Virus record (IMG/VR): IMGVR_UViG_3300018476_000013
Coordinates: 14,301-78,300 of that record
Strand: one strand, 5' to 3'
Length of the DNA: 64,000 bases
Source: a virus
Shown here: positions 1 through 64,000 of the stretch, piece by piece
Position numbering within the stretch: the stretch's first letter is position 1
Layout of the letters: every line of letters begins with the position of its first letter
Translations under genes and position numbers: made by a program
The notes under the pieces: generated by a model
Told to the model about the DNA's origin: nothing
Seen by the model: the letters and a program-made list of their open reading frames with translations, nothing else
Database searches by the model: none

Positions 1-13
1 TAGGAGAGGACTA

Positions 14-436
14 ATGAGCGATGACTGCTTGCCAGACTGCATGATGCCTGATGGTGGTCAATGCTGCGCTGGCTACACAAAGCAACGCCAGCGCAACGAG
101 GCGCTGGAGGCGGACGGTCGCGAAGCCACCCGTCTACTGGACCTTTGGTCTGAAATCCCCGGCGCTGAAGACTTTGCACCATATCAAGACACAATGGCGT
201 TTCTTGGCAAGCCAAACAGTGTTGGCTGGGTTTGGGCGCGTGAGGTTCGAAAGGAGCGAGACTTTGATAAGGAACAAGCTCGTCAGCGTGATCTAGCAAT
301 GCAGTGCGTTTGCGAAGCCGAAGAACGTGAGCAAGCAGCACATGCCAGCATCGAGGCGCTGAAGGCGGTGCTGCGGGAGATCGTCATATACAACGACAAT
401 ATCGCCAAGACCATCCGCGCCGCGCTTGTCCCTTGA
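14..436 (+). CDS. hypothetical phage protein
   Basis: ORF with AGGAGAGG RBS; C-terminal coiled-coil-like segment. Confidence 0.7.
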   Translation: MSDDCLPDCMMPDGGQCCAGYTKQRQRNEALEADGREATRLLDLWSEIPGAEDFAPYQDTMAFLGKPNSVGWVWAREVRKERDFDKEQARQRDLAMQCVCEAEEREQAAHASIEALKAVLREIVIYNDNIAKTIRAALVP

Positions 437-484
437 ATTCGTCGGCGGGATCGCCAAACGCGCACTACCAAAGGAGAATTGAAC

Positions 485-718
485 ATGAGGATAAAATTGT
501 TTGTGGTGCTGGCATTGATCCTAGCATCTGATGCAGCAATGGCGCAACAGAAAACCTTCCGCAATTCGATGGGTCAGACAACTGGCCGGTCGGTGACCAA
601 CGGAAACCAGACTACATTCTATGATCACATGGGACGCAACACCGGCAGGGCAGTGACCAACAATGCCGGCACGGTGGTCTATGACAATATGGGCCGGCAA
701 ACAGGGAGCATCAAATGA
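485..718 (+). CDS. small secreted protein with three (Y/R)(D/N)xMGRxTG-like repeats
   Basis: Signal peptide (IKLFVVLALILASDAAMAQ); repeats RNSMGQTTG / YDHMGRNTG / YDNMGRQTG; RBS AAGGAG. Confidence 0.75.
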   Translation: MRIKLFVVLALILASDAAMAQQKTFRNSMGQTTGRSVTNGNQTTFYDHMGRNTGRAVTNNAGTVVYDNMGRQTGSIK

Positions 719-1011
719 GCATCGTTATTGATTTCAAGAAAGCTGTAGAGGCAGGTGACGCCAAACTAGCCGAGTATGTTAGTGACTCGTTTGATCTGTA
801 TCGTGAGAGCCAAGAGGAATACATCACTGCCGCAACGACGAAGCGGGGCCTGACTCAGGTCCAGGCAGAAAGATCTTTTGGTTGGATAATCCGAACCGCT
901 GCCCAGAATGAAAACCAACGATGGTTGGTCGATGTGATGCTGGCAAAGCCGGACATCACGAAGAAAGAACTGTTTGAAGCCATGAAGGAATATTTAAAAA
1001 GGGGTATTTAA
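715..1011 (+). CDS. hypothetical protein
   Basis: ATGA overlap with upstream gene. Confidence 0.65.
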   Translation: MSIVIDFKKAVEAGDAKLAEYVSDSFDLYRESQEEYITAATTKRGLTQVQAERSFGWIIRTAAQNENQRWLVDVMLAKPDITKKELFEAMKEYLKRGI

Positions 1012-1145
1012 AAATGAAGCTGCCCCGGGTTAATCATTGGATTGGTCTTCAGTTCGGGAAGTGGTATGTCTTCTGGGCGTGGGGCCGGCTGAACATTTCA
1101 AAGCAGTATCCCCATACTGAAAATTAGAAACCCAGGAGAATCCTC

Positions 1146-1901
1146 GTGAAGAAAATCTTAATGGCCACCGCTTTACTTGCTTTGGCGGCAGCACCTGCAT
1201 CTGCTGCTGTCATCGATACATTCGCCGTCACTGACTCGACTAGCACCCTGACGCTGTCGGCCGTGGTCCCCGGCGGCAATCAACCCCTGAACAACCCTTG
1301 CTTGATCTGCGGCACGCAGCAGCCGCAACAGCCGACAGGGTTCGGCTATAATAACTTCCAAGCCCAAGGCAACATCAGCGATTATCTGATGTTCTCGACG
1401 GCGACGGTTGGCGGCTCGCTTGCCCAGGATACCTTGGGCACCGGTTACCAGGTTGGTGATGGTTCGATCCTGCGCGCGTATCTGTTGGCGCAAGCATCGG
1501 GCACCACTTTCTCGGTTGGCATTGATGTCAATCAGACCAATGTCGCACAGACACTGGAGTCGTTTTACTTCCTGAACCTGACGGACCGCACGGTGCTGGC
1601 ATCCTATTCGCCGGGACCTGGCGGCACGCCATTGCCGGCGCCGAACAACGGCACTGGCTATCCGGACTACACGCTGAGTGGTTTCAACATTGACCGTGGT
1701 GATATTTCTGCGGGTGATGAAATCATTTTCTTCGCCCGTTGGTCAGGCGCCAATGACGGACCGGAAAGCTTTTTCCTCGTCGCCAATCCGGTTGCCGCGG
1801 TGCCTGAACTGTCTACATGGTTCATGATGATCCTCGGATTTGCTGGTTGTGGATTGATGGCCTACCGCAAGCGGGACGGCCTCAACTTCCGGGCGGTGTA
1901 A
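1146..1901 (+). CDS. PEP-CTERM-type (PEPxxWA-like) exosortase-sorted surface protein
   Basis: N-terminal signal peptide MKKILMATALLALAAAPASA; C-terminal VPELSTWFMMILGFAGCGLMAYRKR (PEx motif, TM helix, basic cluster); RBS AGGAG. Confidence 0.88.
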   Translation: MKKILMATALLALAAAPASAAVIDTFAVTDSTSTLTLSAVVPGGNQPLNNPCLICGTQQPQQPTGFGYNNFQAQGNISDYLMFSTATVGGSLAQDTLGTGYQVGDGSILRAYLLAQASGTTFSVGIDVNQTNVAQTLESFYFLNLTDRTVLASYSPGPGGTPLPAPNNGTGYPDYTLSGFNIDRGDISAGDEIIFFARWSGANDGPESFFLVANPVAAVPELSTWFMMILGFAGCGLMAYRKRDGLNFRAV

Positions 1902-1949
1902 AAAGTTAAGGCAAGGTATTTCTTGTCAGGGAGCATCTTGCTTTAAGGG

Positions 1950-1988
1950 AAGAGGGGGACATGCCGCACGCATGTTCCCCTCTTTTTT
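1950..1988 (+). terminator. intrinsic terminator
   Basis: Stem AAGAGGGGGACATGC / GCATGTTCCCCTCTT followed by T run. Confidence 0.85.
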
Positions 1989-1989
1989 A

Positions 1990-2046
1990 CCTTCAAAAAA
2001 GTGAAGTGAAGGGGTTTACAAACGCGTCCTAGGGGCTTACCTGTAA
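1990..2046 (+). promoter_or_regulatory. phage promoter, TGAAG-repeat class
   Basis: CCTTCAAAAAAGTGAAGTGAAGGGG-TTTACA-17 nt-TACCTG; near-identical upstream element at 24135. Confidence 0.7.
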
Positions 2047-2075
2047 GCAATCAATTCAACCCCACGGAGCACGAC

Positions 2076-3560
2076 ATGACCCCGACCCCGACCCCCCAGC
2101 AGGCTGCCTTCATCGAGGCCCTGGTCACCACCACCAGCAACATTGCCCTAGTGGCTCGGGCTGGCACGGGCAAGACCACGACCATCCTCCAGGGGGTGGC
2201 GGCCTACCATGCAGCCCACCCCAACCATGAGATCGTGGTCTGCGCCTTCAACAAGGCCATTGCAGATGAAGTCAAGGAAAAGCTGGTGAAGGCGGGTTAT
2301 CCCTGGCAGAAGGTCCAGGGTTCCACCATCCACTCCCTGGGCTTTGGCTTGGTCAAGTTTGTATTCAAGTCCAAGGTTGACGCCAACAAGGTGCGGGACA
2401 TGATCCGCGCCCGCAACGAGCCCATTTACCAGCAGTATGGTGCCCAGATCAGTGACCTGGTTCGGTATGCCAAGGGCGCTGGCTTCGGGTTCTTTGATGC
2501 CATCGGGGACAATGCAGCTTGGTATGCCCTGGCTGACCATTACGACGTCAACGGGCTGGATGACACCAGCGAGATGGATGCCATTGTGGCTGCTGCCCAG
2601 GACATCTACAGGGCTTCCCTGGCCCATACAGACGTGGTTGATTTCGATGACATGATCCTCTTCCCCCTGGTCAAGAACCTGCGGGTGAAGTTCACCAAGG
2701 ACCTGATCATTCTGGATGAAGCCCAGGACCTTTCCAAGGCCCGCCAGGCCCTCGCCCGCAAGTTCCTGAAGCCGGGGACGGGCCGGATGATTGTGGTGGG
2801 TGATGATCGGCAAGCCATCTATGGGTTCTCGGGCGCTGATGCCCAGGCCCTGGAGAACCTCACCAATGAATTGAATGCAGTGACCCTGCCCCTGACTGTC
2901 ACCTGGCGTTGCCCCAAGGCCGTGATCCGTGAAGCCCAGAAGATTGTTGCAGACATTGAATGTGCCACGGACAACGAAGGTGAAGTCACCCGGGTCGAGG
3001 AACTGCCCGCTGACCTGCTGGCCACGGATGCCATCCTCTGCCGGAACACTGCCCCCTTGGTCACCATTGCTTATTCCCTGATCCGCAAGGGTGTGGCTTG
3101 CAAGGTCGAGGGTCGGGCCATCGGTGATGGCTTGCTCCGGTTGGTCGATCGGTGGAAAGTTTCCTCGGTGGATCAGTTCATCCGCAAGCTGGAAGATTAT
3201 CGCCAGCGTGAGATCCAGAAGGCCATGGCCAAGAATAACGAAGCCAAGGTCGAGGAGATCAATGACCGGGTGGAAACCTTGTTGCAGGTTTGCCTGGCCG
3301 TGACTGCCAAGGGCCAGCACTCGCTGACCGCCGTGCGGGACTTTATTAACAATTTATTCTCGGATGATGTCCGAGGGGTCCTGACCCTGGCCACCTATCA
3401 TCGCAGCAAGGGCCGGGAATGGAACAGGGTGTTCCTCTGGGAGCACGCCACCCGTTGCCCATCCCGTGCTGCCAAGCAAGAATGGCAGAAACTCCAGGAA
3501 CAGAACCTGGCATATGTTGCCATTACCAGGTCGAAGAACATCCTGACCTTCGTGAATTAA
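2076..3560 (+). CDS. UvrD/Rep-like superfamily 1 DNA helicase
   Basis: ARAGTGKTT (Walker A), LDEAQD, VGDDRQAIYGF, TWRCP, TYHRSKGREW, YVAITRSK. Confidence 0.93.
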   Translation: MTPTPTPQQAAFIEALVTTTSNIALVARAGTGKTTTILQGVAAYHAAHPNHEIVVCAFNKAIADEVKEKLVKAGYPWQKVQGSTIHSLGFGLVKFVFKSKVDANKVRDMIRARNEPIYQQYGAQISDLVRYAKGAGFGFFDAIGDNAAWYALADHYDVNGLDDTSEMDAIVAAAQDIYRASLAHTDVVDFDDMILFPLVKNLRVKFTKDLIILDEAQDLSKARQALARKFLKPGTGRMIVVGDDRQAIYGFSGADAQALENLTNELNAVTLPLTVTWRCPKAVIREAQKIVADIECATDNEGEVTRVEELPADLLATDAILCRNTAPLVTIAYSLIRKGVACKVEGRAIGDGLLRLVDRWKVSSVDQFIRKLEDYRQREIQKAMAKNNEAKVEEINDRVETLLQVCLAVTAKGQHSLTAVRDFINNLFSDDVRGVLTLATYHRSKGREWNRVFLWEHATRCPSRAAKQEWQKLQEQNLAYVAITRSKNILTFVN

Positions 3561-3616
3561 TGAAAGGGAAAACTGAAGGGGAATATTTACTTCCCCTTCA
3601 GATTGCCTTACTGGTA
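3561..3616 (+). promoter_or_regulatory. phage promoter with inverted repeat over the -35 box
   Basis: CTGAAGGGGAA-TATTTAC-TTCCCCTTCAG palindrome; TTTACT-17 nt-TACTGG; RBS AAGGAG downstream. Confidence 0.7.
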
Positions 3617-3641
3617 GCGTGTCAACAAAAGGAGCTTAGAC

Positions 3642-3818
3642 ATGATGACTAAAAGCCAGATCCGCCACGTCCTTTATGGGACACCCGTCGACATGACTGA
3701 TGAGGAGTATGAAGCTGCTTGTCGGAAATTTGAAGCTGAAAAGCGGATGGCCCGTGCCCTCAGGGACTTCGAACTCCTGGGCGATCGCCCTGGTGCAACC
3801 AAGATCCGGATCAATTGA
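3642..3818 (+). CDS. small hypothetical protein (58 aa, not in ORF track)
   Basis: ATG after AAGGAG RBS directly downstream of the promoter. Confidence 0.6.
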   Translation: MMTKSQIRHVLYGTPVDMTDEEYEAACRKFEAEKRMARALRDFELLGDRPGATKIRIN

Positions 3819-3819
3819 G

Positions 3820-3987
3820 ATGGCGTACGATTACAGCAAGAAATATCCTTACCCGATTGGGACCAAGGTTTCGTCGCGTGGGGTCACTGGTGTTGTGACT
3901 GCCACCCCCGGCCCTTATTCGGTGGTCGTCGATGACAAGATCACCATCCCCGTTTCTTTGATCACTCCAACCCCGGAAGGAAAATGA
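3820..3987 (+). CDS. small hypothetical protein (SH3/KOW-like)
   Basis: MAYDYSKKYPYPIGTKVSSRGVTGVV. Confidence 0.55.
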   Translation: MAYDYSKKYPYPIGTKVSSRGVTGVVTATPGPYSVVVDDKITIPVSLITPTPEGK

Positions 3988-3990
3988 ACC

Positions 3991-4308
3991 ATGAAGATTT
4001 CTAAAGACAGATCGCCGGCTCTCATGGCCGCCACTGATTACATGAGGGCCTCAGATGTGATGCTCCAGCACTTCGAGGAAGCCCAGCATGATCCTGATGG
4101 CCTACATCGGCGGGCCATGATGGTCGCCCTGGAAAGGGCTAGGCAGATGGACCGGCCGACCACCCAGGAAGCAGTCGAGAAAGAACTGGAGAACTTCCAT
4201 ACCATGACCCCCAAAGAGGCAGCTCGGTTCTCCGACAAAGTCAGCAAACTCATTGGACCCCTGTGGAGCCAAGAAATAGAAAAGAGGAAAAGGGGGAGGA
4301 TGCACTAA
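3991..4308 (+). CDS. hypothetical protein
   Basis: ORF in tightly packed operon. Confidence 0.65.
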   Translation: MKISKDRSPALMAATDYMRASDVMLQHFEEAQHDPDGLHRRAMMVALERARQMDRPTTQEAVEKELENFHTMTPKEAARFSDKVSKLIGPLWSQEIEKRKRGRMH

Positions 4309-4321
4309 CCCCATAAAATAA

Positions 4322-4376
4322 TGAAGGGAAAATGAAGGAAAGAGGTTTACTCTTCCCTTCATTTGCCTTACTGGTA
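4322..4376 (+). promoter_or_regulatory. phage promoter with inverted repeat over the -35 box
   Basis: AAATGAAGGAAAGAG-GTTTA-CTCTTCCCTTCATTT; TTTACT-17 nt-TACTGG; parallels the 3561 copy including TCAACAA..GGAG leader. Confidence 0.7.
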
Positions 4377-4396
4377 GGTGATCAACAAGGAGCCAG

Positions 4397-4687
4397 ATGA
4401 TGTTCAAGATCAATGATGTGGTTGGATTTATCGACCAAGAAGCTTCCGCCCCGGTTCTCGCCGTCGCCGGTGATCAAGTCCTCGTGGCCTTTGGTCCCCG
4501 GTGGATCAATTGCTCGGACGAACCCAGCTTCATTGGCTGTGCCAACACCACCAACCCCAAGCTGGGGGATCTGGTGGAAGTCTATGGTGTCCCGGGACAT
4601 CATGAAATCCTCGGCCGTCGCGATGGCGATGTGCTGGTGGATACCGGCCCGACCTGGTACGACACTGAAACCATGTGCTTTATGTAA
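4397..4687 (+). CDS. hypothetical protein
   Basis: RBS AAGGAG; two similar beta-rich halves (K.[NG]D.V....[VI]L...GD.[VL]LV..GP.W). Confidence 0.7.
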   Translation: MMFKINDVVGFIDQEASAPVLAVAGDQVLVAFGPRWINCSDEPSFIGCANTTNPKLGDLVEVYGVPGHHEILGRRDGDVLVDTGPTWYDTETMCFM

Positions 4688-5163
4688 TGACCATGCGGTG
4701 GCGTCAAATCCCAGGATCTGACTATGAAGTTTCTGATTACGGTCAGGTTCGAAAAGGAAAAAACCTTTGTCGGGAATATATCCTCCCAACTGGTTATCGA
4801 TCTGTCTGGGTCAAGATCAATGGTCAGTGGGCACAAAAATACGTTCATAGATTGGTGCTCGAAATCTTTGTCGGTCCTTGTCCTCCCGGACAAGAATGCC
4901 GGCATCGGGATGGGGACAATGGGAATAATTATTGGAAGAATTTGAAGTGGGGGACACCAAAGGAAAATGGTCAAGACAAGATCAAACATGGGACAGCCCA
5001 AAATGGAGAACTCGTCCCCCAATCAAAACTGACGTGGGTGCAGGTCCGGTCAATCCGGAAAGCCCAAGGTCCTCGTGGACTCGGTAAAAAATTAGCAGAG
5101 CAACATGGTGTTTCTTCTGCAACGATATCGCTCATTCGAGCAAACAAAGGATGGAGAGAATAA
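4687..5163 (+). CDS. NUMOD4-HNH homing endonuclease
   Basis: WRQIPGSDYEVSDYGQVR (NUMOD4); VHRLVLEIFVG..CRHRDGDNGNNYWKNLKWGTPKEN (HNH); C-terminal HTH. Confidence 0.9.
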   Translation: MTMRWRQIPGSDYEVSDYGQVRKGKNLCREYILPTGYRSVWVKINGQWAQKYVHRLVLEIFVGPCPPGQECRHRDGDNGNNYWKNLKWGTPKENGQDKIKHGTAQNGELVPQSKLTWVQVRSIRKAQGPRGLGKKLAEQHGVSSATISLIRANKGWRE

Positions 5164-5164
5164 G

Positions 5165-5539
5165 ATGCGTATGTTTTTTTATGGAACATTGAAAGAAGGT
5201 TTCTGGAACCATAACCGTTTCATCGGTGGTTCAGAATTCCTAGGCATCGGTCGGACAGCTTATCGTTACTTGATGCTCGGGCATAGTGTCCCCATGATCA
5301 TGCCATCCAAGAAAGGCAAGCCGGTCACGGGTGAAGTGTACGAGGTGGATCGTTCCCGCTTGCCGGACCTGGATCGATTGGAAAGCGCCTATGCGCGGGT
5401 CCGTGGTGAGATCCGAATGGATGATGGCAGCACCATCTGGGCCAGCTATTACATCGGCCGAAACAAGCAGTACTGGCTGGGCAATGGTCCCAACCCATGG
5501 GACCACGGCGAAGTCTTCACCTGGAGCATCGACCAATGA
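5165..5539 (+). CDS. gamma-glutamylcyclotransferase (AIG2/GGACT-like)
   Basis: FFYGTLKEGFWNH, VTGEVYEV, LDRLE motifs. Confidence 0.88.
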   Translation: MRMFFYGTLKEGFWNHNRFIGGSEFLGIGRTAYRYLMLGHSVPMIMPSKKGKPVTGEVYEVDRSRLPDLDRLESAYARVRGEIRMDDGSTIWASYYIGRNKQYWLGNGPNPWDHGEVFTWSIDQ

Positions 5540-5703
5540 TCGTTCAACCACACGAAAAGAAAGCCATGGAAGAAATGGTGATCAACACTCGGGCCATGGT
5601 CGATGTCCTGGGTGGGCGTCAGCACCCCCACTGCATCAAGTTGATGGTGTGGGCGCAGATCCTCGAAGAATTCCTCGACCGGGTAGACCAGGAGCAAAAG
5701 TGA
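5536..5703 (+). CDS. small hypothetical protein
   Basis: ATGA overlap with upstream gene. Confidence 0.5.
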   Translation: MIVQPHEKKAMEEMVINTRAMVDVLGGRQHPHCIKLMVWAQILEEFLDRVDQEQK

Positions 5704-6035
5704 TGTGGCGATTGATGGCTATGATTATGGTGATGTCGGACACGGGTGGCGTATCACTCGTGGCCACGCACACTGATTGGCCGGATGAGGTATCCTGCCG
5801 GCAAATCTTGCAGAGCCACTACACGCCACCACCGCCGACGGAATTCAACGGCCACATGGCGACTGCCAAGATCAGTGCTTCTTGTGTCCCGGTTGGCCTG
5901 GTGGCGCCACCCGTCGTTGCAGAGGGTGGTGATATGGTCCCGCCATTGCTGCCACGCCAGATGCTGCCCCCTGAAATAGAATTACGGACACGGCGACAGC
6001 CGGCAGATTTCTTTCGGCCCATGTTCGTTCGATAG
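5703..6035 (+). CDS. hypothetical protein
   Basis: TGATG coupling; hydrophobic N-terminus. Confidence 0.55.
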   Translation: MWRLMAMIMVMSDTGGVSLVATHTDWPDEVSCRQILQSHYTPPPPTEFNGHMATAKISASCVPVGLVAPPVVAEGGDMVPPLLPRQMLPPEIELRTRRQPADFFRPMFVR

Positions 6036-6044
6036 GAGAGCACC

Positions 6045-6251
6045 ATGAATGAAATAAAACTGAACCGGCCACGGGTCACCGATGATGACAAGGGATCAAT
6101 CCTCATCACATGGCAGGGGAAACAGATCCGCGGCTATTCCTATCAGAGTGATAATGAGCGCCGGATGAAAATGGTTTACGCCCGCGAGTATATCGAGGGC
6201 TGGGTTGACGGCAAGGACTATGGCTTGATGAAGTTATTCCTGCCGAGCTGA
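6045..6251 (+). CDS. hypothetical protein
   Basis: RBS AGGAGAG. Confidence 0.65.
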   Translation: MNEIKLNRPRVTDDDKGSILITWQGKQIRGYSYQSDNERRMKMVYAREYIEGWVDGKDYGLMKLFLPS

Positions 6252-6368
6252 TGTCGAGGAATACTAGTTTACTTTTCTTCACCTTACAGGTACACCAATC
6301 TTACTTTGCATCAATGGACCCGTGCAGAGCCACACAGATACCCATCAACAGGGTCCAGGAGAAGTATC

Positions 6369-6605
6369 GTGAAGCATCTTACTTTCAATGCAGTGAGTGG
6401 TGAAGGCGAATTCGGCGAGGATGATGTGCGGGAAGAGATCACTCTGCCCCACACGATCATCAACCCCGAAGAGCGGATCAGGAGTTTCGGTCCGCGTAAG
6501 GGCAACCGGCAGGGCACGCGTATCGTGTTCATGTCCGGTGCCGGCCTGCCGGTGAAGGAGTCGCCCGACGAAGTCATGGCTGCTCTCCAGTCACTGAGCA
6601 ACTAA
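6369..6605 (+). CDS. hypothetical protein
   Basis: GTG start after AGGAG; upstream promoter-like TTTACT-17 nt-TACACC near 6268-6296. Confidence 0.6.
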   Translation: MKHLTFNAVSGEGEFGEDDVREEITLPHTIINPEERIRSFGPRKGNRQGTRIVFMSGAGLPVKESPDEVMAALQSLSN

Positions 6606-6606
6606 G

Positions 6607-7206
6607 ATGAGCAAGACCCCCGGGCTTGTTTGGGATGTCAAGACCTCCCGATGGTTGGCACCTGAAGAAGTTCGGGGGTCACTCACCCGAATTCTTAATC
6701 AAACAGAAACCAGGACGAAAACGATGAAGCCAGAATATAATACGATGACTGGGCAGCAGTTGCTTGCTGCCTACAATGCGATGGCGGGACAACCCCGCAA
6801 GTCGAAATTCCATACGCGCGAAGATGGTGTGGTTGCCTGCGAGAAATTGTGGGCTGAGAAGAAGCCCGCCAAGGTCAAGGTCACGTCCCACCCAGTTGCC
6901 AACCCGGATAACGTCAAGCTGACGTTTGAACCCGAGGCCAAGAAAAATGGCAATGGCAAAGCCAAGGGCGATGGCAAGGCTCCTAAGAAATCTTCCCGGC
7001 TGGATTTGAAGATCACGCTCTTGGTGGAGGACAACCCCCGCCGTGTTTCTCCGAATGGTCCCACGGATGCTCACAAGCATTTCGAGGCCATGCGGGGTGG
7101 CATCACCATCAGGGAATATCTGGCCAAGTTCAAGCCAGAAGACCGCCGGAAGGCTGGGCAATGGTTGTCCAACACTAAGCGGGATAAATTTGTTCGCGTC
7201 GGATGA
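6607..7206 (+). CDS. basic, probably DNA-binding, hypothetical protein
   Basis: Lys-rich linker; C-terminal KITLLVEDNPRR..HFEAMRGGITIREY domain; start may be 6724. Confidence 0.65.
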   Translation: MSKTPGLVWDVKTSRWLAPEEVRGSLTRILNQTETRTKTMKPEYNTMTGQQLLAAYNAMAGQPRKSKFHTREDGVVACEKLWAEKKPAKVKVTSHPVANPDNVKLTFEPEAKKNGNGKAKGDGKAPKKSSRLDLKITLLVEDNPRRVSPNGPTDAHKHFEAMRGGITIREYLAKFKPEDRRKAGQWLSNTKRDKFVRVG

Positions 7207-7220
7207 CACGAACAGATCGG

Positions 7221-7258
7221 CGAGGGTGAACTGGTTCAGTGTATCACCCTCGTTTTTT
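7221..7258 (+). terminator. intrinsic terminator
   Basis: CGAGGGTGA / TCACCCTCG stem followed by TTTTTT. Confidence 0.75.
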
Positions 7259-7277
7259 ATAAACCAGAGAGGGCGTT

Positions 7278-7472
7278 ATGGCAGCAGTAAAAAAGAAAAG
7301 GAAACGGGGTGGTGCTAGCATGCCCTGCCCCGAGTGTGGGTCTCATTCTCATGTGATCATCACCAAGAGGATAGATGACAAAGTTGAGCGGCAGCGGGAA
7401 TGCCTGGGTCGGCGGCCTCACAAATTTCACACTTACGAAGAGGTCAGTTATGAAGCTGTATCTAGCAGCTAG
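7278..7472 (+). CDS. NrdR/Ogr-like zinc-ribbon protein
   Basis: MPCPECG...RQRECLG..HKFHTYE resembles the NrdR N-terminal zinc ribbon; no ATP-cone. Confidence 0.7.
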   Translation: MAAVKKKRKRGGASMPCPECGSHSHVIITKRIDDKVERQRECLGRRPHKFHTYEEVSYEAVSSS

Positions 7473-7854
7473 GTTCGCCAGGCGGGAAAAATTAGTAACC
7501 GACGCCATCCCATTCCTAGAAGAAGATGGTCACAAGATCACTTCACGATGGTTATGGGAAGAGGATGATGGAGGAGAAGGCGCGGCCCGGATCTGCCTGC
7601 AGGACATTGACAGGTCTGAGGCCGTGGTTCTTTTCACTGATCCAGTGGGGTCAAAGAATGCAGGTGGCGGTCGTTGGTTTGAAGCTGGATATGCTTACGC
7701 CAACAATCGCCGCCTGTTCATTGTGGGTGAACAAGAGGCCGTGTTCACTTACCTGCCCCTGATCACTGTTTGCCAGGACGTCGACCACTTACGGCGTGAA
7801 CTCGACAACTACAATACCGACCTCATTAAACATCTGGCGCGTCCACTCAGCTGA
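7450..7854 (+). CDS. nucleoside 2'-deoxyribosyltransferase / nucleotide N-glycosidase-like protein
   Basis: KLYLAARF, DIDRSEAVV, GRWFEAGYAYA, VFTYLP pattern. Confidence 0.75.
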   Translation: MKLYLAARFARREKLVTDAIPFLEEDGHKITSRWLWEEDDGGEGAARICLQDIDRSEAVVLFTDPVGSKNAGGGRWFEAGYAYANNRRLFIVGEQEAVFTYLPLITVCQDVDHLRRELDNYNTDLIKHLARPLS

Positions 7855-8217
7855 GGATTTCCAGGGCTCACGGTCAAGCGGGGGTGGAGTGATCACCCGC
7901 TTGATGCCCCTGGAGACAATGGACTTGGCGCATTCATTGCACGGAAACATCGTCACTGCTAATGTGCTGCCCTCTAGATCGAAGTGGGCATTGTCCAAGG
8001 CATTGCGTTCAGCGTGCTGGGTCATGGCGTACTTGGTATTCTTATCCAGCAACCGCTCAGGGCTGTCTTCTATGCCAGGCGGAAATCCATTGTAGCCGAT
8101 GGTGATGTTCCGGCGGTCTTTGCCGACAATGACTGCACCCACTCGCGTGGACGGGTCCTTGCTCCACACAGCTACATGATGGGCCAAAACAAAATATCGT
8201 TGATCCCAGTCGGTCAT
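7789..8217 (-). CDS. dCMP deaminase
   Basis: SKDPSTRVGAVIV, GYNGFP, HAERNA, PCNEC zinc motifs. Confidence 0.93.
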   Translation of the reverse strand: MTDWDQRYFVLAHHVAVWSKDPSTRVGAVIVGKDRRNITIGYNGFPPGIEDSPERLLDKNTKYAMTQHAERNALDNAHFDLEGSTLAVTMFPCNECAKSIVSRGIKRVITPPPLDREPWKSSAEWTRQMFNEVGIVVVEFTP

Positions 8218-8390
8218 CAAACAAATCCCTTTTCTTCCGCCAGCCATTCAGGCATGGTGAAGGTCCCATCTTTGTTGTCCTCGACCTGGGACTTGGGCAC
8301 CCATTCCGTTTTGATCCCATCGAAAAGACGATACGCTTTTTCCGTTTCGCCTCGGAGCTCTGCCGCTATGTCGATAAGCTTTTCGGCCAT
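8217..8390 (-). CDS. small conserved phage protein
   Basis: ETEKA..WVPKSQVE..TMPEWLAEEKG; translationally coupled. Confidence 0.7.
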   Translation of the reverse strand: MAEKLIDIAAELRGETEKAYRLFDGIKTEWVPKSQVEDNKDGTFTMPEWLAEEKGFV

Positions 8391-8758
8391 CACGCTACCA
8401 GATCCGAAAGGTCCGGGGCGGTCCAACCCATGGGCTTGACTACATCATGAGCCGATCCCCGCTTCGAGTCCGAACCATCGGCCTTGGCCTTGACTTTCTT
8501 CATGTTGGCTTCGTGAACCCGCTTCCATGCTTCATCAAAGTCAAAGCCGTGCAGGTACGCTGTGCCCAGGGCGACATAGACCAGATCGACCAAAGCATCG
8601 AGCTTGTCCTCTAATGGATACTCACAATATTCGGTCAGCTCCTCGGTCATGAATTTCAATCGGAAGGATGCCAGGTCATCCGGCAATTGCCGAGGGCCGT
8701 CAGTGTAGGCCAATCCGAATTTCTCGTGGAAATCTTTGATGTCAGAATAGAAGCTCAT
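8390..8758 (-). CDS. MazG-like / PRA-PH nucleotide pyrophosphohydrolase (all-alpha dUTPase-like)
   Basis: EELTE..DALVDLVYVALG..VHEANMKK..VVKP.GW..PDL. Confidence 0.88.
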   Translation of the reverse strand: MSFYSDIKDFHEKFGLAYTDGPRQLPDDLASFRLKFMTEELTEYCEYPLEDKLDALVDLVYVALGTAYLHGFDFDEAWKRVHEANMKKVKAKADGSDSKRGSAHDVVKPMGWTAPDLSDLVA

Positions 8759-9105
8759 ATGATCACTCGTTTCCTTGGTTGGAGAGGTGGTAGGTCTTCC
8801 AGCATAAAATCTAATGCACGGCCAATCGGGGTCGATGGCTGTCCATCAGAATCTCTTAAACACGCTTCACGCAAGTCAGTCACGGGACATCCATGCTGGA
8901 TGGCCAATGACACAGCAATGGCAGCATCAGAGGCAGCCATGTCCACTTCACTGCCGGCACGGCCACTGCTGTTAAGGAATAGTTCACCAGGTTCACCGTT
9001 GTCGTAATATCCAATGGTGACATGGTACTTCTGATTTTGATGTTCGAACTTGATCGTCTGATGAGCCCGACGATTGGGAAGTCTGTTTCGCATTACACCA
9101 CCCAT
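8755..9105 (-). CDS. stand-alone TSCPD-domain protein (class II RNR C-terminal-like)
   Basis: RNRLPNRR, PGELFL, AIAVSLAIQHG pattern. Confidence 0.75.
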   Translation of the reverse strand: MGGVMRNRLPNRRAHQTIKFEHQNQKYHVTIGYYDNGEPGELFLNSSGRAGSEVDMAASDAAIAVSLAIQHGCPVTDLREACLRDSDGQPSTPIGRALDFMLEDLPPLQPRKRVII

Positions 9106-10529
9106 TCCCTTGGAGGATCAGACATCACCACGATTGCCAAGTCAATTTTCTTTCGCATGGCGTAAATGATTTTCCACTCAACAGTATCCCGAGTGGCGAA
9201 GTCAACCACCGTCACTCGATCTGTTTTCTTGACGTGCGATGCTCGTTCCTCTGATTGGTCCCGGTGCTCCAGGTTGTCGGTGTTGGAGTAATAGACAATC
9301 AGGTTTGCTTCAGACCAATCCCTGCCACGGCCACCACTACCGGGGGTGGCAACAATGAACCGGCAGTCGGGGTCAGTCTTGAACCTGTTGGAATTCTCTT
9401 CTCGGTCCTTGCGGTTCTGTCCCCAGAATTCCACCACTGATCCGGCGCCGAACTCTTTGGTGATGGCTGCAGCGACCTTCAGAAGATCCCGGCCATAGCT
9501 GCACCAGATGATTGCCTTGCCATCATACTCGCCGAGTAGATCAAGCAATGATTGGGTCCGGTTCTCGGGCACGGCATGTGCTGATTGATCTTCCGCCGTC
9601 GCCCATCCGCAGCACAGTTGATGCAGGCGCAGGTTGGTGGTGATGCTTTGTTGCGCCGACATGTAAACACCGGGAGAGATTTCCGCCGTGGCCGTGGCTT
9701 CCATCTCAGCGTAGAGCCGTTCCTGTTGTGGGGTCATCTCGACCTCACGAGTGACGTACAATTTCTCAGGGACATCCGAACAATCTTCCAGGCGCTTGCG
9801 GTAGCTGTGGGGTTCTAATTTCCTCCACAACTCTTCAACCTTGTCCGTGAACCGGACTGGAATGCGAATGGAATACTTGCCACCAACCCGCAGGTGCTTG
9901 ACGATGGCATATCGCTGTTCGAATGCTTTGTAGCTGATGAAGCCCAGCAATCCAGGTTTCAAGAATTCGAACTGCCCCCATAGATCAAGCGGGCTTCGGG
10001 GTGTTGGCAGGCCAGTCAAGATCCTGGTCCGCGTGGCCATGGGCCTCAGGGCGTGCAATGTCCTGGCACGGCTTGACCCCGTGGTGACATTCTCCCAATT
10101 CTTGATCGTGGTCGCTTCATCGACGATCAGGGTTGACTCAGGATGGCTTTGCAAGATCTGGGCGCACGCGTGCCGAATGGCATCCACTGTGCTGAAGGCT
10201 TCGACATTGGCAACCAAGATCCTGGGCCGGTTACCTTTCACGAATAGATGCTCGATAGATTTCTTGCCCCGCTTGCTGTCCCATATGCCAATCAATGGCC
10301 GATCAGGTTCTTCAAGATGATTGGCGAATTCAGTTTCCCAGACGCGGTATGATCCCGCCGGCGCCGTGATGACTAGGGCGCCACCCCGTTTCAGATTATT
10401 CGTCTGCTGCCAATCGTCGATGGCGACTTTGGTCTTGCCCGTTCGCATGGCCATCAGCAACGCGAAAACGTCGCGGCCGGCCATCCGTTGAAGAGCTTCA
10501 ATTTGATGTGCATAAGGTCTGAATGTCAT
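9093..10529 (-). CDS. SNF2-family (SF2) helicase
   Basis: PYAHQ, MRTGKTK, IVDEA, LTGLP, QSEERA motifs; ORF could extend to 10568. Confidence 0.9.
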   Translation of the reverse strand: MTFRPYAHQIEALQRMAGRDVFALLMAMRTGKTKVAIDDWQQTNNLKRGGALVITAPAGSYRVWETEFANHLEEPDRPLIGIWDSKRGKKSIEHLFVKGNRPRILVANVEAFSTVDAIRHACAQILQSHPESTLIVDEATTIKNWENVTTGSSRARTLHALRPMATRTRILTGLPTPRSPLDLWGQFEFLKPGLLGFISYKAFEQRYAIVKHLRVGGKYSIRIPVRFTDKVEELWRKLEPHSYRKRLEDCSDVPEKLYVTREVEMTPQQERLYAEMEATATAEISPGVYMSAQQSITTNLRLHQLCCGWATAEDQSAHAVPENRTQSLLDLLGEYDGKAIIWCSYGRDLLKVAAAITKEFGAGSVVEFWGQNRKDREENSNRFKTDPDCRFIVATPGSGGRGRDWSEANLIVYYSNTDNLEHRDQSEERASHVKKTDRVTVVDFATRDTVEWKIIYAMRKKIDLAIVVMSDPPREWVV

Positions 10530-10559
10530 GGTGCCCTTCATAAAATAAAAATCGCCAGG

Positions 10560-10606
10560 GGTATACACTGAATTTTAGTTAGGATAAACCTTCAACTTCA
10601 CTTCAA
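10560..10606 (-). promoter_or_regulatory. leftward phage promoter, TGAAG-repeat class
   Basis: Minus strand reads TTGAAGTGAAGTTGAAGG-TTTATC-17 nt-TATACC upstream of the SNF2 operon. Confidence 0.55.
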
Positions 10607-10618
10607 CTGGAGCAGCAA

Positions 10619-10876
10619 ATGGACGTAGTAAAACTGACGGAAGAACGAGGTCAAGTCCATGGGGACTTTACCGACGTATCGGAGATCGCCCAAAGCTTAA
10701 AGGCCGTTGTCCGTAATGGCAAGTCATTCAATCAATTGACGAGGGTGCAGGTTGAAGGCCTCGACATGATCCTGCACAAGATCGCCCGGATCGTTTCGGG
10801 CAATGCCAACCACCATGATCATTGGGATGACGTCGCCGGGTATGCTCACATCGTATCGAAGAGGATCACCAAGTAA
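10619..10876 (+). CDS. DUF6378-like protein
   Basis: ERGQVHGDF..MILHKIARIVSG..HDHWDDVAGYA. Confidence 0.75.
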   Translation: MDVVKLTEERGQVHGDFTDVSEIAQSLKAVVRNGKSFNQLTRVQVEGLDMILHKIARIVSGNANHHDHWDDVAGYAHIVSKRITK

Positions 10877-12243
10877 TGTGTGGCTGGGTAGCACAAGCTG
10901 AAGTTGAAAACGATGAGCACTTCGCCGAAGCCATTCGGAGGATCAGCCATCGCGGCACTCGAGTGACCATCAAGGAAACAAACGGCAGCATCCTTGCTCA
11001 CTCCCGTTTGCCGATTGTCGGGCTGTCAGAAAAATACGACCAGCCCGTCGAGACGGATGACTGGCTGATTGCATTCTCCGGGGAGGTCCTGGACTTCAGG
11101 GAGGAAGACCCCGCTGCCGAATGTGATTTGCCTCTCGTTGTCGAGGGTTGGGAGCGGTATAAGTCCAAAGCCCTCAGGGGCCGGGATGGGTTCTGGAATA
11201 TCATCGCCATCGATAAAACAGATGGAACGCTCCACATTACATGCGATTACCTGGGACAGAAGCCAGCCTATTACCGGCAGGATGTTCTGGCTGCCGCTTC
11301 CGAACCGGATGCATTACTGCCCCTCGGGCCGGTGACATTCGATGAAGTGTACCTGGCAGCGGTGATCAAGTGGGGATACTGCCCGGAGATCGAGCGGACC
11401 CCTTACAATGAGATCAAGAAAGTCCGGCCGGGGGAGCATATCCAACTGGATGATCTTGGGACATTCGGCCAAGGACAAATCGTCGATCAATTGGTGCCCC
11501 GGCCAGGTGACCTGCGGAAGGAAATAGAACTGGCCGTCCGCCGGCGGGTAATGGCATCAGATGTGCCGGTGGCTTGCTTGTTGTCGGGTGGATTGGACAG
11601 CTCAATCGTTTATACCTTGGCCTCGTGCTATGGCCAGGTCAAGCCATATTACGTCGACCTCGGGGACAATGACATAGAAGAACGAATGGCCGTTGGTGCT
11701 GTCGCCGGCAAGGCCAAGGTCATGGAGGTCAACGGTTCTTCACTTGACATCCCGGTGATGGAGCAACTGGACTACATGCAAGAGCCCATCGACCTGGGTT
11801 CGTTGGTGCCACAGATCGCTTTGGCCCGTGTCATCCCTGAGAATGTTTGCCTGACGGGCGATGGTGCTGATGAAGTGTTCGGGGGTTATGGCAGGGCATA
11901 TCGTTATGACAGCCAGGGCTCGGATGTATTCCATGAATTGCCGGCGTGGCATCTGCCGCGGCTTGATCGGGTGATGATGAGGCACCTGATTGAAGTACGC
12001 AGCCCATTCTTGTCCCGCCGGGTGGTCGAGATTGGATTGTCCTTGCCCAGGGAATTGAGGACCGGCAAGCGGATACTCCGGGAAATCTTCCGGGACATCC
12101 TGCCTAAGAGCATTGCCGATCGGGCCAAGAAGCCATTGCGGATGCTGGGCATCAATGAAGCCCATCGCATTCATATGGTCAACGAGTTCAAACGGCGTCA
12201 TTACATCCGCAATGAAATGGATGTCGAGGAGATGAGTCGATGA
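10876..12243 (+). CDS. asparagine synthetase B-like glutamine amidotransferase
   Basis: N-terminal MCG nucleophile, HSRLPIVG, LLSGGLDSS PP-loop, LTGDGADEVFGGY, EVRSPFL. Confidence 0.9.
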   Translation: MCGWVAQAEVENDEHFAEAIRRISHRGTRVTIKETNGSILAHSRLPIVGLSEKYDQPVETDDWLIAFSGEVLDFREEDPAAECDLPLVVEGWERYKSKALRGRDGFWNIIAIDKTDGTLHITCDYLGQKPAYYRQDVLAAASEPDALLPLGPVTFDEVYLAAVIKWGYCPEIERTPYNEIKKVRPGEHIQLDDLGTFGQGQIVDQLVPRPGDLRKEIELAVRRRVMASDVPVACLLSGGLDSSIVYTLASCYGQVKPYYVDLGDNDIEERMAVGAVAGKAKVMEVNGSSLDIPVMEQLDYMQEPIDLGSLVPQIALARVIPENVCLTGDGADEVFGGYGRAYRYDSQGSDVFHELPAWHLPRLDRVMMRHLIEVRSPFLSRRVVEIGLSLPRELRTGKRILREIFRDILPKSIADRAKKPLRMLGINEAHRIHMVNEFKRRHYIRNEMDVEEMSR

Positions 12244-13745
12244 AGAAGCCAAAAGAAAAGCAATTGATTGCCGTGGGGATCACCTGCGGCATTGGTTCAT
12301 TGCTCGTGGGCGCCAAGGCCGCAGGGTTCAAGGTCGCGGGCAATGTGGAGTGGCGGAAATATTACCACCACCAGGACGAAACCGAGCGCAACACTTTCAC
12401 TGAGAATTTCCCTGGGGCGATCTTCCCCAACTCAGTGGAGCAGATGACGGAAGAAGAGTTCAGGAAGTTCAGCAACCCGGACATCGCTTTAGGCCATCCA
12501 GAATGCGGCAACTTCAGCGTGCTGAATGGCGCCCACAAGGACCGGCTCAACATGATGCTGGACCCTGCTGACATCCCGCTCTTCGTCGATCTGGTAGCCA
12601 AGCTGAAGCCCAGGTTCTTCGTGATGGACGACCTGCCCAAGTCCTTCATGGCGTACCCGATGGAAAAGTACGCAGAGAAATTGCCGGACTATGACCTGTA
12701 TCCGGAATGGATCAGCAACTGGGGCTACGGCAACGTCCAGAAGAACCGGAACCGGATGTTCATGCTGGGCGCGCTGCGGGCCGAGCGGTGGGCTTTCCGG
12801 CCGGGTGAGCAGGAACATACCCTGACCGTGGAAGATGTCATCGGTGACCTTGCTAAGCCATCTGTGAGGGGCAATATGCCCAATCATGACCCCCACGACC
12901 TGAAGTCCGTTTGTGCCAAGGCCCTGAACCTGGGTGAGTGGCGGAAACGGAATACCTGGGGCGAGGTCCAGAAGTACTTCGCCGACAAGGGCGGCGGGTT
13001 CACGCTGGAATATACCAGGGATGACGGCAAGCGGCTGAAGAGGATCGGCTTCCTCAAGGGCCATTGGGACGGGCCATCGCATGTGCTGACTGGTGGCAAT
13101 GCCATCCTGCACCACAAGCGCAATGAACCCTACACCATCCGGGAGCGGGCGCGCATTCAGGGCTTCCCTGATGACTTCGTCTTCTATGGTGCCAAGCTGA
13201 ACCCCAAGGGGGAATGGGAGCATGATGGTGACGGCACCATGGTCAAGCAGACCGGCAAGGCCATGCCAGTGCAGTTTGCTGAATATGTGTCCAAGCAGAT
13301 TGCTGCATTCATCAACAAGGAAGAGTTCGAGTCCAGTGGCCGCCGGGTGATCCCGCCCAATGAATACGTCGACCAGGCCAAGCAATGGTACTGCCAGAAT
13401 GTCGGCTATTCAGTGCAGAAGAAAGCATGTGGGGAATGCTGGCTCTTCAACAAATGCAGCATCAGGTCCGAGAAATACCAAATCGGTCCGCGCGCGCATA
13501 CCACAAAATCCGTTGTGGAAGAATGCCCCACAAATCAGCGAATTACGGGGGCTGTTTTAGGGGGAAATACTAGGACGCGTCAAGGGGGGCTCATGCCCTC
13601 TGCCAAAAAGCCTAATGAAATCAAGGTCCGTGAGGCCAAGAACACGGGAGGGACCAATAAAAAAACGCCCTCCCGAGATCCCCGAACTGGCCAGTCCAGG
13701 AAAACTGTCCATCAACCCATCGAAACCACCATTGAAGAGTTTTGA
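12240..13745 (+). CDS. divergent C5-cytosine DNA methyltransferase homolog (candidate carboxymethyltransferase)
   Basis: Motif I TCGIG, motif IV GHPECGNFS, motif VI VMDDL, motif VIII QKNRNR, motif IX TIRERARIQGFPDDF, motif X KQTGKAMPV; C-terminal Cys cluster. Confidence 0.88.
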   Translation: MKKPKEKQLIAVGITCGIGSLLVGAKAAGFKVAGNVEWRKYYHHQDETERNTFTENFPGAIFPNSVEQMTEEEFRKFSNPDIALGHPECGNFSVLNGAHKDRLNMMLDPADIPLFVDLVAKLKPRFFVMDDLPKSFMAYPMEKYAEKLPDYDLYPEWISNWGYGNVQKNRNRMFMLGALRAERWAFRPGEQEHTLTVEDVIGDLAKPSVRGNMPNHDPHDLKSVCAKALNLGEWRKRNTWGEVQKYFADKGGGFTLEYTRDDGKRLKRIGFLKGHWDGPSHVLTGGNAILHHKRNEPYTIRERARIQGFPDDFVFYGAKLNPKGEWEHDGDGTMVKQTGKAMPVQFAEYVSKQIAAFINKEEFESSGRRVIPPNEYVDQAKQWYCQNVGYSVQKKACGECWLFNKCSIRSEKYQIGPRAHTTKSVVEECPTNQRITGAVLGGNTRTRQGGLMPSAKKPNEIKVREAKNTGGTNKKTPSRDPRTGQSRKTVHQPIETTIEEF

Positions 13746-13766
13746 TCCAGAAAAGGAGTTCTGAAA

Positions 13767-14663
13767 ATGCACGGCGAGAAAGTTCACATTGTCAAGGGGC
13801 AGACCCCCGCTGATTATCACTGCACCTGCAAATTCTGCCAGAAGGCCCTGGGGGAATTGTTGAAGCCTGATGGGACATATTACAGCCGGCTGGAGCGCCG
13901 GAAGTATTATGACCCCGCTGAGTCGGGCAAGAAGGAAGGGGCGCACATTGCCAAGACCCCGCTCCACATTGCCCGCTGGGCCATCCAGAACTATTCTAAA
14001 CCAGGTGACTGGGTTCTTGATCCGACCATCGGCGCAGGCACCACGGCCGTCGAGGCCATCACCCAAGGCCGCAACGTGGCCGGAATGGAAATCGAATTCG
14101 GCGAAGTGCTGAAGAAGAATATCCAGGCCGCACTGGTACTGGCCAATGGGTCGAAGCCCAAAGCCAAGATCGGCCATGGCGATGCCCGCAACATCAGTGC
14201 CTTCCTCGACAAGGCCAAAGTTGAGAAGGTGCAGTTGGTCATCAACAATCCACCCTACTCAGGCGATGCCTCGATGCCGTCGCCCTCCAAGGAAGGACGG
14301 GGTGCCGCTTACCGGGACAAGGAAACCTATTTTTTCTACGACAAGTCCCTGCCGAACTTGGCGTTCCTGAAAGAGGGCCAAGAGTATTGGGATGAGATGA
14401 CAAAAATCTACAAGGCATGTGCTGACCGACTTGAAGTCGGCGGTCACTTCGTCATCGGCATTAAGGACATGAGCAAGAAGAAGCAGCCTTATCTTCTGCA
14501 CAAGATGTTCTGTGAAATCCTGGAAGAGATGAAGTTAAAATTTGTTGGCACGGCGTTCCTGAACCATTACCCTCGAACCCTTCACTTGAACACGTGCGAG
14601 AAGTTTTATGGCTTCAAGCCGCCGTTCTTCCAGACCATCAACGTATTTAAGAAAGCAAAGTAA
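13767..14663 (+). CDS. amino (N6-adenine/N4-cytosine) methyltransferase
   Basis: VLDPTIGAGTT SAM-binding motif followed by NNPPY. Confidence 0.87.
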   Translation: MHGEKVHIVKGQTPADYHCTCKFCQKALGELLKPDGTYYSRLERRKYYDPAESGKKEGAHIAKTPLHIARWAIQNYSKPGDWVLDPTIGAGTTAVEAITQGRNVAGMEIEFGEVLKKNIQAALVLANGSKPKAKIGHGDARNISAFLDKAKVEKVQLVINNPPYSGDASMPSPSKEGRGAAYRDKETYFFYDKSLPNLAFLKEGQEYWDEMTKIYKACADRLEVGGHFVIGIKDMSKKKQPYLLHKMFCEILEEMKLKFVGTAFLNHYPRTLHLNTCEKFYGFKPPFFQTINVFKKAK

Positions 14664-15226
14664 TGGCCAAGATGAATTACGGACCCCGGTTCGGCGGCAG
14701 TGCAAAATCGCTCTTCAGTTACGATGAGCGAGTGGATAAGGCGATGCAGGCCGACACCATAAGGATGGCGGCGGTCATGAAAAATCAGCCGCAATACAAA
14801 AAGGAGTTAAGGGGTATTGCGACTGCAAAAAGAACTAGGCAGCGTGCTGACGCAGCCCGTAACAACGGCCGTAAGGAATCTGAAATCCGAATGGCCGAAG
14901 CGTTGCGCAAAGTTGTAGGCATCCTCGAAATGCACATGGATGACCTGATGCAATACACCCAAGTTGGGGGTGAACGGATCATCAATCAAACCAACATTCA
15001 CAACGCCATTGTGATGCTGAGGACCAAGTGCGGTCTCAACTTCGTTGGCAGCGAGCAATATAACCAGCGGATTAAAGCTGACCCCGGGCAAGTGATACTG
15101 ACGCTTGAGCAAAAAGAAGATGAGCGTATCCGTCGGATGGAAGAACAAAAGCAAGAACGGAATTATAACCTGAAGCGTATCGCCAAAGAGTTTGCAGCCT
15201 ATCAATTGAAAAAGGAAAATACATAA
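14663..15226 (+). CDS. hypothetical protein
   Basis: TAATG coupling at both ends. Confidence 0.65.
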   Translation: MAKMNYGPRFGGSAKSLFSYDERVDKAMQADTIRMAAVMKNQPQYKKELRGIATAKRTRQRADAARNNGRKESEIRMAEALRKVVGILEMHMDDLMQYTQVGGERIINQTNIHNAIVMLRTKCGLNFVGSEQYNQRIKADPGQVILTLEQKEDERIRRMEEQKQERNYNLKRIAKEFAAYQLKKENT

Positions 15227-15537
15227 TGGTTGAGATGACTACCGAAGGTTACAACGACATCAAGTTGACGGCATGGGCCAGCCACCTGACAGAAAGTCTG
15301 GCGGCGGCCTTTGCTATTTCCCTGGCCAAGGATCGGGGATGGGAGCCGGAAGAAATTGCTCGGGTGCTGAACCTGGTGTTTCTATCTGGCGGCAAATCAG
15401 GAGTGCCCCGTCACCCAGGGGCTTTGAATATCTCTGTCTTGACCCTTCGGAATTATTTGCGGCATGAGATCGCCACTCCCGAAGAGCTCAAGCATTTCAC
15501 CCAAACTCCCATCCAGAAAAGGATCATTGAGGAATGA
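15226..15537 (+). CDS. hypothetical protein
   Basis: Coupled ORF. Confidence 0.6.
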   Translation: MVEMTTEGYNDIKLTAWASHLTESLAAAFAISLAKDRGWEPEEIARVLNLVFLSGGKSGVPRHPGALNISVLTLRNYLRHEIATPEELKHFTQTPIQKRIIEE

Positions 15538-15743
15538 CTAGCAAGAATGATCGGCAGTTTACCCATCCAAACTTCGGCACGGAAGTCCGAGTTGAGGTCG
15601 TTGATAACGAAGTCGCGTTGGTCTTTGTTGCGTCAAGTCCGGACAAAGCAGGACATTTTGCTGATTATCTTCTGGAGCAATTAAAAAGTGGCGCCATCAA
15701 CATCACGCTGATGGGCAAGCCTACTGGTATTGTGGAGAGTTGA
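15534..15743 (+). CDS. hypothetical protein
   Basis: ATGA overlap. Confidence 0.6.
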   Translation: MTSKNDRQFTHPNFGTEVRVEVVDNEVALVFVASSPDKAGHFADYLLEQLKSGAINITLMGKPTGIVES

Positions 15744-15799
15744 AGGGATTTTAGTTTACATACGAGGTGGACGGGTTATGATGTGACCCGTCCACTTCA
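15741..15799 (+). promoter_or_regulatory. promoter with palindrome over the -10 box
   Basis: TGAAGGG..TTTACA-16 nt-TATGAT; GTGGACGGGT / ACCCGTCCAC inverted repeat. Confidence 0.6.
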
Positions 15800-15812
15800 A
15801 ATATGAGGACTA

Positions 15813-16520
15813 ATGACCCAACCACTTTTTGAATTCTGTCCGACGATAGTCTGCGGGCAAACGAAAAGCGGAGTCAGCATTACTTGCGGCCACTGTTCGA
15901 AGGGAGAAGTCATCGCCGTCAATAAGATGAGACGGCATGGCGAAGACGATTCGGGGATCATTGAACGAATGCTCGCCGACAAATTCGAACGGATAGGCTG
16001 GAAGGTTGGTAATGCCCCCAAGCATCACCGCTGCCCCGCTTGCTTCACAGCTATCAAATCAGCAGCCATCAGGAAAAAGGAAGAGCGCATGTCCGAGAAA
16101 GTAGTGCCCATCACTGCCACCCCCAATGCTCCAGCTAATGCGCCAGTCAATGGGACACCCCAACCACCGAGACCCATGACCCGTGATGAGCGTTACCTGA
16201 TCTTCAAAAAAATCGATGAGCACTATATCGGGGAGACCGTCGGCTACCATGAGAGTTGGAACGACGACAAGATCGCCAAGGACCTGGGCGTGCCCGTGGC
16301 GTTCGTGGCGACCGTGCGTGAAGAAAGCTTTGGCCCCAACATCGACGAACACTCGGTCAAGGTAATGACCGACGCCAAGACCTTGCTGGCTGACATCCGG
16401 CAAGCGGCCTCTGACATGGGGCCGATGATCAAACAGATTGAACCGTTCATGAAACACCTGCATGAATTGGTCGCCCGAAGTTCATCCATTGAAAAGAGCC
16501 TGAAGGAGTTGCAGCGATGA
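15813..16520 (+). CDS. hypothetical protein with zinc finger and HTH-like segment
   Basis: CGHC...CPAC; WNDDKIAKDLGVPVAFV. Confidence 0.7.
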   Translation: MTQPLFEFCPTIVCGQTKSGVSITCGHCSKGEVIAVNKMRRHGEDDSGIIERMLADKFERIGWKVGNAPKHHRCPACFTAIKSAAIRKKEERMSEKVVPITATPNAPANAPVNGTPQPPRPMTRDERYLIFKKIDEHYIGETVGYHESWNDDKIAKDLGVPVAFVATVREESFGPNIDEHSVKVMTDAKTLLADIRQAASDMGPMIKQIEPFMKHLHELVARSSSIEKSLKELQR

Positions 16521-16705
16521 CTGGTTACCCAAAAGGAGAATTCCCTGAGATCGTTTACCAAGGGGGTCAGACAGGTTGGTGTCTGACATCCCATAAGAGT
16601 TATGAGTTCGAAGACCACATGGAAGCAGTTATTGCTTTGTTGCCGGAAGGGCCGGTTAAAGAAAACCAGATCGAGTGGTTCAAAGAACTCAAGAGGCGGA
16701 AATGA
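16517..16705 (+). CDS. small hypothetical protein
   Basis: ATGA overlaps at both ends. Confidence 0.55.
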   Translation: MTGYPKGEFPEIVYQGGQTGWCLTSHKSYEFEDHMEAVIALLPEGPVKENQIEWFKELKRRK

Positions 16706-17547
16706 AATACCTCGGCGAATATCTGTCTTTCAAACCTGTTGCCAGATTGATCGAAGGCCAGATCAAGGAAGCACCCCCTGTCCGCACAGAACGCTGGCAG
16801 GGGGTGGCGCATAACCAGGACACGCGTGAACTGCTGAACGCCTCATTCATGGTGGATCTGCAGTGCATCGAGGATCTGGATCATTGGCGGAAGGACATCA
16901 AGACCAATCTGCCTTGGGCTGATGACCACTTCATGGAGCGGATCGGCGGCCAGCCATTGAACCCTGGTGTTCAGTGGGCGAACTGGCCGTGGTCCCGGTC
17001 AGCAGCCAACTTCAAGCAGGACAGGTTCAATCATACCTACATGGAAAGGCTCTGGCCCAAGTTTGCCCGCCGGACTGCTGATGGCCGGTTGCCGATGGGC
17101 AAGGGTGCAAGGAAGTATCCGCAGACAGACAACCGGCCAAAGCTGGGGGTCGGCTGGGCTTATGGGGACTTGCTGGATCTGGTGGAGTTGCTGGTCAAAG
17201 AACCCCACACTCGCCAGGGATGGATACCGCTGTTCTTCCCTGAAGATACGGGCATCGGGGATGGCGGCCGCAAGCCCTGCACCCTTGGCTATCAGATCAT
17301 TGTCCGTGATGGCAGAGCCCATATCTATTATCCCCTGCGGTCATGTGACTTCATCCGGCACTGGGCAGATGATTGCTACTTGGCTGTGCGCCTGTTGCTG
17401 TGGGTCATCGATGAATGCCGCAAGAGGTCGGAGTTCTGGAAGAACATCGCACCAGGCACTTATTCGATGCACATGACTTCTCTTCACATCTTTGAAACGG
17501 ATCTTAAGACCAATGAGCAAGCCGAGGCCACCGCAACAAGTATTTGA
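16702..17547 (+). CDS. thymidylate synthase-family protein, dCMP-type (hydroxy)methylase candidate
   Basis: KPCT catalytic Cys, RSCDFIRHWADD (Asp at the ThyA Asn177 position), SLHIF. Confidence 0.85.
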   Translation: MKYLGEYLSFKPVARLIEGQIKEAPPVRTERWQGVAHNQDTRELLNASFMVDLQCIEDLDHWRKDIKTNLPWADDHFMERIGGQPLNPGVQWANWPWSRSAANFKQDRFNHTYMERLWPKFARRTADGRLPMGKGARKYPQTDNRPKLGVGWAYGDLLDLVELLVKEPHTRQGWIPLFFPEDTGIGDGGRKPCTLGYQIIVRDGRAHIYYPLRSCDFIRHWADDCYLAVRLLLWVIDECRKRSEFWKNIAPGTYSMHMTSLHIFETDLKTNEQAEATATSI

Positions 17548-17636
17548 TGACATGCTGAAGAGCATCCTGGCCGTTGAAGAAAAACTGAAGCAGGAACAAT
17601 CTTCGCTACAAGCATTAGCTCGAAAGGTAAGGGACC

Positions 17637-17909
17637 ATGAAGCAAAAGGAACTTGAGGAGGCAGAGCGGATCATCCGCGAACTGCTGAACGATCACAGGA
17701 TCAACCGGCATCTGCTGAACTGGTATCAGAACGCTGTCAGTGATGGTATGCTGACGGCGGATCAATTCGAAACATTGAAGAAGATGGCTCGGTACAAGCC
17801 ACCGCCGCAGAAGTCCCCCGCCATGATGCGGGCCAGCCGGGTATCCAAGCGGCCAATTACGTTGGCGCCAATCAAAACTATCAAAGGGAAATTCCATGTC
17901 GATCACTGA
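17637..17909 (+). CDS. hypothetical protein
   Basis: RBS AAGGGA. Confidence 0.55.
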   Translation: MKQKELEEAERIIRELLNDHRINRHLLNWYQNAVSDGMLTADQFETLKKMARYKPPPQKSPAMMRASRVSKRPITLAPIKTIKGKFHVDH

Positions 17910-18972
17910 TGCAATCCACCAATTCGGCCGGCAGATGGGCCGGGTCTTTCCTGATAGGTCAAAAACAGTTGGTGCAAGTGAAATCGGTTTGTGCGCCCGC
18001 CGGATACACTGGCAGAAAACGGCACAGCCCAAAGACGCTGCCATGACCCGTGCCAAGAAGCAAGGGGACATGAGAGGAGCCACGCAGGCACCAGAGAACT
18101 GGGGTGCCCATGTCCGTGGCACCACCATGGAGCAGATGCTGTGGGAGCCCGCCATGCGGGCCAAGTTTGGCGCCTCGTTGAAGATGGCCGGCAAGGACCA
18201 GAAGACCCTGGTGGTCGGAGATCTATCCGCCACACCAGATGGCTTGGTGGCCGGCAAGGGTGGTGAGCTCCTGAAGTATCACGGCATCAAGTACAAGGGC
18301 GATGTCGTGGTAGAGTCTAAGACCATCGATCCCCGAGTGAATTTGTTGGAAGAGAAAAGCGAGAATGCATTCCAGGTCCAAGTGCAGATGGGGATCATCC
18401 GCGAACTGACCAAGTACAAGCCCGAGTATGCAGTGATCAGTTATATCGATGCATCGTTCTGGCATGATGTCACCGAGTTTGTCGTCCAATTCAAACCGGA
18501 AGCGTATGAGTCTGCCAAGGTCCGGGCATCCAAGATCTTGAAGGCAGACGCAGCGGACTTGAAGCCCGAGGGATGGATCAAGGGCGGCAAGGAATGCAAC
18601 TGGTGTGCGTGGTCGCGTCGTTGCAATGAAATGCGTGGGACCGTGCCAGAGGAAATCAAAGAAATAAATCCGCAAGTCATGGCTGAACTGTCTGACCTGT
18701 GCAGGCAGGCATTGGAGATCCAGCAGCAACAGAATGCAGATGGTGAAGCATACCGGACCCTGCAGGATCAGATCCGGAGCCGGTTGCAAGAGTTAGGCAC
18801 CAAGAAAATTCCGGGCATGGTGTCGTGGAATGGTGTTAAGGGCCGCGTGTCCTGGGACACCAAGGCCATGCTGGAAGAATTGGCAAAGCGGGGAGTGGAC
18901 ACTACTGTCTTCCAGTCCGTCGGCGAGCCAACGACACAATTGGTGATCGATAAGAAGATCATGGTCAAATAG
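17896..18972 (+). CDS. Cas4-like / PD-(D/E)XK exonuclease
   Basis: ASEIGLCARR, ATPDG, VESKT, QVQVQM, CNWC..C (1+3 Cys Fe-S pattern). Confidence 0.82.
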   Translation: MSITDAIHQFGRQMGRVFPDRSKTVGASEIGLCARRIHWQKTAQPKDAAMTRAKKQGDMRGATQAPENWGAHVRGTTMEQMLWEPAMRAKFGASLKMAGKDQKTLVVGDLSATPDGLVAGKGGELLKYHGIKYKGDVVVESKTIDPRVNLLEEKSENAFQVQVQMGIIRELTKYKPEYAVISYIDASFWHDVTEFVVQFKPEAYESAKVRASKILKADAADLKPEGWIKGGKECNWCAWSRRCNEMRGTVPEEIKEINPQVMAELSDLCRQALEIQQQQNADGEAYRTLQDQIRSRLQELGTKKIPGMVSWNGVKGRVSWDTKAMLEELAKRGVDTTVFQSVGEPTTQLVIDKKIMVK

Positions 18973-19144
18973 TAGCATGATCTAAATCAACGGACTGGTG
19001 AACATTCTCTTTTTTGTGTCCTAAGACATTAAGAGATTTTTCCTGCCTCAGTTTTGTGTTTTAGTCTGATGCCCGCTTCGTTGAACAAGTTTTGACTGAA
19101 GTGGGAAATGTGAACTGTGAATTGTGAACAAGGAAACAGAGACA

Positions 19145-19858
19145 ATGGCTAGAGAAGTAGTGAAGAAAGAAGCGGCGGCTCCCGTTGCTAACCTGCAGAA
19201 GAATTTCTTCGAGCAGTATGGTGAACAGGTCGCCTCGAGTACCTCGATCGTCGGATCGCTTTTGAAATTCAGCAAAGGCGATTGGCTGTTGGGGCAGGAC
19301 GAAACTGAAATTCCCACCGGCACGAAATACGTTGCGTCGATGGATAACTTGTTGGTCGGTTGGACTAAGTGGTCGAACAACAAGCCCGTCGATGAAGTCA
19401 TGGGTCTCGTATGTCAGGGCTGGTCGGCCCCGAAGCGTGATACCCTTGGCGATACGGATCAGAGCCAGTGGGAAATGGATGCTCAGGGGAAGCTTCGCGA
19501 TCCGTGGGTGTTCAACAATCGAATTCTGTTCAAGCCGGTTGGCAAGAAGTATTCGACTGATGTGGCGATCACTTTCATCACCAACAGCCGTGGCGGCCTG
19601 AATGCCATGGGTGATCTGTCAAAGGCCTACGGTAAGGAGATGGCGTCCCACGAGGGTCAGAACCCGATCATCCAGATCGGCACTGACTCTTATCTTCACC
19701 CCAACAAGGAGTTTGGTCGGATCAAGATCCCCCTGATCACTCTCGTTGGATGGGAAAAATCTTCGTTGTTTGATACGACTCCGGTCGATGACGACGATGA
19801 TGGTGGTGTTGAACAGGTCGTCGAGACGAAGAAGAAAGCGAATGGTCGCCGTCGGTAA
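19145..19858 (+). CDS. single-stranded DNA-binding protein (putative)
   Basis: Position between exonuclease and primase; LLKFSKGDW, RDPW; acidic DDDDD tail. Confidence 0.7.
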   Translation: MAREVVKKEAAAPVANLQKNFFEQYGEQVASSTSIVGSLLKFSKGDWLLGQDETEIPTGTKYVASMDNLLVGWTKWSNNKPVDEVMGLVCQGWSAPKRDTLGDTDQSQWEMDAQGKLRDPWVFNNRILFKPVGKKYSTDVAITFITNSRGGLNAMGDLSKAYGKEMASHEGQNPIIQIGTDSYLHPNKEFGRIKIPLITLVGWEKSSLFDTTPVDDDDDGGVEQVVETKKKANGRRR

Positions 19859-19889
19859 CTGACCCCCACTTACCACGGTTGATCTGGTG

Positions 19890-19918
19890 AGGGAGTGTCC
19901 TGTGAAGGGGCACTCCCT
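19890..19918 (+). terminator. stem-loop, probable terminator after SSB
   Basis: AGGGAGTGTCC / GGGCACTCCCT stem; weak U tract. Confidence 0.5.
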
Positions 19919-19947
19919 TACTTGTCACCTCAATTGGAGAACTAGAA

Positions 19948-20205
19948 ATGCACAGCTTTATTAGAAATGAGGATGGGACTTTCAGTATTGGAGTGTGGCT
20001 GAGTTTCAAAGATGAAGGACCTCAATTCTTCCCTATGTTTGATGTGGGGAGTTCGGGGGAGGCTATGAAGGCCATAACTTCTTTGAATGGAGGCGGGACA
20101 GCCTATTATCCTGGACAATCTTATAACTATAGGATCACGAAAGGAAATTGGGTTGTCCCTCAAGGGCGTGATCCTAATGAACAAAAAGAAACCTCAGTGC
20201 AGTGA
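19948..20205 (+). CDS. hypothetical protein
   Basis: RBS GGAG. Confidence 0.55.
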   Translation: MHSFIRNEDGTFSIGVWLSFKDEGPQFFPMFDVGSSGEAMKAITSLNGGGTAYYPGQSYNYRITKGNWVVPQGRDPNEQKETSVQ

Positions 20206-20263
20206 AGCACTGAGGTAAACTTCCTCCAACGTGGTTAGCGCCACATCAGAAAGCCAGGATAGC

Positions 20264-22720
20264 ATGGTCAATAAGCCAAAAAAGAATTTTCGTAAACCCC
20301 TGGAAGATGACAAGCCGACAGGTAAGATCGGAGATGTTAGCTCAACAGATCCCGATGTAGCAGTTGCTATAACTGCTTTCGAATGGGCGGTGAAGTACGC
20401 CACGGAAATGGGTTGGCGGATTTTCCCCGTGCCGCCGGGATCAAAGAAATCCTACAAAGCAGCCAAGAATTCAGGTGGTCGCAATTGGGGAATGACTGAT
20501 GAGCCCAATGAGATCAAGAAAGATTTCCGTAAGTGGCCCAATGCCGGGATTGGTCTGCCGACAGGCGAGGTCAACGGCATCTTCGTCCTTGAGGTGGATA
20601 CTGTTGAAGGCCATGGGGTGGATGGTCCCTTTGAGCTGAAGAAACTGGAAAGGAAGAACAGCAAGCTGCCGAAGACCCTGATGGGTGAGTCTCCCACGGG
20701 GTCAGTTCACCGGTTCTACAAGTGGCCAGGATCATATGTGGTCAGTTCGGATAGCCGCTTGGCCCGAGGGGTGGATATCAAAGGCGATGGCGGCATGGTG
20801 GTCGCGCCACCCAGCAAGACCAGCAAGGGTCTTTACCGGTGGATCAATTGGGGTCATCCCATTGCTGAGGCGCCTCAGTGGTTGCTGGATCTGGTCGCCC
20901 GTCCCCAGCGGACAAGCAATAACAACAGCACCAGCAATCCATTCCTGAATAACAACCATCAGCCGCCAGTCGAAGAGGACAAGTTGCGGCACATGCTGTC
21001 GTTGCTGCCCAATGAGGACAGCATGGCTGCTGATGAGCCTGAAGGCCTGTGGGGGTTCTGGAATAAAGTAGCCATGATCATCTGGACCGAAACGCATGGG
21101 GCTGAGGAAGGCCGGGAGTTGTTTCGGGAATGGTCAAAGAAGAACCCAAAGCATACGGACAAAGGCACCGACAAGAAATGGGAATTGCTGGACTCGTGCC
21201 CGCCTGACCATATCACCATTGGGTCGTTGTTTCACTTGGTCGAAAAAGTAGCTCCCGGTTGGCAACGGCAATGGGGCAATGACAAGACACGGGCAACCTG
21301 GGACAGCATTGAAGAACGGCGGGCAGCACAGATCCGGGGCAATGTGGAGATCGGGGAAGAGATCCTCGAGCCGACCCTGCCATTGATCATGACCTTGAAG
21401 GAAATGGAAGAGCGGCTGGTCTGGGTGGGTTCAGGACCTGGGGCAGTGGTGGATCGGATCACAGGGCGGATCAGGAAGAAGGAAACGGCCTCCACTGAAT
21501 ACGCTGCCTCGACCTACAAGATTGGGACCGGGAAAAAGGAAAAAGAAATACCGGCCCTCAAGATCTGGTTTGCTATGCCCGAGCGGACGTCCGTGGATAC
21601 GATTGCATGGGTGCCTGGGGAGGATCAGATTTGCGCGCCACCCGAGGCCCTGGAGGGCACTAAGACGGCATTCAATACCTGGCAAGGCTTGCATCCAATG
21701 CCTGTGCCAGATGATTGGGAGCGGATGGCTCAGCCGTTCCTAGATCATGTGGCTTATTTGGTCCCTGATGAGATCCAGCGGCGGCGGTTCATTCAATGGC
21801 TGGCGCACATCGTTCAGCACCCCGAGGTGTTGCCGCATACGTCTTATCTGATGGTCACACCAACCACGGGCGTGGGGCGGAATTTGTTGGCGTCCATCCT
21901 GGTGCGGGTGCTCAAAGGCCATGTGGCTGTCGGCGTGTCATTGCCTGATCTGCTGGAGGGCAAAGGGTTCAATGGTCGGCTGTCTCGGAAGCTGCTTTGT
22001 ATCGTGGATGAAGCCCGTGAAGGTCCGAACAGCCAGCGGTATCAACGGGAGAACCGCCTGCGGTCGTTGATCACGGAAGAACACCGGTTGATCAATCCCA
22101 AGTATGGCCTGCAATCGATTGAGAAGAATTGCTGTCGGTGGCTGATGTTCTCGAATTACCTGGACGCGTTGCCATTCAACAATGAGGACCGACGCATTGA
22201 GGTCATCGCGAACCCGAAGGAACGGAAGCCCAATGAATACTATGAGCAGCTGTATGGCATGCTCGAAGATCGGGCGTTCATTGCATCGGTTCGGCAATTG
22301 CTGATGACATGGAATATCTCGGGCTTCAAACCTGGCGAACATGCCACGATGAGTGGGGCCAAGAAAGAAGCATTGTCATTGCTGAAATCTGATGTCGAGC
22401 ATCGGGTGGATGAGTTCAAAGAGGATTGCGAGACCCCGCTGACTTCCCGTTGGGCTATTGAAGAGGCTGTTCGTGAACTGCACCCCAACAGCACGCATTT
22501 GACGCACGCCATCAGCAATGCGGGGATGATCAACACAGGTCGCCGAGTTAGAGATTCGGAAGGCCACCGCTACCGGGTGGTCATTGTCGATAAGGATGCT
22601 TGGTCAGTTGATATGGTGATGAGGGTGGATCATCAGGTTCTGCTCCGTGCCATGGGGATTGAACAGCAGCCACAAGCGACAGGTGGAATTGCTAATGTGC
22701 CCCGTGGAGGTCGTCGATAA
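20264..22720 (+). CDS. bifunctional primase-polymerase / PriCT-2 / SF3-like (DUF5906) helicase
   Basis: GWRIFP, WPNAGIGLPTG, VLEVD, SPTGSVHRFY, DIKGDGGMVVAPPS; C-terminal GVGRN, IVDEA, MFSN, EDRR. Confidence 0.9.
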   Translation: MVNKPKKNFRKPLEDDKPTGKIGDVSSTDPDVAVAITAFEWAVKYATEMGWRIFPVPPGSKKSYKAAKNSGGRNWGMTDEPNEIKKDFRKWPNAGIGLPTGEVNGIFVLEVDTVEGHGVDGPFELKKLERKNSKLPKTLMGESPTGSVHRFYKWPGSYVVSSDSRLARGVDIKGDGGMVVAPPSKTSKGLYRWINWGHPIAEAPQWLLDLVARPQRTSNNNSTSNPFLNNNHQPPVEEDKLRHMLSLLPNEDSMAADEPEGLWGFWNKVAMIIWTETHGAEEGRELFREWSKKNPKHTDKGTDKKWELLDSCPPDHITIGSLFHLVEKVAPGWQRQWGNDKTRATWDSIEERRAAQIRGNVEIGEEILEPTLPLIMTLKEMEERLVWVGSGPGAVVDRITGRIRKKETASTEYAASTYKIGTGKKEKEIPALKIWFAMPERTSVDTIAWVPGEDQICAPPEALEGTKTAFNTWQGLHPMPVPDDWERMAQPFLDHVAYLVPDEIQRRRFIQWLAHIVQHPEVLPHTSYLMVTPTTGVGRNLLASILVRVLKGHVAVGVSLPDLLEGKGFNGRLSRKLLCIVDEAREGPNSQRYQRENRLRSLITEEHRLINPKYGLQSIEKNCCRWLMFSNYLDALPFNNEDRRIEVIANPKERKPNEYYEQLYGMLEDRAFIASVRQLLMTWNISGFKPGEHATMSGAKKEALSLLKSDVEHRVDEFKEDCETPLTSRWAIEEAVRELHPNSTHLTHAISNAGMINTGRRVRDSEGHRYRVVIVDKDAWSVDMVMRVDHQVLLRAMGIEQQPQATGGIANVPRGGRR

Positions 22721-22747
22721 TGGTGCAGAACGGAAACAAACGGTGAA

Positions 22748-22869
22748 CCAGACCCACCAGACCCACCAGACCTCCCATCCTGGAACGCCCCATAAAATAA
22801 CAATATAAACAGAAAAAAATTTTCCCAGCAAAGCGTAGGTGGGAGGTCTGGTGGGTCTGGTGGGTCTGG
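22748..22869. repeat. perfect 30-bp inverted repeat built of CCAGACCCA iterons around an AT-rich spacer (probable replication origin)
   Basis: 22748-22777 CCAGACCCACCAGACCCACCAGACCTCCCA; exact reverse complement at 22840-22869; 62-bp A-rich spacer; directly after the primase-helicase gene. Confidence 0.8.
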
Positions 22870-22901
22870 CGTTTCTGCTCCTGGTCTGCCCCAACCTGCG
22901 G

Positions 22902-23027
22902 TTATCGAGGCCCCAGGCTCAGTTACGGAGGCCCGCTGAACGCGCTACCGGATTGGGGTGGGTGTTGGTGCCCCATGGTGGATGACCACTGCAGGGGCCT
23001 CCGCTGCTGATTTAAGGGCCTCGATAA
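22902..23027. repeat. long imperfect hairpin; left arm repeated at 25009-25070
   Basis: TTATCGAGGCCC / GGGCCTCGATAA and CGGAGGCCC / GGGCCTCCG nested stems. Confidence 0.7.
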
Positions 23028-23074
23028 AAATGACAGTTCCCTTCATTTTTTTGTCTTGAATGATATTTTACCTA

Positions 23075-23103
23075 TTGACCCCCTGAAGGGAAGGGCTTAC
23101 TGG
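23075..23103 (+). promoter_or_regulatory. phage promoter
   Basis: TTGACC-17 nt (contains TGAAGGG)-TACTGG. Confidence 0.65.
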
Positions 23104-23150
23104 TAAGTCCATCGAAACAGAGCAATTCTGCTCCACCGATGAGGCACCAA

Positions 23151-23516
23151 ATGACCTTCGTGATTTACCACATTTCTTCCACCATGCAGATGGGTCCGAC
23201 CGAGCACGGCAAGCCCCATTCCCTCTATGCCAAGTATTACAAGACCCGTGGTGCAGCCCTTCGCACCATGACCAAGTGGAATGAGGCAGCCATTGAGCGG
23301 GATGCCCAGCAGATTGCAGATGGTGCCACCAGTGGATGGGATCGGACCAACGGCATCGGACCTGGCCCCTATGGTGTGGCATCGGCAGAACATTACCATG
23401 CTCGTGTGGTTCGTCAGGTGACCCAGGTGAATTTGCTCTCGGGCAAGGAATACCAGGAAGCCAGCAACACCCCTGGTTATTGCAGCCCAAGTTCAGAAGC
23501 TTATTGGTCAATGTAA
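23151..23516 (+). CDS. hypothetical early protein
   Basis: Ends VNLLSGKEYQEASNTPGYCSPSSEAYWSM; flanked by promoter and terminator. Confidence 0.75.
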   Translation: MTFVIYHISSTMQMGPTEHGKPHSLYAKYYKTRGAALRTMTKWNEAAIERDAQQIADGATSGWDRTNGIGPGPYGVASAEHYHARVVRQVTQVNLLSGKEYQEASNTPGYCSPSSEAYWSM

Positions 23517-23536
23517 ATTCAAAGGAGGTGAAACCC

Positions 23537-23564
23537 AAAGGGCCCGAAAGGGCCCTTTTTTATT
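23537..23564 (+). terminator. intrinsic terminator
   Basis: AAAGGGCCC-GAAA-GGGCCCTTTTTT. Confidence 0.9.
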
Positions 23565-23617
23565 TGAAGGGAACTTGAAGTGAAAGGGTTTACTTACCCG
23601 TATTAAGGGCGTATGGT
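23565..23617 (+). promoter_or_regulatory. phage promoter, TGAAG-repeat class
   Basis: TGAAGGGAACTTGAAGTGAAAGGG-TTTACT-17 nt-TATGGT. Confidence 0.7.
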
Positions 23618-23663
23618 TCTTTGGTCGGACGGGATTGGCCCGCCGCAAATCAGGAATAAGATC

Positions 23664-23885
23664 ATGTCTCTCAGTTCTGTTAGCAAAGTAAAATCCCCCA
23701 GCATTTTCAAGTCGGCCGTCAAGAACCTTGGTGTTTATGTGGATACCACTTGGATGGATGATCAGGAATGTCTGTTCATCCATTTTGATGATGTGACCAA
23801 GGCTCAGGAAAAGAAGATTTCTGAGTTGGCCATCCGTTACAGCATGAAGATCGATATCTCGGACAAGGGTGCCATTTTTTCTTGA
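23664..23885 (+). CDS. hypothetical early protein
   Basis: RBS AGGA; leader shared with the 24232 gene. Confidence 0.65.
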   Translation: MSLSSVSKVKSPSIFKSAVKNLGVYVDTTWMDDQECLFIHFDDVTKAQEKKISELAIRYSMKIDISDKGAIFS

Positions 23886-24067
23886 TCCATTAGCCCAGCC
23901 GGCGGTGGCGCATGTAACACCGGCAGCCTGAGGGGAAGGTCATTGATCGGCAATGGCAGCATCCTTGGCAAGGGCAACTTGGTGGTCGGCTTTGTGGTGG
24001 GGTCTCAATCCAGAGAACCTTCCTGTGGAGTTCGGTACACGTCCTCGCATTCCCTGATCAGGTGATG

Positions 24068-24104
24068 ACCCCTGGCGCCTCACGGCTGCCGGGGGTTTTC
24101 TTTT
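24068..24104 (+). terminator. intrinsic terminator
   Basis: ACCCCTGGC / GCCGGGGGT stem followed by TTTCTTTT. Confidence 0.7.
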
Positions 24105-24134
24105 ATATGGTCACCAAAGTTTTGTGGAAAATTC

Positions 24135-24188
24135 CCTTCAAAAAATGAAGTGAAGGGGTTTACTTACCTGTAGGAATTAGAGTAAGCT
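24135..24188 (+). promoter_or_regulatory. phage promoter, TGAAG-repeat class
   Basis: CCTTCAAAAAATGAAGTGAAGGGG-TTTACT-18 nt-TAAGCT. Confidence 0.7.
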
Positions 24189-24231
24189 CTCTTTGTCGGC
24201 GGCAGGGGCCGCCCAAATCAAGGAGAAGATC

Positions 24232-24564
24232 ATGTCACGGTTTGTTTTGCGGGACTCGGGCTACACCACTTTCAAGAAGATCACCAGCGGCAAGAAATGG
24301 GTCGGTCGCGTTGGCAAGTGTGAGGATGGCAGGTTCTTCGGCAAGATCGGCAGCACATTCATTTATGCGGCCACGGAGCGTGAGGCATTCGATGATGTGG
24401 TCGCCAAGCACCTGGGCTTTGATGGGGTGGAAGACCTGAACGCCCACAACAGCCAGGTTCGGCATTCCAACAAGATCCGTCGGGCAGAGACCCGGGCGGC
24501 ATTCAATCAGATGATGGGTGGCGATTACAAGGCCCTCTTCGATATCCTGGGAAAGGTGAAGTGA
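24232..24564 (+). CDS. hypothetical early protein
   Basis: RBS AAGGAG. Confidence 0.75.
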   Translation: MSRFVLRDSGYTTFKKITSGKKWVGRVGKCEDGRFFGKIGSTFIYAATEREAFDDVVAKHLGFDGVEDLNAHNSQVRHSNKIRRAETRAAFNQMMGGDYKALFDILGKVK

Positions 24565-24566
24565 AC

Positions 24567-24728
24567 ATGTATCGGGTCCATCATTACAATTTCGGCATGG
24601 AGTATCTCTTTGAGACCTACCATGCTGCCAAGGCCTTTGTGCATCGGGCAGGTTTTGAAGCTGCCCTTTGGCATGGGGATCACCGGCTGGCCTCGTTCAG
24701 CCCAATCAGTGGGTGGAAATTACACTGA
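24567..24728 (+). CDS. small hypothetical protein (53 aa, not in ORF track)
   Basis: MYRVHHYNFG..FSPISGWKLH directly after the upstream stop. Confidence 0.55.
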   Translation: MYRVHHYNFGMEYLFETYHAAKAFVHRAGFEAALWHGDHRLASFSPISGWKLH

Positions 24729-24774
24729 GCCCAATGTAAGCTATTGCACCTTGGTCGAATGACATGACCACGCG

Positions 24775-24804
24775 GGGACACCAGAGATGGTGTCCCTTTT
24801 TTTT
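24775..24804 (+). terminator. intrinsic terminator
   Basis: GGGACACCA-GAGA-TGGTGTCCC followed by T8. Confidence 0.9.
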
Positions 24805-25075
24805 GTGCAGAGTTGTCCCCATGGTTGTCCCGCGGTTGTCCCCAGGGTTACCAACACGCCAGATGGCACTTATACTAGGTGCTCAGAATAGTAAGTCATT
24901 GTTTCTTAACGCTTTATCAGTTATTCCAATAGGCGTTCTGATTCGCGAATCAATTGGAACAAGTTCGGGGCAAGTTACACAAACGGATCAACATGATTGA
25001 TCCATGTATATCGAGGCCCTCAGATCAGTTACGGAGGCCCTCTGGTCGCGCTGGATGGCTGGGGTGGTGGTTCAT

Positions 25076-25501
25076 ATGCCTGGATTGTTTGATGGCCTTA
25101 AGCGCAATGCTGCGCGGGATGGTGGCCTGCCTAAGTTGTTCCGTCAGAACCTGACGACAGCCCAGTGGACCCCAGTAGAAACAGGAGCCACATCCCAAGG
25201 GGTTCCTGATCATGAATATTGTTTCCCTGATGGAGATCAGGGGTGGGTGGAGTTCAAGGCCACTGCCGCCTGGGCTGTGACCATCCGGCCCGAGCAAGTG
25301 GGGTGGTTGCTTCGTCGGCATCGGATGGGTGGTCGGTGTTTCGTAGCCATTCGTCGGCAACTCAGCGAACTATGGATAGTGAATGGGGCCGACGCGGGGG
25401 TGCTGAAATCAGGTGGATTGAAAGAAGTAGATCCATTGTTGATCAGTTACGAGCCATGGGATTGGCGCCAGGTTGAAAGAATTTTGAGGCAACGAAGATG
25501 A
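25076..25501 (+). CDS. VRR-NUC / Holliday junction resolvase-like nuclease
   Basis: GVPD..WVEFK..RPEQVGWL..GGRCFV. Confidence 0.8.
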   Translation: MPGLFDGLKRNAARDGGLPKLFRQNLTTAQWTPVETGATSQGVPDHEYCFPDGDQGWVEFKATAAWAVTIRPEQVGWLLRRHRMGGRCFVAIRRQLSELWIVNGADAGVLKSGGLKEVDPLLISYEPWDWRQVERILRQRR

Positions 25502-25575
25502 CGCTCACTACTTTAGCGTTGGGCATAAAAGCCCCTGTCTCTCCAGGCAATTGACTGATCAATCTTCACCAGTTT

Positions 25576-26118
25576 ATGCCCTGCGTGATCCGTAATAAAA
25601 CAACGGGGAGATTTCCTTTGGCCAAGGATGATTGGATTGCTGCCGTCACAGAACCCGCAGCAGAATACGCTGCTAAGATTGAACTGGAACGTTTAGGCCT
25701 AAGTCCATATCTCGCTCAATTCAGAAAAGTGTGGTCACCGCCAGGTGCCAGCAAGCCGATGGTGCGATTGCATCCACTGTTTCCTCGTTATTTGTTCTTG
25801 CCATTGGCTGAAGCCCGACATCGGGAGATGCACTACGCAAAAGGATTGCGTCGGCCTCGGGCCATCCTTGCAGATGCTGAAGGCAAGCCATGGGTGGCCA
25901 CTGGTCCCGAGATCAGTACGATCATTCAATTGGAGAAACAAGGTAGCTTTGACGAGATCATAGCCATTGGGGATCGGGTGAGATTGAAGAAAACAGGGGT
26001 GTTGTCGGGCATTGAGATCCTCTTATCGAAGTCCACTGAGCGGACTGCAGAGCTTTTCTTGCCCCTCTTTGGTGGGTGCCGTGGGACATCCACCATGGAA
26101 AATCTACAGCGTGCTTAG
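25576..26118 (+). CDS. NusG/RfaH-family transcription antiterminator
   Basis: NGN-domain PLFPRYLF, EISTI, KOW-like IGDRVRL; likely TTG start at 25618. Confidence 0.8.
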   Translation: MPCVIRNKTTGRFPLAKDDWIAAVTEPAAEYAAKIELERLGLSPYLAQFRKVWSPPGASKPMVRLHPLFPRYLFLPLAEARHREMHYAKGLRRPRAILADAEGKPWVATGPEISTIIQLEKQGSFDEIIAIGDRVRLKKTGVLSGIEILLSKSTERTAELFLPLFGGCRGTSTMENLQRA

Positions 26119-26531
26119 GTTAATCGAGCGGACAATTTTGGCCTCAAATGTCCTGCCACTTCCTAGGAATTGAGACGCCCCTCTGAGCCTCCATTTAGAT
26201 GAACCTATTGAAATATCAGGATAAAATTGGGTTCGTTTTGCTAAGATCCAACTAAATCCGATTTGAAATCAACTTAGTGCGGGCTCGGTTCCCTGAGTAA
26301 TCTACGGTTTTCAATCAGCAATCTGCCAGTTATGCTCCGCAGTTAACGCGGTTCCAGATCATCTTTCAGGTCCACCGGAGGTGGGGTGAAGGTCGGAATG
26401 GTGGGCACGATGGATGGGCAAGCCCAGGCCATTGTTAGAGGTAATGGGGCGAATAATCCGTCGATATTGGGGTCGGGTGGTGGTCGTAGCGTTTCAAAAA
26501 TTGATCTTGCAAAAATAGCAAAGAGTCTGCG

Positions 26532-27014
26532 ATGGCCCGTTCTGTAAATTTCGTCGACAAGAACCATCGTGTCGTCACACCAGAGAAAAAAGCTCGGGCA
26601 CCACATCTTTTCAAAAAAGGTCATCCGAAACCCGCAGGCAGTGGCCGCAAGGTTGGTCAACGCAATCATCACACGACGCTTCTGAAAGAATGCATCTTGA
26701 TGGCTGCTGAAATCGAGGGCATGAACGGCAAAGGCAAAGATGGCCTGACCGGTTTCCTCCGCAAGATTGCACAAGATGATTTGCGCGCATTCGCGATGTT
26801 GCTTGGCCGGGTGCTGCCATTGCAAATCGATCATCGCACTGATGTGCGGGTGGAGGTGACATACAAGACCGTTGAAGAGGTGCGTCGCGAATTGGAAGAA
26901 CGCGGCATCTCATTCGAAGCTGTCGATCGATTATCCAAACGTCCTACCTTGTATGATGTCGACGCTATCGATGTAAAAGCCAATGAGGTAGGCGATGAAC
27001 CTCAGGACCGATGA
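26532..27014 (+). CDS. terminase small subunit (putative)
   Basis: FKKGHP..GRKVG motif; immediately upstream of terL. Confidence 0.75.
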   Translation: MARSVNFVDKNHRVVTPEKKARAPHLFKKGHPKPAGSGRKVGQRNHHTTLLKECILMAAEIEGMNGKGKDGLTGFLRKIAQDDLRAFAMLLGRVLPLQIDHRTDVRVEVTYKTVEEVRRELEERGISFEAVDRLSKRPTLYDVDAIDVKANEVGDEPQDR

Positions 27015-28485
27015 TGCCCTGCAACGCCTGATGTCCATCAAGAGAGAATGGACGTCGGAAGAATTAAGATTGCTGGAAGATGTAGAAGCCCAGTTGGCTC
27101 GCGAAGATTTCTACAAATTCCGAAGATACATTCGGAAAAGCATGATCGACTCATGGTGGCAGCGGGATGTCGCCAAACATCTGATGTGGTTCTGGAATGA
27201 ACTATGTCTTGGTCATCGGCCCTCATTGGTCTTGCAAGCACCACCCCAACACGGCAAGACAGAACAAGTCACCGATTTCATCGCATGGTGCGCCGGCAAA
27301 AATCCTAACCTCCGCACGATCTTTGGTTCGTACTCCGACGACCTGGGTGTGCGTGTCAACATGACCCTGCAACGGATCATGGAGGGTCATCGATATCGGA
27401 ATGTATTCTCAAAGACTCGATTGAATGACAGCAGCAACACGACAGTTGCTTCTAGGTGGATGCGGAATTCGTCGCTGTTAGAATACGTCGAATGCGATGG
27501 ATCATTCCGAAATACGACCGTGATGGGTCAGATCAACGGCCAAGGTCTCGACATCGGTGTTATCGATGACCCGATCAAGGGTCGTTCAGAGGCACAATCG
27601 AAAACGATCAGAGATAAAACCTGGTCATGGTTCACAGATGACTTCTTCGGTCGGTTCAGTGATCATGCAGGCTTCTTGATGATCATGACGCGATGGCACC
27701 TCGACGATCCGGCAGGTCGATGGTTGGAATTGTTTCCTGATACGAAGGTCCTGAAATATCCGGCCGTTGCCATGGAAGATACTGAGAACCGCCGTCAAGG
27801 TGAAGCTCTGTTTCCTGAATTGAAGCCCATCGAATTCTTAGAACAGCGCAGACAAGCACTGACCCTTGCATCGTGGGAAAGCCTTTATCAGCAGAACCCG
27901 ATCATCGTCGGTGGTGGTCTTTTCCCGATTGAACGGTTCAACATCATTCCGACGATCGATAGATCGAAGATAAAAAAATCAATCCGGTATGTCGACAAGG
28001 CAGGTACTGCAGATGGTGGTGCCTACACTGCTGCTTCTCTCGTGCATCACATGGCCGACGGCACCACAGTTGTTGAGGACATGTTGCGTGGCCAATGGTC
28101 TGCACTTGAACGAGAACAGCGTGTGCTGCAAGCAGCTCAGCAAGACAAAGCCACATGTCCTCGATACCAGCTATGGTTCGAGCAAGAGCCTGGATCAGGT
28201 GGTAAAGAATCTGCAGAAAATAGCGTGCGACGGTTCAAGGGCTTCGATGTTCACATGGACAAGGTGACCGGCAGCAAAGAGGTACGCGCAGAACCATACG
28301 CTGCCCAGGTGCAGGCGGGCCAGGTGTTCTTGAAGGCTGCGAATTGGAATAGGGACTTCCTTGAAGAGCACGAGCAAGCGCCATTCGGCAAGTACATGGA
28401 TCAGGTGGACTCGACCGCAGGTGCGTTCAACAAATTGGCCGAACAATTATCTGGGTACGATCGGACGCTGGCGTGGGTGGGATAA
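26995..28485 (+). CDS. terL: terminase large subunit
   Basis: APPQHGKT, IDDPIKG, MTRWHLDD, YQQNP, EQEPGSGG, DQVD. Confidence 0.95.
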   Translation: MNLRTDDALQRLMSIKREWTSEELRLLEDVEAQLAREDFYKFRRYIRKSMIDSWWQRDVAKHLMWFWNELCLGHRPSLVLQAPPQHGKTEQVTDFIAWCAGKNPNLRTIFGSYSDDLGVRVNMTLQRIMEGHRYRNVFSKTRLNDSSNTTVASRWMRNSSLLEYVECDGSFRNTTVMGQINGQGLDIGVIDDPIKGRSEAQSKTIRDKTWSWFTDDFFGRFSDHAGFLMIMTRWHLDDPAGRWLELFPDTKVLKYPAVAMEDTENRRQGEALFPELKPIEFLEQRRQALTLASWESLYQQNPIIVGGGLFPIERFNIIPTIDRSKIKKSIRYVDKAGTADGGAYTAASLVHHMADGTTVVEDMLRGQWSALEREQRVLQAAQQDKATCPRYQLWFEQEPGSGGKESAENSVRRFKGFDVHMDKVTGSKEVRAEPYAAQVQAGQVFLKAANWNRDFLEEHEQAPFGKYMDQVDSTAGAFNKLAEQLSGYDRTLAWVG

Positions 28486-28491
28486 TTCAAC

Positions 28492-28704
28492 ATGGGTTGG
28501 ATGACCGAATTACTAAAACGGGAGGATGACATGGACGAATTATTCGACGCGATTATTCAGGCAGCAGAGAAGACCGCAGCACAGGCAAGCGGTAATGACC
28601 AGGATGACTGGAATAACTTTGCGAAAGCTCTTCGTGTAGAGCGGGAGCAACTGGAGCAAGACATCGAAGATCGGCCGAAGCCCACTCCGCATGATGACGA
28701 ATGA
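28492..28704 (+). CDS. small acidic hypothetical protein
   Basis: GGAGG RBS before internal ATG at 28531. Confidence 0.55.
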   Translation: MGWMTELLKREDDMDELFDAIIQAAEKTAAQASGNDQDDWNNFAKALRVEREQLEQDIEDRPKPTPHDDE

Positions 28705-28729
28705 ATAATAAAAAACAAGGAATAACAAG

Positions 28730-29167
28730 ATGGCTTTGACTGTTCTGAATGGTCCCGTGATCGAGGCCGGAGAGTCTTTATCCGAGGGCCTCGATTGTCG
28801 TGGCGGGCAATTGGTCCGCATCACCATGCCGCAGGAGTGGAGTGATGATGCGCCGTTGACGTTTGAATTCTCCACTGATGGTGTTTTCTACAATGATATG
28901 TTCGACCTCAAGGGTTTTGCTGTCACCATCGAAAAGGTAGTGCCTGGTAGTGGTGTGATCATCCCTGCCGATGTTGGTCGTGCTATTGCATTCATCAAAT
29001 TTCGCAGTGGCACCCGCGGCAATCCGGTAGTGCAGAACGAACAGCGTTATTTCGCGGTGACCCTGGTGACCGATGATGTCGTTGCTCCGCCGGCGCGCAG
29101 TGCAAGCAAGCGGAAGAAAGCACCGACGAAGAAGTCGGCTGTGAAGAAAAAGAAAACGGGTCGATGA
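28730..29167 (+). CDS. hypothetical (probably structural) protein
   Basis: Beta-rich, Lys-rich tail; RBS AAGGA. Confidence 0.7.
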   Translation: MALTVLNGPVIEAGESLSEGLDCRGGQLVRITMPQEWSDDAPLTFEFSTDGVFYNDMFDLKGFAVTIEKVVPGSGVIIPADVGRAIAFIKFRSGTRGNPVVQNEQRYFAVTLVTDDVVAPPARSASKRKKAPTKKSAVKKKKTGR

Positions 29168-29530
29168 TTGTCGTCGTGCGTGATGGGGCAATTGCGCTCT
29201 ATACATACGACACGGATACCAAGACCGAGGGGCTGTCTCCAGCGAAAGCCGATATCGAAGATATCAGAACAGCATTGCGTGAGGCATTGGAGTTTATCGG
29301 GAGTGATCCGCCATGACCGACGATGAAATCCGTGACTGCATTTCGATCTTGGAGCAGCAGATCAAACGGCGCAATCAACCGAAATTGTGGGATCTGATCG
29401 AAGAGGCCGAGGCCATCCTGGATGGTAGGGGCACGGTGTTGAACCGCACGCAAGTGGAGCACGACCTTGAACGTGAGTTGCTACTTCTGTAAATGGCTTG
29501 CTCGATATCTAAATCATTGGAGATGGTGGC

Positions 29531-29692
29531 ATGGCGGAAAAAATCTACATGTGGATCGCATGGCATCTGCCTCGAACACTCGTGATGTGGTGCGCAGTTC
29601 GCATTGGCGCGCACGCAACACAAGGTGAATACAGCAATCAAGAAGTGCCGGCGCTGTCGTTCATGGATGCATTGAAGCGATGGGAAAAATAG
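29531..29692 (+). CDS. small hypothetical protein (53 aa, not in ORF track)
   Basis: MAEKIYMWIAWHLPR..DALKRWEK; stop abuts the portal ATG. Confidence 0.6.
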   Translation: MAEKIYMWIAWHLPRTLVMWCAVRIGAHATQGEYSNQEVPALSFMDALKRWEK

Positions 29693-31111
29693 ATGGCCTA
29701 TCAATTCTTCGACACCTTCCATAATTTCTTAAGCGGCCTTGGTGTCCAGGGCCGCGATAAGATGACGGCCTTTTCTTACGTCAAGCCGATATGGACCCGC
29801 CAACAACTCGAAGCATCTTTTCAATCAGACTGGATTGCACGCAAGGCCATTAGCATTCCGGCCCAGGATGCAACGCGTGAATGGCGGTCGTGGCAGGCCA
29901 AGGGCAAACAGATCGAACAGTTGGAAGCCACAGAGAACAGGCTGCAGGTCCAGTTGAAATTGCAGCAGGCACTGACCAAGGCGCGTCTGTATGGTGGTGC
30001 GTGCATCTTGATTGGTGTCGACGGCAACATGTCGAAAGAACTGGACCCTGCCACCATCCCGAAAGATGGTCTCAAATATCTGCATGTCCTGGCACCGCAT
30101 CAATTGACCGTCGAGAGATTGGTTCATGATCTTGAGTCGCCGTATTATGGGCAACCTGAATATTATGAATTGTCCGACAACATCAGCCGCACGAAGAGCG
30201 TCAAGATCCACCCATCACGGATGGTGCGATTGATCGGTCTCGACCAACCTGATCCCATGGAAGGGTCAGGATGGGGTGATCCAGTGATGCAGGTTATTCA
30301 CGACAGCGTCAGTGCCGCAGGCACAGTGATGCAATCCATCGCAGTGTTGGTGTCAGAAGCCAAGCTGGATGTGATCAAGATCCCTGGTCTCACCGAGATA
30401 TTCAGCACCACTGAGGGCACCAATCGCCTGGTGAAAAGATTTACTGAGGCCAATGTCGCGAAATCAGTGGTCAATGCCCTGATCATGGATGCCGAAGAAG
30501 AATGGCAGCGAATTGGTGTCAATTTCCAGGGAATGCCTGAGGTCCTGCAGATGTATTTGCAGATGGCCGCGGGCGCGGCCGACATCCCCGCAACACGCTT
30601 CTTGGGTCAATCGCCTGCCGGATTGAACAGCACAGGCGATAGTGATCTGCAGAATTACTATGATCGGATTGCTTCTGATCAGGAATTGCGCCTCACACCG
30701 GCGCTTGAGAAACTAGACAAGGCCATCATTCAATCTGCCCTCGGCAAGACCGATGAGAACATCTTCTACAATTGGAATTCGTTGTGGCAGATGACGGATG
30801 CTGAAAAAGCCGACATCGCCAAGAAGAAAGCCGAAGTGGTCAAGATTGATGTGGATTGTGGGCTGATCCCATTCGTTGCTCTGGCCAAAGGCCGATCCAA
30901 TCAGTTGATCGAAGATGGTACCTATCCTGGCTTCGAGGCTGCATTGGAAGAAGAATTAGCTAAGCAAGATTTTGCTGAACGGGAAGAAGAGGCGATCATC
31001 AAGGAAGAGGAAGCGGCCAAGCAGGCTGCTGAAATCGCCAAAGCGGGTAAGGAAGAGGAAGATCCTGAAGAGCCGAAGAAACCCGCCAAGGAAAAAGTAC
31101 CAGCCGAATGA
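29693..31111 (+). CDS. portal protein (DUF1073-type)
   Basis: IPAQDATREWR, ARLYGG, IHPSRM, GAADIPATRFLGQSPAGLNSTGDSDLQNYYD. Confidence 0.92.
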   Translation: MAYQFFDTFHNFLSGLGVQGRDKMTAFSYVKPIWTRQQLEASFQSDWIARKAISIPAQDATREWRSWQAKGKQIEQLEATENRLQVQLKLQQALTKARLYGGACILIGVDGNMSKELDPATIPKDGLKYLHVLAPHQLTVERLVHDLESPYYGQPEYYELSDNISRTKSVKIHPSRMVRLIGLDQPDPMEGSGWGDPVMQVIHDSVSAAGTVMQSIAVLVSEAKLDVIKIPGLTEIFSTTEGTNRLVKRFTEANVAKSVVNALIMDAEEEWQRIGVNFQGMPEVLQMYLQMAAGAADIPATRFLGQSPAGLNSTGDSDLQNYYDRIASDQELRLTPALEKLDKAIIQSALGKTDENIFYNWNSLWQMTDAEKADIAKKKAEVVKIDVDCGLIPFVALAKGRSNQLIEDGTYPGFEAALEEELAKQDFAEREEEAIIKEEEAAKQAAEIAKAGKEEEDPEEPKKPAKEKVPAE

Positions 31112-31124
31112 TGGACAACCCCCA

Positions 31125-32036
31125 ATGAACATGATGATCCTCGATGATCGTCGGCGAGATCCAACGCGAAGCAGCGGGATACGGCGGCATGGTCGGGGTG
31201 TCATCAATCGGCGGGTCTTCGAATTGCACAAGGGCTTGCGACAGGCTATTCAAGAACAAGATGTCATCGGCCTGAAAGAAACACCCTCACAGTTTCTTTC
31301 CTGGGTGGAGAACAACGCACAGAAGATCGGCCGCACAGAACCCGTGATGCAACGTCTCGTCGAGTCATCCGTGTCACAACCATCTGATTGGCTGACAGAG
31401 ACCATCACTGCCGCTGTGTTCAGAGGTGTGGCGCAGGCTCTTCGAGAGCTGAAGAACGATCAGCAGTTACTCGATCCGTCGGAGGTCATCGAATTCCATG
31501 GCCTCAAGACAGCCCATGAAGTGCAAGGCATAGGGTGGGAAACCAAGCGACGGTTCTTGCGGCATGTCGGTAATGCGTTGGAAAAGAAACAACGGCCGGC
31601 AGAACTGATGCGGGAGATGCGGGCCACATTGGAAAACGTAACTCGCCGGCGCTTGATACTCCTAGTCAATACGGCAGTGGTTGGTGCACTCAATGCTGGT
31701 AAGCTGTTGGCTTATCGTGAAAACGGTATTCTGCAAGTGGGTATTGAGCCTGAATGGTTGCCTGCTCCTAATCGGCATTCTGTTGGTGATCGTCGGCATT
31801 CCATGGGCCATTCTCACCGGCATCATTTACGCGACGAAGCACTTGTTAACGTACTGACCGCAGGTGATGATGACGTCTGCGATGAGTGTGAAGACATCGC
31901 GGGTGATGGTCCGTATGATCTTGAAGAGGCCGCGGGCTTGATCCCTGCCCATCCCAATTGCCGTTGCGCCTTTGTGCCGTTCGGAGATCGTCGATTTGCT
32001 GAAATCGAAGAACAGCGAGAACGAGATGACGATTGA
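31125..32036 (+). CDS. head morphogenesis protein (MuF / SPP1 gp7-like)
   Basis: RDPTRS N-terminus; TAGDDDVCDEC..IPAHPNCRC; follows the portal gene. Confidence 0.85.
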   Translation: MNMMILDDRRRDPTRSSGIRRHGRGVINRRVFELHKGLRQAIQEQDVIGLKETPSQFLSWVENNAQKIGRTEPVMQRLVESSVSQPSDWLTETITAAVFRGVAQALRELKNDQQLLDPSEVIEFHGLKTAHEVQGIGWETKRRFLRHVGNALEKKQRPAELMREMRATLENVTRRRLILLVNTAVVGALNAGKLLAYRENGILQVGIEPEWLPAPNRHSVGDRRHSMGHSHRHHLRDEALVNVLTAGDDDVCDECEDIAGDGPYDLEEAAGLIPAHPNCRCAFVPFGDRRFAEIEEQRERDDD

Positions 32037-32382
32037 ACGCGGCGAAATGCCAACAGGTAAAGATCGACAATCAGCACTCGAGCAGCCGACCCCGTTGACT
32101 GTTGAACCTGTCGTTCTGACGAACGAGACCTATCCGCCGATCAGATCCACCCCCACAATTATCATCATGGAGAAAGAAATGGGCCGTCGTTTTACAGTGC
32201 TTGATGACTTCACAAGCGAAGAGACAGCATCGGATTACGTTGCCGGGTTGTCCTATGAAGCCCGTGATGAGGACGAGAAATTGCTCGGCCTGATCGATCA
32301 GTGGATCAAAGAGGGCAAGGTACGCGAGGGCGGACCCGAGGCCCAGATGACTGGCGGTGACGCCGAAGAAGACGATAAGTAA
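32026..32382 (+). CDS. hypothetical protein
   Basis: ORF in head operon; start may be 32179. Confidence 0.55.
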   Translation: MTIERGEMPTGKDRQSALEQPTPLTVEPVVLTNETYPPIRSTPTIIIMEKEMGRRFTVLDDFTSEETASDYVAGLSYEARDEDEKLLGLIDQWIKEGKVREGGPEAQMTGGDAEEDDK

Positions 32383-32418
32383 GATCCCCATTTTCCTTTC
32401 CAACCAGGAGTAACACCA

Positions 32419-32796
32419 ATGGCTGTGACCCATCCTGCCGCCGTCCGTACTGGCATGGCGGATTTTGTCGTCGATCAACTTGACCTCAATACACCACCTG
32501 GCAAAGTGGTCATGTTGACCGCGGCCAGTGCTGTGGTGGCGACATTGACGCTAGCCAATCCGGCATTCGGTGCAGCAGCTGCTGGTGTGGCCACTGCCAA
32601 CACCATCGCGGCAGATACCAACGCAGTAGGTGGCACCATTGCCAAGGCCGAATTGCGCCAGGGCAATGCCACGCCGATCATCCTTTGCAGCGTCACAGCA
32701 ACGGGTGGCGGCGGTGATATCCAGCTCAACTCAGTGGTGATTTCTGCTGGTCAACAGGTATCGCTGACCTCATTGACGTATGCAGCCCCAGCATAG
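32419..32796 (+). CDS. small virion structural protein
   Basis: Ala/Thr/Gly-rich beta protein; strong RBS; paralog of 51002-51385. Confidence 0.75.
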   Translation: MAVTHPAAVRTGMADFVVDQLDLNTPPGKVVMLTAASAVVATLTLANPAFGAAAAGVATANTIAADTNAVGGTIAKAELRQGNATPIILCSVTATGGGGDIQLNSVVISAGQQVSLTSLTYAAPA

Positions 32797-32849
32797 TGTC
32801 ATCCCTTGCGACACCTGCCATCTGTGCTGCAAATTGAAAGGGGAGTGAT

Positions 32850-35800
32850 ATGCCGCTTCCCGTCACTATCACCGGCATAAGCACGGCGGTCGCACCGGTT
32901 GGGCCGTTTGCTGTCGCACCAAAGATGGGGCCGCTCGTTATTAGTACGGCGCTCGGCAATCTCATCACGAGCATGGGGTCTTCAGCAAACGGTACGGAAC
33001 GAGTTGGACAGGTTTTCACTGTTGGAGAGAATGGTGGAAGTCTTGCGTCTGCCCAACTGTTCTTGCAGAAGGTCGGTGCGCCAACAGACAACATTGTCGT
33101 CAATGTCTACAAGGCGGATGCTGCCGGTTTGATCCCGACAGGGGCATCGCTTGCTACAGCTAGCGTACTAGCATCAACCGTCGTGAACGGCAGTTGGATT
33201 ACCTTCACGTTCGCGACACCGCTCGCGCTCACTGCGAATACCAAGTATGTCCTGACCGCCCAACGCAGCGGCGCGATAAACACTTCGAATTACGTTAGTT
33301 GGTACGGCGGGGCAGACACGTATCCCGGTGGCTACTATTGTGTCTACTACTCTACAACCGGAAAATGGACAACAGAAACGCCGTACTTCAACGGCCACTG
33401 CATGTTGCTTCAGCTATTCGATGCTGGTGTTGGCACCTCGACATTGATCACAACGACTGTGGCGACCGCGCTCACACCATTCGGCAACGCGGCTAGGCCA
33501 CAGGTCGGGCAGACATTTACAACGACCGGCGATCTATCCATCACCAAGATCGGCTTCCGGCTTAGGAGAACGAGCGGTAACACCACCGATCAGATCGCAG
33601 TTGATATCTACGCGACAGATGCGGGTGGTTTGCCGACAGGCCCGTCGCTTGGGCGCGCCGCTGGGCCGACCAAGTGGATATCAACGTCACGCAGTGACGA
33701 GTATTCATTCTGGTTCGATGCCCCTATCGCCCTCGTTGCGGGGAAATATGCGGCGGTGCTGTCGCGCACTGGGTCAACAGACGAAGCAAACTATTTTAAT
33801 CTTCTAGGCGCATCGACAGATGTTTATGCAGGCGGGTCGCTGGTGTCGTTCAACGGCACAAGCTGGAGCGCAACTGCATCGTCGGATGGCGCACTGAAGA
33901 TCACCTATCTCACAGTGCCGACTTATTATCTGTTTGGCTTTAATGACATTGGTGGCTCTGATGGCAGGCGGCTTGTTACTCTGAAGGCCGATGATCCTTC
34001 ATCAGAATGGACGTTGATAAATAGCTTGCCGACAATCGGCAACACGCCGATCTATCAAATGGCAGGCTATCAGGTTGGCGGCGTTTTCCACATTCTGTTG
34101 AGTCAGTCAGGCTCCCCAACTATCAACGATGTCCGTTATTGCAAATGGGATTCCGCGACTGATAGTTGGGCTGTCAACAATGAAACTGTTGTCGCCAACG
34201 TATCGATGACGGGAACGACTTTCGCCCAATCGAATGGTGTTTCTTTAGTTGTTCGATCAACCGGTGATGTGGTTGCGTTCTATAACGGTGCATCAAGCAA
34301 CACATCAGGCAAGCCTTACTGCCGGTTGTACTATCGCATTCGCAGCAATGCCGGCACATGGGGCACAGCGGTCAGGGTCGATGCCAATACAGCGTTTGAC
34401 AATACTAGTCCTGAAGCCGTCCTGGGTGCCTCTGACATTGTTCATTTTCTGTGGGCGATCTCTTCTAGTATGCAGCATCGGGCTTTGTCGGCTGCGAACG
34501 CTCTGCAAACCGCCTCGACATACAGCATAACCAGTTGGGCACCAGAACAAGCCATTTCATATTCTAGTGCAGGTGTGACCAAAGTTGTCGCCGTCTCAAC
34601 AAATGCGGCCAATAGAAATACGGCAGTTCGTTTTGACAGCGGGCTCACCCCAACACTGGCAGGGACCTCTACTGGTAACAATGCTAATGCCCGGACGCCA
34701 AGCCGTATTTTTAACAATGGAGAAACACTTCACGTTCTCGAGTTACTTACAACCGCTAGTGATCTTAACATTACGTCATCAACTGACCATGGAGCCACTT
34801 GGTCCGCTCATATGGTAGCTTTTGCCGGGACAGTCGCTACATCTAGTACCAACCTTTCCAAAGACGCTACTATTTACCAGCGCGACAACAATTTTGTCAT
34901 CCCCTACCTCGTCAACGACAACGGGATATGGAAATACAACGAGTATGATGTCACGCCGCCAACAGTGGATGCGTGGAATAGAGCCGACAAATCTGCCAAC
35001 ATCACGTTATCGAACGCTGACAAGACCGCAATCGTTTCTGCTACGGGAGCTAGTGGTGTTCACTCGACGCAAACCCAGATGTCAGCGACAGCAGGGAAAT
35101 ATTATGCCGAATTAAAAGTTGAGGCGGTCGGCGGCCAGCTTGGCATGCAGATGACGGCCACTGATGAGACCAACGCTGGTTTCGCGAACAGCTATTATGT
35201 CGGCACTGACGGAAGGATTTGGTCTTCCACACAAGTTGTAGGCACTGTCGGCAGCGCCCTTGTTGCTGGAGATGTTGTCTGTCTGGCTACGGATTTCGGT
35301 GCCAAATTATATTGGTTCAAGAAAAACAACGATTTCTGGAATAACAGCGCTACGGCTGACCCTGCAACCGGCGTTGGCGGATTGGCTTCTTATGGTTCAG
35401 CGTTTCCATTCTCGCTTTGGTTTGGTGGTGGCGCAATAGGTTCTGGTGCCACTATCCGCACCGAGCTTGCCGATTTAACCCTACAAGGACCGGCCGGCTT
35501 CACAACATGGATGGGCGAGGTCATCCCGCTGCCGTCCATTGCCGATGCATGGAACGTCAATGACGTTGGCGTTGACGTTTCTCAAAATCTATCTAACGGC
35601 GACAAGACCGTGACAGCGACCGGCGCGGGTACTGGCGCAGCCAGATCGACGCAAAAAAGGGTCAACGGTCAGGCAGGTTTGTACTACGCGGAATGCCGTG
35701 TTGATCAACCTTACCTTCGTTTCGGGCTAAAACTCGTTACAAGCGCCATCGCAAGTCAAACTGCGGATGCGTTATACGTCAGCGACCAAGGACTTGTGCT

Positions 35801-38800
35801 GTTCAATGGTGTCACGCAAATCAATCTTGGAAGGCAGCCTATTGCAGGCGACGTAATATCGATTGCGTGGGACAGCGGGGCAGAGAAATTTTGGGCTCGG
35901 ATCAACGCGCTCCCTTGGAATAATAACGTAGCGGCTGATCCGGCAACAGGAGCTAATGGATTAGATGCGTCAGTTGCCATCGCTGGCGATTGGGCGCTTT
36001 GGTTTCAGAGTGGTGTCGCTTCTTCCGCCGGGACCATCCGCACCGAGAAGGATGAATTTACTCAGAGCACACCGGCAGGCTTCCTGTCATGGATGGGCGA
36101 GACCCTTGTCATTCCTGACATGGGCACCTTGGTTTCTGGTGCTGCATCCATCACTGGTGTCGGCGACGTTACATGGGCGGGGACAGGTAACCTTGCTCCG
36201 CAACCTAGTACAGTCATTGGATTAGCTGCTTCCCGTTCAACCGGCACTGGTGCGTTGGTGGCGGTTGGATATACGCGTACCAATCTACTCGCTCGCTCAC
36301 AAGAATTCGACATGTGGGCGGCTGAGAATGCGCTTCGCACAGGCAATACGACGACAGCGCCTGATAGCACGTTGACGGCAGATACGCTATCGGACGGCGT
36401 GGCCACCGGCACACATTACCTCTATCAACAAAATCTTCCTGCAACAAGTGGGGCGAATTATACATTCTCTGTTTACCTGAAGGCGGGCACCCTTAATTGG
36501 GCGCAGGTGATGCTCATCACACCCAATGTGCGTTGGGCAAACTTCGATCTTTCAACAGGCACGCTTGGACAGAAAGAATCCGCAGCCGTCACTGCGTCCC
36601 GTACCTATGTTAGTGATGGATGGTGGCGTTGTTCTGTTACCGCTACCCTGCAAGCCGGTACTAACTACATCGGCGGCTTCATTGCCCTGAAACAGGCAGA
36701 TGTTGTTTTCTCCCAGCAACACACTGGCACTGGCGCGACCTTCTATGCTTGGGGCGCACAGCTTGAGCGGGGTGATGTCGCGACGGCGTACATTCCAACA
36801 ACAACCGCCGCCGTCACTATTTCAGAAACACTCATTGGCACCGGCACCGTAAGCTGGAATGCAACTGGTGCGTTGAAATCTGGCGAATCCCGCACCAACT
36901 ACTTGGTGCAATCGCAAGCCCTCGCGTTCTATCCGCCGTGGAATACGCTGCGTCTCGTCGTCACCGACAACGTCGTAGCTGCGCCAGACGCGACGATGAC
37001 AGCGGAAAAGCTAGCCGACACTGCCGTCAACGATTCGCATTACCTGATGCAATACGTGGACACGGTTGCAGAGACCTACACGTACTCATTTTTCTTCAAG
37101 AACAACGATCACACCGGCTGGGTGCAGTTATCATCAGGCGGTGGTTGGGCGAACTTCAACATCGCGACTGGTGTTACAGGTTTAAAAGTCGGAGTGACCT
37201 CGGCAATCGAGCCGCTGGCAGATGGTTGGTATCGTTGTTCGATAACCGGCGCGATGCCGGGGGGCTCGTCAATCAACTTCAACATTTACCTGATGCTAGC
37301 TGACGTTTCGTCGCGGCTCTACCTTGGAAGCGGTAAATCAATTTATGCGTGGGGCGGTCAGATAGAGCGCACGCCTGCTCCGACAGCTTACATTCCGACA
37401 ACAACTGCACCTGTAACTATCGGCAATTCACCACTTCTAACTGGTGCTGGTGTCGTCACTACACCACCTGCTTATGGTACGGGCGCACTGACCACGAGCA
37501 TTGCTGGTCTTGCTGGACTAGGTATCTCCAGTTCGGTTGGCACGGCGCCATTGGTTGCGGCAGGAAAGACCCGCATCAATCATTTCTTGTACTCGCAACA
37601 GTTTGATATCGGCACATGGACGAAGGCCGCTAGTGTCATCACTGCTGAAAATGCGATTGCACCAGATAACACGCTGACGGCAGATCTTCTGACGGATACC
37701 GTTGCGAGTGCTAACCACTACATGATGCAAAGCGGCGTCGGTTTTACGGCGCCAATAGGCACCAACACATATTCGATTTACATCAAATCAAAGACGTTGA
37801 CATGGATACAGCTACGGGTCTCTGACATAGATACCTTCTGGGTCAACTTCAATATCGTCACTGGTGCGAAAGGGCTAGACTCGGCGAATGGTCTTACGAC
37901 AATTATCACGCCGGTAGGCAATGGCTGGTATCGTTGTTCGGTAACATTTCCGCATCCTCAAACTAACTGGAATGCGAATTGTTTCGTCATCATGCAGGTG
38001 GCGGATGAACCGATATCCAATTTTGTCGGCACCGGATTGTCAGCCTGGTTGTGGGGTGCGCAATTTGAATTGGGCGGGCAAGTCACCGCTTACATACCGA
38101 CAATAAACTCAGTTGTATCTGTCACTGATGTCTTGACTGGTGTTGGCCTCATAGACAACACGGGCACTGGTGTCCTGGTTGTCACGCAGCCCGCTACACT
38201 CAGTGGCGAGGGCGGCATACAGTGGAATGCTACTGGTGTGCTGGCATCCCATCCAGCAACCGTGGTCGGTGTCGGCAAAGCTGTTGATCCTCCGACCACC
38301 GGCACTGGCGCACTGATATCACTGGGTATTGCTGCGGTCGCAGGCACTGGTACATCGGCATCGATTGGTGGATCGATCGCCAATGATCTTGTGATCTATG
38401 GCGGCACCAAGAACCAATATACATGGGGCAGGACTAGTGTCAGCGGCATTGGGCAGGTCTTTATCGCTACCGGTCCGGTGATCACACAAGTAACGCCGTA
38501 TATCGGGAAAGTCCTTACGCCGACCGACTCAGTAGTGGTGAAGCTTTATACTTCGGCTGGTGGTTTACCAGGGACATTGCTCGGTACTTCAGATCCGATC
38601 CTCGGATCAGACCTGCCAAATTCTAATTCATTGCCGGTGACGTTTACGTTCCCGACGCCGATCCCAGTCCAGAATGGCACTTCATACGTCGTTACATTCA
38701 CGCGCACGGGCGCGTTCGATGCCAACGGTTATTATCTGAATGGCTACGTCTCCTCCAGTATTTATGCTGGCGGCGGAATGATAACGATGAGCAGCGGCTC

Positions 38801-41174
38801 GTGGACCACGAGCGCCTCTATTTATGATACCTGGACAACCATCAGCCAATCCTACACCAAGGGATTGGTGCCGAGCGATGCTACGATAACTGCCCCTGGT
38901 GGTTTCGTAGAATACATTGCGACCGGCGCACTTGTTAATGACCCCGCTGTTATCGAGTCGATTGGTTCTGTCATTGATGGTCCCGCGCATGGCACGGGCG
39001 TACTGGTCAATCTCGGGATAGCCAATGTCGTTGGCGTTGCTATTTCGGGTTCAGTTGGTGCGCCTAACCTGCAGCCATCCAACTCGGTTGCATCAGGCGC
39101 GGGTGTCACCAAGGTTGATGGCAGTGCCGTACTGACTTCATCGAATGCCGCTGTTAATTCAGTTGGTCTTGTCCGCGATATCATCAAGGGTCCTGGTGTT
39201 CTAGCCGCTGGTGCTTCGGCGCTGACAGCATTGGGCACGGCCATGACGCCCGCCAAGGGCGATGGCGTTCTTGTTGTTACGGCACTTGCTGTTGTTCAAG
39301 GTAACGGCATTGTCGAATGGAATGTCACCGGCACGGGTGCACTGACTAACACCGATCCTTCGGTTTTGATTGCCCAGGGTAAATCAGAAACCAGGGGCAC
39401 TGGTGCTCTCACATCGACATCAACGATTGTTGGTGGTGGTTTCATTCGATGGATTGTCACCGGTGCTCTAGTTCAGAGCCGGCCAACTATTACTGCTCCT
39501 GGCGTATCGCGTTCGATTGGTTCTGGCGCATTCGTTGTTTCTAATACAGCCGCCGTCAGTGGTCTTGGTTCGGTATTCTCTGGCGTCAGTGGCATCGGCA
39601 CGCTGACATCGTTTGCCACACTGTCTGCGATAGGTCGCTCAGAGTCGAAGGGTGTTAGTGTTCTGACATCTTCGGCGGTATCTGTGACGGGTGTCTCCAC
39701 TTCCCTCTCATCCGGCGCTGCTGTTTTAACTGATCTGCCATCTGTCCTTGCGGCATCCGGCAAATCGATATTCGCAGCTACTGGTTCGTTGGCTGATCAA
39801 CCAGCCAGCATCAGTGGTGTTGGTTCTGCAAGATGGTTGGCGTCGGGCACATTGCCCGCACCTGCCGCGACATTGACGGCCTTGGGTGCTTCGAGGTGGT
39901 CGGGCATCGGTATACTGACCCCGGCTTTGGCTGCGGTAACGGGCTCTGGTATTGGGCAGGCCATCGGTGCTGGTGTTTTGCCAGCAGCCCCCTCTACAAT
40001 CGTAAGCTTCGAGGGTGTTACCGTCATCTCTGGTACAGGCACTTTGCAAGTTGGTGCCTCGGCTGTCACTGGTTCTGCTTATTCAATCTGGAGGGGGACA
40101 GGTTCTCTAATCAGTACAGCCAGCATCCTGGCGGGTGTGGGTGGATCTATCTGGAGGATGTCCGGGGCACTGGTCCCGGCTCCGGCAGTGGTGGCGGCCA
40201 CCGGTATTGGCGCCGTTCAGGGCACTGCCCCATTGTTGGCGGCTCGGTCTACGGTCTACGGTTACGAAGGCGTCAGCGTAATAACGGGCACGGGTGCCCT
40301 ACAATCCCAGTCCTATCTGGCTACGGGCCTTGGCTTTAGCCGCACCAGCGGGGCCGGCACGTTGACTGAGGCCCCATTCGGGGTGGTGGGTGAGGGGCTG
40401 ATCCAATCCACCGGCGCTGGCGTGCTGCTGGATGTCCAATCGGCCCTGAGTGGAACCGGTCTATCAGCCACTGGGGGCTCGGGTGTCCTGGGTTCCACGG
40501 CCACGGTCAGTGGTTCTGGCCAGGCCCAGTGGCTCGGATCTGGCGTTCTAACCTCGGATATTGCTGGGCTGGTCGCGGCAGCCGTTTCCGGTTCTCGGGG
40601 TGTGGCTCCCCTGGGTGTTGGTCTCTCGACCCTATCTGCCATTGGTCAAAGCGATGTCAAGGGCACGGCGGCACTAACATCCTCTTCGGCCATCATGATT
40701 GGCTTTGCCAATCTGGTCTCTTCCGGCGCTGGTGTGCTGGTCGCTGAAGATCATGTCGTAGAGGGTTCTGGTCTTCAGTTCGCCAGTGGTTGGGGTCAAC
40801 TATATTCTTATCGGTTTGAAATCGAGGGCCTTGGTCAGACCTGGAATACTGGTGTCGGAAATCTGATCAGCCATTACCCGGCATTGATGCTGGGCCGTGG
40901 TGCTGTTTCATCGAATGCGATTGGTGTTCTGCAAGCCGGGACTGCAAAGATCGTCGGTGGCAGTATCCAGACCACTGGCCTTGGTGTTCTGCTTGCTCAA
41001 CGGAGCACCATCCATGGTGTCGGTTATGTTGAAACGATCACTCCGCCTGTAGAAGGCGAATGGGTTCCTACACCATTGCCACCCAGCTACCATGGTGTTG
41101 CGTCATGGGGTGGTGCATCTATGGTTAGGCCCTGGGTCAATCCCGGCATCCAGCCGTGGCGTAGGGTAGGATAA
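32850..41174 (+). CDS. giant (2774 aa) multi-domain virion spike/fibre adhesin
   Basis: 3 GQ(V/T)F repeats, Asp-box SSTDHGATWS, 2 SPRY-like domains, 3 RTN..WG(A/G)Q(L/I/F)E..TAYIPT domains, long G/S/A/T/V stalk. Confidence 0.85.
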   Translation: MPLPVTITGISTAVAPVGPFAVAPKMGPLVISTALGNLITSMGSSANGTERVGQVFTVGENGGSLASAQLFLQKVGAPTDNIVVNVYKADAAGLIPTGASLATASVLASTVVNGSWITFTFATPLALTANTKYVLTAQRSGAINTSNYVSWYGGADTYPGGYYCVYYSTTGKWTTETPYFNGHCMLLQLFDAGVGTSTLITTTVATALTPFGNAARPQVGQTFTTTGDLSITKIGFRLRRTSGNTTDQIAVDIYATDAGGLPTGPSLGRAAGPTKWISTSRSDEYSFWFDAPIALVAGKYAAVLSRTGSTDEANYFNLLGASTDVYAGGSLVSFNGTSWSATASSDGALKITYLTVPTYYLFGFNDIGGSDGRRLVTLKADDPSSEWTLINSLPTIGNTPIYQMAGYQVGGVFHILLSQSGSPTINDVRYCKWDSATDSWAVNNETVVANVSMTGTTFAQSNGVSLVVRSTGDVVAFYNGASSNTSGKPYCRLYYRIRSNAGTWGTAVRVDANTAFDNTSPEAVLGASDIVHFLWAISSSMQHRALSAANALQTASTYSITSWAPEQAISYSSAGVTKVVAVSTNAANRNTAVRFDSGLTPTLAGTSTGNNANARTPSRIFNNGETLHVLELLTTASDLNITSSTDHGATWSAHMVAFAGTVATSSTNLSKDATIYQRDNNFVIPYLVNDNGIWKYNEYDVTPPTVDAWNRADKSANITLSNADKTAIVSATGASGVHSTQTQMSATAGKYYAELKVEAVGGQLGMQMTATDETNAGFANSYYVGTDGRIWSSTQVVGTVGSALVAGDVVCLATDFGAKLYWFKKNNDFWNNSATADPATGVGGLASYGSAFPFSLWFGGGAIGSGATIRTELADLTLQGPAGFTTWMGEVIPLPSIADAWNVNDVGVDVSQNLSNGDKTVTATGAGTGAARSTQKRVNGQAGLYYAECRVDQPYLRFGLKLVTSAIASQTADALYVSDQGLVLFNGVTQINLGRQPIAGDVISIAWDSGAEKFWARINALPWNNNVAADPATGANGLDASVAIAGDWALWFQSGVASSAGTIRTEKDEFTQSTPAGFLSWMGETLVIPDMGTLVSGAASITGVGDVTWAGTGNLAPQPSTVIGLAASRSTGTGALVAVGYTRTNLLARSQEFDMWAAENALRTGNTTTAPDSTLTADTLSDGVATGTHYLYQQNLPATSGANYTFSVYLKAGTLNWAQVMLITPNVRWANFDLSTGTLGQKESAAVTASRTYVSDGWWRCSVTATLQAGTNYIGGFIALKQADVVFSQQHTGTGATFYAWGAQLERGDVATAYIPTTTAAVTISETLIGTGTVSWNATGALKSGESRTNYLVQSQALAFYPPWNTLRLVVTDNVVAAPDATMTAEKLADTAVNDSHYLMQYVDTVAETYTYSFFFKNNDHTGWVQLSSGGGWANFNIATGVTGLKVGVTSAIEPLADGWYRCSITGAMPGGSSINFNIYLMLADVSSRLYLGSGKSIYAWGGQIERTPAPTAYIPTTTAPVTIGNSPLLTGAGVVTTPPAYGTGALTTSIAGLAGLGISSSVGTAPLVAAGKTRINHFLYSQQFDIGTWTKAASVITAENAIAPDNTLTADLLTDTVASANHYMMQSGVGFTAPIGTNTYSIYIKSKTLTWIQLRVSDIDTFWVNFNIVTGAKGLDSANGLTTIITPVGNGWYRCSVTFPHPQTNWNANCFVIMQVADEPISNFVGTGLSAWLWGAQFELGGQVTAYIPTINSVVSVTDVLTGVGLIDNTGTGVLVVTQPATLSGEGGIQWNATGVLASHPATVVGVGKAVDPPTTGTGALISLGIAAVAGTGTSASIGGSIANDLVIYGGTKNQYTWGRTSVSGIGQVFIATGPVITQVTPYIGKVLTPTDSVVVKLYTSAGGLPGTLLGTSDPILGSDLPNSNSLPVTFTFPTPIPVQNGTSYVVTFTRTGAFDANGYYLNGYVSSSIYAGGGMITMSSGSWTTSASIYDTWTTISQSYTKGLVPSDATITAPGGFVEYIATGALVNDPAVIESIGSVIDGPAHGTGVLVNLGIANVVGVAISGSVGAPNLQPSNSVASGAGVTKVDGSAVLTSSNAAVNSVGLVRDIIKGPGVLAAGASALTALGTAMTPAKGDGVLVVTALAVVQGNGIVEWNVTGTGALTNTDPSVLIAQGKSETRGTGALTSTSTIVGGGFIRWIVTGALVQSRPTITAPGVSRSIGSGAFVVSNTAAVSGLGSVFSGVSGIGTLTSFATLSAIGRSESKGVSVLTSSAVSVTGVSTSLSSGAAVLTDLPSVLAASGKSIFAATGSLADQPASISGVGSARWLASGTLPAPAATLTALGASRWSGIGILTPALAAVTGSGIGQAIGAGVLPAAPSTIVSFEGVTVISGTGTLQVGASAVTGSAYSIWRGTGSLISTASILAGVGGSIWRMSGALVPAPAVVAATGIGAVQGTAPLLAARSTVYGYEGVSVITGTGALQSQSYLATGLGFSRTSGAGTLTEAPFGVVGEGLIQSTGAGVLLDVQSALSGTGLSATGGSGVLGSTATVSGSGQAQWLGSGVLTSDIAGLVAAAVSGSRGVAPLGVGLSTLSAIGQSDVKGTAALTSSSAIMIGFANLVSSGAGVLVAEDHVVEGSGLQFASGWGQLYSYRFEIEGLGQTWNTGVGNLISHYPALMLGRGAVSSNAIGVLQAGTAKIVGGSIQTTGLGVLLAQRSTIHGVGYVETITPPVEGEWVPTPLPPSYHGVASWGGASMVRPWVNPGIQPWRRVG

Positions 41175-41182
41175 TTGGATGC

Positions 41183-42607
41183 ATGGCAAAATCAAAAGCC
41201 AAGATGCGCGGTTATGTTGTTCTGCAGGAACCGCCTCCTGTTGAAGCATCCGATCCACTCGTGTGGATGGTTAATCGGCTGCGGACTGATGAAGAAAACC
41301 AACCACTGCAGGAAGGGATCTTTAGTAATTATAATGACGACATCGTTCTGGAAACGAACAGCAATACGCTTGTCGGTCGATATGATCCCGCGCGCGGACC
41401 CGCGCAAAGCCTGATCATCGGCGATGGCCTTCGGGTTGAAGATGGCACGTTGATCGGCGAAGGTGGTGGCGAGAAGGGTGATCCCGGTCCGCCAGGTCCT
41501 GTCGGCCCTGTTGGTCCCGCAGGTCCTGCTGGTGCGTCTTCGTCGATGTGGCTCTATCGTTTCGACAGCGCCACCTCTGCAATGGACCCTGGTGCTGGTC
41601 GGTTACGCTACAACCATGCTGATCCAACACAGGCAACGAGGATTTATTTTGACCGGCTGACGCAGGATGGTCTTGATCCGACCATCGCATTTACGACAGC
41701 GACATTCGACGACGAGTTCGTTATTCAACGGCGCGGACTATCGGCTCAGTACCAGACATGGAAAATGTTGGCGCCGGCGATTGATCGAACTGACTGGTTC
41801 GAGGTGTGGGTTCAGTTCGTCGATCAGACTGGTGCTCCTTTTTCTAACAATATGGAAATCACGACTATCCTGCGCACGCGGGGTCAGCGTGGTCCGGTTG
41901 GTCCGCAAGGCCCGCAGGGTATTCAAGGCGTTAAAGGAGACAAAGGCGATACCGGTCCGCAAGGTCCTGTTGGCGGCATGGGTCCGGTTGGTCCGCAAGG
42001 TCGCACTGGCGATACGGGACCACAAGGGCAGCAAGGTATTGTCGGACCGAAAGGCGACAAAGGAGATACGGGTTCTCAGGGCATCCAGGGTCTTAAGGGT
42101 GATCAGGGCATTCAAGGTACCAAAGGCGACAAGGGCGACAAAGGAGATAAGGGTGATACGGGCGACACCGGACCACAAGGACCCATCGGCGAAGGCTTGC
42201 TTGAAGAAGCACCTGCTGATGGAAAATATTACGCCCGCAAAGATCGAACGTGGGCTGAGTTCGAAGCCGGCGCCAATGTTGTCATCTCTGATGATCCGCC
42301 ACCTGATCCGAAAACTGGAGACCTTTGGTGGGACTCGACCGTTGGTGTCACGTTCATCTATTTCAATGATGGGACATCAAGCCAGTGGGTGGTCGCCATT
42401 CCCATGTCGCCAGCAGGTCCGATTGGACCGCAAGGCGTTAAAGGTGACCAGGGCATTCAAGGTGTTAAGGGCGACCAGGGCATTCAGGGTATGCAAGGGC
42501 CGCAGGGTGTTCAAGGTCCTCCTGGGCAATGGACACAGATCACACAGGCTGCATACAATGCACTAGCGCCGCCTGATCCAACAATGCTGTATGTGATCAT
42601 CGGATGA
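41183..42607 (+). CDS. collagen-like fibre protein with foldon-like motif
   Basis: Three Gly-X-Y tracts; EAPADGKYYARKDRTW; GDLWWDS. Confidence 0.88.
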   Translation: MAKSKAKMRGYVVLQEPPPVEASDPLVWMVNRLRTDEENQPLQEGIFSNYNDDIVLETNSNTLVGRYDPARGPAQSLIIGDGLRVEDGTLIGEGGGEKGDPGPPGPVGPVGPAGPAGASSSMWLYRFDSATSAMDPGAGRLRYNHADPTQATRIYFDRLTQDGLDPTIAFTTATFDDEFVIQRRGLSAQYQTWKMLAPAIDRTDWFEVWVQFVDQTGAPFSNNMEITTILRTRGQRGPVGPQGPQGIQGVKGDKGDTGPQGPVGGMGPVGPQGRTGDTGPQGQQGIVGPKGDKGDTGSQGIQGLKGDQGIQGTKGDKGDKGDKGDTGDTGPQGPIGEGLLEEAPADGKYYARKDRTWAEFEAGANVVISDDPPPDPKTGDLWWDSTVGVTFIYFNDGTSSQWVVAIPMSPAGPIGPQGVKGDQGIQGVKGDQGIQGMQGPQGVQGPPGQWTQITQAAYNALAPPDPTMLYVIIG

Positions 42608-42614
42608 TCATCGA

Positions 42615-44519
42615 ATGGTAGAAATAAATGCAGCGGATAAGATCGTTCTCGGTGGCGCACAAGCCAGCGCGGTCTTCCTTGGCTCGACCAAGGTATGGCC
42701 GCTATTCACTCCAAAGAAAATCAGCGGCTGCGTAATCTGGCTGGATGCTTCAAGGATTTATTTGGCGGATGGCGCAGTAGTAAATACTTGGACTAATCTC
42801 GGCAGTGGTCCCCAACCCACGATCACCAATACACCAGCTCCGACGTTTCGTAAGTTCGCGTTGAATGGTCTGCCGGTAGTGAGGATCACGAAAGACCAAG
42901 GTTGTTTGCGGATTACGGGCACGGGCATCACTAAGGACTGGACGACCATTTATGTTGCACGGCGTTGGCGCAATACACCAGGCCGTGTCGTCACAGCGAT
43001 GGCTGGCACCAACCAGAACATATTGATCGGTTTCTGGGATCAGTACATGGATTGCGCCTTCAGTGAAGGTTGGTACGGTACTGATCCAGTGAGTGGTGGT
43101 AGTGCTACAACATGGAAGCTGTATTCGGCGGATAGTGCTACACCAACACTAGCACCTCGTTTGTTTTCTAATGGCGTGTTGTTAAGCACACATCCAACAC
43201 CACCATCTACTGCAACATGGGCTGGCACTTTTAACATCAGCGGTTCAGGTCCAACTGAATATGCTGATTGTGAGATTGCTGAAGTGGTGCAGTATAATCG
43301 CAAGCTATCCGATGCTGAACGCCAACAGGTCGAAGGTTATTTACGCACTAAGTGGAACCCGCCGCCGTTCCAGTTGACTGACCTTGGCGCAAATTTGGTT
43401 GGGTGGTTCGATGGTGCAGATGCTGCCACACTGCAACTTGCCGGCAGTGGTGTGAACCAATGGACAAACAAAGGCGTCGGCGGACTGACACTGATACAAA
43501 GCAATGATGCTTACAGGCCGACCTACGCTAACCAGACAATCACGATACCAAATTCGAAATCCTTTGTGGCTGCTAATGCGCCCTCGAGTTTTGATATTGT
43601 GTGGCTTGGCAAACCAAGACTACCTGTTGATGGTAATGACTGGCGGACACTCTTACGCGGCACCACTTCATCGCATCATGTGATCCTTGAGAACACTAGC
43701 TTGCGGTTGGGTACTTACAATGCTGGTTACTTCGCAGCGGTAGGTGCTAAGGTTAGTCCAAGCAACATGACATCGGACAACGTACCGTCGCCGTACGTTG
43801 CTTCTCAATCAGAAACCTATGCCGGTTACCCGGCATATTTATCATTCGACGGAAACATCCTTTCGCATTCACATAGTGCCGTGCCGGTACTGACACGGCC
43901 TTACTGGATCAAGATTGACCTTGGCTCCTCTCGCTTTGTCAGTCAGTATAATTATCAGGCCCGTGATACGAGTGGCGGTGGCACCGTTCCTTATCAACAA
44001 TGGAAGAGTTGGACGTTTGAAGGATCGAATGATAACTCGACCTGGACTTTGGTCGATACTGTTTCGAACGTGCCAGATTTCACACTGAGTGAGAAACGAA
44101 CATATCCGCTCGATGTGCCAGCCAGTTTTCGTTACTGGAGATGGACCGTCACACTGGCCACTGGTTTTTCTGAACCATATGCAGCTTCGGCAGAACTTGA
44201 GCTCCATGAAGGCCTGACATGGGGGAATGTTTGGGGGATTGGCGCAGGGTCCTTTGGTGCAAGCCCTGTTACGTTGTCCCGTGATGGTGGGGCCATGACT
44301 AACACCAACACAACACTGACCCCTGCCGATGTGCCGTTCATTTCCTTTGGTGCTTATCAAAGCACGCCACCGAGTCAGGGTTGGGGTGATTTGAAAGAGG
44401 TCGTTCTTCTGTCGTACAATTCGATGGCCATCAGAACGGTTGAAGGCTACCTCGCTCATAAATGGGGATACGCTAGTTTGCTTCCAGCCAATCATCTCTA
44501 CAAGAGCACGCCGCCATGA
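42615..44519 (+). CDS. LamG-like / discoidin (F5/8 type C) domain virion protein
   Basis: WLDAS, EIAEVVQYNRKLSDAERQQVEGYL, WIKIDLG..WTFEGSND..WT. Confidence 0.8.
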   Translation: MVEINAADKIVLGGAQASAVFLGSTKVWPLFTPKKISGCVIWLDASRIYLADGAVVNTWTNLGSGPQPTITNTPAPTFRKFALNGLPVVRITKDQGCLRITGTGITKDWTTIYVARRWRNTPGRVVTAMAGTNQNILIGFWDQYMDCAFSEGWYGTDPVSGGSATTWKLYSADSATPTLAPRLFSNGVLLSTHPTPPSTATWAGTFNISGSGPTEYADCEIAEVVQYNRKLSDAERQQVEGYLRTKWNPPPFQLTDLGANLVGWFDGADAATLQLAGSGVNQWTNKGVGGLTLIQSNDAYRPTYANQTITIPNSKSFVAANAPSSFDIVWLGKPRLPVDGNDWRTLLRGTTSSHHVILENTSLRLGTYNAGYFAAVGAKVSPSNMTSDNVPSPYVASQSETYAGYPAYLSFDGNILSHSHSAVPVLTRPYWIKIDLGSSRFVSQYNYQARDTSGGGTVPYQQWKSWTFEGSNDNSTWTLVDTVSNVPDFTLSEKRTYPLDVPASFRYWRWTVTLATGFSEPYAASAELELHEGLTWGNVWGIGAGSFGASPVTLSRDGGAMTNTNTTLTPADVPFISFGAYQSTPPSQGWGDLKEVVLLSYNSMAIRTVEGYLAHKWGYASLLPANHLYKSTPP

Positions 44520-45640
44520 TGAATTTTCCTGAAGCACCGACCATCGGTCAGCAATACCCAGCAGCACCAGCGCCACCCAATTACATCTGGGATGGCGAGA
44601 AATGGGGTCCGCCTGGTTATGCTCATGTTCATGTCGAGCGGGCGGGCGATACGATGTCAGGTCCCCTGGTGTTGCCAGCGGCACCGGCACCCGTCGCAGC
44701 CAATGCGGTACGCAAGGATTATGTGGACGCTGCAATAGCCGGAATTCCGACACCAGATCTTTCGAGCAAGGTATCGAAGACCGGTGATACCATGACCGGT
44801 AGACTAACTATCAATTCTGGTGGGTTGATCATCTCTGCTGGTGGATACAACGTTAACGGAAATAGCCGCATCCAACCGGCAGCAAACGGTGATGCCTTAA
44901 TTGTTACTGATACCACGGGGACCAGGTATTTTGTTTTCACTCCCGAGTCTGCTGCAAACACTGCTACGTTTGGATATTATGCAGGTGGAGCAGGTTGGGG
45001 CTCTTTATCCCTCCAGGGTACTTGGAATTTTGGTAACGTAAATTTCACTGGTGCTGTTAATTCCAGCAACAAGATAACAGCACCCAACAGCGGTTATCTA
45101 GGCGCCGCAGGTGCTTCGAGTGCACTCGAAATCGGGAGTGGTGACGGCGGGGACTGGGCTTCGATAGCTTACCACATTCACGGCAAGTTCGGTTGCAATG
45201 TTGGCATGAACGCGAACGGCCATATGTACATGGGTGGTTGGTCGCACGGCACAAGTACTTGGTACAAGTTCTGGACGACACGAGATTTCAATTACACGCC
45301 GCAACCCAATCTTGGTTTCACGCCAGTGCAACAGAGCGGCGGATCATACCAAGCCGGCAATAAAATCTATATCGGTTGGGATGGTGGCAGCCTTCGCGCA
45401 CAAGTTGATGGCAGCGATCTGGGCAGGTTTATTTTTGAAGCCCGTGCAGTGGTCGATGGCCGACTGGTTCACGCCGGCGATCCCGGTGTTCCTTACAATG
45501 GGATGTGGGAGCCTTATAGTGGCGCGGTCTTCACTGGTGCAGGTGGTTCGGCTCCTGTAGGATATTACGTCATTCAGACTTTCCGTTGCCGCTATATGCA
45601 ACTTTGTAATTCTGGTTGGTGGACGATTGGCTATGCCTAA
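44516..45640 (+). CDS. fibre protein (tail-fibre-like)
   Basis: GDTMSG, AVRKDYVD, GDTMTG, GFTPVQQ..NKIYIGW; C-terminus similar to 60500-62383. Confidence 0.8.
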   Translation: MMNFPEAPTIGQQYPAAPAPPNYIWDGEKWGPPGYAHVHVERAGDTMSGPLVLPAAPAPVAANAVRKDYVDAAIAGIPTPDLSSKVSKTGDTMTGRLTINSGGLIISAGGYNVNGNSRIQPAANGDALIVTDTTGTRYFVFTPESAANTATFGYYAGGAGWGSLSLQGTWNFGNVNFTGAVNSSNKITAPNSGYLGAAGASSALEIGSGDGGDWASIAYHIHGKFGCNVGMNANGHMYMGGWSHGTSTWYKFWTTRDFNYTPQPNLGFTPVQQSGGSYQAGNKIYIGWDGGSLRAQVDGSDLGRFIFEARAVVDGRLVHAGDPGVPYNGMWEPYSGAVFTGAGGSAPVGYYVIQTFRCRYMQLCNSGWWTIGYA

Positions 45641-46139
45641 TATTATCGATCACGGCACATGGGTCACTTACAAACCAGAGCGGTTACCAAGTAATGCGCC
45701 GCCAAATACGTTGTTCGCGCGGCGCGAAAGTGACGGCATGGACTGGTATGTCTATCTTCATTCAGGAAAGAATTTCAAGAAGGATACGGTCAAGCATGTG
45801 CTTGATACGAAAAGCGATGGCACAGTTGTAATCCGAGTATCGCATGTGGAAGCTGATCGGATCTTCCCCGCGGATTGTCGTCTCATTGAAATTGTAGATG
45901 TGATCCGTAAACAAGATGAGACTAATTTGATCGATGAATTTTGCAACAAGGAAATCGATCTTATTAGTGGACGCGTCGGAAAACTCTGGCAAGATCCGGA
46001 TCTTCCGAAAGCACTCAACGTGCAGATGCTTCTAGAAGATATCGTAACCCGATTAGGAAACCTGGAAAGGAAAGTTAATGGATCAAGCACAGCAGTTAAG
46101 CCAAAAGGTGGAAAAAGAAGTAAGGCAGTTGATCGGTGA
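45633..46139 (+). CDS. fibre assembly chaperone (putative)
   Basis: NIIDHGTW..LFARRESDGMDWY; paralog of 62380-62829. Confidence 0.7.
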   Translation: MPNIIDHGTWVTYKPERLPSNAPPNTLFARRESDGMDWYVYLHSGKNFKKDTVKHVLDTKSDGTVVIRVSHVEADRIFPADCRLIEIVDVIRKQDETNLIDEFCNKEIDLISGRVGKLWQDPDLPKALNVQMLLEDIVTRLGNLERKVNGSSTAVKPKGGKRSKAVDR

Positions 46140-46341
46140 TTTGCAGATGCAGATCATTGTTCTTCGTGGCATGATTGAGTTGTCACAGCAGCCAGCACCA
46201 CAGCCTGGTCAGCAGCCAGTGCCTGGACAGCCGCCCCGCAATCCTGAACCACAGCCGGTGCCGGGTCAAGAACCCCTGCCGCCTCCGCCTCAGCCTAATC
46301 CGGCTCCCTCTCACAAGTCAGGTAACGGAAGGGCTGTCTGA
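46078..46341 (+). CDS. Pro/Gln-rich hypothetical protein
   Basis: Coiled-coil start followed by QPVPGQ repeats. Confidence 0.6.
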   Translation: MDQAQQLSQKVEKEVRQLIGDLQMQIIVLRGMIELSQQPAPQPGQQPVPGQPPRNPEPQPVPGQEPLPPPPQPNPAPSHKSGNGRAV

Positions 46342-46787
46342 TGGCGACAGTTACTGTCAGCGTTAACGCCACTCCCCGGATCTCGCGGGTGGAGATTATT
46401 TCTCCGTACTCGTCGGGTACGGTGAATGGTCACAGTGAAGTGCTGCTGGAAGAACCTGGCGATGGGTCCAATCCGGAATTGGCCAAGTTGCTGAGCACTC
46501 GCAGCGTCTCAAATAAAACCCTGGGCGTAATGCCCGGGGCTCTTATCGCTCGCGGCATCGATGTGGTGTTGGAAGAGTCAGTAGAGGTAGATGGCAAGAC
46601 CATCACCTTTCAGAATGTGATGGATGCCATGGAAGCATTCTTTACTCGGTGGCGAGAAGAAGATGCTAACGCAGTGATACCTGAACCAATGATAGCACCG
46701 GCAGCAATCACTCCGCCGCCGATGCCCGACCGTCCAGCCGAGATGGATGTCAATCCGCCGCCGGAGTTATCTCGACCTCGGGAATGA
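46341..46787 (+). CDS. hypothetical protein
   Basis: TGATG coupling. Confidence 0.65.
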   Translation: MATVTVSVNATPRISRVEIISPYSSGTVNGHSEVLLEEPGDGSNPELAKLLSTRSVSNKTLGVMPGALIARGIDVVLEESVEVDGKTITFQNVMDAMEAFFTRWREEDANAVIPEPMIAPAAITPPPMPDRPAEMDVNPPPELSRPRE

Positions 46788-46797
46788 GGATGTGAGT

Positions 46798-47079
46798 ATG
46801 GTCGAGACAGCCAAGTCATGGATAAAAGAAAACAGCACGCTCGTGTATTTTCTAATCGCTCAATTGATTGCGATTGGCGCAGCGGCTGCGAGCATTCTTT
46901 CGTATTCAGTGAGGTTGGAAACTCGAGTCCATATCTTGGAGACGCGTGGTGCTGCGTACAGCGTGAAACGCATGGATGAGATGGATCATAAGATCGCGGT
47001 GCTGGAAGAAAAGATCGCGAATAACGAATTATCCATCAGGCGCGTCGTTGACCAATACCTTAAAGATCAAAGGAAATAG
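46798..47079 (+). CDS. single-TM coiled-coil membrane protein
   Basis: LVYFLIAQLIAIGAAAASILSY TM segment followed by coiled coil. Confidence 0.65.
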   Translation: MVETAKSWIKENSTLVYFLIAQLIAIGAAAASILSYSVRLETRVHILETRGAAYSVKRMDEMDHKIAVLEEKIANNELSIRRVVDQYLKDQRK

Positions 47080-47086
47080 GAGGGAC

Positions 47087-48268
47087 ATGGTGAGCAAAAC
47101 AGAATTCACCGAGATGGTGGCATTGGATGCTGCTGCCAAGGTACGCGAGACCTCGGATGGTTACCTGGTTTGCAGTCCGCGGATTGCTCGCACGGGCATT
47201 CAAGTCTATCAGGGATTTGAAGTCGGCCGTCCCGAATTGAAAGATGTTCGGGTTTACCGGCCCGATACCGAGGTCTTCCACGCTGATGCCGTGGCTTCAT
47301 TGGCTCATAAACCAGTGACCAATGAGCACCCAGCCGTGCCGGTCAACGCCAGCAACTGGCGAGATATTTCTGTCGGCCACCTCGGAGGAGAGGTGTTGCG
47401 CGATGGTGAATTCGTTCGCGTGCCGCTTGTACTTATGGATGCAGAAGCCATCAAGGAGGTTCGTGACGGCAAGACTCAACTGTCCGTTGGTTATTCGGCC
47501 ACATTGCAATGGGGCGACGGAACCACACCGGCAGGGGAAAAGTACGACGCAATCCAATCTGAGATCCGTGCCAACCATGTTGCCATTACCCGTGCAGCGC
47601 GTGGTGGTCCCAAGTTGCGCATGGGTGATAGATCCAAACCAAAGGAGAGAACGATGGCTACTCGTAGTTTTGTTATCGATGGCATCACCGTCGAAATGGA
47701 AGAGCGTGACATGCAAGTGGTCGAGCGCCATGTGCAGAAGTTGGAGACCGACCTTGACGCAGCCCGGGCAGAAGTTGCAACCATCCGGACTGCTGCCCAG
47801 GCTGATCTTGCCAAGGCCCAGACCGAGACAGCCAATGGTGCTGCCGTGGTTCAGACCAAGGACGCAGAAATTGCCACACTGAAAACTCAGTTGGCAGACT
47901 CCAAGCTCACTCCGCAGCAGCTCGACAAGCTGGTGTCGGATCGCGTGGCCACAGTATCTCGGGCCAAGTCCATCCTCGGCGATGCTGTCATCGTTGATGG
48001 CAAGACCGAAGCTGACATTCGGCGCCAGGTCGTTGCATCCAAGCTCGGCGATACCGCCAAGGATTGGACGGACGAAATGGTAACGGCTTCTTTCAACACG
48101 CTCACTGCCACATCCGTCCTCGCAGACAGCAACAATACGCGGGACCTCACTGGCATCCTGGCGACCAACCATCAAAGTGGTGACCCCCTGACCAAAGCTT
48201 ACGTCGAATACAATGAGGGGATCAGCAACCGGTGGAAGACCGCTGGCAATCACAACGCGAAGCAGTAA
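47087..48268 (+). CDS. prohead protease/scaffold (DUF2213-type)
   Basis: DGYL..IARTGIQVY, VYRP, PVTNEHP, LSVGY, NHVAI..ARGG; coiled-coil C-terminus. Confidence 0.9.
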   Translation: MVSKTEFTEMVALDAAAKVRETSDGYLVCSPRIARTGIQVYQGFEVGRPELKDVRVYRPDTEVFHADAVASLAHKPVTNEHPAVPVNASNWRDISVGHLGGEVLRDGEFVRVPLVLMDAEAIKEVRDGKTQLSVGYSATLQWGDGTTPAGEKYDAIQSEIRANHVAITRAARGGPKLRMGDRSKPKERTMATRSFVIDGITVEMEERDMQVVERHVQKLETDLDAARAEVATIRTAAQADLAKAQTETANGAAVVQTKDAEIATLKTQLADSKLTPQQLDKLVSDRVATVSRAKSILGDAVIVDGKTEADIRRQVVASKLGDTAKDWTDEMVTASFNTLTATSVLADSNNTRDLTGILATNHQSGDPLTKAYVEYNEGISNRWKTAGNHNAKQ

Positions 48269-48312
48269 TCTGCAAGCGAGCAATTCGTTTTCCTCAATAG
48301 GAGTTTACGACA

Positions 48313-48894
48313 ATGGCAGACCAGAAAGAAGACGTCCGTCGCGATGAGAAGCACGAGGAGCCCGCCAAGACCAAGGGCGAACTCGTTGCTCGCAACGCGC
48401 AACAGCTGCATGAGATTTCGCAGCATAGTGTACCGCAAGCTACGTTCCCCGAGCAGATGCGTCAGGGTCTCCCTGGCATGATCAACCGCATGGTGGACTA
48501 CAATGCGGTGTCGCGCTCAGTGGAAGGTGCAACGCCGATTGCAGCACCCCGTGCTGTGTCGCAGTCGACGGCATCCGACATTGGTGCTTTGCTTGGTGGT
48601 TCACTGACTGGTTTCGTGGGTATCACCATCCTCGATCCGACGCTTGTGAACTTTGTCGGTTCAACTGTGCCAGCAGATGCTTATGCTCAGTATGTCACTT
48701 GTGGCGTACTGACCAAAGGCGAAATCTTCGCCACTGCAACGGTGCCGACGGTCGCCGGCGATCCGGTGCACTTCGGCGCCACGGATGGCATCCTCACCAA
48801 CACCGGTGGCATCGGTCCGGTACCTGGCGCGCGTTGGAAGCACACGCGTCCGGCCAATGAACTCAACGTCGTTCAACTCGGTATCCAGCGTTAA
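48313..48894 (+). CDS. capsid decoration/cement protein
   Basis: Lies between protease and MCP; GEIF..VAGDPVHF..GARW. Confidence 0.75.
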   Translation: MADQKEDVRRDEKHEEPAKTKGELVARNAQQLHEISQHSVPQATFPEQMRQGLPGMINRMVDYNAVSRSVEGATPIAAPRAVSQSTASDIGALLGGSLTGFVGITILDPTLVNFVGSTVPADAYAQYVTCGVLTKGEIFATATVPTVAGDPVHFGATDGILTNTGGIGPVPGARWKHTRPANELNVVQLGIQR

Positions 48895-48942
48895 GCGCGT
48901 CTTGGCGTTTTCGGAAACCATCAACCTGTCAAGGAGACAGAG

Positions 48943-49899
48943 ATGAGCTACCATATGTTCGGGAAAGACGCGCAGCAAGTCGCGTATAACTATGTGGTCA
49001 ATCAGACCACAGCCATCGAGACCCAGGTGGTTAAGATGCAATATCCGGATGTTCAGTATCCGGACCTCGTTCCAGTGGACACTGCCACTGGTAATGAGTG
49101 GGTGAAGTCCATCACTTACTTCAGCGCCGACATGATGGGTCGGGCGGATTGGTTTCACCACACGGCACTCGATGTGCCGCTGGCTGAACTGAGCCGCGAG
49201 AAATTCGAGCGTGGCATGGAGATGGCCGCGATCGGATATCGTTGGACCTTGGAAGAAGTGGCGCAGGCCCAGAATACTCCTGGCCTCAACCTTACTGCTG
49301 ACAAGGCCGTGGCTTGCCGGCGGGCTTATGAAGAGTTCGTCGACAACATCGCGCTCCGTGGATCGGTGCCGAAGAACATGCAGGGGCTTATCAACTCGTC
49401 GCTGGTTACCGCGACGACTGCCCCGGCAGATGGTGCTGGTGGTCTCACCACCTTTGCCAGCAAGACCAACCAGCAGGTGATCCGCGATATCAACTCAGCC
49501 ATGATGGGCATCGCGACTGGCACTAACTGGCTTTACTACGCCGACACCATTCTGCTTCCTCCGTCAGTTCTGGTTGGCATGGCCGGCCGGATCATCGAAT
49601 ATTCGTCGATGACCCTGCTGGACTGGATCAAGCAGTACAATGTGCTGACGGTTCAGACCGGACGGCCGATCACGCTCGCGGGCGTGCGCGGGCTCGAGAC
49701 CGCGGGTTCGGGTGGTATCAGCCGGATGGTGGCTTACCGCCGTGATCCGCAGGTGCTCAAGATGTGGATACCGATGCCGCATCGCTTCCTGCCAGTTTGG
49801 CAGCGTGGTCCCTTGGTGTTCGACGTGCCCGGTATCTTCCGGCTCGGCGGCATCGAGATCCGGATGCCTGCCGCAATGCGTTATCTTGACGGCATCTAA
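48943..49899 (+). CDS. major capsid protein (DUF2184-type)
   Basis: IGYRWTLEE, GLIN, DTILLPP, RMVAY, GGIEIRMP.A..Y.DGI. Confidence 0.92.
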   Translation: MSYHMFGKDAQQVAYNYVVNQTTAIETQVVKMQYPDVQYPDLVPVDTATGNEWVKSITYFSADMMGRADWFHHTALDVPLAELSREKFERGMEMAAIGYRWTLEEVAQAQNTPGLNLTADKAVACRRAYEEFVDNIALRGSVPKNMQGLINSSLVTATTAPADGAGGLTTFASKTNQQVIRDINSAMMGIATGTNWLYYADTILLPPSVLVGMAGRIIEYSSMTLLDWIKQYNVLTVQTGRPITLAGVRGLETAGSGGISRMVAYRRDPQVLKMWIPMPHRFLPVWQRGPLVFDVPGIFRLGGIEIRMPAAMRYLDGI

Positions 49900-49900
49900 A

Positions 49901-50152
49901 ATGCGGTACGCCAGGCGTATTGATGGTTTTCTTGAACACGAAGCTCTTGCGGCACTCGATTATTGCCGCAGGAACATTCGTTGTTGCTGGACATATTTGA
50001 ACTTGGATAGAGAACGAAATCCAAATCCAGCAACTCATGAATACAGCATTTGGAAATTACAAGACGCCCGCAAAGATTTGCGGCGTATGATCAAGATCGT
50101 TCGGGCCTTCAAAGAACCACATCTCAAATTAGTAGGAGACAAGAATGGCTAA
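49901..50152 (+). CDS. hypothetical protein
   Basis: ORF filling the gap after the MCP gene. Confidence 0.45.
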   Translation: MRYARRIDGFLEHEALAALDYCRRNIRCCWTYLNLDRERNPNPATHEYSIWKLQDARKDLRRMIKIVRAFKEPHLKLVGDKNG

Positions 50153-50504
50153 GGTAAAGAATACGGGTGGACAGCCCCGCGGCTTCTTCACTGAGGACGG
50201 CGGTCATGTGACTGTCGCTCCGGGTGAAGAGAAAGAGTTCAACATGACTGAAGCAGATTTCAAGAACCTGCAGCAGTCGCTGGAGAACATGGATGACCCC
50301 AAGCCCTATGAATTGAGCGGCAGTCATGGGGGTGTCAAAGCGGACAAGAAAAAGAAAGGCGAAGACGAAGTGGAAATGCCGGCCCAATCCTCTGAGCCGC
50401 CGGTACCGACCGCCTCGCCGGTAGTGACCCCCACGCCGACAACCCCGAAGACCGCTCCGAAGAAGCCTGATGAGCCGGCGCCGGCACCGCAACGGGGCAG
50501 GTGA
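50145..50504 (+). CDS. hypothetical head-associated protein
   Basis: RBS AGGAG; Pro/Thr-rich tail. Confidence 0.7.
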   Translation: MAKVKNTGGQPRGFFTEDGGHVTVAPGEEKEFNMTEADFKNLQQSLENMDDPKPYELSGSHGGVKADKKKKGEDEVEMPAQSSEPPVPTASPVVTPTPTTPKTAPKKPDEPAPAPQRGR

Positions 50505-50989
50505 TCCCCATGCCAGGGAAGTCACTCGCTCCAACAATGCCGCCGACCGTTGCCGAATTCCGGGAGGCCTTTCCGGAATTCGCTTCGGCGACGGATGGCC
50601 AGATCCAGATGGCCCTTGACACGGGCATGGTCTGGATTGATAGCTGGTGGTTCTGGCCCGACGCCAAGATGTCCGTGATGTACGCCGCCGCTCACTACTT
50701 GTATCTGCATGACAAGGCGAGCGGCGGCATGATCACAGGGGGTGGTGGATCTGGTGGCGGTACGCCACCAGTCATTGATAGTGAAGCTGGTTTGATCTGG
50801 GTCAAGTCAGTCCGCTTTCGGGATCGACAGGTTTCTTACGAAAGAGTCTCTGGTGCGTCCAGTGGTGAAAGCTCCAGCGGCGGAGAAAAGGTCACAACGT
50901 CATCCGAGGATTTCTGGAATTCTTCACCTTACGGCAAGTTGTATCTTTCATTCCAGCGGCGCAACGTCCCACACATTGCGGTGATCTAA
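50501..50989 (+). CDS. head-tail adaptor (DUF4054-type)
   Basis: FREAFPEF, AAHYL, WNSSPYGKLY. Confidence 0.85.
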   Translation: MIPMPGKSLAPTMPPTVAEFREAFPEFASATDGQIQMALDTGMVWIDSWWFWPDAKMSVMYAAAHYLYLHDKASGGMITGGGGSGGGTPPVIDSEAGLIWVKSVRFRDRQVSYERVSGASSGESSSGGEKVTTSSEDFWNSSPYGKLYLSFQRRNVPHIAVI

Positions 50990-51001
50990 GGCGGTAGCAA
51001 A

Positions 51002-51385
51002 ATGGAATATTCCCTCCCAGTAGAACGGGCGCGCATGACGGTGGTGATGCAAGCCATCGATGGTGGCAATGGTCCTGGATGCATCCAGCTCCGCAATGCT
51101 GAACGAGTTATCCTGGCGACGTTGCTGTTGACCAAGCCCTCGTTTTATCTAGTTGGTCCTGATCTGCAATTGTGTGCGCCGACCACGACGTTCATTGACA
51201 TCACTGGCACGGCGGCCATCGGCACTATCTGCGATGGCAGTGGCAACATCGTCATCGATGAAATGTCTGTTGGTATCGATGTCACTGAAGACGGCATCCA
51301 TGATTTCGAGATCGTCCTGGATACTGTCATGCTAGAAGTCGGCAAGCAGATCACGATCGTCAATGCAACCATTCAGCATGGATAA
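51002..51385 (+). CDS. small virion structural protein
   Basis: Paralog of 32419-32796. Confidence 0.7.
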   Translation: MEYSLPVERARMTVVMQAIDGGNGPGCIQLRNAERVILATLLLTKPSFYLVGPDLQLCAPTTTFIDITGTAAIGTICDGSGNIVIDEMSVGIDVTEDGIHDFEIVLDTVMLEVGKQITIVNATIQHG

Positions 51386-51388
51386 GCC

Positions 51389-51778
51389 ATGGCCATTGTC
51401 ATTGATACCAAGCCAATCGACTTACGGTGTGATGCCGTGTTCGGTGAACAAGTGGTTCTGAAGCCGATGAAGTCTGTCGGCACAGGTTACCGAGAAAGTG
51501 CTGTCGATAATTCCAGGCCGGTGACATTGGCTGTCGGCATCTATGATCAGACCCGAGGGGCTGTCCAGGAAACTGGTGGCGGGTTCAATCATCGGCAGGC
51601 GACTGTTGCCACGACACTATCCATTCGCTATGAACCTCTTGAGCAATGTGGATTGCGTAAAGGGGATTATGTGACATTCCCTGAACGGGATGAGACCTAT
51701 GAGGTCAGCCATATTCACGCTGAGCCGGGTGGCCGTCCCGATGTTCATTTACTAAGGGTTCTAGATGACGATGAATAA
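51389..51778 (+). CDS. head-tail joining/closure protein
   Basis: FGEQV..RKGDYV..YEV pattern; position in neck module. Confidence 0.65.
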   Translation: MAIVIDTKPIDLRCDAVFGEQVVLKPMKSVGTGYRESAVDNSRPVTLAVGIYDQTRGAVQETGGGFNHRQATVATTLSIRYEPLEQCGLRKGDYVTFPERDETYEVSHIHAEPGGRPDVHLLRVLDDDE

Positions 51779-52022
51779 TCCTTCGACGATGAGAGAAGCC
51801 ATGAATGTTCTGGCTGACTCTCTTGATCAACTTTTGAATGGCACTAGTTCAGACCAACCCCGCAAGAGCGGTTTCGTTTTGCTGCTGTTTCCATTCGACG
51901 ACAAGAGTGGCCTCTGCAATTATGTTTCCAATGGTGCCGACCGTCAGCACATTGTGAGGATGTTCAAGAAACAAATTGAGTTGTTTGAACAGCAGTTCGA
52001 ACAGAATGGTAAGGACGCATGA
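51765..52022 (+). CDS. hypothetical protein
   Basis: GFVLLLFPF..CNYVSNGADR. Confidence 0.65.
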   Translation: MTMNNPSTMREAMNVLADSLDQLLNGTSSDQPRKSGFVLLLFPFDDKSGLCNYVSNGADRQHIVRMFKKQIELFEQQFEQNGKDA

Positions 52023-52951
52023 GCATCATTCGCATGTTGACCCGACTGACTGCGGTGGCAGCGCTGCGCGGGAACACCTGGGCGGATGATAGAGTTTTTG
52101 ACTCGGACAATACACCACTGGCGCAGGTGCTGACAGCGGGCACGGCCAAGCCTTACATCGTTGTCTATACCGATGCTGACAATCGTCTTGAGTTCAGCGG
52201 CATGGAGCTTTATGGTACTCGCCGGGAATTGAACCTCGTCCTCGAAATTGGTGTGGCTTCCAAAGTAGAAGGCGAAACGGGTGGCACACAAATCCAGACA
52301 CCCCGGACTGATGAGGGCATGGAGCTGGCTCTTGACATGGTGGAGAACCAAGCCCTCGCTGTTTTATTTGGTGATCCGCAAAATGACTGGACTGAATTAT
52401 TCAAGAGCTTTGTGATCCGTGTCGACCGCATTAGTGGTCAACGTGGAGCATCTTCAGAACGAGACCGGCGATGGGCTGCGCGGCAACTTGGAATTCTCTG
52501 CGATATCGTTTCCGACATTCCGCCTGGAGTGCCAGTGCCCGTGGGTCACCCGATCCGGGAGTTCATCACAACGGCTGAGAATAACCCAGAGGCTAACATG
52601 GAGCATGTCGGAGCTATCTGCGCGGCGTTGGTCAATGAAGAGACAGCGCCGGACTGGGAGCGGGTGCAAGCCACACTTGGTCTGCGCAGATTGGGACTTC
52701 GTGCCATTGGACTTGCCCCGCTCGCCTCCGACTTTACGATCATGGCTGCCGTGGGTGGTGATGACCTGACTGACAAGCAGGGTGAGGCGCCAATTCTACG
52801 AAAGATTTCTGCTGATGATGTCCAAATGGAGCATGACCCAGAGCACGGATTGGTAGATGATATCGTTGTCGAAACCAACGTGGCCACGGCCAAGGTCAAA
52901 GAACCCAAAGACAAGATAAGTTCAGAGGGCAATGTCAGCAGTAACGATTAA
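52019..52951 (+). CDS. tail completion/terminator protein (putative)
   Basis: RVFDS, PYIVVYTD; position in neck module. Confidence 0.65.
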   Translation: MSIIRMLTRLTAVAALRGNTWADDRVFDSDNTPLAQVLTAGTAKPYIVVYTDADNRLEFSGMELYGTRRELNLVLEIGVASKVEGETGGTQIQTPRTDEGMELALDMVENQALAVLFGDPQNDWTELFKSFVIRVDRISGQRGASSERDRRWAARQLGILCDIVSDIPPGVPVPVGHPIREFITTAENNPEANMEHVGAICAALVNEETAPDWERVQATLGLRRLGLRAIGLAPLASDFTIMAAVGGDDLTDKQGEAPILRKISADDVQMEHDPEHGLVDDIVVETNVATAKVKEPKDKISSEGNVSSND

Positions 52952-53564
52952 AGTCGATACATCAGAAGTGCTGGAGTTGGGCCGGCGAGTGGCAGCGATA
53001 CAAAGAGTCACAACTGCGGGGGTTGCTATCGGTCTCAACGAAGTTGGTGATGGCCTAGTCTCTGTCCTGGCCACGAACATTTCTAAAGATACTGGCCTGG
53101 AGATCGAACAGGTCCGAGGACTGATGAAAGTCCGGCGGGCATCCAGGACTAATCTGAATTACGAAGTGGAAATCGATCCGCGTTTATCTGGTGACGTCTC
53201 TGAACTGGAGGGCCGTCGAGAGTCCAAGGATTTTGGTAAGAGGAAGCCCGGTTCACTGGTCATCATTGTCTCTAAAAAAGATGAGTTGGTCTGCATGGAT
53301 TGTGAAGAACTAGCAGCCGCAGGTCCGATGCCAATCGAAACGGCGATGGAGCATATTCCTAAACACCCCCACTGCCGTTGCGTCATCATGCCGTATGTCC
53401 AGAAAGGTAAACGCCTGCCTGTGACTATGACATCGACCACGGGCACCAGCGCGCGGGCGCGCATGGGTCAGTCATCAATACCTGAAGAGCGACAGACCAT
53501 TCGGCAACTGGCCCAAAAGATTTTGGACCGTAGCCATAGCGATATCAAGATCCAACTGAGGTGA
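52932..53564 (+). CDS. gpZ-like minor tail protein fused to a MuF-type Cys/His motif
   Basis: N-terminal GLNEVG..TGL..VR; C-terminal VCMDC..IPKHPHCRC. Confidence 0.6.
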   Translation: MSAVTIKVDTSEVLELGRRVAAIQRVTTAGVAIGLNEVGDGLVSVLATNISKDTGLEIEQVRGLMKVRRASRTNLNYEVEIDPRLSGDVSELEGRRESKDFGKRKPGSLVIIVSKKDELVCMDCEELAAAGPMPIETAMEHIPKHPHCRCVIMPYVQKGKRLPVTMTSTTGTSARARMGQSSIPEERQTIRQLAQKILDRSHSDIKIQLR

Positions 53565-53568
53565 TCCC

Positions 53569-54258
53569 ATGAGCGAGGATTATCAAAGGCTGATACGGCA
53601 AATGTCGGAATTGAAACGGCAGGTGTCGAATATGTTTCAGACCGGCACTGTTAAGGAAGTCAAGAAAGACAAGATGCGGATGGTCATTGGCAAGGACAGC
53701 GATGGCGAAGAAATCCTGTCCCCCTGGCTGAACACTGCCAACCACCGCGGCGGCGCCACTGAGGCTAAGTTCTACAAGAAGGGGCAGACACTTTCTATGC
53801 TTTGTCCCAATGGCGATATTCGCCAGGGCATGATTGCTCCATTCGCACCCAACAAAGATTTCAAGCGGCCTGAACATGCTGACGACTCTGGTCAGGATGA
53901 AGAGACTTATCAGCAAGATGACTATCGGGGCAAGGTCACCAAAGAAGGCCACGACCAATGGCTGCAACCTGATGAAAGCAAGAAAGAGGGCGGTCAGGGC
54001 GGCGGTCAGGGTGGTCAGGGTGGTCAGGGTGAAAAGAAGAAAGGTCACAGTGGCGGCGATAAAGCTGTGATGAAATCTAGGATGAACAAAGACGGCGGCA
54101 TCACCCATCGTGTCGGCAAAGACTCTCGTGTCGCCGCTGCAAAGGATGGCGCCAAAATTCGGATGGGCAGTGATTGGGTAGTGGTCACCAAAGGCAAGAT
54201 CATTTTTTCACAGCCACCGATCCTCGGGAAAGACCCGATCAAGAACGACGACAAGTGA
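53569..54258 (+). CDS. baseplate assembly protein V (spike)
   Basis: GTVKEV, LSPWL, GQTLSMLCPNGD; GGQ repeat linker. Confidence 0.8.
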   Translation: MSEDYQRLIRQMSELKRQVSNMFQTGTVKEVKKDKMRMVIGKDSDGEEILSPWLNTANHRGGATEAKFYKKGQTLSMLCPNGDIRQGMIAPFAPNKDFKRPEHADDSGQDEETYQQDDYRGKVTKEGHDQWLQPDESKKEGGQGGGQGGQGGQGEKKKGHSGGDKAVMKSRMNKDGGITHRVGKDSRVAAAKDGAKIRMGSDWVVVTKGKIIFSQPPILGKDPIKNDDK

Positions 54259-54287
54259 TTTGATACCAACTGCAACAGGAGAGCCAT

Positions 54288-54743
54288 ATGGTAGAACCGA
54301 CGATGATGGTTAAGCAGCCTCGCATTCTGCAAAAGTTCTATATCTATGATCCCAATGTTCCTGATACCTTCGGCGGTCTGCGGGTGCTGAGTGATCGGGA
54401 CGACAAGGGCGTGGATAAAGAGAATACCAAGCATGTTCTCGCCGTTCCCCAGCAGGTTCAGTACTGGGTGGATCAGGGCTTGGCTGGTGAAAAGCCGGTT
54501 GGTCAGATCAGCGCAAGCCACAAGAAATTGCTGGCGCAGCTTACTCGTGGTCGTAGCGAGGACAATGACAAGACCCCGCCGCGCATTCCGAAATACAGCA
54601 AGGCATTCCAGTCAGGTGCTTTGACTTTTGCTGGTCAGCCCGCGGCAGTTCGCCGTAGCAAGAAGCAGAAGGAGCGGGACAAGCAGAAGAACAACAAGAA
54701 CCCCAAGCCGCCCAAGTCGCCCACTCCACCGGCGGCAGCGTAG
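54288..54743 (+). CDS. hypothetical baseplate-region protein
   Basis: RBS AGGAG. Confidence 0.65.
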   Translation: MVEPTMMVKQPRILQKFYIYDPNVPDTFGGLRVLSDRDDKGVDKENTKHVLAVPQQVQYWVDQGLAGEKPVGQISASHKKLLAQLTRGRSEDNDKTPPRIPKYSKAFQSGALTFAGQPAAVRRSKKQKERDKQKNNKNPKPPKSPTPPAAA

Positions 54744-54746
54744 GGC

Positions 54747-55301
54747 ATGTCGGGTTATCTTTATGATCCCACACTAGACATGTGGCCGGATTTGAAAAAC
54801 GGCCACATCGTTCTTAGCCCTGTGCGGATTGGCATGGATCGTTTCACCGGAAAAATGCTGACCGGTTGGGATCATGTCATTCAATCCATGCTGCTGATCT
54901 TCTCGACGCGGTATCATGAACGGGTGCTGCGTCGATGGTGTGGTTCGTTTGTACCGCACATGCTCGGTGAGAATGGCAACGAGACGACCATCACTCGGTT
55001 CTATTGGGCCATTGCCACGGGGATTGATCTTTGGGAGCCGAACTATCGCATTCAGCGGGTTCGTGTTGGTCTCCGTGATGATGGCTCTGTGCTGACATCA
55101 CCAGAAGAACTTCGCACAGGTCATCTGTCCACTAGCACGGATGGGGTCTATCGGCCGCGTGCCCATCTTGGTGATAGCAATCCGGAGTCTAAACGGACAG
55201 TCGGATTGATCAGTCGTGGCTACAATATTTGGGAGCGCCGGCAAGGTCCCATCGCAGGGGCTCCTGCTGGTAGCGTGGGCGTGACACCAGGATATCGATG
55301 A
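54747..55301 (+). CDS. baseplate wedge protein W / gp25-like
   Basis: GMDRFTGK..HVIQS..ERVLRRWCGS..WEP. Confidence 0.88.
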   Translation: MSGYLYDPTLDMWPDLKNGHIVLSPVRIGMDRFTGKMLTGWDHVIQSMLLIFSTRYHERVLRRWCGSFVPHMLGENGNETTITRFYWAIATGIDLWEPNYRIQRVRVGLRDDGSVLTSPEELRTGHLSTSTDGVYRPRAHLGDSNPESKRTVGLISRGYNIWERRQGPIAGAPAGSVGVTPGYR

Positions 55302-56236
55302 TGGCAAATGACTTGACAATTACCGATCGTCTGGCTGAAAGGATTTCCGTCCTCAATCCAGATTATCTTCAGCGCATGATCGTGCTGGAGGAGATCGATA
55401 CTGAGCAGATCCTGGCGGACCGTATGCAACGGCTCAAGCAGCTGTGGGCTAAATACGATCCGCCAGCCGCTGCCCAGTATGATGTGGAGATGCTTGAGTT
55501 TGATCCGATCAAGATCAACCAGGAAGCTTGCACCTTCTTTGAATTGCTGTTGCGCGATCGGGTCAATCAGGCTGCGCGATCCATCACATTGGCTTACGCC
55601 ATCGGCACGGACCTGGATGCCATTGCATCCCGTTATCCCGGCGGCGTGCCTCGCCTGCCGGGTGAAACGGATGATCGTTACCGCCGCCGTATCTGGCTTA
55701 GCCCCAACACACTGAGCCCGCATGGCACGGCAGAGGCATATGAATTCTGGGCGCTGTCGGCCTTGCCGGCATTGCGGGATGTCACCGCCATCCGTTCGGT
55801 GCAGCATGATTACTATCCGACGATCCTGATCACCTGTTTGATGGAGTGGGAATACGTTGACCCCAAGCCGACACAAGAAGAATTGGTGTTGATCCGTTCC
55901 TATATTCAAGATTTGTCGCGGATGGGATTGACGGATGTCATCTCAGTCAATCCGCCAAAGGTAATGAACGTCGATTATTCTGTGGCCGTCTGGCTTTATC
56001 CTAGCACTATACCAGATCAGACCATAGCAAAGATCAAATCTAACCTGGAGCAATTGGTCAAGGATCAGTATTGGCTCGGTCATGACCATAACCACACAGC
56101 CATTCATGCCGTCTGCAATCTACCGGGAGTGCATCACGTCGACATCATTGAGCCGGTGACCAATGTAGAAATCGGTCCGGATTGGGTTGTCAAAGTGAAC
56201 AAGATCACTGTGACCATGGCAGGGCGTGCTGTATGA
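55298..56236 (+). CDS. baseplate assembly protein J
   Basis: LRDRVNQAA..AIGTDLD..GETDDRYRRR..AYEFWA. Confidence 0.9.
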   Translation: MMANDLTITDRLAERISVLNPDYLQRMIVLEEIDTEQILADRMQRLKQLWAKYDPPAAAQYDVEMLEFDPIKINQEACTFFELLLRDRVNQAARSITLAYAIGTDLDAIASRYPGGVPRLPGETDDRYRRRIWLSPNTLSPHGTAEAYEFWALSALPALRDVTAIRSVQHDYYPTILITCLMEWEYVDPKPTQEELVLIRSYIQDLSRMGLTDVISVNPPKVMNVDYSVAVWLYPSTIPDQTIAKIKSNLEQLVKDQYWLGHDHNHTAIHAVCNLPGVHHVDIIEPVTNVEIGPDWVVKVNKITVTMAGRAV

Positions 56237-57630
56237 CCGATGAAATCATTACAGCACCTGGCGCCAAGTTAATCTATCGAGCGGCGTCTGGGCTTGAGAA
56301 AGCTATGGCCGATGTGGACGGCGAGCGTCTGATCGGGACTTACGCCGAGATCATCAAAGACCAGTGGAACCCCTACAAGATTTCCTACAACAATCTGCCT
56401 TACCTTGCCTATGCCCAGGGCGCATTGATGTGGGAGCAAGGATGGATTGAAAGCACTCAGCGGGAATGGGTCGCTCGCCAGTTCGAATACAAGTCAATGC
56501 GGGGCACGTTAGCCGGCATTGAGATGGGTCTCGATTTTGCTGGTCGGGATTTCACTGGGGGTTATGAAGTCGAGCAGGCACTCCGCCCGCCGCAATCATT
56601 CTTTGCTTCGCCGTCAATGTCCAAAGAGGCTTACGACTTCTGGATACATCTGATGCCGGAGGTTCGTATTACTTTTCATGAGGGCGTCGGCTGGGATGGT
56701 GTCGATGTTCTGTTTTGCGATGATGGTGGTGCAGGTTGGCACGTTGGTCTTGATGATGGTGAAGCCCTGCATGGCCGCAAAGCATACTTGAGGATCAAAG
56801 GCGTAGACCACCCCCTGCAGATCTATACGTTTACCAAGACCATCAATGGTGTGGCCTCTGTCGATTATGAGCGTGTCGCTATTCCTGGCCTGGCCGGACT
56901 GGCTTACATGCAAGATGATTTCGTCAACGACGAACAATACGTCTGCGCCGAAACGGTGGTGCCGCAACTGGTGACCGTTCGCATTGATGGTAGTTACAGC
57001 CACGAAGAAAGTCAGCTCCATCTGGACACGGTGCTTCCTGGCATGGAACCCATCGATGTTCGCTATGAACGCGATAGCGATATTGGTTGGGGCAATTCAT
57101 TTTTCTTCGCCGGAGACTGGAGCGACAGCCGCAACTTGACGCCACCAGAACCGCCTGAACTTAATCCGCTGATCTATCATCCGACGCCACCCTATAACAC
57201 GATACCAGATCCACCGCCTCCAGTGCCTATCGTGTATTACGCTGACGCCGGATACGACGCTGCACGGATGTTGGCTGATCGGATTTTCTTGCATGACCCC
57301 GACATCGTTGCGAACATCACTGGGGGCATCTCGTTCGTCGGCGTCGATTATGTCAGTTGGCCAGCTTATACTGCTGACCTGATGATAGATCTAAACACAG
57401 AAGATAATTGGCATAGTTGGTTTGCTGACGAAGGTCATCTCAACGACGACAATTATTTTGCTAGCCCAGTTGACCTTGAGGATTTCGATCGAGCGTGTCG
57501 CTCCGTTGTGATGTCGCAAGCATTACGGGACAGGGTTCGTACTGCTTATGATCCGACACGATTGATTGAACTACGCGAACGCGCTTGGACAGAAACCACT
57601 ATTGATCAGCAAGTGATCAACTTGCTCTAG
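56233..57630 (+). CDS. tail protein I (P2 gpI-like, extended)
   Basis: WNP..LPYLA..W..RGT N-terminal domain; follows gpJ. Confidence 0.82.
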   Translation: MTDEIITAPGAKLIYRAASGLEKAMADVDGERLIGTYAEIIKDQWNPYKISYNNLPYLAYAQGALMWEQGWIESTQREWVARQFEYKSMRGTLAGIEMGLDFAGRDFTGGYEVEQALRPPQSFFASPSMSKEAYDFWIHLMPEVRITFHEGVGWDGVDVLFCDDGGAGWHVGLDDGEALHGRKAYLRIKGVDHPLQIYTFTKTINGVASVDYERVAIPGLAGLAYMQDDFVNDEQYVCAETVVPQLVTVRIDGSYSHEESQLHLDTVLPGMEPIDVRYERDSDIGWGNSFFFAGDWSDSRNLTPPEPPELNPLIYHPTPPYNTIPDPPPPVPIVYYADAGYDAARMLADRIFLHDPDIVANITGGISFVGVDYVSWPAYTADLMIDLNTEDNWHSWFADEGHLNDDNYFASPVDLEDFDRACRSVVMSQALRDRVRTAYDPTRLIELRERAWTETTIDQQVINLL

Positions 57631-57642
57631 GAGAGGCACACC

Positions 57643-60009
57643 ATGGAACGTAAGGTCAACATTCAGGACTGGCAGAAGGTCACGGTCGAAGACTTCAACA
57701 ACTTCGGTCTTTTCCCTCGTTCGTCCTTCGACCACATCGTTGTCGATACGCTCATTCCCAGCATGGCGTTCACTGGATTTACCACGGTGCAGACTGCACC
57801 GGCGGTGGTGACCGTGGGCAATGGCCGGCTTTATCACAATGGTCTTGTTTTCTACAACGACAATGAAGGTGGGTCATCCCTTGACCTGCTGAGCGTGCTG
57901 CCAGTGGTCACTCGCCGTTATGTCGGCGTGGTGGTGTGGGGCCAAGAGGTCGAAACGGATACTGAACCGCGTACCTTCCTCACGGACCCTGTGACCCGCG
58001 CCACGGTCGCGCGCGTGGTCTCGACTGAGAACAGGCGGTGGGCGAACATCAGCACGGTGGTTGGTGCTGAAGGTCCTGATCCGCAGCACCCATCCATTGC
58101 ATCCAATACCCTGGCAGTGGCGTGGATCTTGCTTGATAGCACGGGCATCGTTTCTATCGAAATGTCCGAAGAGAATTATGCGCCTAATCTTCTCGACCTA
58201 GATGCGCGGATGAACGAGAACGATGCGTGGCGTTCCCGCACATCCTCGCGCCTTGATACCCTGGCGACTGATATTGCAGCCCTTGCCATCCGTATCAATG
58301 GCACGGCGACAATGCGTTTCGTTATGAAGGTCTGCGCCGACGTTGCTCGTCTGAAAGAGAAGACCGGGCTTCCCGATAATTATACATCCTGGGGTGCTGA
58401 CCACTTCCTGACCGACGATGAGTCTGATATCTTGCATGTCGATTACATGGCCCAGGTCGAGGAGGGCATCCGGTTTCCGTTTGAACAGCAGCGCGATACG
58501 CAGTTCGCCTTGCTCAATCCCCTAGACCCTGCCGTTACCAACCAATCCAATTTCATCCTGCCTGTCTATGATCAAGTGACCAGGTTGGAAGTTCTCGGCA
58601 ACGATAGCGAGCTGTCGATCTCGCAATACCAATTCCAGACAATCAGTTGGGAATTGTGCACTAAGACCCGGACCCGCATTCGTTGGGGCACGGCATTCTA
58701 TGTCTGTCAGAACGGCGCATGGTGGTTTGCTCCATCAGGTAATGACTGGATGACATCCAGCGCAACTGAGCGTGGTGCTGGTTATTGGGGCGGCTTCTCG
58801 GTCAACACCGATTTGATCTATGATCCTGTCCGCAACATCCTGACTCGCGGCAATGAGACCTTCCAGATCCTGGATGTGCAAGATAACCCCGGCCACACCA
58901 TCCTGCGGCTTGTCCAGTTCTGGGTCGATGAAATCGTCGACAGTTATTACTGGCGGCAGATTGTCACCATCGAAGGTTTGCAAGGGTCGGTCGTATCACA
59001 GACCTTCCTGAACTCCCAGGGTGGTTGGCTGACATCGGTCGATATGTTCTTCACTCGCAAAGCTGCATCGGGTGATGTGCACTGCCTGATCTGCGAATGT
59101 AATGCGGCTGGCGCGCCCAATTATGAGCGGACAATCGGCCGTTCGACTTTGCCTGCCGACCTGTTGCGGATAACTCCGAATGGCACGCGGTTTGAATTCC
59201 TTCCGACCTATCTTGCAAAGGGCGGTCGTTATGCCGTTGTGTTGCAGACGGCAGGCAATCACTTCATCAGCCTTGTTCACAATAACAAGTTCGCTCAAGG
59301 CTCCATGTTCACCTCGACCGATGGTGCTTGGTCAATGGGTGACATGACAAAGGACTTCGCGTTCCGGTTACAGTTCGCAAGGTTCAGGAGCAACCGCGTC
59401 TATGCCCAGTTGGCGCCGCTTGAGCTGGGCGGAGGCATTGCCGAGATCGATCTGAACTACGACTCGACACGGCCACCCGGCACCACCATCACTTACGAGG
59501 TGCAGGTCAACGGTGAATGGAAAGCCCTATCGCATTATCACCAGGGCAACCCACTGAATGCCCTGCCGCCATTGCTGCCCTTCCGCGCATTGCTGTCGGG
59601 CACCACCGATGAAATGCCTGGCTTTGGTGTGGCATCGAATAGCCGGTCACTTACCTCTCGGCGTCGTTCTGATTACCGGCACATCTCAACAGCCCGGACA
59701 ATGCCGACACCTGTCAACACAGTCTATGTTGATGTCCGTCTGGAGGCATGGCGAGGCCCTCCCTACCACACTGCCATCGTTCGCCTGTTGACAGGTGCTG
59801 GCTATGTTAATGTGCGGACACCATCCTTGATCGAAGATGAAATCGATCCGGATGATCCGACCACATTGATCCGGCGTTGCACCTGGAATTTGGCGGCTTT
59901 GGGCGGGGCAGCAATCTCTGCCTACAAAGTCAGGATCGAAGGAACAACCGATAACAAGCTGACTGGCTATCTCGTCGGTGAGCGTATCGATATCGGTGTA
60001 TTCATTTAA
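57643..60009 (+). CDS. baseplate/tail structural protein
   Basis: Large ORF in tail module; SQTF..LTSVDMFF. Confidence 0.75.
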   Translation: MERKVNIQDWQKVTVEDFNNFGLFPRSSFDHIVVDTLIPSMAFTGFTTVQTAPAVVTVGNGRLYHNGLVFYNDNEGGSSLDLLSVLPVVTRRYVGVVVWGQEVETDTEPRTFLTDPVTRATVARVVSTENRRWANISTVVGAEGPDPQHPSIASNTLAVAWILLDSTGIVSIEMSEENYAPNLLDLDARMNENDAWRSRTSSRLDTLATDIAALAIRINGTATMRFVMKVCADVARLKEKTGLPDNYTSWGADHFLTDDESDILHVDYMAQVEEGIRFPFEQQRDTQFALLNPLDPAVTNQSNFILPVYDQVTRLEVLGNDSELSISQYQFQTISWELCTKTRTRIRWGTAFYVCQNGAWWFAPSGNDWMTSSATERGAGYWGGFSVNTDLIYDPVRNILTRGNETFQILDVQDNPGHTILRLVQFWVDEIVDSYYWRQIVTIEGLQGSVVSQTFLNSQGGWLTSVDMFFTRKAASGDVHCLICECNAAGAPNYERTIGRSTLPADLLRITPNGTRFEFLPTYLAKGGRYAVVLQTAGNHFISLVHNNKFAQGSMFTSTDGAWSMGDMTKDFAFRLQFARFRSNRVYAQLAPLELGGGIAEIDLNYDSTRPPGTTITYEVQVNGEWKALSHYHQGNPLNALPPLLPFRALLSGTTDEMPGFGVASNSRSLTSRRRSDYRHISTARTMPTPVNTVYVDVRLEAWRGPPYHTAIVRLLTGAGYVNVRTPSLIEDEIDPDDPTTLIRRCTWNLAALGGAAISAYKVRIEGTTDNKLTGYLVGERIDIGVFI

Positions 60010-60020
60010 CGGAGGCCTAC

Positions 60021-60494
60021 ATGTCTACTGATAAATATCCGAACCGCAATGTCAGTGTCCCGTACAGTCGGGCACAGCTTGATGAGGCCCGTTCGCATTT
60101 GGGGACATCCCACCCTGCCACCATGCCATCAGGACCTGAGAGCGGGAATGGTTCGAAAAGGCAAGTGCGTCAAGGTGAATGGGTGGATGATCGGCGCATT
60201 GTGATCGGCGGTCCGTCCTCACCATCTGAAGACAGTCCTCCCGACCTGCCTGGTGTTCGGGAAGTGCCACCCGCTACATATGACCCACTCAAGGTTTACG
60301 AAATCAAGTTGGGCAAGGGCATCGTGTTCTCTGGCCGCATGTTGTCGCCGGGGAAAACCTATCAGATGGTCGGGGCAGCCTGCACAGAGATCAGTGCGGC
60401 AGTCATCGACGCAGTTGTGATCGGCGACATTCCCGCTGACCCCGATACGACACCATCCTCTGCACCGGCCACGAAGCACAAATTCAAAGGTTAA
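60021..60494 (+). CDS. hypothetical protein
   Basis: RBS GGAGG. Confidence 0.65.
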   Translation: MSTDKYPNRNVSVPYSRAQLDEARSHLGTSHPATMPSGPESGNGSKRQVRQGEWVDDRRIVIGGPSSPSEDSPPDLPGVREVPPATYDPLKVYEIKLGKGIVFSGRMLSPGKTYQMVGAACTEISAAVIDAVVIGDIPADPDTTPSSAPATKHKFKG

Positions 60495-60499
60495 GCACC

Positions 60500-62383
60500 A
60501 TGGCGCTAAAACGGCTGGACGAAGAATTCGATCTTAAGCCGGGCACGCAACTGCTTCCGTATATGAAGCGGTTGCTGCCATCGCTGGAAGGCCGCTTCCA
60601 GTCTATTGAACAAGAACAGGATGCTGTTGCTGAAATCACCGAAGAAATTCGGGCAGCAGCATTGTTGCGGATGAATGAAATCCTGATCCCCGCAACCAAG
60701 GACATCATTGCCGTCACCAAGCTTGGCTTCATGCTGGCACCAGTCTCGACGCCATATACGATGGTGATGGGCTACATGACGATGATCGTGGATGAGGGCG
60801 TACAGCGTACCTCGTTCACGCCATCACCTTATGTGATCATCGAACATTCGATTGATGATTACGCCATCGCGCGCGTGGGGTCCTACACTCAAAGCGATGG
60901 CCTGATTGAATTGACCGTGACAGCTATTCACGGCAACCCAGGCCCACATTCAAGCTGGATGATCTCTTCGACGCCAGGCATGGCGGACTCTACCAAGATT
61001 TATCATGACGCCGTCGGCCCGATGCACGATACGGTCGTTGCTGATACTGCACAGGTCATCACGCTACACGCCGAGATCATCGCGGCGGCGCAAGCCCTGG
61101 CCGAGTCAGGCCTGGATGCTTATGCCTTCATCCGCAAAGATGGCACGGTGCCTTTCGAAGCGGTGCAGCGTGGCGTGCATCCGCCGGCAGGTTCAAACGA
61201 TGTCCTGCTTGCAACCACGGCTTGGTCGCGGGCGAGGATGATTGAATACTCGGGTCTGAACGTGACACGGACTGGTGACACCATGACAGGTCACCTGAGC
61301 GTGCCATTGGTGCCGACACAGAACGCCCACGCCACGAGCAAGCAATACGTTGATAACGTCTTGGGTGCCGGCGGTATCATCAATGCCAACCTCACCATCA
61401 GGACATCCAACCCAGCACTGAGGTTGCAGCCCACTGCCACCGGTGAACACCGGATGATTGAGGCGCTGTCGACTGCTGGTGTCCGTCGATGGATCTTGTC
61501 GGTGGCCGACAATACTCCAGATGCAGGCGGCAATACCGGCGCCAATTTTTCGGTGTTACGCTATACCGACACTGGCGTTTATATTGACACGCCACTGCAG
61601 ATCAATCGGCAGAACGGCATCACCTATACCAAGCAATTGAATGTCACTGGTGCTTCAATTGTGAACGGCAATTTTGATGTCATCAATGGAGACATCACGA
61701 CTTACCGGGCTGGTAATTCTAGCACCGGCATCATGTGGATGAATGCCCAGCATTCTGCCTATCATCATTTTGATGGTGGCACGCATGTCTTCGTCGGTGG
61801 TGCGTTGTCATCTAACGGCGGCAACATCTCTGGTGGTCATCTGAATTGCTATAGCATCTACACCAACGGCCATCCGCTTACTGCGTGGGGCATGACCTCG
61901 CACGGCAACATGACCATCAACGGTGCGTTGAATGCTCAGAGCATGCAAGTCAATTCCACCGGCCCGATTATCACTATGTACGACACGGACTGGGGGCCGA
62001 TGCATTTCCACCATCAGAGCGACCTGATTGGTTGGCTTAACAATGGTGGCGGCTGGATCGAATACACGACCAACGCCGGCCACAAGTGGATTGCTCAATA
62101 CGGTTGGCTGCATGATTACGTCAACGGTCGCGCCAGCGCCTACGCGTGGGACGCGGCGAACTATCGCTACAGCCAGTTGGTCAACAGCGTTCGCTGGGTT
62201 CATGCTGGCGACATCGACTTCGGTGCCTGGTGGTATCAATTAGCCGAGATCGGCAATGCCTGCATCACCGGCCTATGGATGGCCACTCCATACTATGGTG
62301 GACCTGGTGTCTACTGCGCACGCTGGCGTCAGTGTCAGCACAACGTCAATGGTGGTTGGTATACTTCAGGATGGGCATCATGA
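60500..62383 (+). CDS. tail fibre protein
   Basis: LATTAW, GDTMTG, ATSKQYVD; aromatic-rich C-terminal tip. Confidence 0.82.
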   Translation: MALKRLDEEFDLKPGTQLLPYMKRLLPSLEGRFQSIEQEQDAVAEITEEIRAAALLRMNEILIPATKDIIAVTKLGFMLAPVSTPYTMVMGYMTMIVDEGVQRTSFTPSPYVIIEHSIDDYAIARVGSYTQSDGLIELTVTAIHGNPGPHSSWMISSTPGMADSTKIYHDAVGPMHDTVVADTAQVITLHAEIIAAAQALAESGLDAYAFIRKDGTVPFEAVQRGVHPPAGSNDVLLATTAWSRARMIEYSGLNVTRTGDTMTGHLSVPLVPTQNAHATSKQYVDNVLGAGGIINANLTIRTSNPALRLQPTATGEHRMIEALSTAGVRRWILSVADNTPDAGGNTGANFSVLRYTDTGVYIDTPLQINRQNGITYTKQLNVTGASIVNGNFDVINGDITTYRAGNSSTGIMWMNAQHSAYHHFDGGTHVFVGGALSSNGGNISGGHLNCYSIYTNGHPLTAWGMTSHGNMTINGALNAQSMQVNSTGPIITMYDTDWGPMHFHHQSDLIGWLNNGGGWIEYTTNAGHKWIAQYGWLHDYVNGRASAYAWDAANYRYSQLVNSVRWVHAGDIDFGAWWYQLAEIGNACITGLWMATPYYGGPGVYCARWRQCQHNVNGGWYTSGWAS

Positions 62384-62829
62384 ATATCATCGATCATGGT
62401 AAGTGGGTCGCTTGCGAAAAGCCAGAGAATTATCCGATCCCCTTGCCTTCTCACATTCTGTTTTCGCGACGTCTTTCTGATGGTGTTGATTGGTATCAGT
62501 TCCGCAAGGAATTGAGCGAAACAAAAGGCCTGTTCATCATTGCGGTGCCGACTGATGATGGTGGTCTTTCAGTCGCCACCACGACCTACGATACATCAGA
62601 ACTGTTTCCGACCGCAGGCATGAGGTTGTTCGAAGTGACTGACCCACCGGCGGACCACGAGTCACTTCGGATGCAACGTATTGACCTCGAGAATAAAAGG
62701 TTCACACCACTGCCTCCACCACCACCAACAATGATGCAAGTCCTTATTGAAGAGCTTGGGTTGGATGAGGCGAAGTTACAAGCCAAACTCGATAGTCTGA
62801 CCAACAATAGGAGCCGCCGACATGGCTGA
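62380..62829 (+). CDS. tail fibre assembly chaperone (putative)
   Basis: NIIDHGKW..LFSRRLSDGVDWY; paralog of 45633-46139. Confidence 0.7.
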   Translation: MNIIDHGKWVACEKPENYPIPLPSHILFSRRLSDGVDWYQFRKELSETKGLFIIAVPTDDGGLSVATTTYDTSELFPTAGMRLFEVTDPPADHESLRMQRIDLENKRFTPLPPPPPTMMQVLIEELGLDEAKLQAKLDSLTNNRSRRHG

Positions 62830-63115
62830 CGTAGCATTCTTTGAGGGGCGTTCGTCAACGCCAATCCCGCCGGCTCACCAGCCGGTCATCACGTCTCCGC
62901 TGCAAGTTTTATCAACGCGGATGGACTGCAATCTCGTCGGCCAAGTAGTTGTGACCCCGATCATTCAAGATCAAAGCGTCGGGGATTATGTCCGAGAGAT
63001 ACGGATCTTCTCCCCGACTTCTACGGGGGCTGAACCTGAATTGATTTTGGCTATCAAGATGCACGCCTTGACGGTCAAGGCGCTAGAAATAATGACCCCC
63101 GCTCACGTGATCTAA
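62822..63115 (+). CDS. hypothetical protein
   Basis: Coupled ORF. Confidence 0.6.
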   Translation: MADVAFFEGRSSTPIPPAHQPVITSPLQVLSTRMDCNLVGQVVVTPIIQDQSVGDYVREIRIFSPTSTGAEPELILAIKMHALTVKALEIMTPAHVI

Positions 63116-63140
63116 AAACTTTCACCAAGGAGAACCAAAG

Positions 63141-64000
63141 ATGTCTGACCCAGTATTCGGCATTAGTATCCGTAGGATTGACGAAGGTGCGCGTCCGGTA
63201 TTGGCCGCGGATCTTTCTACGATTGGGATCATCGGTCCGGCACCTTTGGCCGACCCGACGGCCTATCCCCTCGACACGCCGGTCTTTGTCAATTCCAACG
63301 ACCAGCGGATGACCAAGAAGCTTGGCGAGGCCGGTTATCTGGCTGATGGTGTTCGTGGTGTCAACGATCAGCTCGGTGAGAGCCAGTTCGCTGCCCGCAT
63401 TGTCATCGTGCGGACGGCAGAAGGCACTGATGTCGATCCGGCCATCAAGATGCAGCAAACCATCTCCAACATTGCTGGCAACAGCCTGACCGGCACTGGG
63501 ATGTGGGCTTTCCTGAAATCGTCCTCCAAGCTTGGCTTCACACCCCGCATTATTACGGCGCCGGGTTACACGTCCCAGATGGCCAATGGTGTTGGCTACA
63601 TCGAGCGCACAGCCGCAGGCACTGGCTATGTGCAGGATCATCTTTACCCGGTCGAGTTCTCGGGTGGTGGTCCAGAAGCGGTGCAGGCTACTGGTCATGC
63701 TTATGGCATGTCCAATGGCTCCCTGGGCAGCATCGAGCTGGAAATGCCCGGTGCCTGGTATGATACTCCGCCGACCATCACTGCCCCGCCTCCGGGCTGG
63801 GAAGTGACATCAGCGGCGGTCGCCATTGGTGGCATCGGTTATCAAGTTGGCGAGCAGCTGATGATGCCGAACAACGTCATCCTGATCATCGCGACCATTG
63901 GTGCTGGTGGTGCCGCACTGACCACCACGGTCTCCTCCAAGGGTTTCTTGGTCGGCACTGAAGATCCCTCAGACGTTCCGGAAGCACCACTGCAGACCAC
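63141..64000 (+). CDS. tail sheath protein (5' part, runs off the window)
   Basis: MSDPVFGISIRRIDEGARPV..STIGIIGPAP..YPLDTPV..GFTPRIITAPG; RBS AAGGAG. Confidence 0.88.
   Translation, partial: MSDPVFGISIRRIDEGARPVLAADLSTIGIIGPAPLADPTAYPLDTPVFVNSNDQRMTKKLGEAGYLADGVRGVNDQLGESQFAARIVIVRTAEGTDVDPAIKMQQTISNIAGNSLTGTGMWAFLKSSSKLGFTPRIITAPGYTSQMANGVGYIERTAAGTGYVQDHLYPVEFSGGGPEAVQATGHAYGMSNGSLGSIELEMPGAWYDTPPTITAPPPGWEVTSAAVAIGGIGYQVGEQLMMPNNVILIIATIGAGGAALTTTVSSKGFLVGTEDPSDVPEAPLQT

Follow-up and report, generated by a model that had tools for sequence, protein, structure and literature searches.

A candidate phage cassette linking an AsnB-like amidotransferase and a C5-methyltransferase-fold protein with a motif X lysine to a dCMP-type thymidylate synthase homolog

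Carboxymethylated cytosine enters phage DNA through the CmoA/CmoX/CmoY system, which yields 5-carboxymethylcytosine and its amide; a ligase of the glutamine type has also been predicted to form the latter (Yang et al. 2025, Nat Commun, PMC12783734). The general idea of these two bases in phage DNA is thus already published (PMC12783734), and our search of the literature for a cytosine pathway combining AsnB, thymidylate synthase (TS), and C5-methyltransferase (C5-MTase) returned nothing beyond that study. Natural CmoX enzymes have an Arg at the position of the motif X Asn and use carboxy-SAM, and host CmoA, the carboxy-SAM synthase, suffices for SpCmoX in E. coli (PMC12783734). Among engineered MTases, Lys or Arg at the motif X Asn also leads to carboxy-SAM use, as in M.MpeI N374K and the analogous change in M.CviPI (Kohli laboratory, PMC13288465). 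Other phages act on the nucleotide before it is incorporated. T4-type cytosine replacement combines a dCTPase, a dCMP hydroxymethylase, and a dCMP deaminase with tailoring at the DNA level, and the MetaGPA survey described a system of a TS homolog with Asp177 and a carbamoyltransferase, the signature of cytosine-modified phage DNA being TS(D177), PRA-PH, and dCMP deaminase (PMC8670742). The 5-hydroxy-dCMP synthases (RB69 gp48, DLP3 gp80, and HY126 AfhB; PMC13326640) are likewise TS-fold enzymes that act on dCMP in phage hypermodification, with D169N as the diagnostic change.

The window analyzed here is a stretch of 64,000 nucleotides (positions 14,301 to 78,300) of the 78.3-kb virus record IMGVR_UViG_3300018476_000013. 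A first-pass annotation had described in it an AsnB-like glutamine amidotransferase gene overlapping a C5-MTase homolog by ATGA, and this arrangement was borne out by the open reading frames, the Pfam matches, and the motifs. The first gene (10876-12243, plus strand) encodes an AsnB-family glutamine-dependent adenylating amidotransferase of 455 aa (Pfam GATase_6/7 and Asn_synthase, 4.4e-38) that starts with MCG, providing Cys2, and contains SGGLDS and GDGADE. The overlap lies at 12240-12243, where the second gene begins (12240-13745, plus strand), encoding a C5-MTase-fold DNA transferase of 501 aa (Pfam DNA_methylase PF00145, 3.5e-19), which we call Lys type. Immediately 5' of the pair is a small DUF6378 protein (10619..10876, plus strand; PF19905, 3.1e-8), whose homologs are again found 5' in some related loci. 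On the other side, an N6/N4 DNA methyltransferase of 298 aa follows (13767..14663, plus strand; Pfam N6_N4_Mtase, 3.9e-17); it is joined to the C terminus of the Lys-type enzyme in homologs P0003, P0005, P0009, P0021, P0025, and P0008, and both domains lie within single open reading frames in loci L011, L020, and L037.

The Lys-type enzyme is predicted to have the two-domain C5-MTase fold, since its AF2 model (pLDDT 85.5, confident over residues 1-412) matched M.HaeIII, M.HhaI, DNMT1, and CmoX 8YF3 at probability 1.00. It scored 69.8 bits against PF00145, for a cut-off of 22, and missed the NCBIfam dcm superfamily cut-off (41.4 versus 100.65 bits). Along the sequence we identified motif I (GITCGIGS), the presumed catalytic Cys89 in GHPECG (12504-12506), DDL in place of the motif VI ENV (12627-12635), a retained QxRxR, Lys340 at the motif X Asn position (AAG, codon 340, 13257-13259), a C-terminal 4-Cys module (about 13392-13457), and a basic disordered tail (13476-13742). 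The assignment of Lys340, already claimed at first pass, held in two alignments: HMMER aligned ...TGKAMPV with ...IGNAVPV of M.HaeIII and therefore placed Lys340 on the motif X Asn, and MAFFT put it in the column of SpCmoX Arg350 and of the Arg of gp123 from Streptomyces phage TurkishDelight. Motif X thus reads Gly-Lys, not Gly-Asn, and the Lys is no one-off, this column containing K32 R4 N2 Q1 A1 in the alignment of the 40-member family. Across this family (GHPxCG, D(D/N)LP, QxRxR, QTG(K>R)xMP) the motif IV Cys is invariant, while the preceding Pro has become E/D/S/K and the following Gln an invariant Gly; motif VI reads D-D/N-L, with Asp at the Glu position, and the SAM-binding residues G17, G19, and E37 are kept.

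A HMMER search of 1.84 billion representatives returned about 100 clusters at E<1e-30, which form a distinct Lys-type family. With the single protein as query, no close relative was found among viral contigs, and the relatives were retrieved with an alignment as query. The family is essentially confined to phages, because a search of genome contigs with its alignment gave only three loci, namely, a binned complete phage contig, a short contig of a metagenome-assembled genome (MAG), and a frameshifted remnant.

Compared with S-B43, the resemblance is one of architecture. Its CmoX (PDB 8YF3) and the Lys-type enzyme have in common the C5-MTase fold, the exchange of the motif X Asn for a basic residue, and that of the Gln of PCQ for a small one, and in both phage DNAs the MTase-fold gene is immediately preceded and overlapped by the gene of an AsnB-family ligase. 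However, SpCmoX and the Lys-type enzyme are only 22% identical, the basic residue is Arg350 in the former and Lys in the latter, and motifs IV and VI are SPPC and ENV in SpCmoX but HPEC and DDL here. The CmoX signature (SPPC plus Arg350) is thus absent from the Lys-type enzyme, although the engineered enzymes make a Lys there plausible in function. The window's ligase has a glutaminase domain and SpCmoY does not. As for M.MpeI N374K and the M.CviPI variants, they have Lys at the same position, but they are single changes in canonical MTases that are supplied with carboxy-SAM, whereas the window's enzyme is also altered in motifs IV and VI and has no evident source of the cofactor.

The AsnB-like protein is a member of a clade specific to phages, not a bona fide asparagine synthetase. 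It stayed under all NCBIfam AsnB cut-offs (TIGR01536, 189 bits versus a cut-off of 267), and the aspartate pocket of the clade is altered (T322D, K376V/I, and D384H, invariant in 79 members). The clade, monophyletic in a tree built with FastTree only, keeps the glutaminase residues C1, R49, G75, E76, and D98, the PP-loop SGGxDS (here SGGLDS), K429, and K449. The window protein's closest relative in a cultured phage is TurkishDelight gp124, a full-length AsnB-like protein (27% identity over the full length) that has the Cys2 glutaminase and likewise lies beside a C5-MTase-fold gene. The cluster of that phage comprises ParB, an Arg-type CmoX (gp123), the glutamine amidotransferase gp124, and CmoA (gp125), and is probably of the type that forms the second ligase cluster of Yang 2025. 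Nevertheless, gp124 forms a sister branch of the window's clade, long and separate, and is accompanied by an Arg-type CmoX and a CmoA in a genome without the TS homolog described below. The AsnB-like/Lys-type pair is not the CmoA/CmoX/CmoY system.

What sets the window's pair apart is its genomic company. A TS homolog of the dCMP type, here TS(D), is encoded at 16675..17547 (plus strand; phrog_160, 1.5e-22), with MilA CMP hydroxymethylase as top PDB match (1.4e-5). It escapes PF00303, for which reason a purpose-built profile was used. Its motifs, KPCT and RSCDFIRHWADD, keep the Cys146 equivalent and Asp169 and have Asp at N177, Arg at L143, and Thr at H147; the Asp at N177 was found in 47 of 47 aligned TS-like sequences (the window and 46 loci). 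The L143 position is an invariant Arg, neither the Asp/Glu of known hydroxymethylases nor the Leu of methylases, and TS(D) could therefore make 5-methyl- instead of 5-hydroxymethyl-dCMP. A route to 5-hydroxycytosine was dismissed because Asp169 is kept (RSCD), in contrast to the D169N of the 5-hydroxy-dCMP synthases. On the minus strand, the window also encodes a MazG/PRA-PH-type all-alpha NTP pyrophosphohydrolase (8390..8758; Pfam PRA-PH, 4.1e-11), the likely supplier of dCMP from dCTP, and a dCMP deaminase (7789..8247; Pfam dCMP_cyt_deam_1, 9.7e-22). The module is like that of T4-type replacement, and it shares with the MetaGPA system the Asp177 TS homolog, the PRA-PH/MazG protein, the dCMP deaminase, and the variable tailoring enzymes. 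It differs from both in the Arg at L143 and escape from PF00303 of its TS subfamily, and in its tailoring enzymes, a protein with the C5-MTase fold and an amidotransferase of the AsnB family. We know of no enzyme of either family that acts on 5-hydroxymethylcytosine.

The same company was kept across 40 viral loci of the Lys-type family, nine of whose records are at least 90% complete. TS(D) was present in 36 of the 40, the four exceptions being truncated contigs, and usually lay directly 3' of the Lys-type gene with an overlap. A dCMP deaminase gene, usually right after TS(D), was found in 31/40 loci, and an all-alpha dNTP pyrophosphatase (dUTPase_2 type) lay directly 5' of the MTase gene in 20/40. 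The co-occurrence of AsnB-like and Lys-type genes, on which the first-pass annotation had proposed to test its pathway, was seen in about 30 of the 40 loci, but the AsnB-like clade was found in 51 further phage loci without a Lys-type MTase, of which 25 have TS(D) directly upstream; this outcome goes in part against the first-pass proposal. In an AsnB-only lineage without an adjacent TS gene, one was encoded at another place on the same contig, to which both L137 and L242 belong. AsnB-like proteins with and without the MTase were intermixed on the FastTree tree, which forces at least five changes.

Conversely, neither gene was present in 70 of the 80 nearest TS(D) loci. In 50 TS(D) records without either gene nearby, the sole PF00145 match was again of the Lys type; hence these records have no canonical C5-MTase. 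The usual gene in the slot upstream of TS(D) was instead a second TS-fold paralog similar to Serbin gp51 (49 TS-only loci), which was found in none of the 44 Lys-type or AsnB-only records searched, G000 (the window's own record) included. This paralog and either gene of the window's pair exclude one another. Its TS fold emerged from structure prediction (AF2, pLDDT 94.6; best Foldseek matches, HY126 dCMP hydroxylase and MilA), the comparison of its profile with the TS profile by hhalign being not significant. TS(D) is the core of the cassette, and both genes of the pair look like optional add-ons to it. The tailoring enzymes were, we infer, gained and lost independently of one another, each depending on the TS homolog. 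Lineage inertia may account for some of the co-occurrence, since PolA, SNF2, and DUF2800 replication genes are common to many of the loci.

The widespread gene set probably replaces DNA cytosine through the TS relative, and on balance we favor, with some reservation, a reading in which both genes of the pair encode enzymes of a phage cassette for exchanging the cytosine of DNA and subsequently tailoring the substitute, without CmoA-fed carboxymethylation of plain cytosine. The first step draws on family knowledge and the signature residues tested; we infer the second and third. In the first, the MazG-type pyrophosphatase would supply dCMP, the Asp177-type TS homolog would add a one-carbon unit to its C5, with 5-hydroxymethyl-dCMP as the most likely product, the dCMP deaminase would feed the dUMP/dTMP branch, and the modified nucleotide would be phosphorylated and incorporated at replication. 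In the second, the Lys-type enzyme would bind DNA, flip out the substituted cytosine, and use the invariant Cys89 and a SAM-like cofactor; Gly90 (for Gln) would leave space for the side chain on C5, next to which Lys340 (for Asn) would place a charge. In the third, the AsnB-like enzyme would hydrolyze glutamine, adenylate an oxygen function of the side chain, and deliver ammonia. The final base would carry an amide or an amine; any one particular structure for it is improbable. To our knowledge, carboxylate adenylation is the chemistry of every characterized AsnB-family member. The classical MTase mechanism cannot alkylate C5 of a cytosine already substituted there, and the invariant Cys would therefore need an unprecedented role. 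It is possible, if rather doubtful, that the Lys-type enzyme is the first natural C5-MTase-fold protein acting on already C5-substituted DNA cytosine (e.g., 5-hydroxymethylcytosine), exchanging or extending the side chain by covalent Cys-C6 activation, interchangeable with a second TS-fold paralog working at the nucleotide level, and producing with the AsnB-family enzyme an unseen amide- or amine-bearing cytosine in widespread phages.

Several observations were counted against the cassette reading. A Lys or Arg at the motif X position has no experimental precedent other than carboxy-SAM use, the relative of the AsnB-like protein nearest to it among those of characterized context is tied to a CmoX/CmoA system, and in a third group of MTase-like proteins, which also has Lys in this column, most loci lack a nearby TS.

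The main competing explanation is close to the pathway proposed at first pass. In it, the Lys-type enzyme is a CmoX-like C5-carboxymethyltransferase that uses host carboxy-SAM on unmodified cytosine, the AsnB-like protein amidates 5-carboxymethylcytosine to 5-carbamoylmethylcytosine, and the TS homolog serves unrelated nucleotide metabolism. Part of that pathway stood, namely, the position of Lys340, aligned with both SpCmoX Arg350 and the motif X Asn, and the kinship with gp124, encoded between CmoX and CmoA. The effect of an Asn-to-Lys change on cofactor use was upheld by the literature for M.MpeI and extends to the like change in M.CviPI; the Gln of PCQ is a small residue in CmoX (Ser/Ala) as in the Lys-type family (Gly), in E. 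coli the CmoA of the host is enough for SpCmoX, the ligase-then-MTase order with overlap is that of S-B43, and an amide from a glutamine-type ligase cluster has been predicted (PMC12783734). The cofactor and the genomic context speak against it. No CmoA had been recognized at first pass, and this holds over the 78.3-kb record; nor was one found in any of the 40 related records, making 41 with the window's own, in a search that detected the S-B43-like positive control, whereas the 5615 published CmoX contigs came with a reported 4257 CmoA genes (Yang et al. 2025, PMC12783734). CmoA was likewise absent from the three MAGs of the Lys-type genome-contig search and from the surroundings of the AsnB-like genes in the 51 loci without an MTase-like gene, and it passed the curated cut-off in 0/26 genomes sampled from the family of one MAG that contains a related phage contig and in 6/26 from the family of another MAG, the link to these hosts being weak. 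Reciprocally, the TS(D) subfamily was absent from four CmoA-encoding phages, including S-B43 and TurkishDelight; the CmoA-positive Alcaligenes phage Afa-NA1 was considered and dismissed as a relative. The Lys-type family fails the published CmoX signature and never occurs without TS(D) where the contig permits a test, the AsnB-like clade often occurs where there is neither a Lys-type MTase nor a CmoX and is linked to TS(D), not to CmoX and CmoA as a CmoY-type amide ligase would be, and little unmodified cytosine would be left if TS(D) replaces it. A carboxy-SAM pathway for this gene pair thus has little genomic support, and we consider this explanation unlikely.

A hybrid between the two, in which the Lys-type enzyme uses host carboxy-SAM on the TS-derived base, for instance O-carboxymethylating 5-hydroxymethylcytosine (compare CmoB on ho5U), with amidation by the AsnB-like protein where both are present, would retain the experimental meaning of the motif X Lys/Arg and explain the obligate link to TS(D). 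However, it still requires carboxy-SAM although the phages have no CmoA, leaves the AsnB-like genes of MTase-less phages unexplained, and has no need of the invariant Cys89 for O-alkylation, which makes it quite unlikely. Least probable is that the Lys-type protein is a divergent SAM-dependent orphan C5-methyltransferase, paired or fused with the N6/N4 MTase for anti-restriction, with the AsnB-like protein as an auxiliary asparagine synthetase, since the PF00145 and Asn_synthase matches above gathering scores, the conserved G17, G19, and E37, and the common N6/N4 MTase fusion or adjacency are set against the family-wide replacement of the motif IV Pro, motif VI ENV, and motif X Asn, the reported carboxy-SAM use of engineered Asn-to-Lys MTases, the absence of any other C5-MTase from TS(D) phages, the replaced aspartate-pocket residues with every curated AsnB cut-off missed, and the tight coupling of the AsnB-like gene to TS(D).

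With hypermodified bases, phages overcome restriction and CRISPR nucleases, and such modifications have also provided epigenome-sequencing tools such as glucosyltransferases, TET-like enzymes, and carboxymethyltransferases. We know of no demonstration that an AsnB or C5-MTase-fold enzyme follows a TS homolog that modifies dCMP in a pathway. The replacement-and-decoration cassette favored here is frequent in viromes, from which more than 130 of its loci were retrieved. Its product, once worked out, would be a new DNA base and could add a new reaction type to the C5-MTase fold, and it would show how far a Lys or Arg at motif X can be relied on to predict the use of carboxy-SAM. The third MTase-like group (HPDC-GHSS...TK.PPY), with Lys in the same alignment column, comprises about 12 loci. 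Among cultured phages, relatives of the TS core are found in Serratia phage Serbin, Mycobacterium phage Muddy, Brevundimonas phage Strzyga, and Pseudomonas phage PMBT14.

In the window, an AsnB-like glutamine amidotransferase ORF (455 aa, 10876-12243, + strand) with class-II glutaminase and Asn_synthase domains is joined by an ATGA overlap to a 501-aa homolog of C5-methyltransferases (C5-MTases; PF00145) at 12240-13745 (+), in which the AAG at 13257-13259 is codon 340. The resulting K340 falls on the motif X Asn, with TGKAMPV aligned to IGNAVPV of M.HaeIII (HMMER), and pairs with Arg350 of SpCmoX, the DNA carboxymethyltransferase of Synechococcus phage S-B43 (MAFFT). The gene pair and the motif X Lys described in the first-pass annotation are thus confirmed. 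An AF2 model of this Lys-type MTase (pLDDT 85.5; residues 1-412 confident, 413-501 disordered) matched M.HaeIII, M.HhaI, and CmoX (8YF3). Unlike canonical C5-MTases, the protein continues after motif X (13392-13745) with a conserved four-Cys module (C385, C397, C400, and C406), which may bind zinc, and then a basic tail of 89 residues with predicted disorder. The window spans bases 14301-78300 of a 78.3-kb record (IMG/VR) with an estimated completeness of 92%.

The same annotation had proposed carboxymethylation followed by amidation, which is sound chemistry but not a new concept, since S-B43 makes carboxy-SAM with its own synthase, CmoA, writes 5-carboxymethyl-C with CmoX (a C5-MTase homolog whose motif X Asn is replaced by Arg), and adds glycine with the AsnB-type ligase CmoY (Yang et al. 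2025, PMC12783734). The authors also described another ligase cluster, this one with a glutaminase domain and a plain amide as its predicted product. Carboxy-SAM is used by M.MpeI N374K and by an analogous M.CviPI change. The published CmoX filter, however, is SPPC plus Arg, which the Lys-type family fails, and four CmoA-encoding phages lack the thymidylate synthase (TS) subfamily with Asp at ThyA N177, TS(D), found in the window at 16675-17547 (+).

Across 40 viral loci of the Lys-type family, a TS homolog adjoins the MTase gene in 36, the remaining four being truncated contigs. Every TS copy in these loci carries Asp at ThyA N177 and Arg at L143 and retains Asp169; the closest relative of solved structure is MilA, a CMP hydroxymethylase. 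Of the 40 loci, 31 encode a dCMP deaminase, and in 20 the MTase gene is directly preceded by that of an all-alpha dNTP pyrophosphatase. The combination of TS(D177), a PRA-PH pyrophosphatase, and dCMP deaminase is the published signature of phage DNA with modified cytosine. In a set of 40 more distant C5-MTase loci, the AsnB-like gene never occurred and seven had a TS(D) neighbor, each of the seven with Lys at the motif X position; another, third group with this Lys mostly has no TS nearby.

The proposed AsnB-MTase linkage held in part: ca. 30 of the 40 Lys-type loci contain the AsnB-like gene, but the same clade occurs in 51 further viral loci without the MTase, 25 of them with TS(D) directly upstream. 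In the lineage without a nearby TS, another part of the contig carries TS(D) (L137 and L242 belong to the same contig). In the tree the clade is monophyletic, TurkishDelight gp124 forms its sister on a long branch, and members with and without the MTase interleave. The AsnB-like gene is therefore independent of the MTase, and its substrate exists without it. Glutaminase and PP-loop residues are intact, the aspartate pocket shows invariant changes (T322D, K376V/I, and D384H), and the protein scored below every curated AsnB cut-off; it is not an asparagine synthetase. In one group of phage records of ~50-160 kb, some incomplete (e.g., L141:9432-9998 and L120:6878-7576, within L103-L141), TS(D) is far off on the same contig and the neighbors of the AsnB-like gene encode a small P-loop protein and several unknown proteins.

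The cassette is centered on the TS homolog, and we somewhat favor a pathway of TS-based cytosine replacement in which the AsnB-like and Lys-type enzymes are optional and serve for tailoring. TS(D) would make a C5-substituted cytosine, the Lys-type enzyme would act on it with its Cys, Lys, and cofactor, and the AsnB-like step would be amidation of a carboxylate or amination of an activated hydroxymethyl. That host carboxy-SAM serves modification of plain cytosine seems unlikely; CmoA was absent from the 40 Lys-type loci, from their whole records (nine at least 90% complete; an S-B43-like control was detected), and from the 51 further AsnB-like loci, and TS(D) accompanies both genes. A hybrid, in which the Lys-type enzyme uses host carboxy-SAM on the TS-derived base, accommodates that TS(D) and is slightly less probable still.

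Among the nearest 80 TS(D) loci, 70 have neither add-on. In 50 TS(D) records without nearby add-ons, the sole PF00145 match was again a Lys-type protein, so TS(D) phages have no canonical C5-MTase, which an already occupied C5 would predict. The module of two cultured phages, Serbin (Serratia) and Muddy (Mycobacterium), runs dNMP kinase, dUTPase_2, hypothetical protein, TS(D), deaminase, and PolA, the hypothetical protein taking the slot of the Lys-type MTase in the window. This protein is a highly divergent second paralog with the TS fold (AF2 pLDDT 94.6; Foldseek top matches HY126 dCMP hydroxylase, MilA, and T4 dCH). It was found in 49 TS-only loci, and a search of 44 Lys-type or AsnB-only records, the genome of the window among them, gave no match; two different Cys-dependent, C5-directed folds are therefore mutually exclusive partners of TS(D). 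The paralog (Serbin gp51, L254:3120-3929; Muddy gp47, L255:2090-2983; alignment A5) has the motif GHCMQS...YRSTE..QKF.AD, is annotated only as "hypothetical protein," and immediately precedes TS(D) in most TS(D) phages, including cultured and therapeutic-phage relatives.

The Lys-type family comprises ~100 clusters (E < 1e-30, full HMMER search) with the motifs GHPxCG (versus PPCQ), D(D/N)LP (versus ENV), QxRxR, and QTG(K>R)xMP. Conservation of G17, G19, and acidity at position 37 makes binding of a nucleoside cofactor likely, and Cys89 is invariant. Several genes (P0002, P0004, P0008, and P0028; L041:9953-12112; L089:5794-8253) are interrupted at the motif IV catalytic Cys by an intein (HINT plus a DUF559/MTES_1575 homing endonuclease), which argues that this site is functionally essential. 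Some members are fused to an N6/N4 MTase resembling the window gene at 13767-14663. Between that gene and the TS homolog (14663-16520) lie four ORFs of 187, 103, 69, and 235 aa; the 187- and 235-aa products had no match in Pfam or NCBIfam, and the latter has a Cys-rich N terminus. A 116-aa ORF at 8755-9105 (-), between the SNF2 helicase and MazG genes, matches B12-dependent ribonucleotide reductases (NF005122, 1.1e-11), but only over ~75 residues close to their C-terminal part. The only chromosomal trace of the Lys-type MTase among 185,579 species genomes was a partial, frameshifted copy (L090:9905-10782) in an alphaproteobacterial MAG, on a contig of 2.78 Mb.

Follow-up and report, generated by a model that had tools for sequence, protein, structure and literature searches.

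The C5-methyltransferase-like (C5-MTase-like) gene of this soil phage probably encodes one step of an uncharacterised phage DNA base hypermodification, and not a broken or ordinary methylase. It lies in a window of 64,000 nucleotides (positions 14,301 to 78,300 of IMG/VR record IMGVR_UViG_3300018476_000013), the relevant features of which are listed in Table 1. The reading that we prefer, and to which we give an even chance, is that of a post-replicative, Cys-dependent DNA transferase acting on a 5-substituted cytosine derived from a thymidylate-synthase (TS) homolog, probably 5-hydroxymethylcytosine (5hmC), and building a carboxyl side chain that an AsnB-like enzyme amidates. Judging from sequence comparisons, the substitutions in the enzyme appear to fall into two sets with different correlates, one following the TS homolog and the other the AsnB-like gene; the preliminary description had treated them as a single block.

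Table 1. Position of the C5-MTase-like gene, its motifs, and neighbouring genes in the window.
Feature	Position	Strand	Evidence
dCMP deaminase	7789..8247	-	Pfam dCMP_cyt_deam_1 9.5e-22; phrog_174 5.7e-46
MazG/PRA-PH-like nucleotide pyrophosphohydrolase, candidate dCTPase	8390..8758	-	Pfam PRA-PH 4e-11; phrog_671
DUF6378 small helical protein	10619..10876	+	Pfam DUF6378 3.1e-8; first in overlapping three-gene string
AsnB-like glutamine amidotransferase/amide synthetase	10876..12243	+	Pfam Asn_synthase 4.4e-38 and GATase_6/7
C5-MTase-fold transferase gene	12240..13745	+	501-aa ORF; Pfam PF00145 match
Motif I, T15-C-G-I-G19	12282..12296	+	ITCGIG on M.HaeIII LFSGAGG; canonical F-x-G-x-G; T15 at 12282
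Motif IV, G85-H-P-E-C89-G-N-F-S93	12492..12518	+	GHPECGNFS on M.HaeIII GGPPCQSWS
Motif VI, D130-D131-L132 replacing E-N-V	12627..12635	+	FFVMDDLP on M.HaeIII FFLAENVKG
Motif VIII, Q167-K-N-R170-N-R172	12738..12755	+	QKNRNRMF on M.HaeIII QDRKRVF
Motif IX, RERARIQGFPDDF	13140..13178	+	RIQGFPDDF on M.HaeIII RVQGFPDDF
Motif X, G339-K340-A341	13254..13262	+	GKAMPV on M.HaeIII GNAVPV; K340 at 13257
C-terminal Cys cluster, C385-X11-C397-X2-C400-X5-C406	13392..13457	+	3' of motif X
Variable basic C-terminal tail	13518..13742	+	Predicted disorder: pLDDT <50 over residues 427-492
Permuted N6A/N4C-type DNA amino-methyltransferase (NPPY)	13767..14663	+	Pfam N6_N4_Mtase 3.9e-17
Divergent dCMP-type thymidylate-synthase homolog (RSCD-x7-D)	16675..17547	+	phrog_160 1.5e-22

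The open reading frame extends to 13745, and the gene end previously placed at 13470 was therefore too short. PF00145 matched residues 15-354 of the predicted protein (E = 3.5e-19; 69.8 bits against a cut-off of 22), and an AF2 model (pLDDT 86; residues 1-426 folded) exhibited the two-domain fold of DNA C5-MTases, including the target-recognition domain. By Foldseek, the model resembled DNA-bound MTases, the best matches being M.HaeIII, 3g7u, M.HhaI, and SpCmoX (8yf3, rank 7), with a probability of 1.0 for both M.HaeIII (TM 0.71) and M.HhaI. SpCmoX, from Synechococcus phage S-B43 (PDB 8YF3; Yang et al. 2025, PMC12783734), is likewise a phage enzyme of C5-MTase fold with a catalytic Cys.

Motifs were placed by HMMER alignment to M.HaeIII. 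This alignment bore out the altered motifs singled out in the preliminary description (TCGIG, GHPECGNFS, and DDL), together with the retained Cys, motif VIII, RIQGFPDDF, and the Cys cluster; D130 indeed started at 12627, the position given for motif VI. The protein thus shared with canonical C5-MTases (M.HaeIII 1DCT, M.HhaI, PF00145) the fold, the order of motifs I-X, the catalytic Cys, QxRxR, motif IX, and the target-recognition domain, but differed from them by replacements that were then fixed in its family. In motif IV, Glu replaced the Pro preceding the putative catalytic Cys89 (codon 12504-12506) and Gly replaced the Gln following it; motif VI carried Asp-Asp-Leu, conserved family-wide, instead of ENV; and motif X carried an invariant Gly-Lys instead of Gly-Asn, with K340 occupying the Asn site that corresponds to HhaI N304, M.MpeI N374, and SpCmoX R350. 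The Cys-cluster region was helical in the model (pLDDT 91-98), and the disordered C-terminal tail showed no conservation among homologs.

A metagenomic family of 618 matches (E ≤ 1e-5) was recovered from soil and freshwater phages; those below E = 1e-30 grouped into about 100 clusters at 50% identity. In an alignment of the core family (58 homologs; 49-96% identity), H86, C89, G90, D130, L132, Q167, R170, R172, G339, K340, and the four cluster Cys were invariant, and T15, P87, E88, and D131, as well as G17 and G19, were conserved in at least 90%; the same pattern was seen again in about 200 proteins, and Cys89 was present in every family member. DDL and GKA, whose joint conservation had been proposed as a check, were conserved together (D130, L132, and K340 invariant, D131 at least 90%), and close homologs did not carry ENV and GNA, the substitutions being family-wide. 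On the evidence of these alignments, the altered motifs are coordinated and constrained features and not decay, as the preliminary description had suggested, and they exceed what chance would give. In the wider family, motif VI read DNL or, rarely, ENL, residue 340 was K or R, and the four-Cys cluster was missing from some shorter, distant members. The motif II-III stretch was also retained (E37, W38, Y41, N56, and F57), and inteins of relatives were inserted exactly between E88 and C89. Because Cys89, Q167, R170, and R172 are invariant, motifs II-III are kept, and inteins have homed at E88/C89, the protein is putatively an active catalyst. Moreover, at least nine representative clusters carried an N6/N4-MTase domain as a C-terminal fusion to the C5-MTase-like protein, which, together with the two-domain model, points to an enzyme acting on DNA. 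Tandem paralogs of the gene were observed in two loci (L017 and L020).

These features bear on the simplest alternative, an ordinary sequence-specific 5mC methyltransferase with neutral motif variants that provides restriction protection and has the AsnB-like gene as an unrelated neighbour. The above-threshold PF00145 match, the fold, the catalytic Cys, and the retained SAM-binding motifs would all suit such an enzyme, and the tandem paralogs resemble multi-specificity MTase sets. However, the motif X Asn, the ENV Glu, and the Pro of PC, which are among the most conserved residues of C5-MTases, were replaced and fixed family-wide. In addition, wild-type SpCmoX, the only tested homologue with a cationic residue in motif X, did not use SAM, and its R350N variant was inactive with either cofactor (PMC12783734). 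The coupling and covariation with the AsnB-like gene described below would also be unexpected for an ordinary methylase, which we consider improbable.

Among the genes of nucleotide metabolism, the TS homolog had the CMP hydroxymethylase MilA as its best PDB match. It exhibited the residues described for dCMP-specific TS homologs, among which N177D denotes dCMP specificity (PMC13326640): RKPC with the catalytic Cys146, R166/S167/D169, and Asp at the position of ThyA N177. The latter Asp was found in all 49 aligned TS homologs located beside C5-MTase-like genes. A 5-hydroxy-dCMP synthase type was ruled out, as Asp169 is retained. The product of the TS homolog is uncertain, since the Arg at the ThyA L143 position falls outside the characterised signatures. 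The TS homolog was present in 31 of the 35 first-set records (10 out of 10 complete ones), beside the C5-MTase-like gene in five out of five near-complete second-set records, and in all 16 related phage records that were at least 90% complete, where it was often directly adjacent; among the distinct loci, about half had it within 500 bp of the C5-MTase-like gene. The MazG-like protein was 55% identical to the pyrophosphatase beside a 'pyrimidine hmase' gene in MW202777 and Brevundimonas phage Strzyga, and a dCMP deaminase was found in 25 of 36 neighbourhoods. All three genes accompanied the C5-MTase-like gene in every near-complete genome; in one complete genome (L052), the gene row was kinase, pyrophosphatase, C5-MTase-like, TS, deaminase, and PolA.

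On contigs of cytosine-modified phages, TS, dCMP deaminase, and PRA-PH show the strongest enrichment of all Pfam families (PMC8670742, supplement). In T4-type cytosine replacement, a dCTPase, a dCMP hydroxymethylase, and a dNMP kinase act before post-replicative glucosyltransferases or a 5hmC carbamoyltransferase (PMC8670742). Similarly, a pyrophosphatase, a dCMP-type TS homolog, and a dCMP deaminase accompany a putative DNA-acting tailoring enzyme here; in contrast to that pathway, tailoring by a C5-MTase homolog and an amidotransferase would be a combination undescribed for 5hmC, and no recognisable dNMP kinase was found in the studied phage or its closest complete relatives, so that, in this clade, the TS product is not certain to be incorporated. 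Common descent within a single viral lineage could also account for part of the co-occurrence with the TS homolog, as the TS module is found without the C5-MTase-like gene in related cultured phages. The co-occurrence, often in adjacent position, of a dCMP-type TS homolog with Asp at N177 would link the enzyme to a pre-modified cytosine, and of the four alternatives offered in the preliminary description (uracil, an already modified cytosine, a nucleotide, or a bulkier cofactor) the already modified cytosine is the best supported, given that the TS homolog, the pyrophosphatase, and the deaminase travel with the gene.

The location of the gene among nucleotide-pool enzymes in some genomes (kinase, pyrophosphatase, TS, and deaminase) could instead suggest that the substrate is not cytosine in DNA but a free nucleotide (dCMP or 5hm-dCMP) or uracil. 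Both are highly improbable. A nucleotide substrate is disfavoured by the full target-recognition domain of a DNA C5-MTase fold, the structural matches to DNA-bound MTases, the fusions to DNA N6/N4 MTases, and the Cys-cluster end; uracil is disfavoured by the acid kept at the N3/N4 contact (Asp130), both motif VIII arginines, and the cytosine type of the linked TS homolog.

The stop codon of the AsnB-like gene overlaps the start of the C5-MTase-like gene, and its translation retained both diagnostic features, the MCGW start (Ntn Cys2) and the SGGLDS PP-loop (LLSGGLDSS). Within the core clade, an AsnB-like gene was located within 3 kb of the C5-MTase-like gene in all 33 first-set loci with upstream DNA. 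Residue 88 was acidic (Glu or Asp) in all 44 members with an AsnB-like neighbour and in none of the 10 without; this covariation corresponded to four concordant changes on the tree, too few independent events for significance. Residue 15 was T or I only in members with the neighbour, and Y, F, or L in those without. In contrast, H86, G90, D130, and K/R340 were found in all TS-linked members, whether or not AsnB was present. The TS-linked signature is thus His86, Gly90, Asp130, and Lys/Arg340, and the AsnB-linked signature is Thr/Ile15, Trp38, and Glu/Asp88. The overlap coupling of an intact AsnB-like enzyme and the tracking of AsnB by acidic residue 88 suggest a carboxyl-bearing product.

Such a product could also arise if the enzyme transferred the 3-amino-3-carboxypropyl (acp) group of SAM to cytosine C5, in a sequence like that of diphthamide formation: SAM would be turned, with Glu88 holding its α-amino group and Lys340 its α-carboxylate, methylthioadenosine would leave, and the AsnB-like enzyme would amidate the acp carboxyl. 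Acp transferases with an MTase fold exist (TYW2), the adenosine-binding motifs are retained, and this reaction would account for residues 88 and 15, both in the cofactor pocket, being acidic and non-aromatic, respectively, only where the AsnB-like gene is present; it would not need CmoA, consistent with none having been found in the 66 related phage records. We nevertheless consider it quite unlikely, as it has no precedent in the C5-MTase family, is read purely from residue charges, and leaves the TS linkage unexplained unless the hydroxymethyl group is removed first.

The closest comparison is with CmoX. SpCmoX was a strong structural match to the model, and both enzymes are partnered with an asparagine-synthetase-like, ATP-dependent (AMP-forming) amide ligase. 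They also share a cationic motif X residue, Arg350 in SpCmoX, where it contacts the carboxyl of carboxy-SAM (Cx-SAM; PMC12783734), and Lys340 here. Lys at the equivalent site confers carboxy-SAM use on engineered M.MpeI N374K, and cationic substitutions there give M.CviPI (Y205K/R) carboxymethyltransferase activity as well (Kohli laboratory, PMC13288465). Moreover, GATase-bearing CmoY-like ligases, such as TurkishDelight gp124, have the same two-domain architecture as the AsnB-like protein (27% identity over the full length; E = 2.5e-25); in the CmoX study (PMC12783734), they probably correspond to the 'second largest cluster', with A0A7T0Q3R0 as its representative, a type that was insoluble, and hence not assayed, and that is predicted there to use glutamine-derived ammonia. 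In TurkishDelight, this ligase adjoins a CmoX with SPPC, ENV, and Arg, accompanied by CmoA.

Based on these likenesses, the enzyme could be a Lys-type analogue of CmoX that uses carboxy-SAM from host CmoA to convert plain cytosine into 5-carboxymethylcytosine, which the AsnB-like enzyme would turn into 5-carbamoylmethylcytosine, the TS homolog being unrelated or supplying dTMP. E. coli CmoA alone was sufficient for SpCmoX in vivo (PMC12783734), and K or R occupied the site throughout the wider family. However, CmoA was found in none of the 66 related phage records, a set that included 16 with a completeness of at least 90%, and a tblastn search with gp125 was also negative, whereas the CmoX survey counted 4257 CmoA for 5615 CmoX (PMC12783734). 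As the control search did recover the TurkishDelight CmoA (1.3e-26), a CmoA route is disfavoured. CmoA was also absent from three MAGs holding relatives, a weak point given that binning is unreliable.

Moreover, the SPPC motif (S95 P96 P97 C98) and the ENV Glu, used or found conserved in the CmoX study (PMC12783734), were both changed: HPEC stands for SPPC, DDL for ENV, TCGIG for FxGxG, and Lys for the Arg that defined the CmoX set, Asp130 lying at the position of the active-site Glu that contacts N4; a four-Cys tail is added. The engineered M.MpeI and M.CviPI variants are single-site changes that act on plain cytosine with PC and ENV intact, whereas the base pocket is also changed here. Similarly, the CmoX-type gp123 of TurkishDelight, of marginal sequence similarity, carries GSPPC and GRAVP against HPEC and GKAMP here, and that phage has CmoA and no TS, whereas a dCMP-type TS is linked to the studied family. 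K/R340 was equally present in members without the AsnB-like gene, and C5 of the phage cytosines would already be taken up through the linked TS module. The CmoX analogue, although the main rival to the preferred reading, is unlikely. Of the bulkier cofactor suggested in the preliminary description, the analogy of Lys340 with CmoX and M.MpeI N374K stands, and the absence of CmoA from the 66 records speaks against it.

The base-pocket changes absent from CmoX (H86, G90, and D130) count in favour of the preferred reading, that of a transferase acting on TS-derived 5hmC; counting against it, the retained SAM-binding motifs and the cationic motif X residue would predict carboxy-SAM use on plain cytosine. 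In the proposed pathway, the MazG-like pyrophosphatase and the TS homolog would supply dCMP substituted at position 5, most probably 5-hydroxymethyl-dCMP, for incorporation into phage DNA. The C5-MTase-like enzyme would then flip the modified base and add Cys89 to C6, with Asp130 placed at N3/N4, Arg170 and Arg172 at O2, His86 and Lys340 at the 5-substituent, and a SAM-family cofactor held by motifs I-III. The 5-hydroxymethyl group would thereby be replaced by, or extended into, a side chain that bears a carboxyl, and that may come from carboxy-SAM (as carboxymethyl), from SAM (as aminocarboxypropyl), or from an amino-acid nucleophile. The AsnB-like enzyme, whose gene is translationally coupled, would adenylate the side-chain carboxyl and amidate it with glutamine-derived ammonia. 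We infer the presence of 5hmC in the phage DNA, its use as the substrate, the donor, and the amide product. More tentatively, and with somewhat less than an even chance, the enzyme may be a C5-MTase descendant that no longer alkylates plain cytosine; by Cys-C6 chemistry on 5hmC in phage DNA, and with no need of carboxy-SAM, it would exchange the hydroxymethyl group for a carboxyl or amino-acid-like side chain, or lengthen it with one. The AsnB-like enzyme would amidate this side chain and the NPPY methyltransferase may methylate the amide. Such a cytosine hypermodification would be undescribed, and would constitute a third way to tailor 5-hydroxymethylpyrimidines, besides glycosyl or carbamoyl transfer and kinase-activated substitution.

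To our knowledge, no natural C5-MTase homolog acts on 5hmC, and we know of no enzyme dedicated to such reactions. Thiol coupling by C5-MTases on 5hmC has reportedly been achieved in the Klimasauskas laboratory. M.MpeI carries out a Cys-dependent transfer onto 5hmC following formaldehyde loss (PMC11347137), which provides a chemical precedent for the preferred reading. Such atypical reactions involve Cys-dependent chemistry at a 5-substituted cytosine, as this reading requires, but are slow in vitro side reactions of normal enzymes, unlike the dedicated role proposed here.

By hypermodifying their DNA, phages defeat restriction and CRISPR defences, and such modifications have been a source of tools, for example carboxymethyltransferases for methylome sequencing. 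The present family is large and uncharacterised, and the filter of the published CmoX survey, which required SPPC and R350, would not have captured it. If it acts on 5hmC, it would bring new enzymology to one of the best-studied folds, as well as a new base; if it is a Lys-type carboxymethyltransferase, it would widen the known set of enzymes and give a first route to 5-carbamoylmethylcytosine. Under either reading, the two residue signatures constitute concrete targets for mutagenesis.

Among the remaining adjacent genes, the DUF6378 gene preceded the AsnB-like gene in about 16 related loci, and a P-loop kinase took its position in other relatives. The PDB relatives of the NPPY methyltransferase were TTHA0409, M.MboIIA, CcrM, DpnA, and an N4C MTase.

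The C5-MTase-like gene of the window encodes a protein of 501 residues, which matched the Pfam family DNA_methylase (PF00145) at E 3.5e-19; the ORF extended 275 bases beyond the end assigned in the preliminary description. All the motifs named there were placed by HMMER alignment to M.HaeIII, and Asp130 begins at 12627, as had been indicated. The protein carried ITCGIG opposite LFSGAGG of M.HaeIII (motif I), GHPECGNFS opposite GGPPCQSWS (motif IV), FFVMDDLP opposite FFLAENVKG (motif VI), QKNRNRMF opposite QDRKRVF (motif VIII), RIQGFPDDF opposite RVQGFPDDF (motif IX), and GKAMPV opposite GNAVPV (motif X). An AlphaFold2 model built with 58 homologs was confident for residues 1-426 (mean pLDDT 86), with residues 427-492 being disordered. 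When this model was searched with Foldseek, DNA C5-MTases were returned first (M.HaeIII, with a TM-score of 0.71 on the target, then 3g7u and M.HhaI), and the carboxymethyltransferase SpCmoX (8YF3) was found at rank 7. The C-X2-C-X5-C part of the Cys cluster has the same spacing as the [4Fe-4S] loop in glycosylases of the EndoIII/MutY type (C-X6-C-X2-C-X5-C), so that the cluster might form a DNA-binding element with Fe-S or zinc. Some related phages encoded tandem C5-MTase-like paralogs, which may differ in sequence specificity.

Features of the window and of related loci (L, loci or genomes; P, proteins of relatives)
Feature	Coordinates	Strand	Remark
HNH_3/NUMOD4 homing endonuclease	4675-5163	+	early region
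Second GGACT-like gene	5105-5539		
Nucleoside 2-deoxyribosyltransferase-like, weak match	7375-7854	+	early region; E 2.4e-3
dCMP deaminase	7789-8247	-	module member
MazG/PRA-PH pyrophosphatase	8390-8758	-	module member
Small TSCPD-domain protein	8755-9105	-	early region; E 2e-4
DUF6378 helical protein	10619-10876		slot upstream of AsnB-like gene
AsnB-like gene	10876-12243	+	overlaps start of C5-MTase-like gene
C5-MTase-like gene	12240-13745	+	
Site equivalent to intein insertion	12501-12506		inteins in P0013, P0056, P0077, P0089, P0122, P0125, P0126, P0131
Cys cluster	13392-13457		C-X11-C-X2-C-X5-C
Permuted NPPY N6A/N4C MTase	13767-14663		adjacent to C5-MTase-like gene
TS homolog	16675-17547	+	phrog_160 at 1.5e-22
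Single 2774-aa ORF	32850-41174	+	late region
Amidoligase_2 (PF12224, 4.7e-40)	L088:12024-13052		genome bases before the window
AIG2/GGACT-like gamma-glutamyl cyclotransferase	L088:13055-13654		right after Amidoligase_2; genome bases before the window
Tandem C5-MTase-like paralogs	L017:8689-11465; L020:4389-6826		
C5-MTase-like protein fused to NPPY MTase	L015:9962-12271		also P0075, P0121, P0123, P0127, P0138, P0139, P0143, P0144, P0156
P-loop tmpK-like kinase	L019:7509-7898 and equivalents		same slot as DUF6378 protein, other clades
Frameshifted C5-MTase-like gene fragment	L094:9929-10785		residues 5-214, 58-64% identity

A word-indexed search yielded 618 relatives of the C5-MTase-like protein at E ≤ 1e-5, and when representatives at 50% identity were searched exhaustively, 101 clusters below E 1e-30 were obtained. 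Across an alignment of 58 homologs (49-96% identity), H86, C89, G90, D130, L132, Q167, R170, R172, G339, and K340 were invariant, as were C385, C397, C400, and C406; T15, P87, E88, and D131 were at least 90% conserved. When motifs were tabulated for about 200 proteins, a gradient was observed, from a core with HPEC, DDL, GKA, and CCCC to distant members with HPxC, DNL (rarely ENL), and G[KR]x. The preliminary description had considered that close homologs might carry ENV and GNA; this was not the case, as the core homologs in this table keep DDL and GKA. This conservation indicates that the motif changes are not decay, and we consider it quite improbable that the protein is an ordinary 5mC MTase. 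Moreover, several relatives contained an intein with a DUF559/MTES_1575 endonuclease domain, inserted precisely at the Glu88-Cys89 junction: GHPE closes the N-extein, HN closes the intein, and CGNFS comes next, so that the catalytic Cys89 is the +1 extein residue. Catalytic sites of this kind are typical homing targets of inteins.

The AsnB-like protein exhibited an Ntn Cys2, GATase and Asn_synthase domains, and an SGGLDS loop. Motif residues of the C5-MTase-like family were compared with gene content around the family member at about 60 distinct loci and with a maximum-likelihood tree; for the most remote protein matches, genomic context was drawn solely from IMG/VR loci. His86, Gly90, Asp130, and Lys/Arg340 were present in all members linked to a thymidylate synthase (TS) homolog, with or without the AsnB-like gene. 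Thr/Ile15, Trp38, and Glu/Asp88 were observed only where the AsnB-like gene was present, members without it having Tyr/Phe/Leu15 and Lys/Ser/Pro/Tyr88; residue 88 was thus acidic in 44 out of the 44 members with the AsnB-like gene and in none of the 10 members without it. The tree implied four losses or gains of the AsnB-like gene, each matched by a change at residue 88, although only two of these four independent contrasts were on well-supported branches and the sign test was therefore not significant. Based on this mapping, the residue changes appear to fall into two states: the "EC" and "TxGxG" changes singled out in the preliminary description would belong to an amidation-coupled state of the cofactor pocket, and "DDL" and "GK" to a TS-linked state of the base pocket. 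Amidoligase_2 and AIG2/GGACT were rejected as core members of the pathway, being present in only 3 out of 31 genomes; these genes may provide an additional tailoring step or serve in protecting-group chemistry.

The TS homolog of the window is divergent, and its best PDB match was the CMP hydroxymethylase MilA. Its RSCDFIRHWADD stretch aligned without gaps to R166-N177 of ThyA, with an Asp at the N177 position, which is a dCMP-specificity switch (PMC13326640); this Asp was present in 49 out of the 49 TS homologs aligned. A 5-hydroxy-dCMP synthase type was rejected because Asp169 is retained. At the position of ThyA L143, which precedes the catalytic Cys by three residues, an Arg was invariant in all TS homologs of the clade, including those of the cultured phages MW202777 and Brevundimonas phage Strzyga; this Arg lies outside the signatures with a verified product, and a dCMP-type product is thus a prediction. 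The TS homolog was found in 31 of the 35 related IMG/VR records of the first set, including all 10 complete ones, and in a more distant set of 30 records it usually adjoined the C5-MTase-like gene directly. Shared ancestry may account for part of this co-occurrence. With the Pfam models of ThyA and ThyX, no second thymidylate synthase was detected in the phage genome.

The module is completed by a MazG/PRA-PH pyrophosphatase and a dCMP deaminase. The window pyrophosphatase was 55% identical to one adjoining the "pyrimidine hmase" gene of MW202777 and Strzyga, both of which have a kinase gene alongside, MW202777 also having ThyX. In the complete genome L052, the gene order was kinase, pyrophosphatase, C5-MTase-like, TS, deaminase, and PolA. 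Many other relatives carried a kinase gene just upstream of the AsnB-like gene; however, no homolog of a dNMP kinase was found in the phage or in four close relatives, including the closest complete ones, nor among the other early ORFs when these were scanned with Pfam, and the clade bearing the DUF6378 protein had no recognisable dNMP kinase. In the MetaGPA study, Thymidylat_synt, dCMP_cyt_deam_1, and PRA-PH are the most enriched Pfam families on cytosine-modified phage contigs; neither Asn_synthase nor DNA_methylase appeared in the part of its supplement that the analysis covered (PMC8670742).

The closest described system is that of Synechococcus phage S-B43, in which the C5-MTase homolog CmoX uses carboxy-SAM (Cx-SAM) from a phage CmoA to form 5-carboxymethylcytosine (Yang et al. 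2025, PMC12783734). CmoX Arg350, at the position of HhaI Asn304, touches the carboxyl of Cx-SAM; Cx-SAM is the only cofactor used by the wild-type enzyme, and the R350N variant has no activity. Glycine is next attached by CmoY, which is homologous to asparagine synthetase. Ligases of a second cluster, which have a glutaminase domain, are predicted to use ammonia, but could not be assayed. A survey filtered on SPPC and R350 yielded 5615 CmoX, 4257 CmoA, and 2251 ligases (PMC12783734). In engineered M.MpeI N374K, a cationic residue at the motif X site permits Cx-SAM use, a strategy that carries over to M.CviPI (PMC13288465). Lys340 of the window protein occupies exactly the same site. As a CmoX-type reference, we used Streptomyces phage TurkishDelight, which has two ParB genes along with gp123 (GSPPC, AENV, GRAVP), gp124 (GATase and AsnB-like), and gp125 (CmoA-like). 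The similarity of gp123 to the window family was only marginal by profile, and gp124 was 27% identical to the window AsnB-like protein over its full length (E 2.5e-25).

As the leading alternative to the explanation proposed below, the window protein could be a Lys-type CmoX that uses host Cx-SAM on plain C, a reading favoured by Lys340 and by the ligase homology of the AsnB-like protein. Nevertheless, CmoA (TIGR00740) was absent from the phage's own genome, from the 35 records of the first set (10 of them at least 90% complete), from the 30 more distant records (5 of them at least 90% complete), and from three MAGs. The same search detected TurkishDelight gp125 at 1.3e-26, and tblastn with gp125 gave no match. 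Such an enzyme is also in conflict with the linked TS, and we regard it as rather unlikely. As no TS was found in TurkishDelight and no CmoA in the window family, the pattern is reciprocal: phages of one kind combine CmoA with CmoX, and those of the other kind combine a dCMP-type TS with the window family. The fold and the general logic of a tailored C5-MTase with an amide ligase have been known since 2025; the window family is a distinct, large, and unsurveyed variant, with other motifs, a linked TS partner, and no CmoA found.

We propose that the C5-MTase-like protein is a post-replicative, Cys-dependent transferase acting on a TS-derived base, with a carboxyl side chain that is amidated by the AsnB-like enzyme, a reading to which we give about an even chance. 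The TS module would exchange C for a 5-substituted cytosine, following a T4-like logic; if so, phage DNA would offer no plain C for C5 alkylation, even though the TS and C5-MTase-like genes are inseparable. The transfer would then yield a carboxyl-bearing side chain on the base, and the AsnB-like enzyme would amidate this carboxyl. The donor could be host Cx-SAM, through its carboxymethyl group, SAM, through its aminocarboxypropyl (acp) group (the amino-acid end would then be held by Glu88 and Lys340), or an amino-acid nucleophile; a SAM-type donor is favoured because the adenosine-binding motifs are retained. Transfer of acp to plain C seems improbable to us. The changes at the base-contact positions, which CmoX can do without, would fit a base with another substituent. 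In vitro, thiols are also coupled to 5hmC by C5-MTases. Since, in addition, M.MpeI performs a Cys-dependent transfer to 5hmC after formaldehyde loss (PMC11347137), a dedicated 5hmC-acting enzyme is, by analogy, chemically plausible. If the 5hmC reading is true, this would be a new kind of chemistry.

In at least nine representative clusters, the NPPY MTase encoded next to the C5-MTase-like gene formed a C-terminal fusion with the C5-MTase-like protein. These fusions, together with the target-recognition domain in the model, argue that the enzyme acts on DNA and not on nucleotides; a target in nucleotides or uracil, as raised in the preliminary description, appears very improbable indeed. The NPPY MTase was seen only in loci with the AsnB-like gene (about 22 out of 44, versus 0 out of 10). 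Carboxamide nitrogens, too, are methylated by NPPY enzymes such as HemK, and this one could similarly act on the amide product.

The record containing the window, which spans its bases 14301-78300, is a 78.3-kb IMG/VR virus, estimated to be 92% complete. The same phage was present in soil metagenomes of several studies, in 24 sequencing runs, mostly from soil, all as assembled contigs; none of the 24 runs listed was an RNA run. Among cultured phages, a nucleotide search with the region gave no match, and a search with the C5-MTase-like protein gave only weak matches to ordinary MTases. Bacterial genomes provided three matches only, including a binned phage contig and a frameshifted fragment, and no host could be assigned. 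This fragment has no AsnB or TS neighbours and lies in a 2.78-Mb bacterial chromosome contig from an alphaproteobacterial MAG; it may be what is left of a prophage and hint at the class of the host.

Follow-up and report, generated by a model that had tools for sequence, protein, structure and literature searches.

We describe a phage protein that, as we conclude with confidence from its structural model, is a very divergent member of the thymidylate-synthase (TS) superfamily, and whose active site appears from its residues to be of the cytosine type and not the uracil type, an assignment that is well supported. The protein probably makes an altered cytosine for phage DNA through a dCMP-directed, pre-replicative modification of C5. 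This proposal had been put forward in the initial annotation, and it is well supported by the residues, the fold and the gene neighbourhood, which make dCMP the probable substrate. The TS homolog is one of more than 1000 proteins that form an uncharacterised clade confined to phages. The active-site signature of this clade (Asp177 and Arg143 with Asp169 kept, in E. coli ThyA numbering) fits no published class, whether methyl, hydroxymethyl or hydroxy, because Arg occupies position 143 and Asp169 is retained.

The window, that is, the whole 64,000-nt stretch of DNA that was analysed, comprises bases 14301-78300 of a 78,300-bp IMG/VR record with a CheckV completeness of 92%. A megablast search of phage records with 20 kb of the window gave no match. 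The gene, the open reading frame that precedes it and the key codon are as follows, in window positions:

16517..16705, + strand: small ORF of 62 aa, the stop of which overlaps the start of the TS homolog (ATGA)
16702..17547, + strand: TS homolog (P0001), 281 aa, stop-free; predicted TS-fold, cytosine-type enzyme
17371..17373, + strand: codon GAT for Asp224, at the ThyA Asn177 (base-specificity) position

The TS homolog starts with ATG 16702 and its stop lies at 17547. The ATG shares the sequence ATGA with the stop of the preceding ORF and has AAGAGG just 5′ of it, the overlap suggesting translational coupling of the 62-aa ORF and the TS homolog. We preferred this start over GTG 16675 because relatives can be aligned from residue 1 of the ATG-16702 product.

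Active site, fold and family of the TS homolog

The stretch RSCDFIRHWADD (residues 213-224, where R213 is CGG 17338-40 and D224 is GAT 17371-73) is in register with ThyA RSCDVFLGLPFN (R166-N177) both in HMMER alignments of the TS homolog with the solved structures MilA and AfhB and in MAFFT alignments with E. coli ThyA, T4 gp42, RB69 gp48, SPO1 gp29, M6, phiW-14 and the PaMx74 TS, and the two methods agree. Residues R213, S214, C215, D216, H220 and D224 thus correspond to R166, S167, C168, D169, G173 and N177 of ThyA, and further equivalents are the catalytic C193 (C146), R190 (L143), H262 (H207), F264 (Y209) and R171 (R126′). Two substitutions on which the initial annotation was built, Asp at the Asn177 position and His in place of the conserved Gly, were both confirmed by HMMER and MAFFT alike. 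Conservation was counted over 270 aligned family members, with the sequences aligned at each position as the denominator:

ThyA Y94: Tyr in the family, 259/261
ThyA L143: Arg in the family, 259/260
ThyA C146: Cys in the family, 256/259
ThyA H147: Thr or Ser in the family, 256/259
ThyA D169: Asp in the family, 249/254
ThyA G173: His in the family, 243/255
ThyA N177: Asp in the family, 251/252
ThyA Y209: Phe in the family, 231/247

Equivalents of the catalytic C193, of R213-S214-C215-D216, of R171 and of H262 are kept in at least 249 of about 255 aligned relatives. Because Asp at N177 and His at G173 are near-invariant across the family, neither can be put down to chance.

Asp at position 177 goes with selection of cytosine (PMC13326640; PMC8670742). 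According to Hardy & Nalivaika 1992 and Graves et al. 1992, as cited in PMC8670742, N177D switches ThyA to dCMP and D179N switches the T4 dCMP hydroxymethylase (dCH) to dUMP. Positions 147 and 165, at which differential conservation in modified contigs is highest (PMC8670742), hold Thr/Ser and a hydrophobic residue (L/I/M) in the family, matching T4 gp42, RB69 gp48 and the PaMx74 TS.

The AlphaFold2 model of the TS homolog, built on 85 relatives, has a mean pLDDT of 94.8 and a pTM of 0.92. A Foldseek search with this model returned 396 matches at E<=0.001; all the matches listed were TS-family chains, with TM values of up to 0.73, and those at the top act on cytosine nucleotides (the dCMP hydroxylase AfhB, 9iqc/9iqu; the CMP hydroxymethylase MilA; T4 dCH). 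MilA (1.3e-5 with the single sequence, 3.5e-9 with the profile) and AfhB were also the best sequence matches in the PDB. The protein is missed by Pfam PF00303, which only a minority of its relatives carry, and has no Pfam match even at E<=1; PHROG 160 'thymidylate synthase' detects it at 1.4e-22. No sequence alignment to known TS enzymes was found for its N-terminal half (approximately residues 1-150). Because this half does not align and the Pfam model stays below threshold, folate binding by the TS homolog is predicted only.

At E<=0.001 the TS homolog has 1075 relatives in 90% clusters, with 553 representatives at 50% identity, and relatives occur at 551 or more IMG/VR loci (at least). Cultured carriers are phages of Serratia, Pseudomonas, Brevundimonas, Gordonia, Streptomyces, Microbacterium, Mycobacterium and Clostridium, in which the protein is mostly annotated 'thymidylate synthase'; a literature search for experimental data on the DNA of Serratia phage Serbin, Pseudomonas phage PMBT14, Brevundimonas phage Strzyga and Muddy found none. 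When seven characterised enzymes were included in a tree, the family formed its own clade on a long branch, with no reference inside it and joining none, and only this separation is to be taken as reliable, given the long branches; the same tree places the PaMx74 TS, a 5-methyl-type enzyme, with E. coli ThyA. Some family members (P0145, P0122, P0130, P0229) contain an intein (Intein_splicing/Hint, P0145) or LAGLIDADG-domain inserts, and the insert of P0145 lies near the catalytic Cys region. Inteins and LAGLIDADG inserts are often found in conserved essential genes.

Gene neighbourhood and mutually exclusive partners

The TS homolog shares the phage genome with further genes for nucleotide metabolism and DNA modification, given here in window positions except for the last:

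7789..8247, - strand: dCMP/dCTP-family zinc deaminase (Pfam PF00383, 9.7e-22; MafB19-deam)
8390..8758, - strand: PRA-PH/MazG-type nucleoside-triphosphate pyrophosphatase (Pfam PF01503, 4.1e-11)
8755-9105, - strand: TSCPD-like small protein (sub-threshold TSCPD-domain match)
9093-10568, leftward operon: SNF2 helicase
10619-10876, + strand: DUF6378 protein (3.1e-8)
10876..12243, + strand: AsnB-like glutamine amidotransferase / PP-loop synthetase (Pfam PF00733, GATase_6/7)
12240..13745, + strand: C5-cytosine-MTase-like enzyme with rewired motifs (Pfam PF00145, 3.5e-19)
12024-13657 of the record, upstream of the window: Amidoligase_2 protein (PF12224, 4.7e-40), followed by an AIG2/gamma-glutamyl-cyclotransferase-like protein

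The leftward operon consists of the SNF2 helicase, the TSCPD-like protein, the PRA-PH/MazG pyrophosphatase and the dCMP-family deaminase. The rightward operon holds DUF6378, the AsnB-like and C5-MTase-like genes, an N6/N4-MTase, several small ORFs, the TS homolog, a Cas4-like nuclease, a nucleotidyltransferase and a primase-polymerase; the DUF6378 gene stands just before the AsnB-like gene in 8 related loci. The PRA-PH/MazG protein is 55% identical to the NTP-PPases adjoining the TS homolog in Strzyga and MW202777 and is likely to be a dCTPase that supplies dCMP and clears dCTP from the pool. Elsewhere in the genome, the pair of Amidoligase_2 and cyclotransferase-like proteins may represent an additional module of the phage for modification or peptide ligation. 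A 159-aa ORF (window 7375-7854, + strand), convergent with the deaminase gene, has a sub-threshold nucleoside 2-deoxyribosyltransferase match (PF05014, E=0.0024). Downstream of the portal gene, the structural region contains a single ORF of 2774 aa (window 32850-41174, + strand).

A search of the genome for the two later functions of the proposed pathway gave a divided answer. A family-A DNA polymerase (PolA) was found in the record, upstream of the window, but motif scans, BLAST and HMM searches of the 78.3-kb record (92% complete) turned up no P-loop dNMP kinase. In Walker-A scans of the genome the only credible P-loop proteins were the helicase and the terminase, and the other short-motif matches of a loose scan were not judged to be kinases. 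HMM searches of this genome gave no counterpart for the kinase, the second TS-fold protein, the AAA_24 protein or the PD-(D/E)XK nuclease of the relatives, and no glycosyltransferase genes were seen near the TS homolog.

We examined the gene context in 80 related IMG/VR loci, taking 10 kb on either side (+/-10 kb) of the TS homolog. A deaminase was present in 72 of these loci, PolA in 64, a PRA-PH/dUTPase-like pyrophosphatase in 54, a kinase in 46 and ThyX in 7; a DHFR homologous to that of PaMx74 was found neither in the 80 loci nor in the 78.3-kb genome. In Serbin, Strzyga and MW202777 the gene order is kinase - NTP-PPase - x - TS - deaminase - PolA. MetaGPA studies found the same neighbourhood to be enriched on cytosine-modified viral contigs (PMC8670742; bioRxiv 10.1101/2024.12.05.627091). 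In that neighbourhood 5/7 tested TS homologs made 5mdCMP, and the deaminase converted 5-methyl-dCTP to dTTP (bioRxiv 10.1101/2024.12.05.627091). These screens would have missed most of the present clade because a match to PF00303 was required.

Directly upstream of the TS homolog, 58/80 loci (for example, L025:3795-4616) encode a protein of approximately 270 aa, here called hyp270, which has no Pfam match and is absent from the window. Its AF2 model (pLDDT 89.6) has a TS fold with Foldseek matches to MilA and AfhB, and its sequence carries Cys...Y-R-T-T-E...D in the register of C146...R166...N177. On the basis of this model, we assign hyp270 as a predicted second cytosine-type TS-fold enzyme. 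An hhalign comparison of the TS clade with the hyp270 family was not significant (probability 0.9%), though the active-site register agrees, and the proposed relation between the two rests on the modelled fold.

The AsnB-like and C5-MTase-like pair accompanies the TS homolog here and in 16/80 related loci (about 15-17 of the 80), and no locus has both this pair and hyp270 (0 loci; Fisher p=8e-13). The AsnB/MTase context occurs in at least 3-4 separate places on the TS tree. The partner swap offers just 3 phylogenetically independent contrasts (sign test p=0.25), and the TS homolog has the same active-site residues whichever partner it accompanies. As evidence of functional interchange, the exclusivity of the partners is suggestive, not proven. 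The initial annotation had regarded the TS homolog as a second route to modified cytosine beside the AsnB/MTase operon. We dropped the reading of an independent second route, as the TS homolog is co-inherited with this cassette; the AsnB/MTase cassette is instead one of two interchangeable companions of the TS clade.

In the C5-MTase-like protein, motif IV reads GHPECGNFS (HPEC for PC), ENV is replaced by DDL (FVMDDLP), and motif X reads TGKAMPV (GKAMP for GNxV). Lys at the motif-X Asn allows the engineered M.MpeI N374K to use carboxy-SAM, and the natural CmoX has Arg there (PMC12783734); the C5-MTase-like protein has Lys at that same position. AsnB-like amide ligases are also predicted by Yang et al. 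to partner CmoX. The AsnB-like partner described here has no close homolog in cultured phages, the best being 27% identical.

Proposed mechanism and candidate products

We suggest that the TS homolog binds a cytosine mononucleotide, most likely dCMP, with Asp224 reading N3/N4 of the cytosine and with R171′, R213 and S214 gripping the phosphate. Cys193 would then attack C6, and the C5 substituent would be added before replication. The PRA-PH/MazG pyrophosphatase would provide dCMP from dCTP, and the modified dCMP would be phosphorylated, apparently by host kinases in this phage (many relatives bring their own kinase), for incorporation by the phage family-A polymerase; the dCMP-family deaminase would feed the thymidine branch. 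Full replacement of C by a C5-substituted base does not sit easily with the C5-MTase-like enzyme that this phage also encodes.

Published rules tie the product to two further positions: hydroxymethylation is associated with Asp/Glu at 143 and methylation with a hydrophobic residue at that position, and Asn at 169 (D169N) is the mark of flavin-dependent 5-hydroxy-dCMP synthases, being present in every tested 5hodCMP synthase (PMC13326640). ThyA positions 143 and 173 are within 6 A of C5 (residue list, PMC13326640). The invariant Arg and His that the family has at these two positions are accounted for by no published rule. The C-terminal tails also differ: the TS homolog has 19 residues after the H207 equivalent and its family a median of 15; ThyA has 57, the PaMx74 TS 63, T4 gp42 30 and RB69 gp48 14. 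In ThyA, the C-terminal arm shuts the folate site and is required for hydride transfer (cf. PDB 1tda), and Asp169 binds the pterin. Three features speak against a methyl product, namely the missing arm, the lack of a DHFR and the exchange of Gly173, and a non-methyl group is favoured.

Among the individual products, hydroxymethyl is our single best guess, held tentatively. The initial annotation had likened the protein to the T4 dCMP hydroxymethylase; the likeness stands at Asp177, but it does not extend to position 143, where the TS homolog has Arg and not Asp/Glu, and the protein falls outside every characterised clade. With T4 gp42 (PDB 1b5e, 6a9a) it shares the TS fold, the catalytic Cys, Asp177, Thr at 147, a hydrophobic residue at 165 and a shortened C-terminus, and the partners of T4 gp42 likewise include a dCTPase, a deaminase and a phage-encoded polymerase. 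The two differ in that T4 gp42 has Asp143, Gly173 and Tyr209 in place of Arg143, His173 and Phe209, shows no detectable similarity to the TS homolog in the N-terminal half and belongs to a separate clade; unlike T4, this phage is without a gp1-like kinase and without a glucosyltransferase. The best sequence match among solved structures, the mildiomycin CMP 5-hydroxymethylase MilA (PDB 5b6d, 5jnh), likewise has Asp177, Thr147 and Arg at 172, but differs in its Asp143, Gly173 and Tyr209 and in acting on a ribonucleotide in an antibiotic pathway of Streptomyces. All the characterised hydroxymethylases compared have Asp/Glu at 143, where the TS homolog has Arg190 (rule from PMC13326640).

A possible, though less probable, alternative is that the clade installs an undescribed C5 group (not methyl, hydroxymethyl or hydroxy) that partner enzymes then process. 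Such a group could arise if the nucleophile that traps the exocyclic-methylene intermediate were neither water nor hydride, or it could be anionic and bound by Arg190 and His220; it might be finished at the nucleotide level by the second TS-fold enzyme, as in most of the phages, or on DNA by the AsnB-like enzyme and the Lys-type C5-MTase-like enzyme, as here. The invariant Arg143 and His173, which ThyA positions place close to C5, are consistent with this alternative, as are the mutual exclusivity of the two partner modules, with at least 3-4 exchanges between them on the TS tree, and the Lys that the MTase-like partner has at the motif-X Asn, as in the carboxymethyltransferase M.MpeI N374K (PMC12783734). 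The argument is nevertheless one of inference throughout, the exchanges supply only the 3 independent contrasts given above, and the exclusivity could stem from module shuffling among phage lineages and not from a shared pathway.

Of similarly low probability, in our estimate, is a methyl product made by a deoxycytidylate 5-methyltransferase of the Xp12/PaMx74 type, in which 5-methyl-dCMP is formed, 5mC replaces C in DNA and a deaminase encoded in cis converts 5-methyl-dCTP to dTTP. The Xp12/PaMx74 module (TS homolog, 5mdCTP deaminase, PRA-PH and DHFR) has Asp177, the in-cis deaminase, PRA-PH and PolA in common with the present system, and it was in such a neighbourhood of TS(Asp177), deaminase, PRA-PH and PolA that 5 of the 7 tested homologs made 5mdCMP (bioRxiv 10.1101/2024.12.05.627091). 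Pairing with a deaminase in the absence of ThyA/ThyX also fits this route (a deaminase in 72/80 loci, as against ThyX in only 7/80), and the polar Asn at 143 of the PaMx74 TS indicates that a polar residue there is compatible with the methylase type. The PaMx74 TS differs, however, in its 63-residue C-terminal arm, Gly173 and Tyr209 and in having a DHFR alongside; it clusters with E. coli ThyA and scores only 28 bits against the profile of the TS homolog family. The TS homolog has 19 residues in place of the 57-63 of the methylating enzymes and His in place of Gly173, no DHFR is found here although all eight Pamexvirus phages encode one (PMC9206674), and the C5-MTase-like partner cannot act on 5mC.

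Less likely again is a flavin-dependent dCMP hydroxylase resembling RB69 gp48 or HY126 AfhB (PDB 9iqc, 9iqu; PMC13326640), which would yield 5-hydroxy-dCMP. AfhB, with dCMP and FAD bound (9iqc), is the best Foldseek match, and RB69 gp48/AfhB have Asp177, a very short C-terminus, Phe209, H-x-F-E-x-D and a non-Gly residue at 173 in common with the TS homolog, the H-[IV]-F-E-x-D motif, Phe209 and short tail of which resemble those of the flavin enzymes. The diagnostic D169N is absent, however, and the retained Asp169 points to folate rather than flavin; position 143 has Arg and not Glu, no arabinose or other glycosyl-transfer genes were seen nearby, and the family is a separate clade.

The remaining alternative, an ordinary phage thymidylate synthase acting on deaminase-made dUMP, agrees with the 'thymidylate synthase' label of the relatives in databases, with an encoded deaminase able to make dUMP and with the lack of another TS at most loci, but we rejected it as highly improbable because Asp177 is invariant in the family and is the residue reported in PMC8670742 to switch the base choice of ThyA and T4 dCH; H147 and Q165 are replaced as well, and the C-terminal arm is absent.

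Implications for phage DNA modification

The strategy itself is already known from T4 and Xp12; it is the enzyme branch, with its signature and partners, that is uncharacterised. Nearly every known pyrimidine hypermodification of phage DNA begins with a TS-superfamily enzyme. The three-position rules, in which 177 sets the base, 143 separates methyl from hydroxymethyl and 169 marks hydroxy, fail for this clade. The partner swap between a second TS-fold enzyme and the AsnB/MTase-like pair provides a concrete, testable pathway hypothesis, and the undescribed-group reading, if true, would mean a new family of cytosine hypermodifications. Knowledge of the product would reveal the base carried by these phages, would explain their resistance or sensitivity to restriction enzymes and modification-dependent defences, and could possibly lead to new nucleotide-modifying enzymes for biotechnology.
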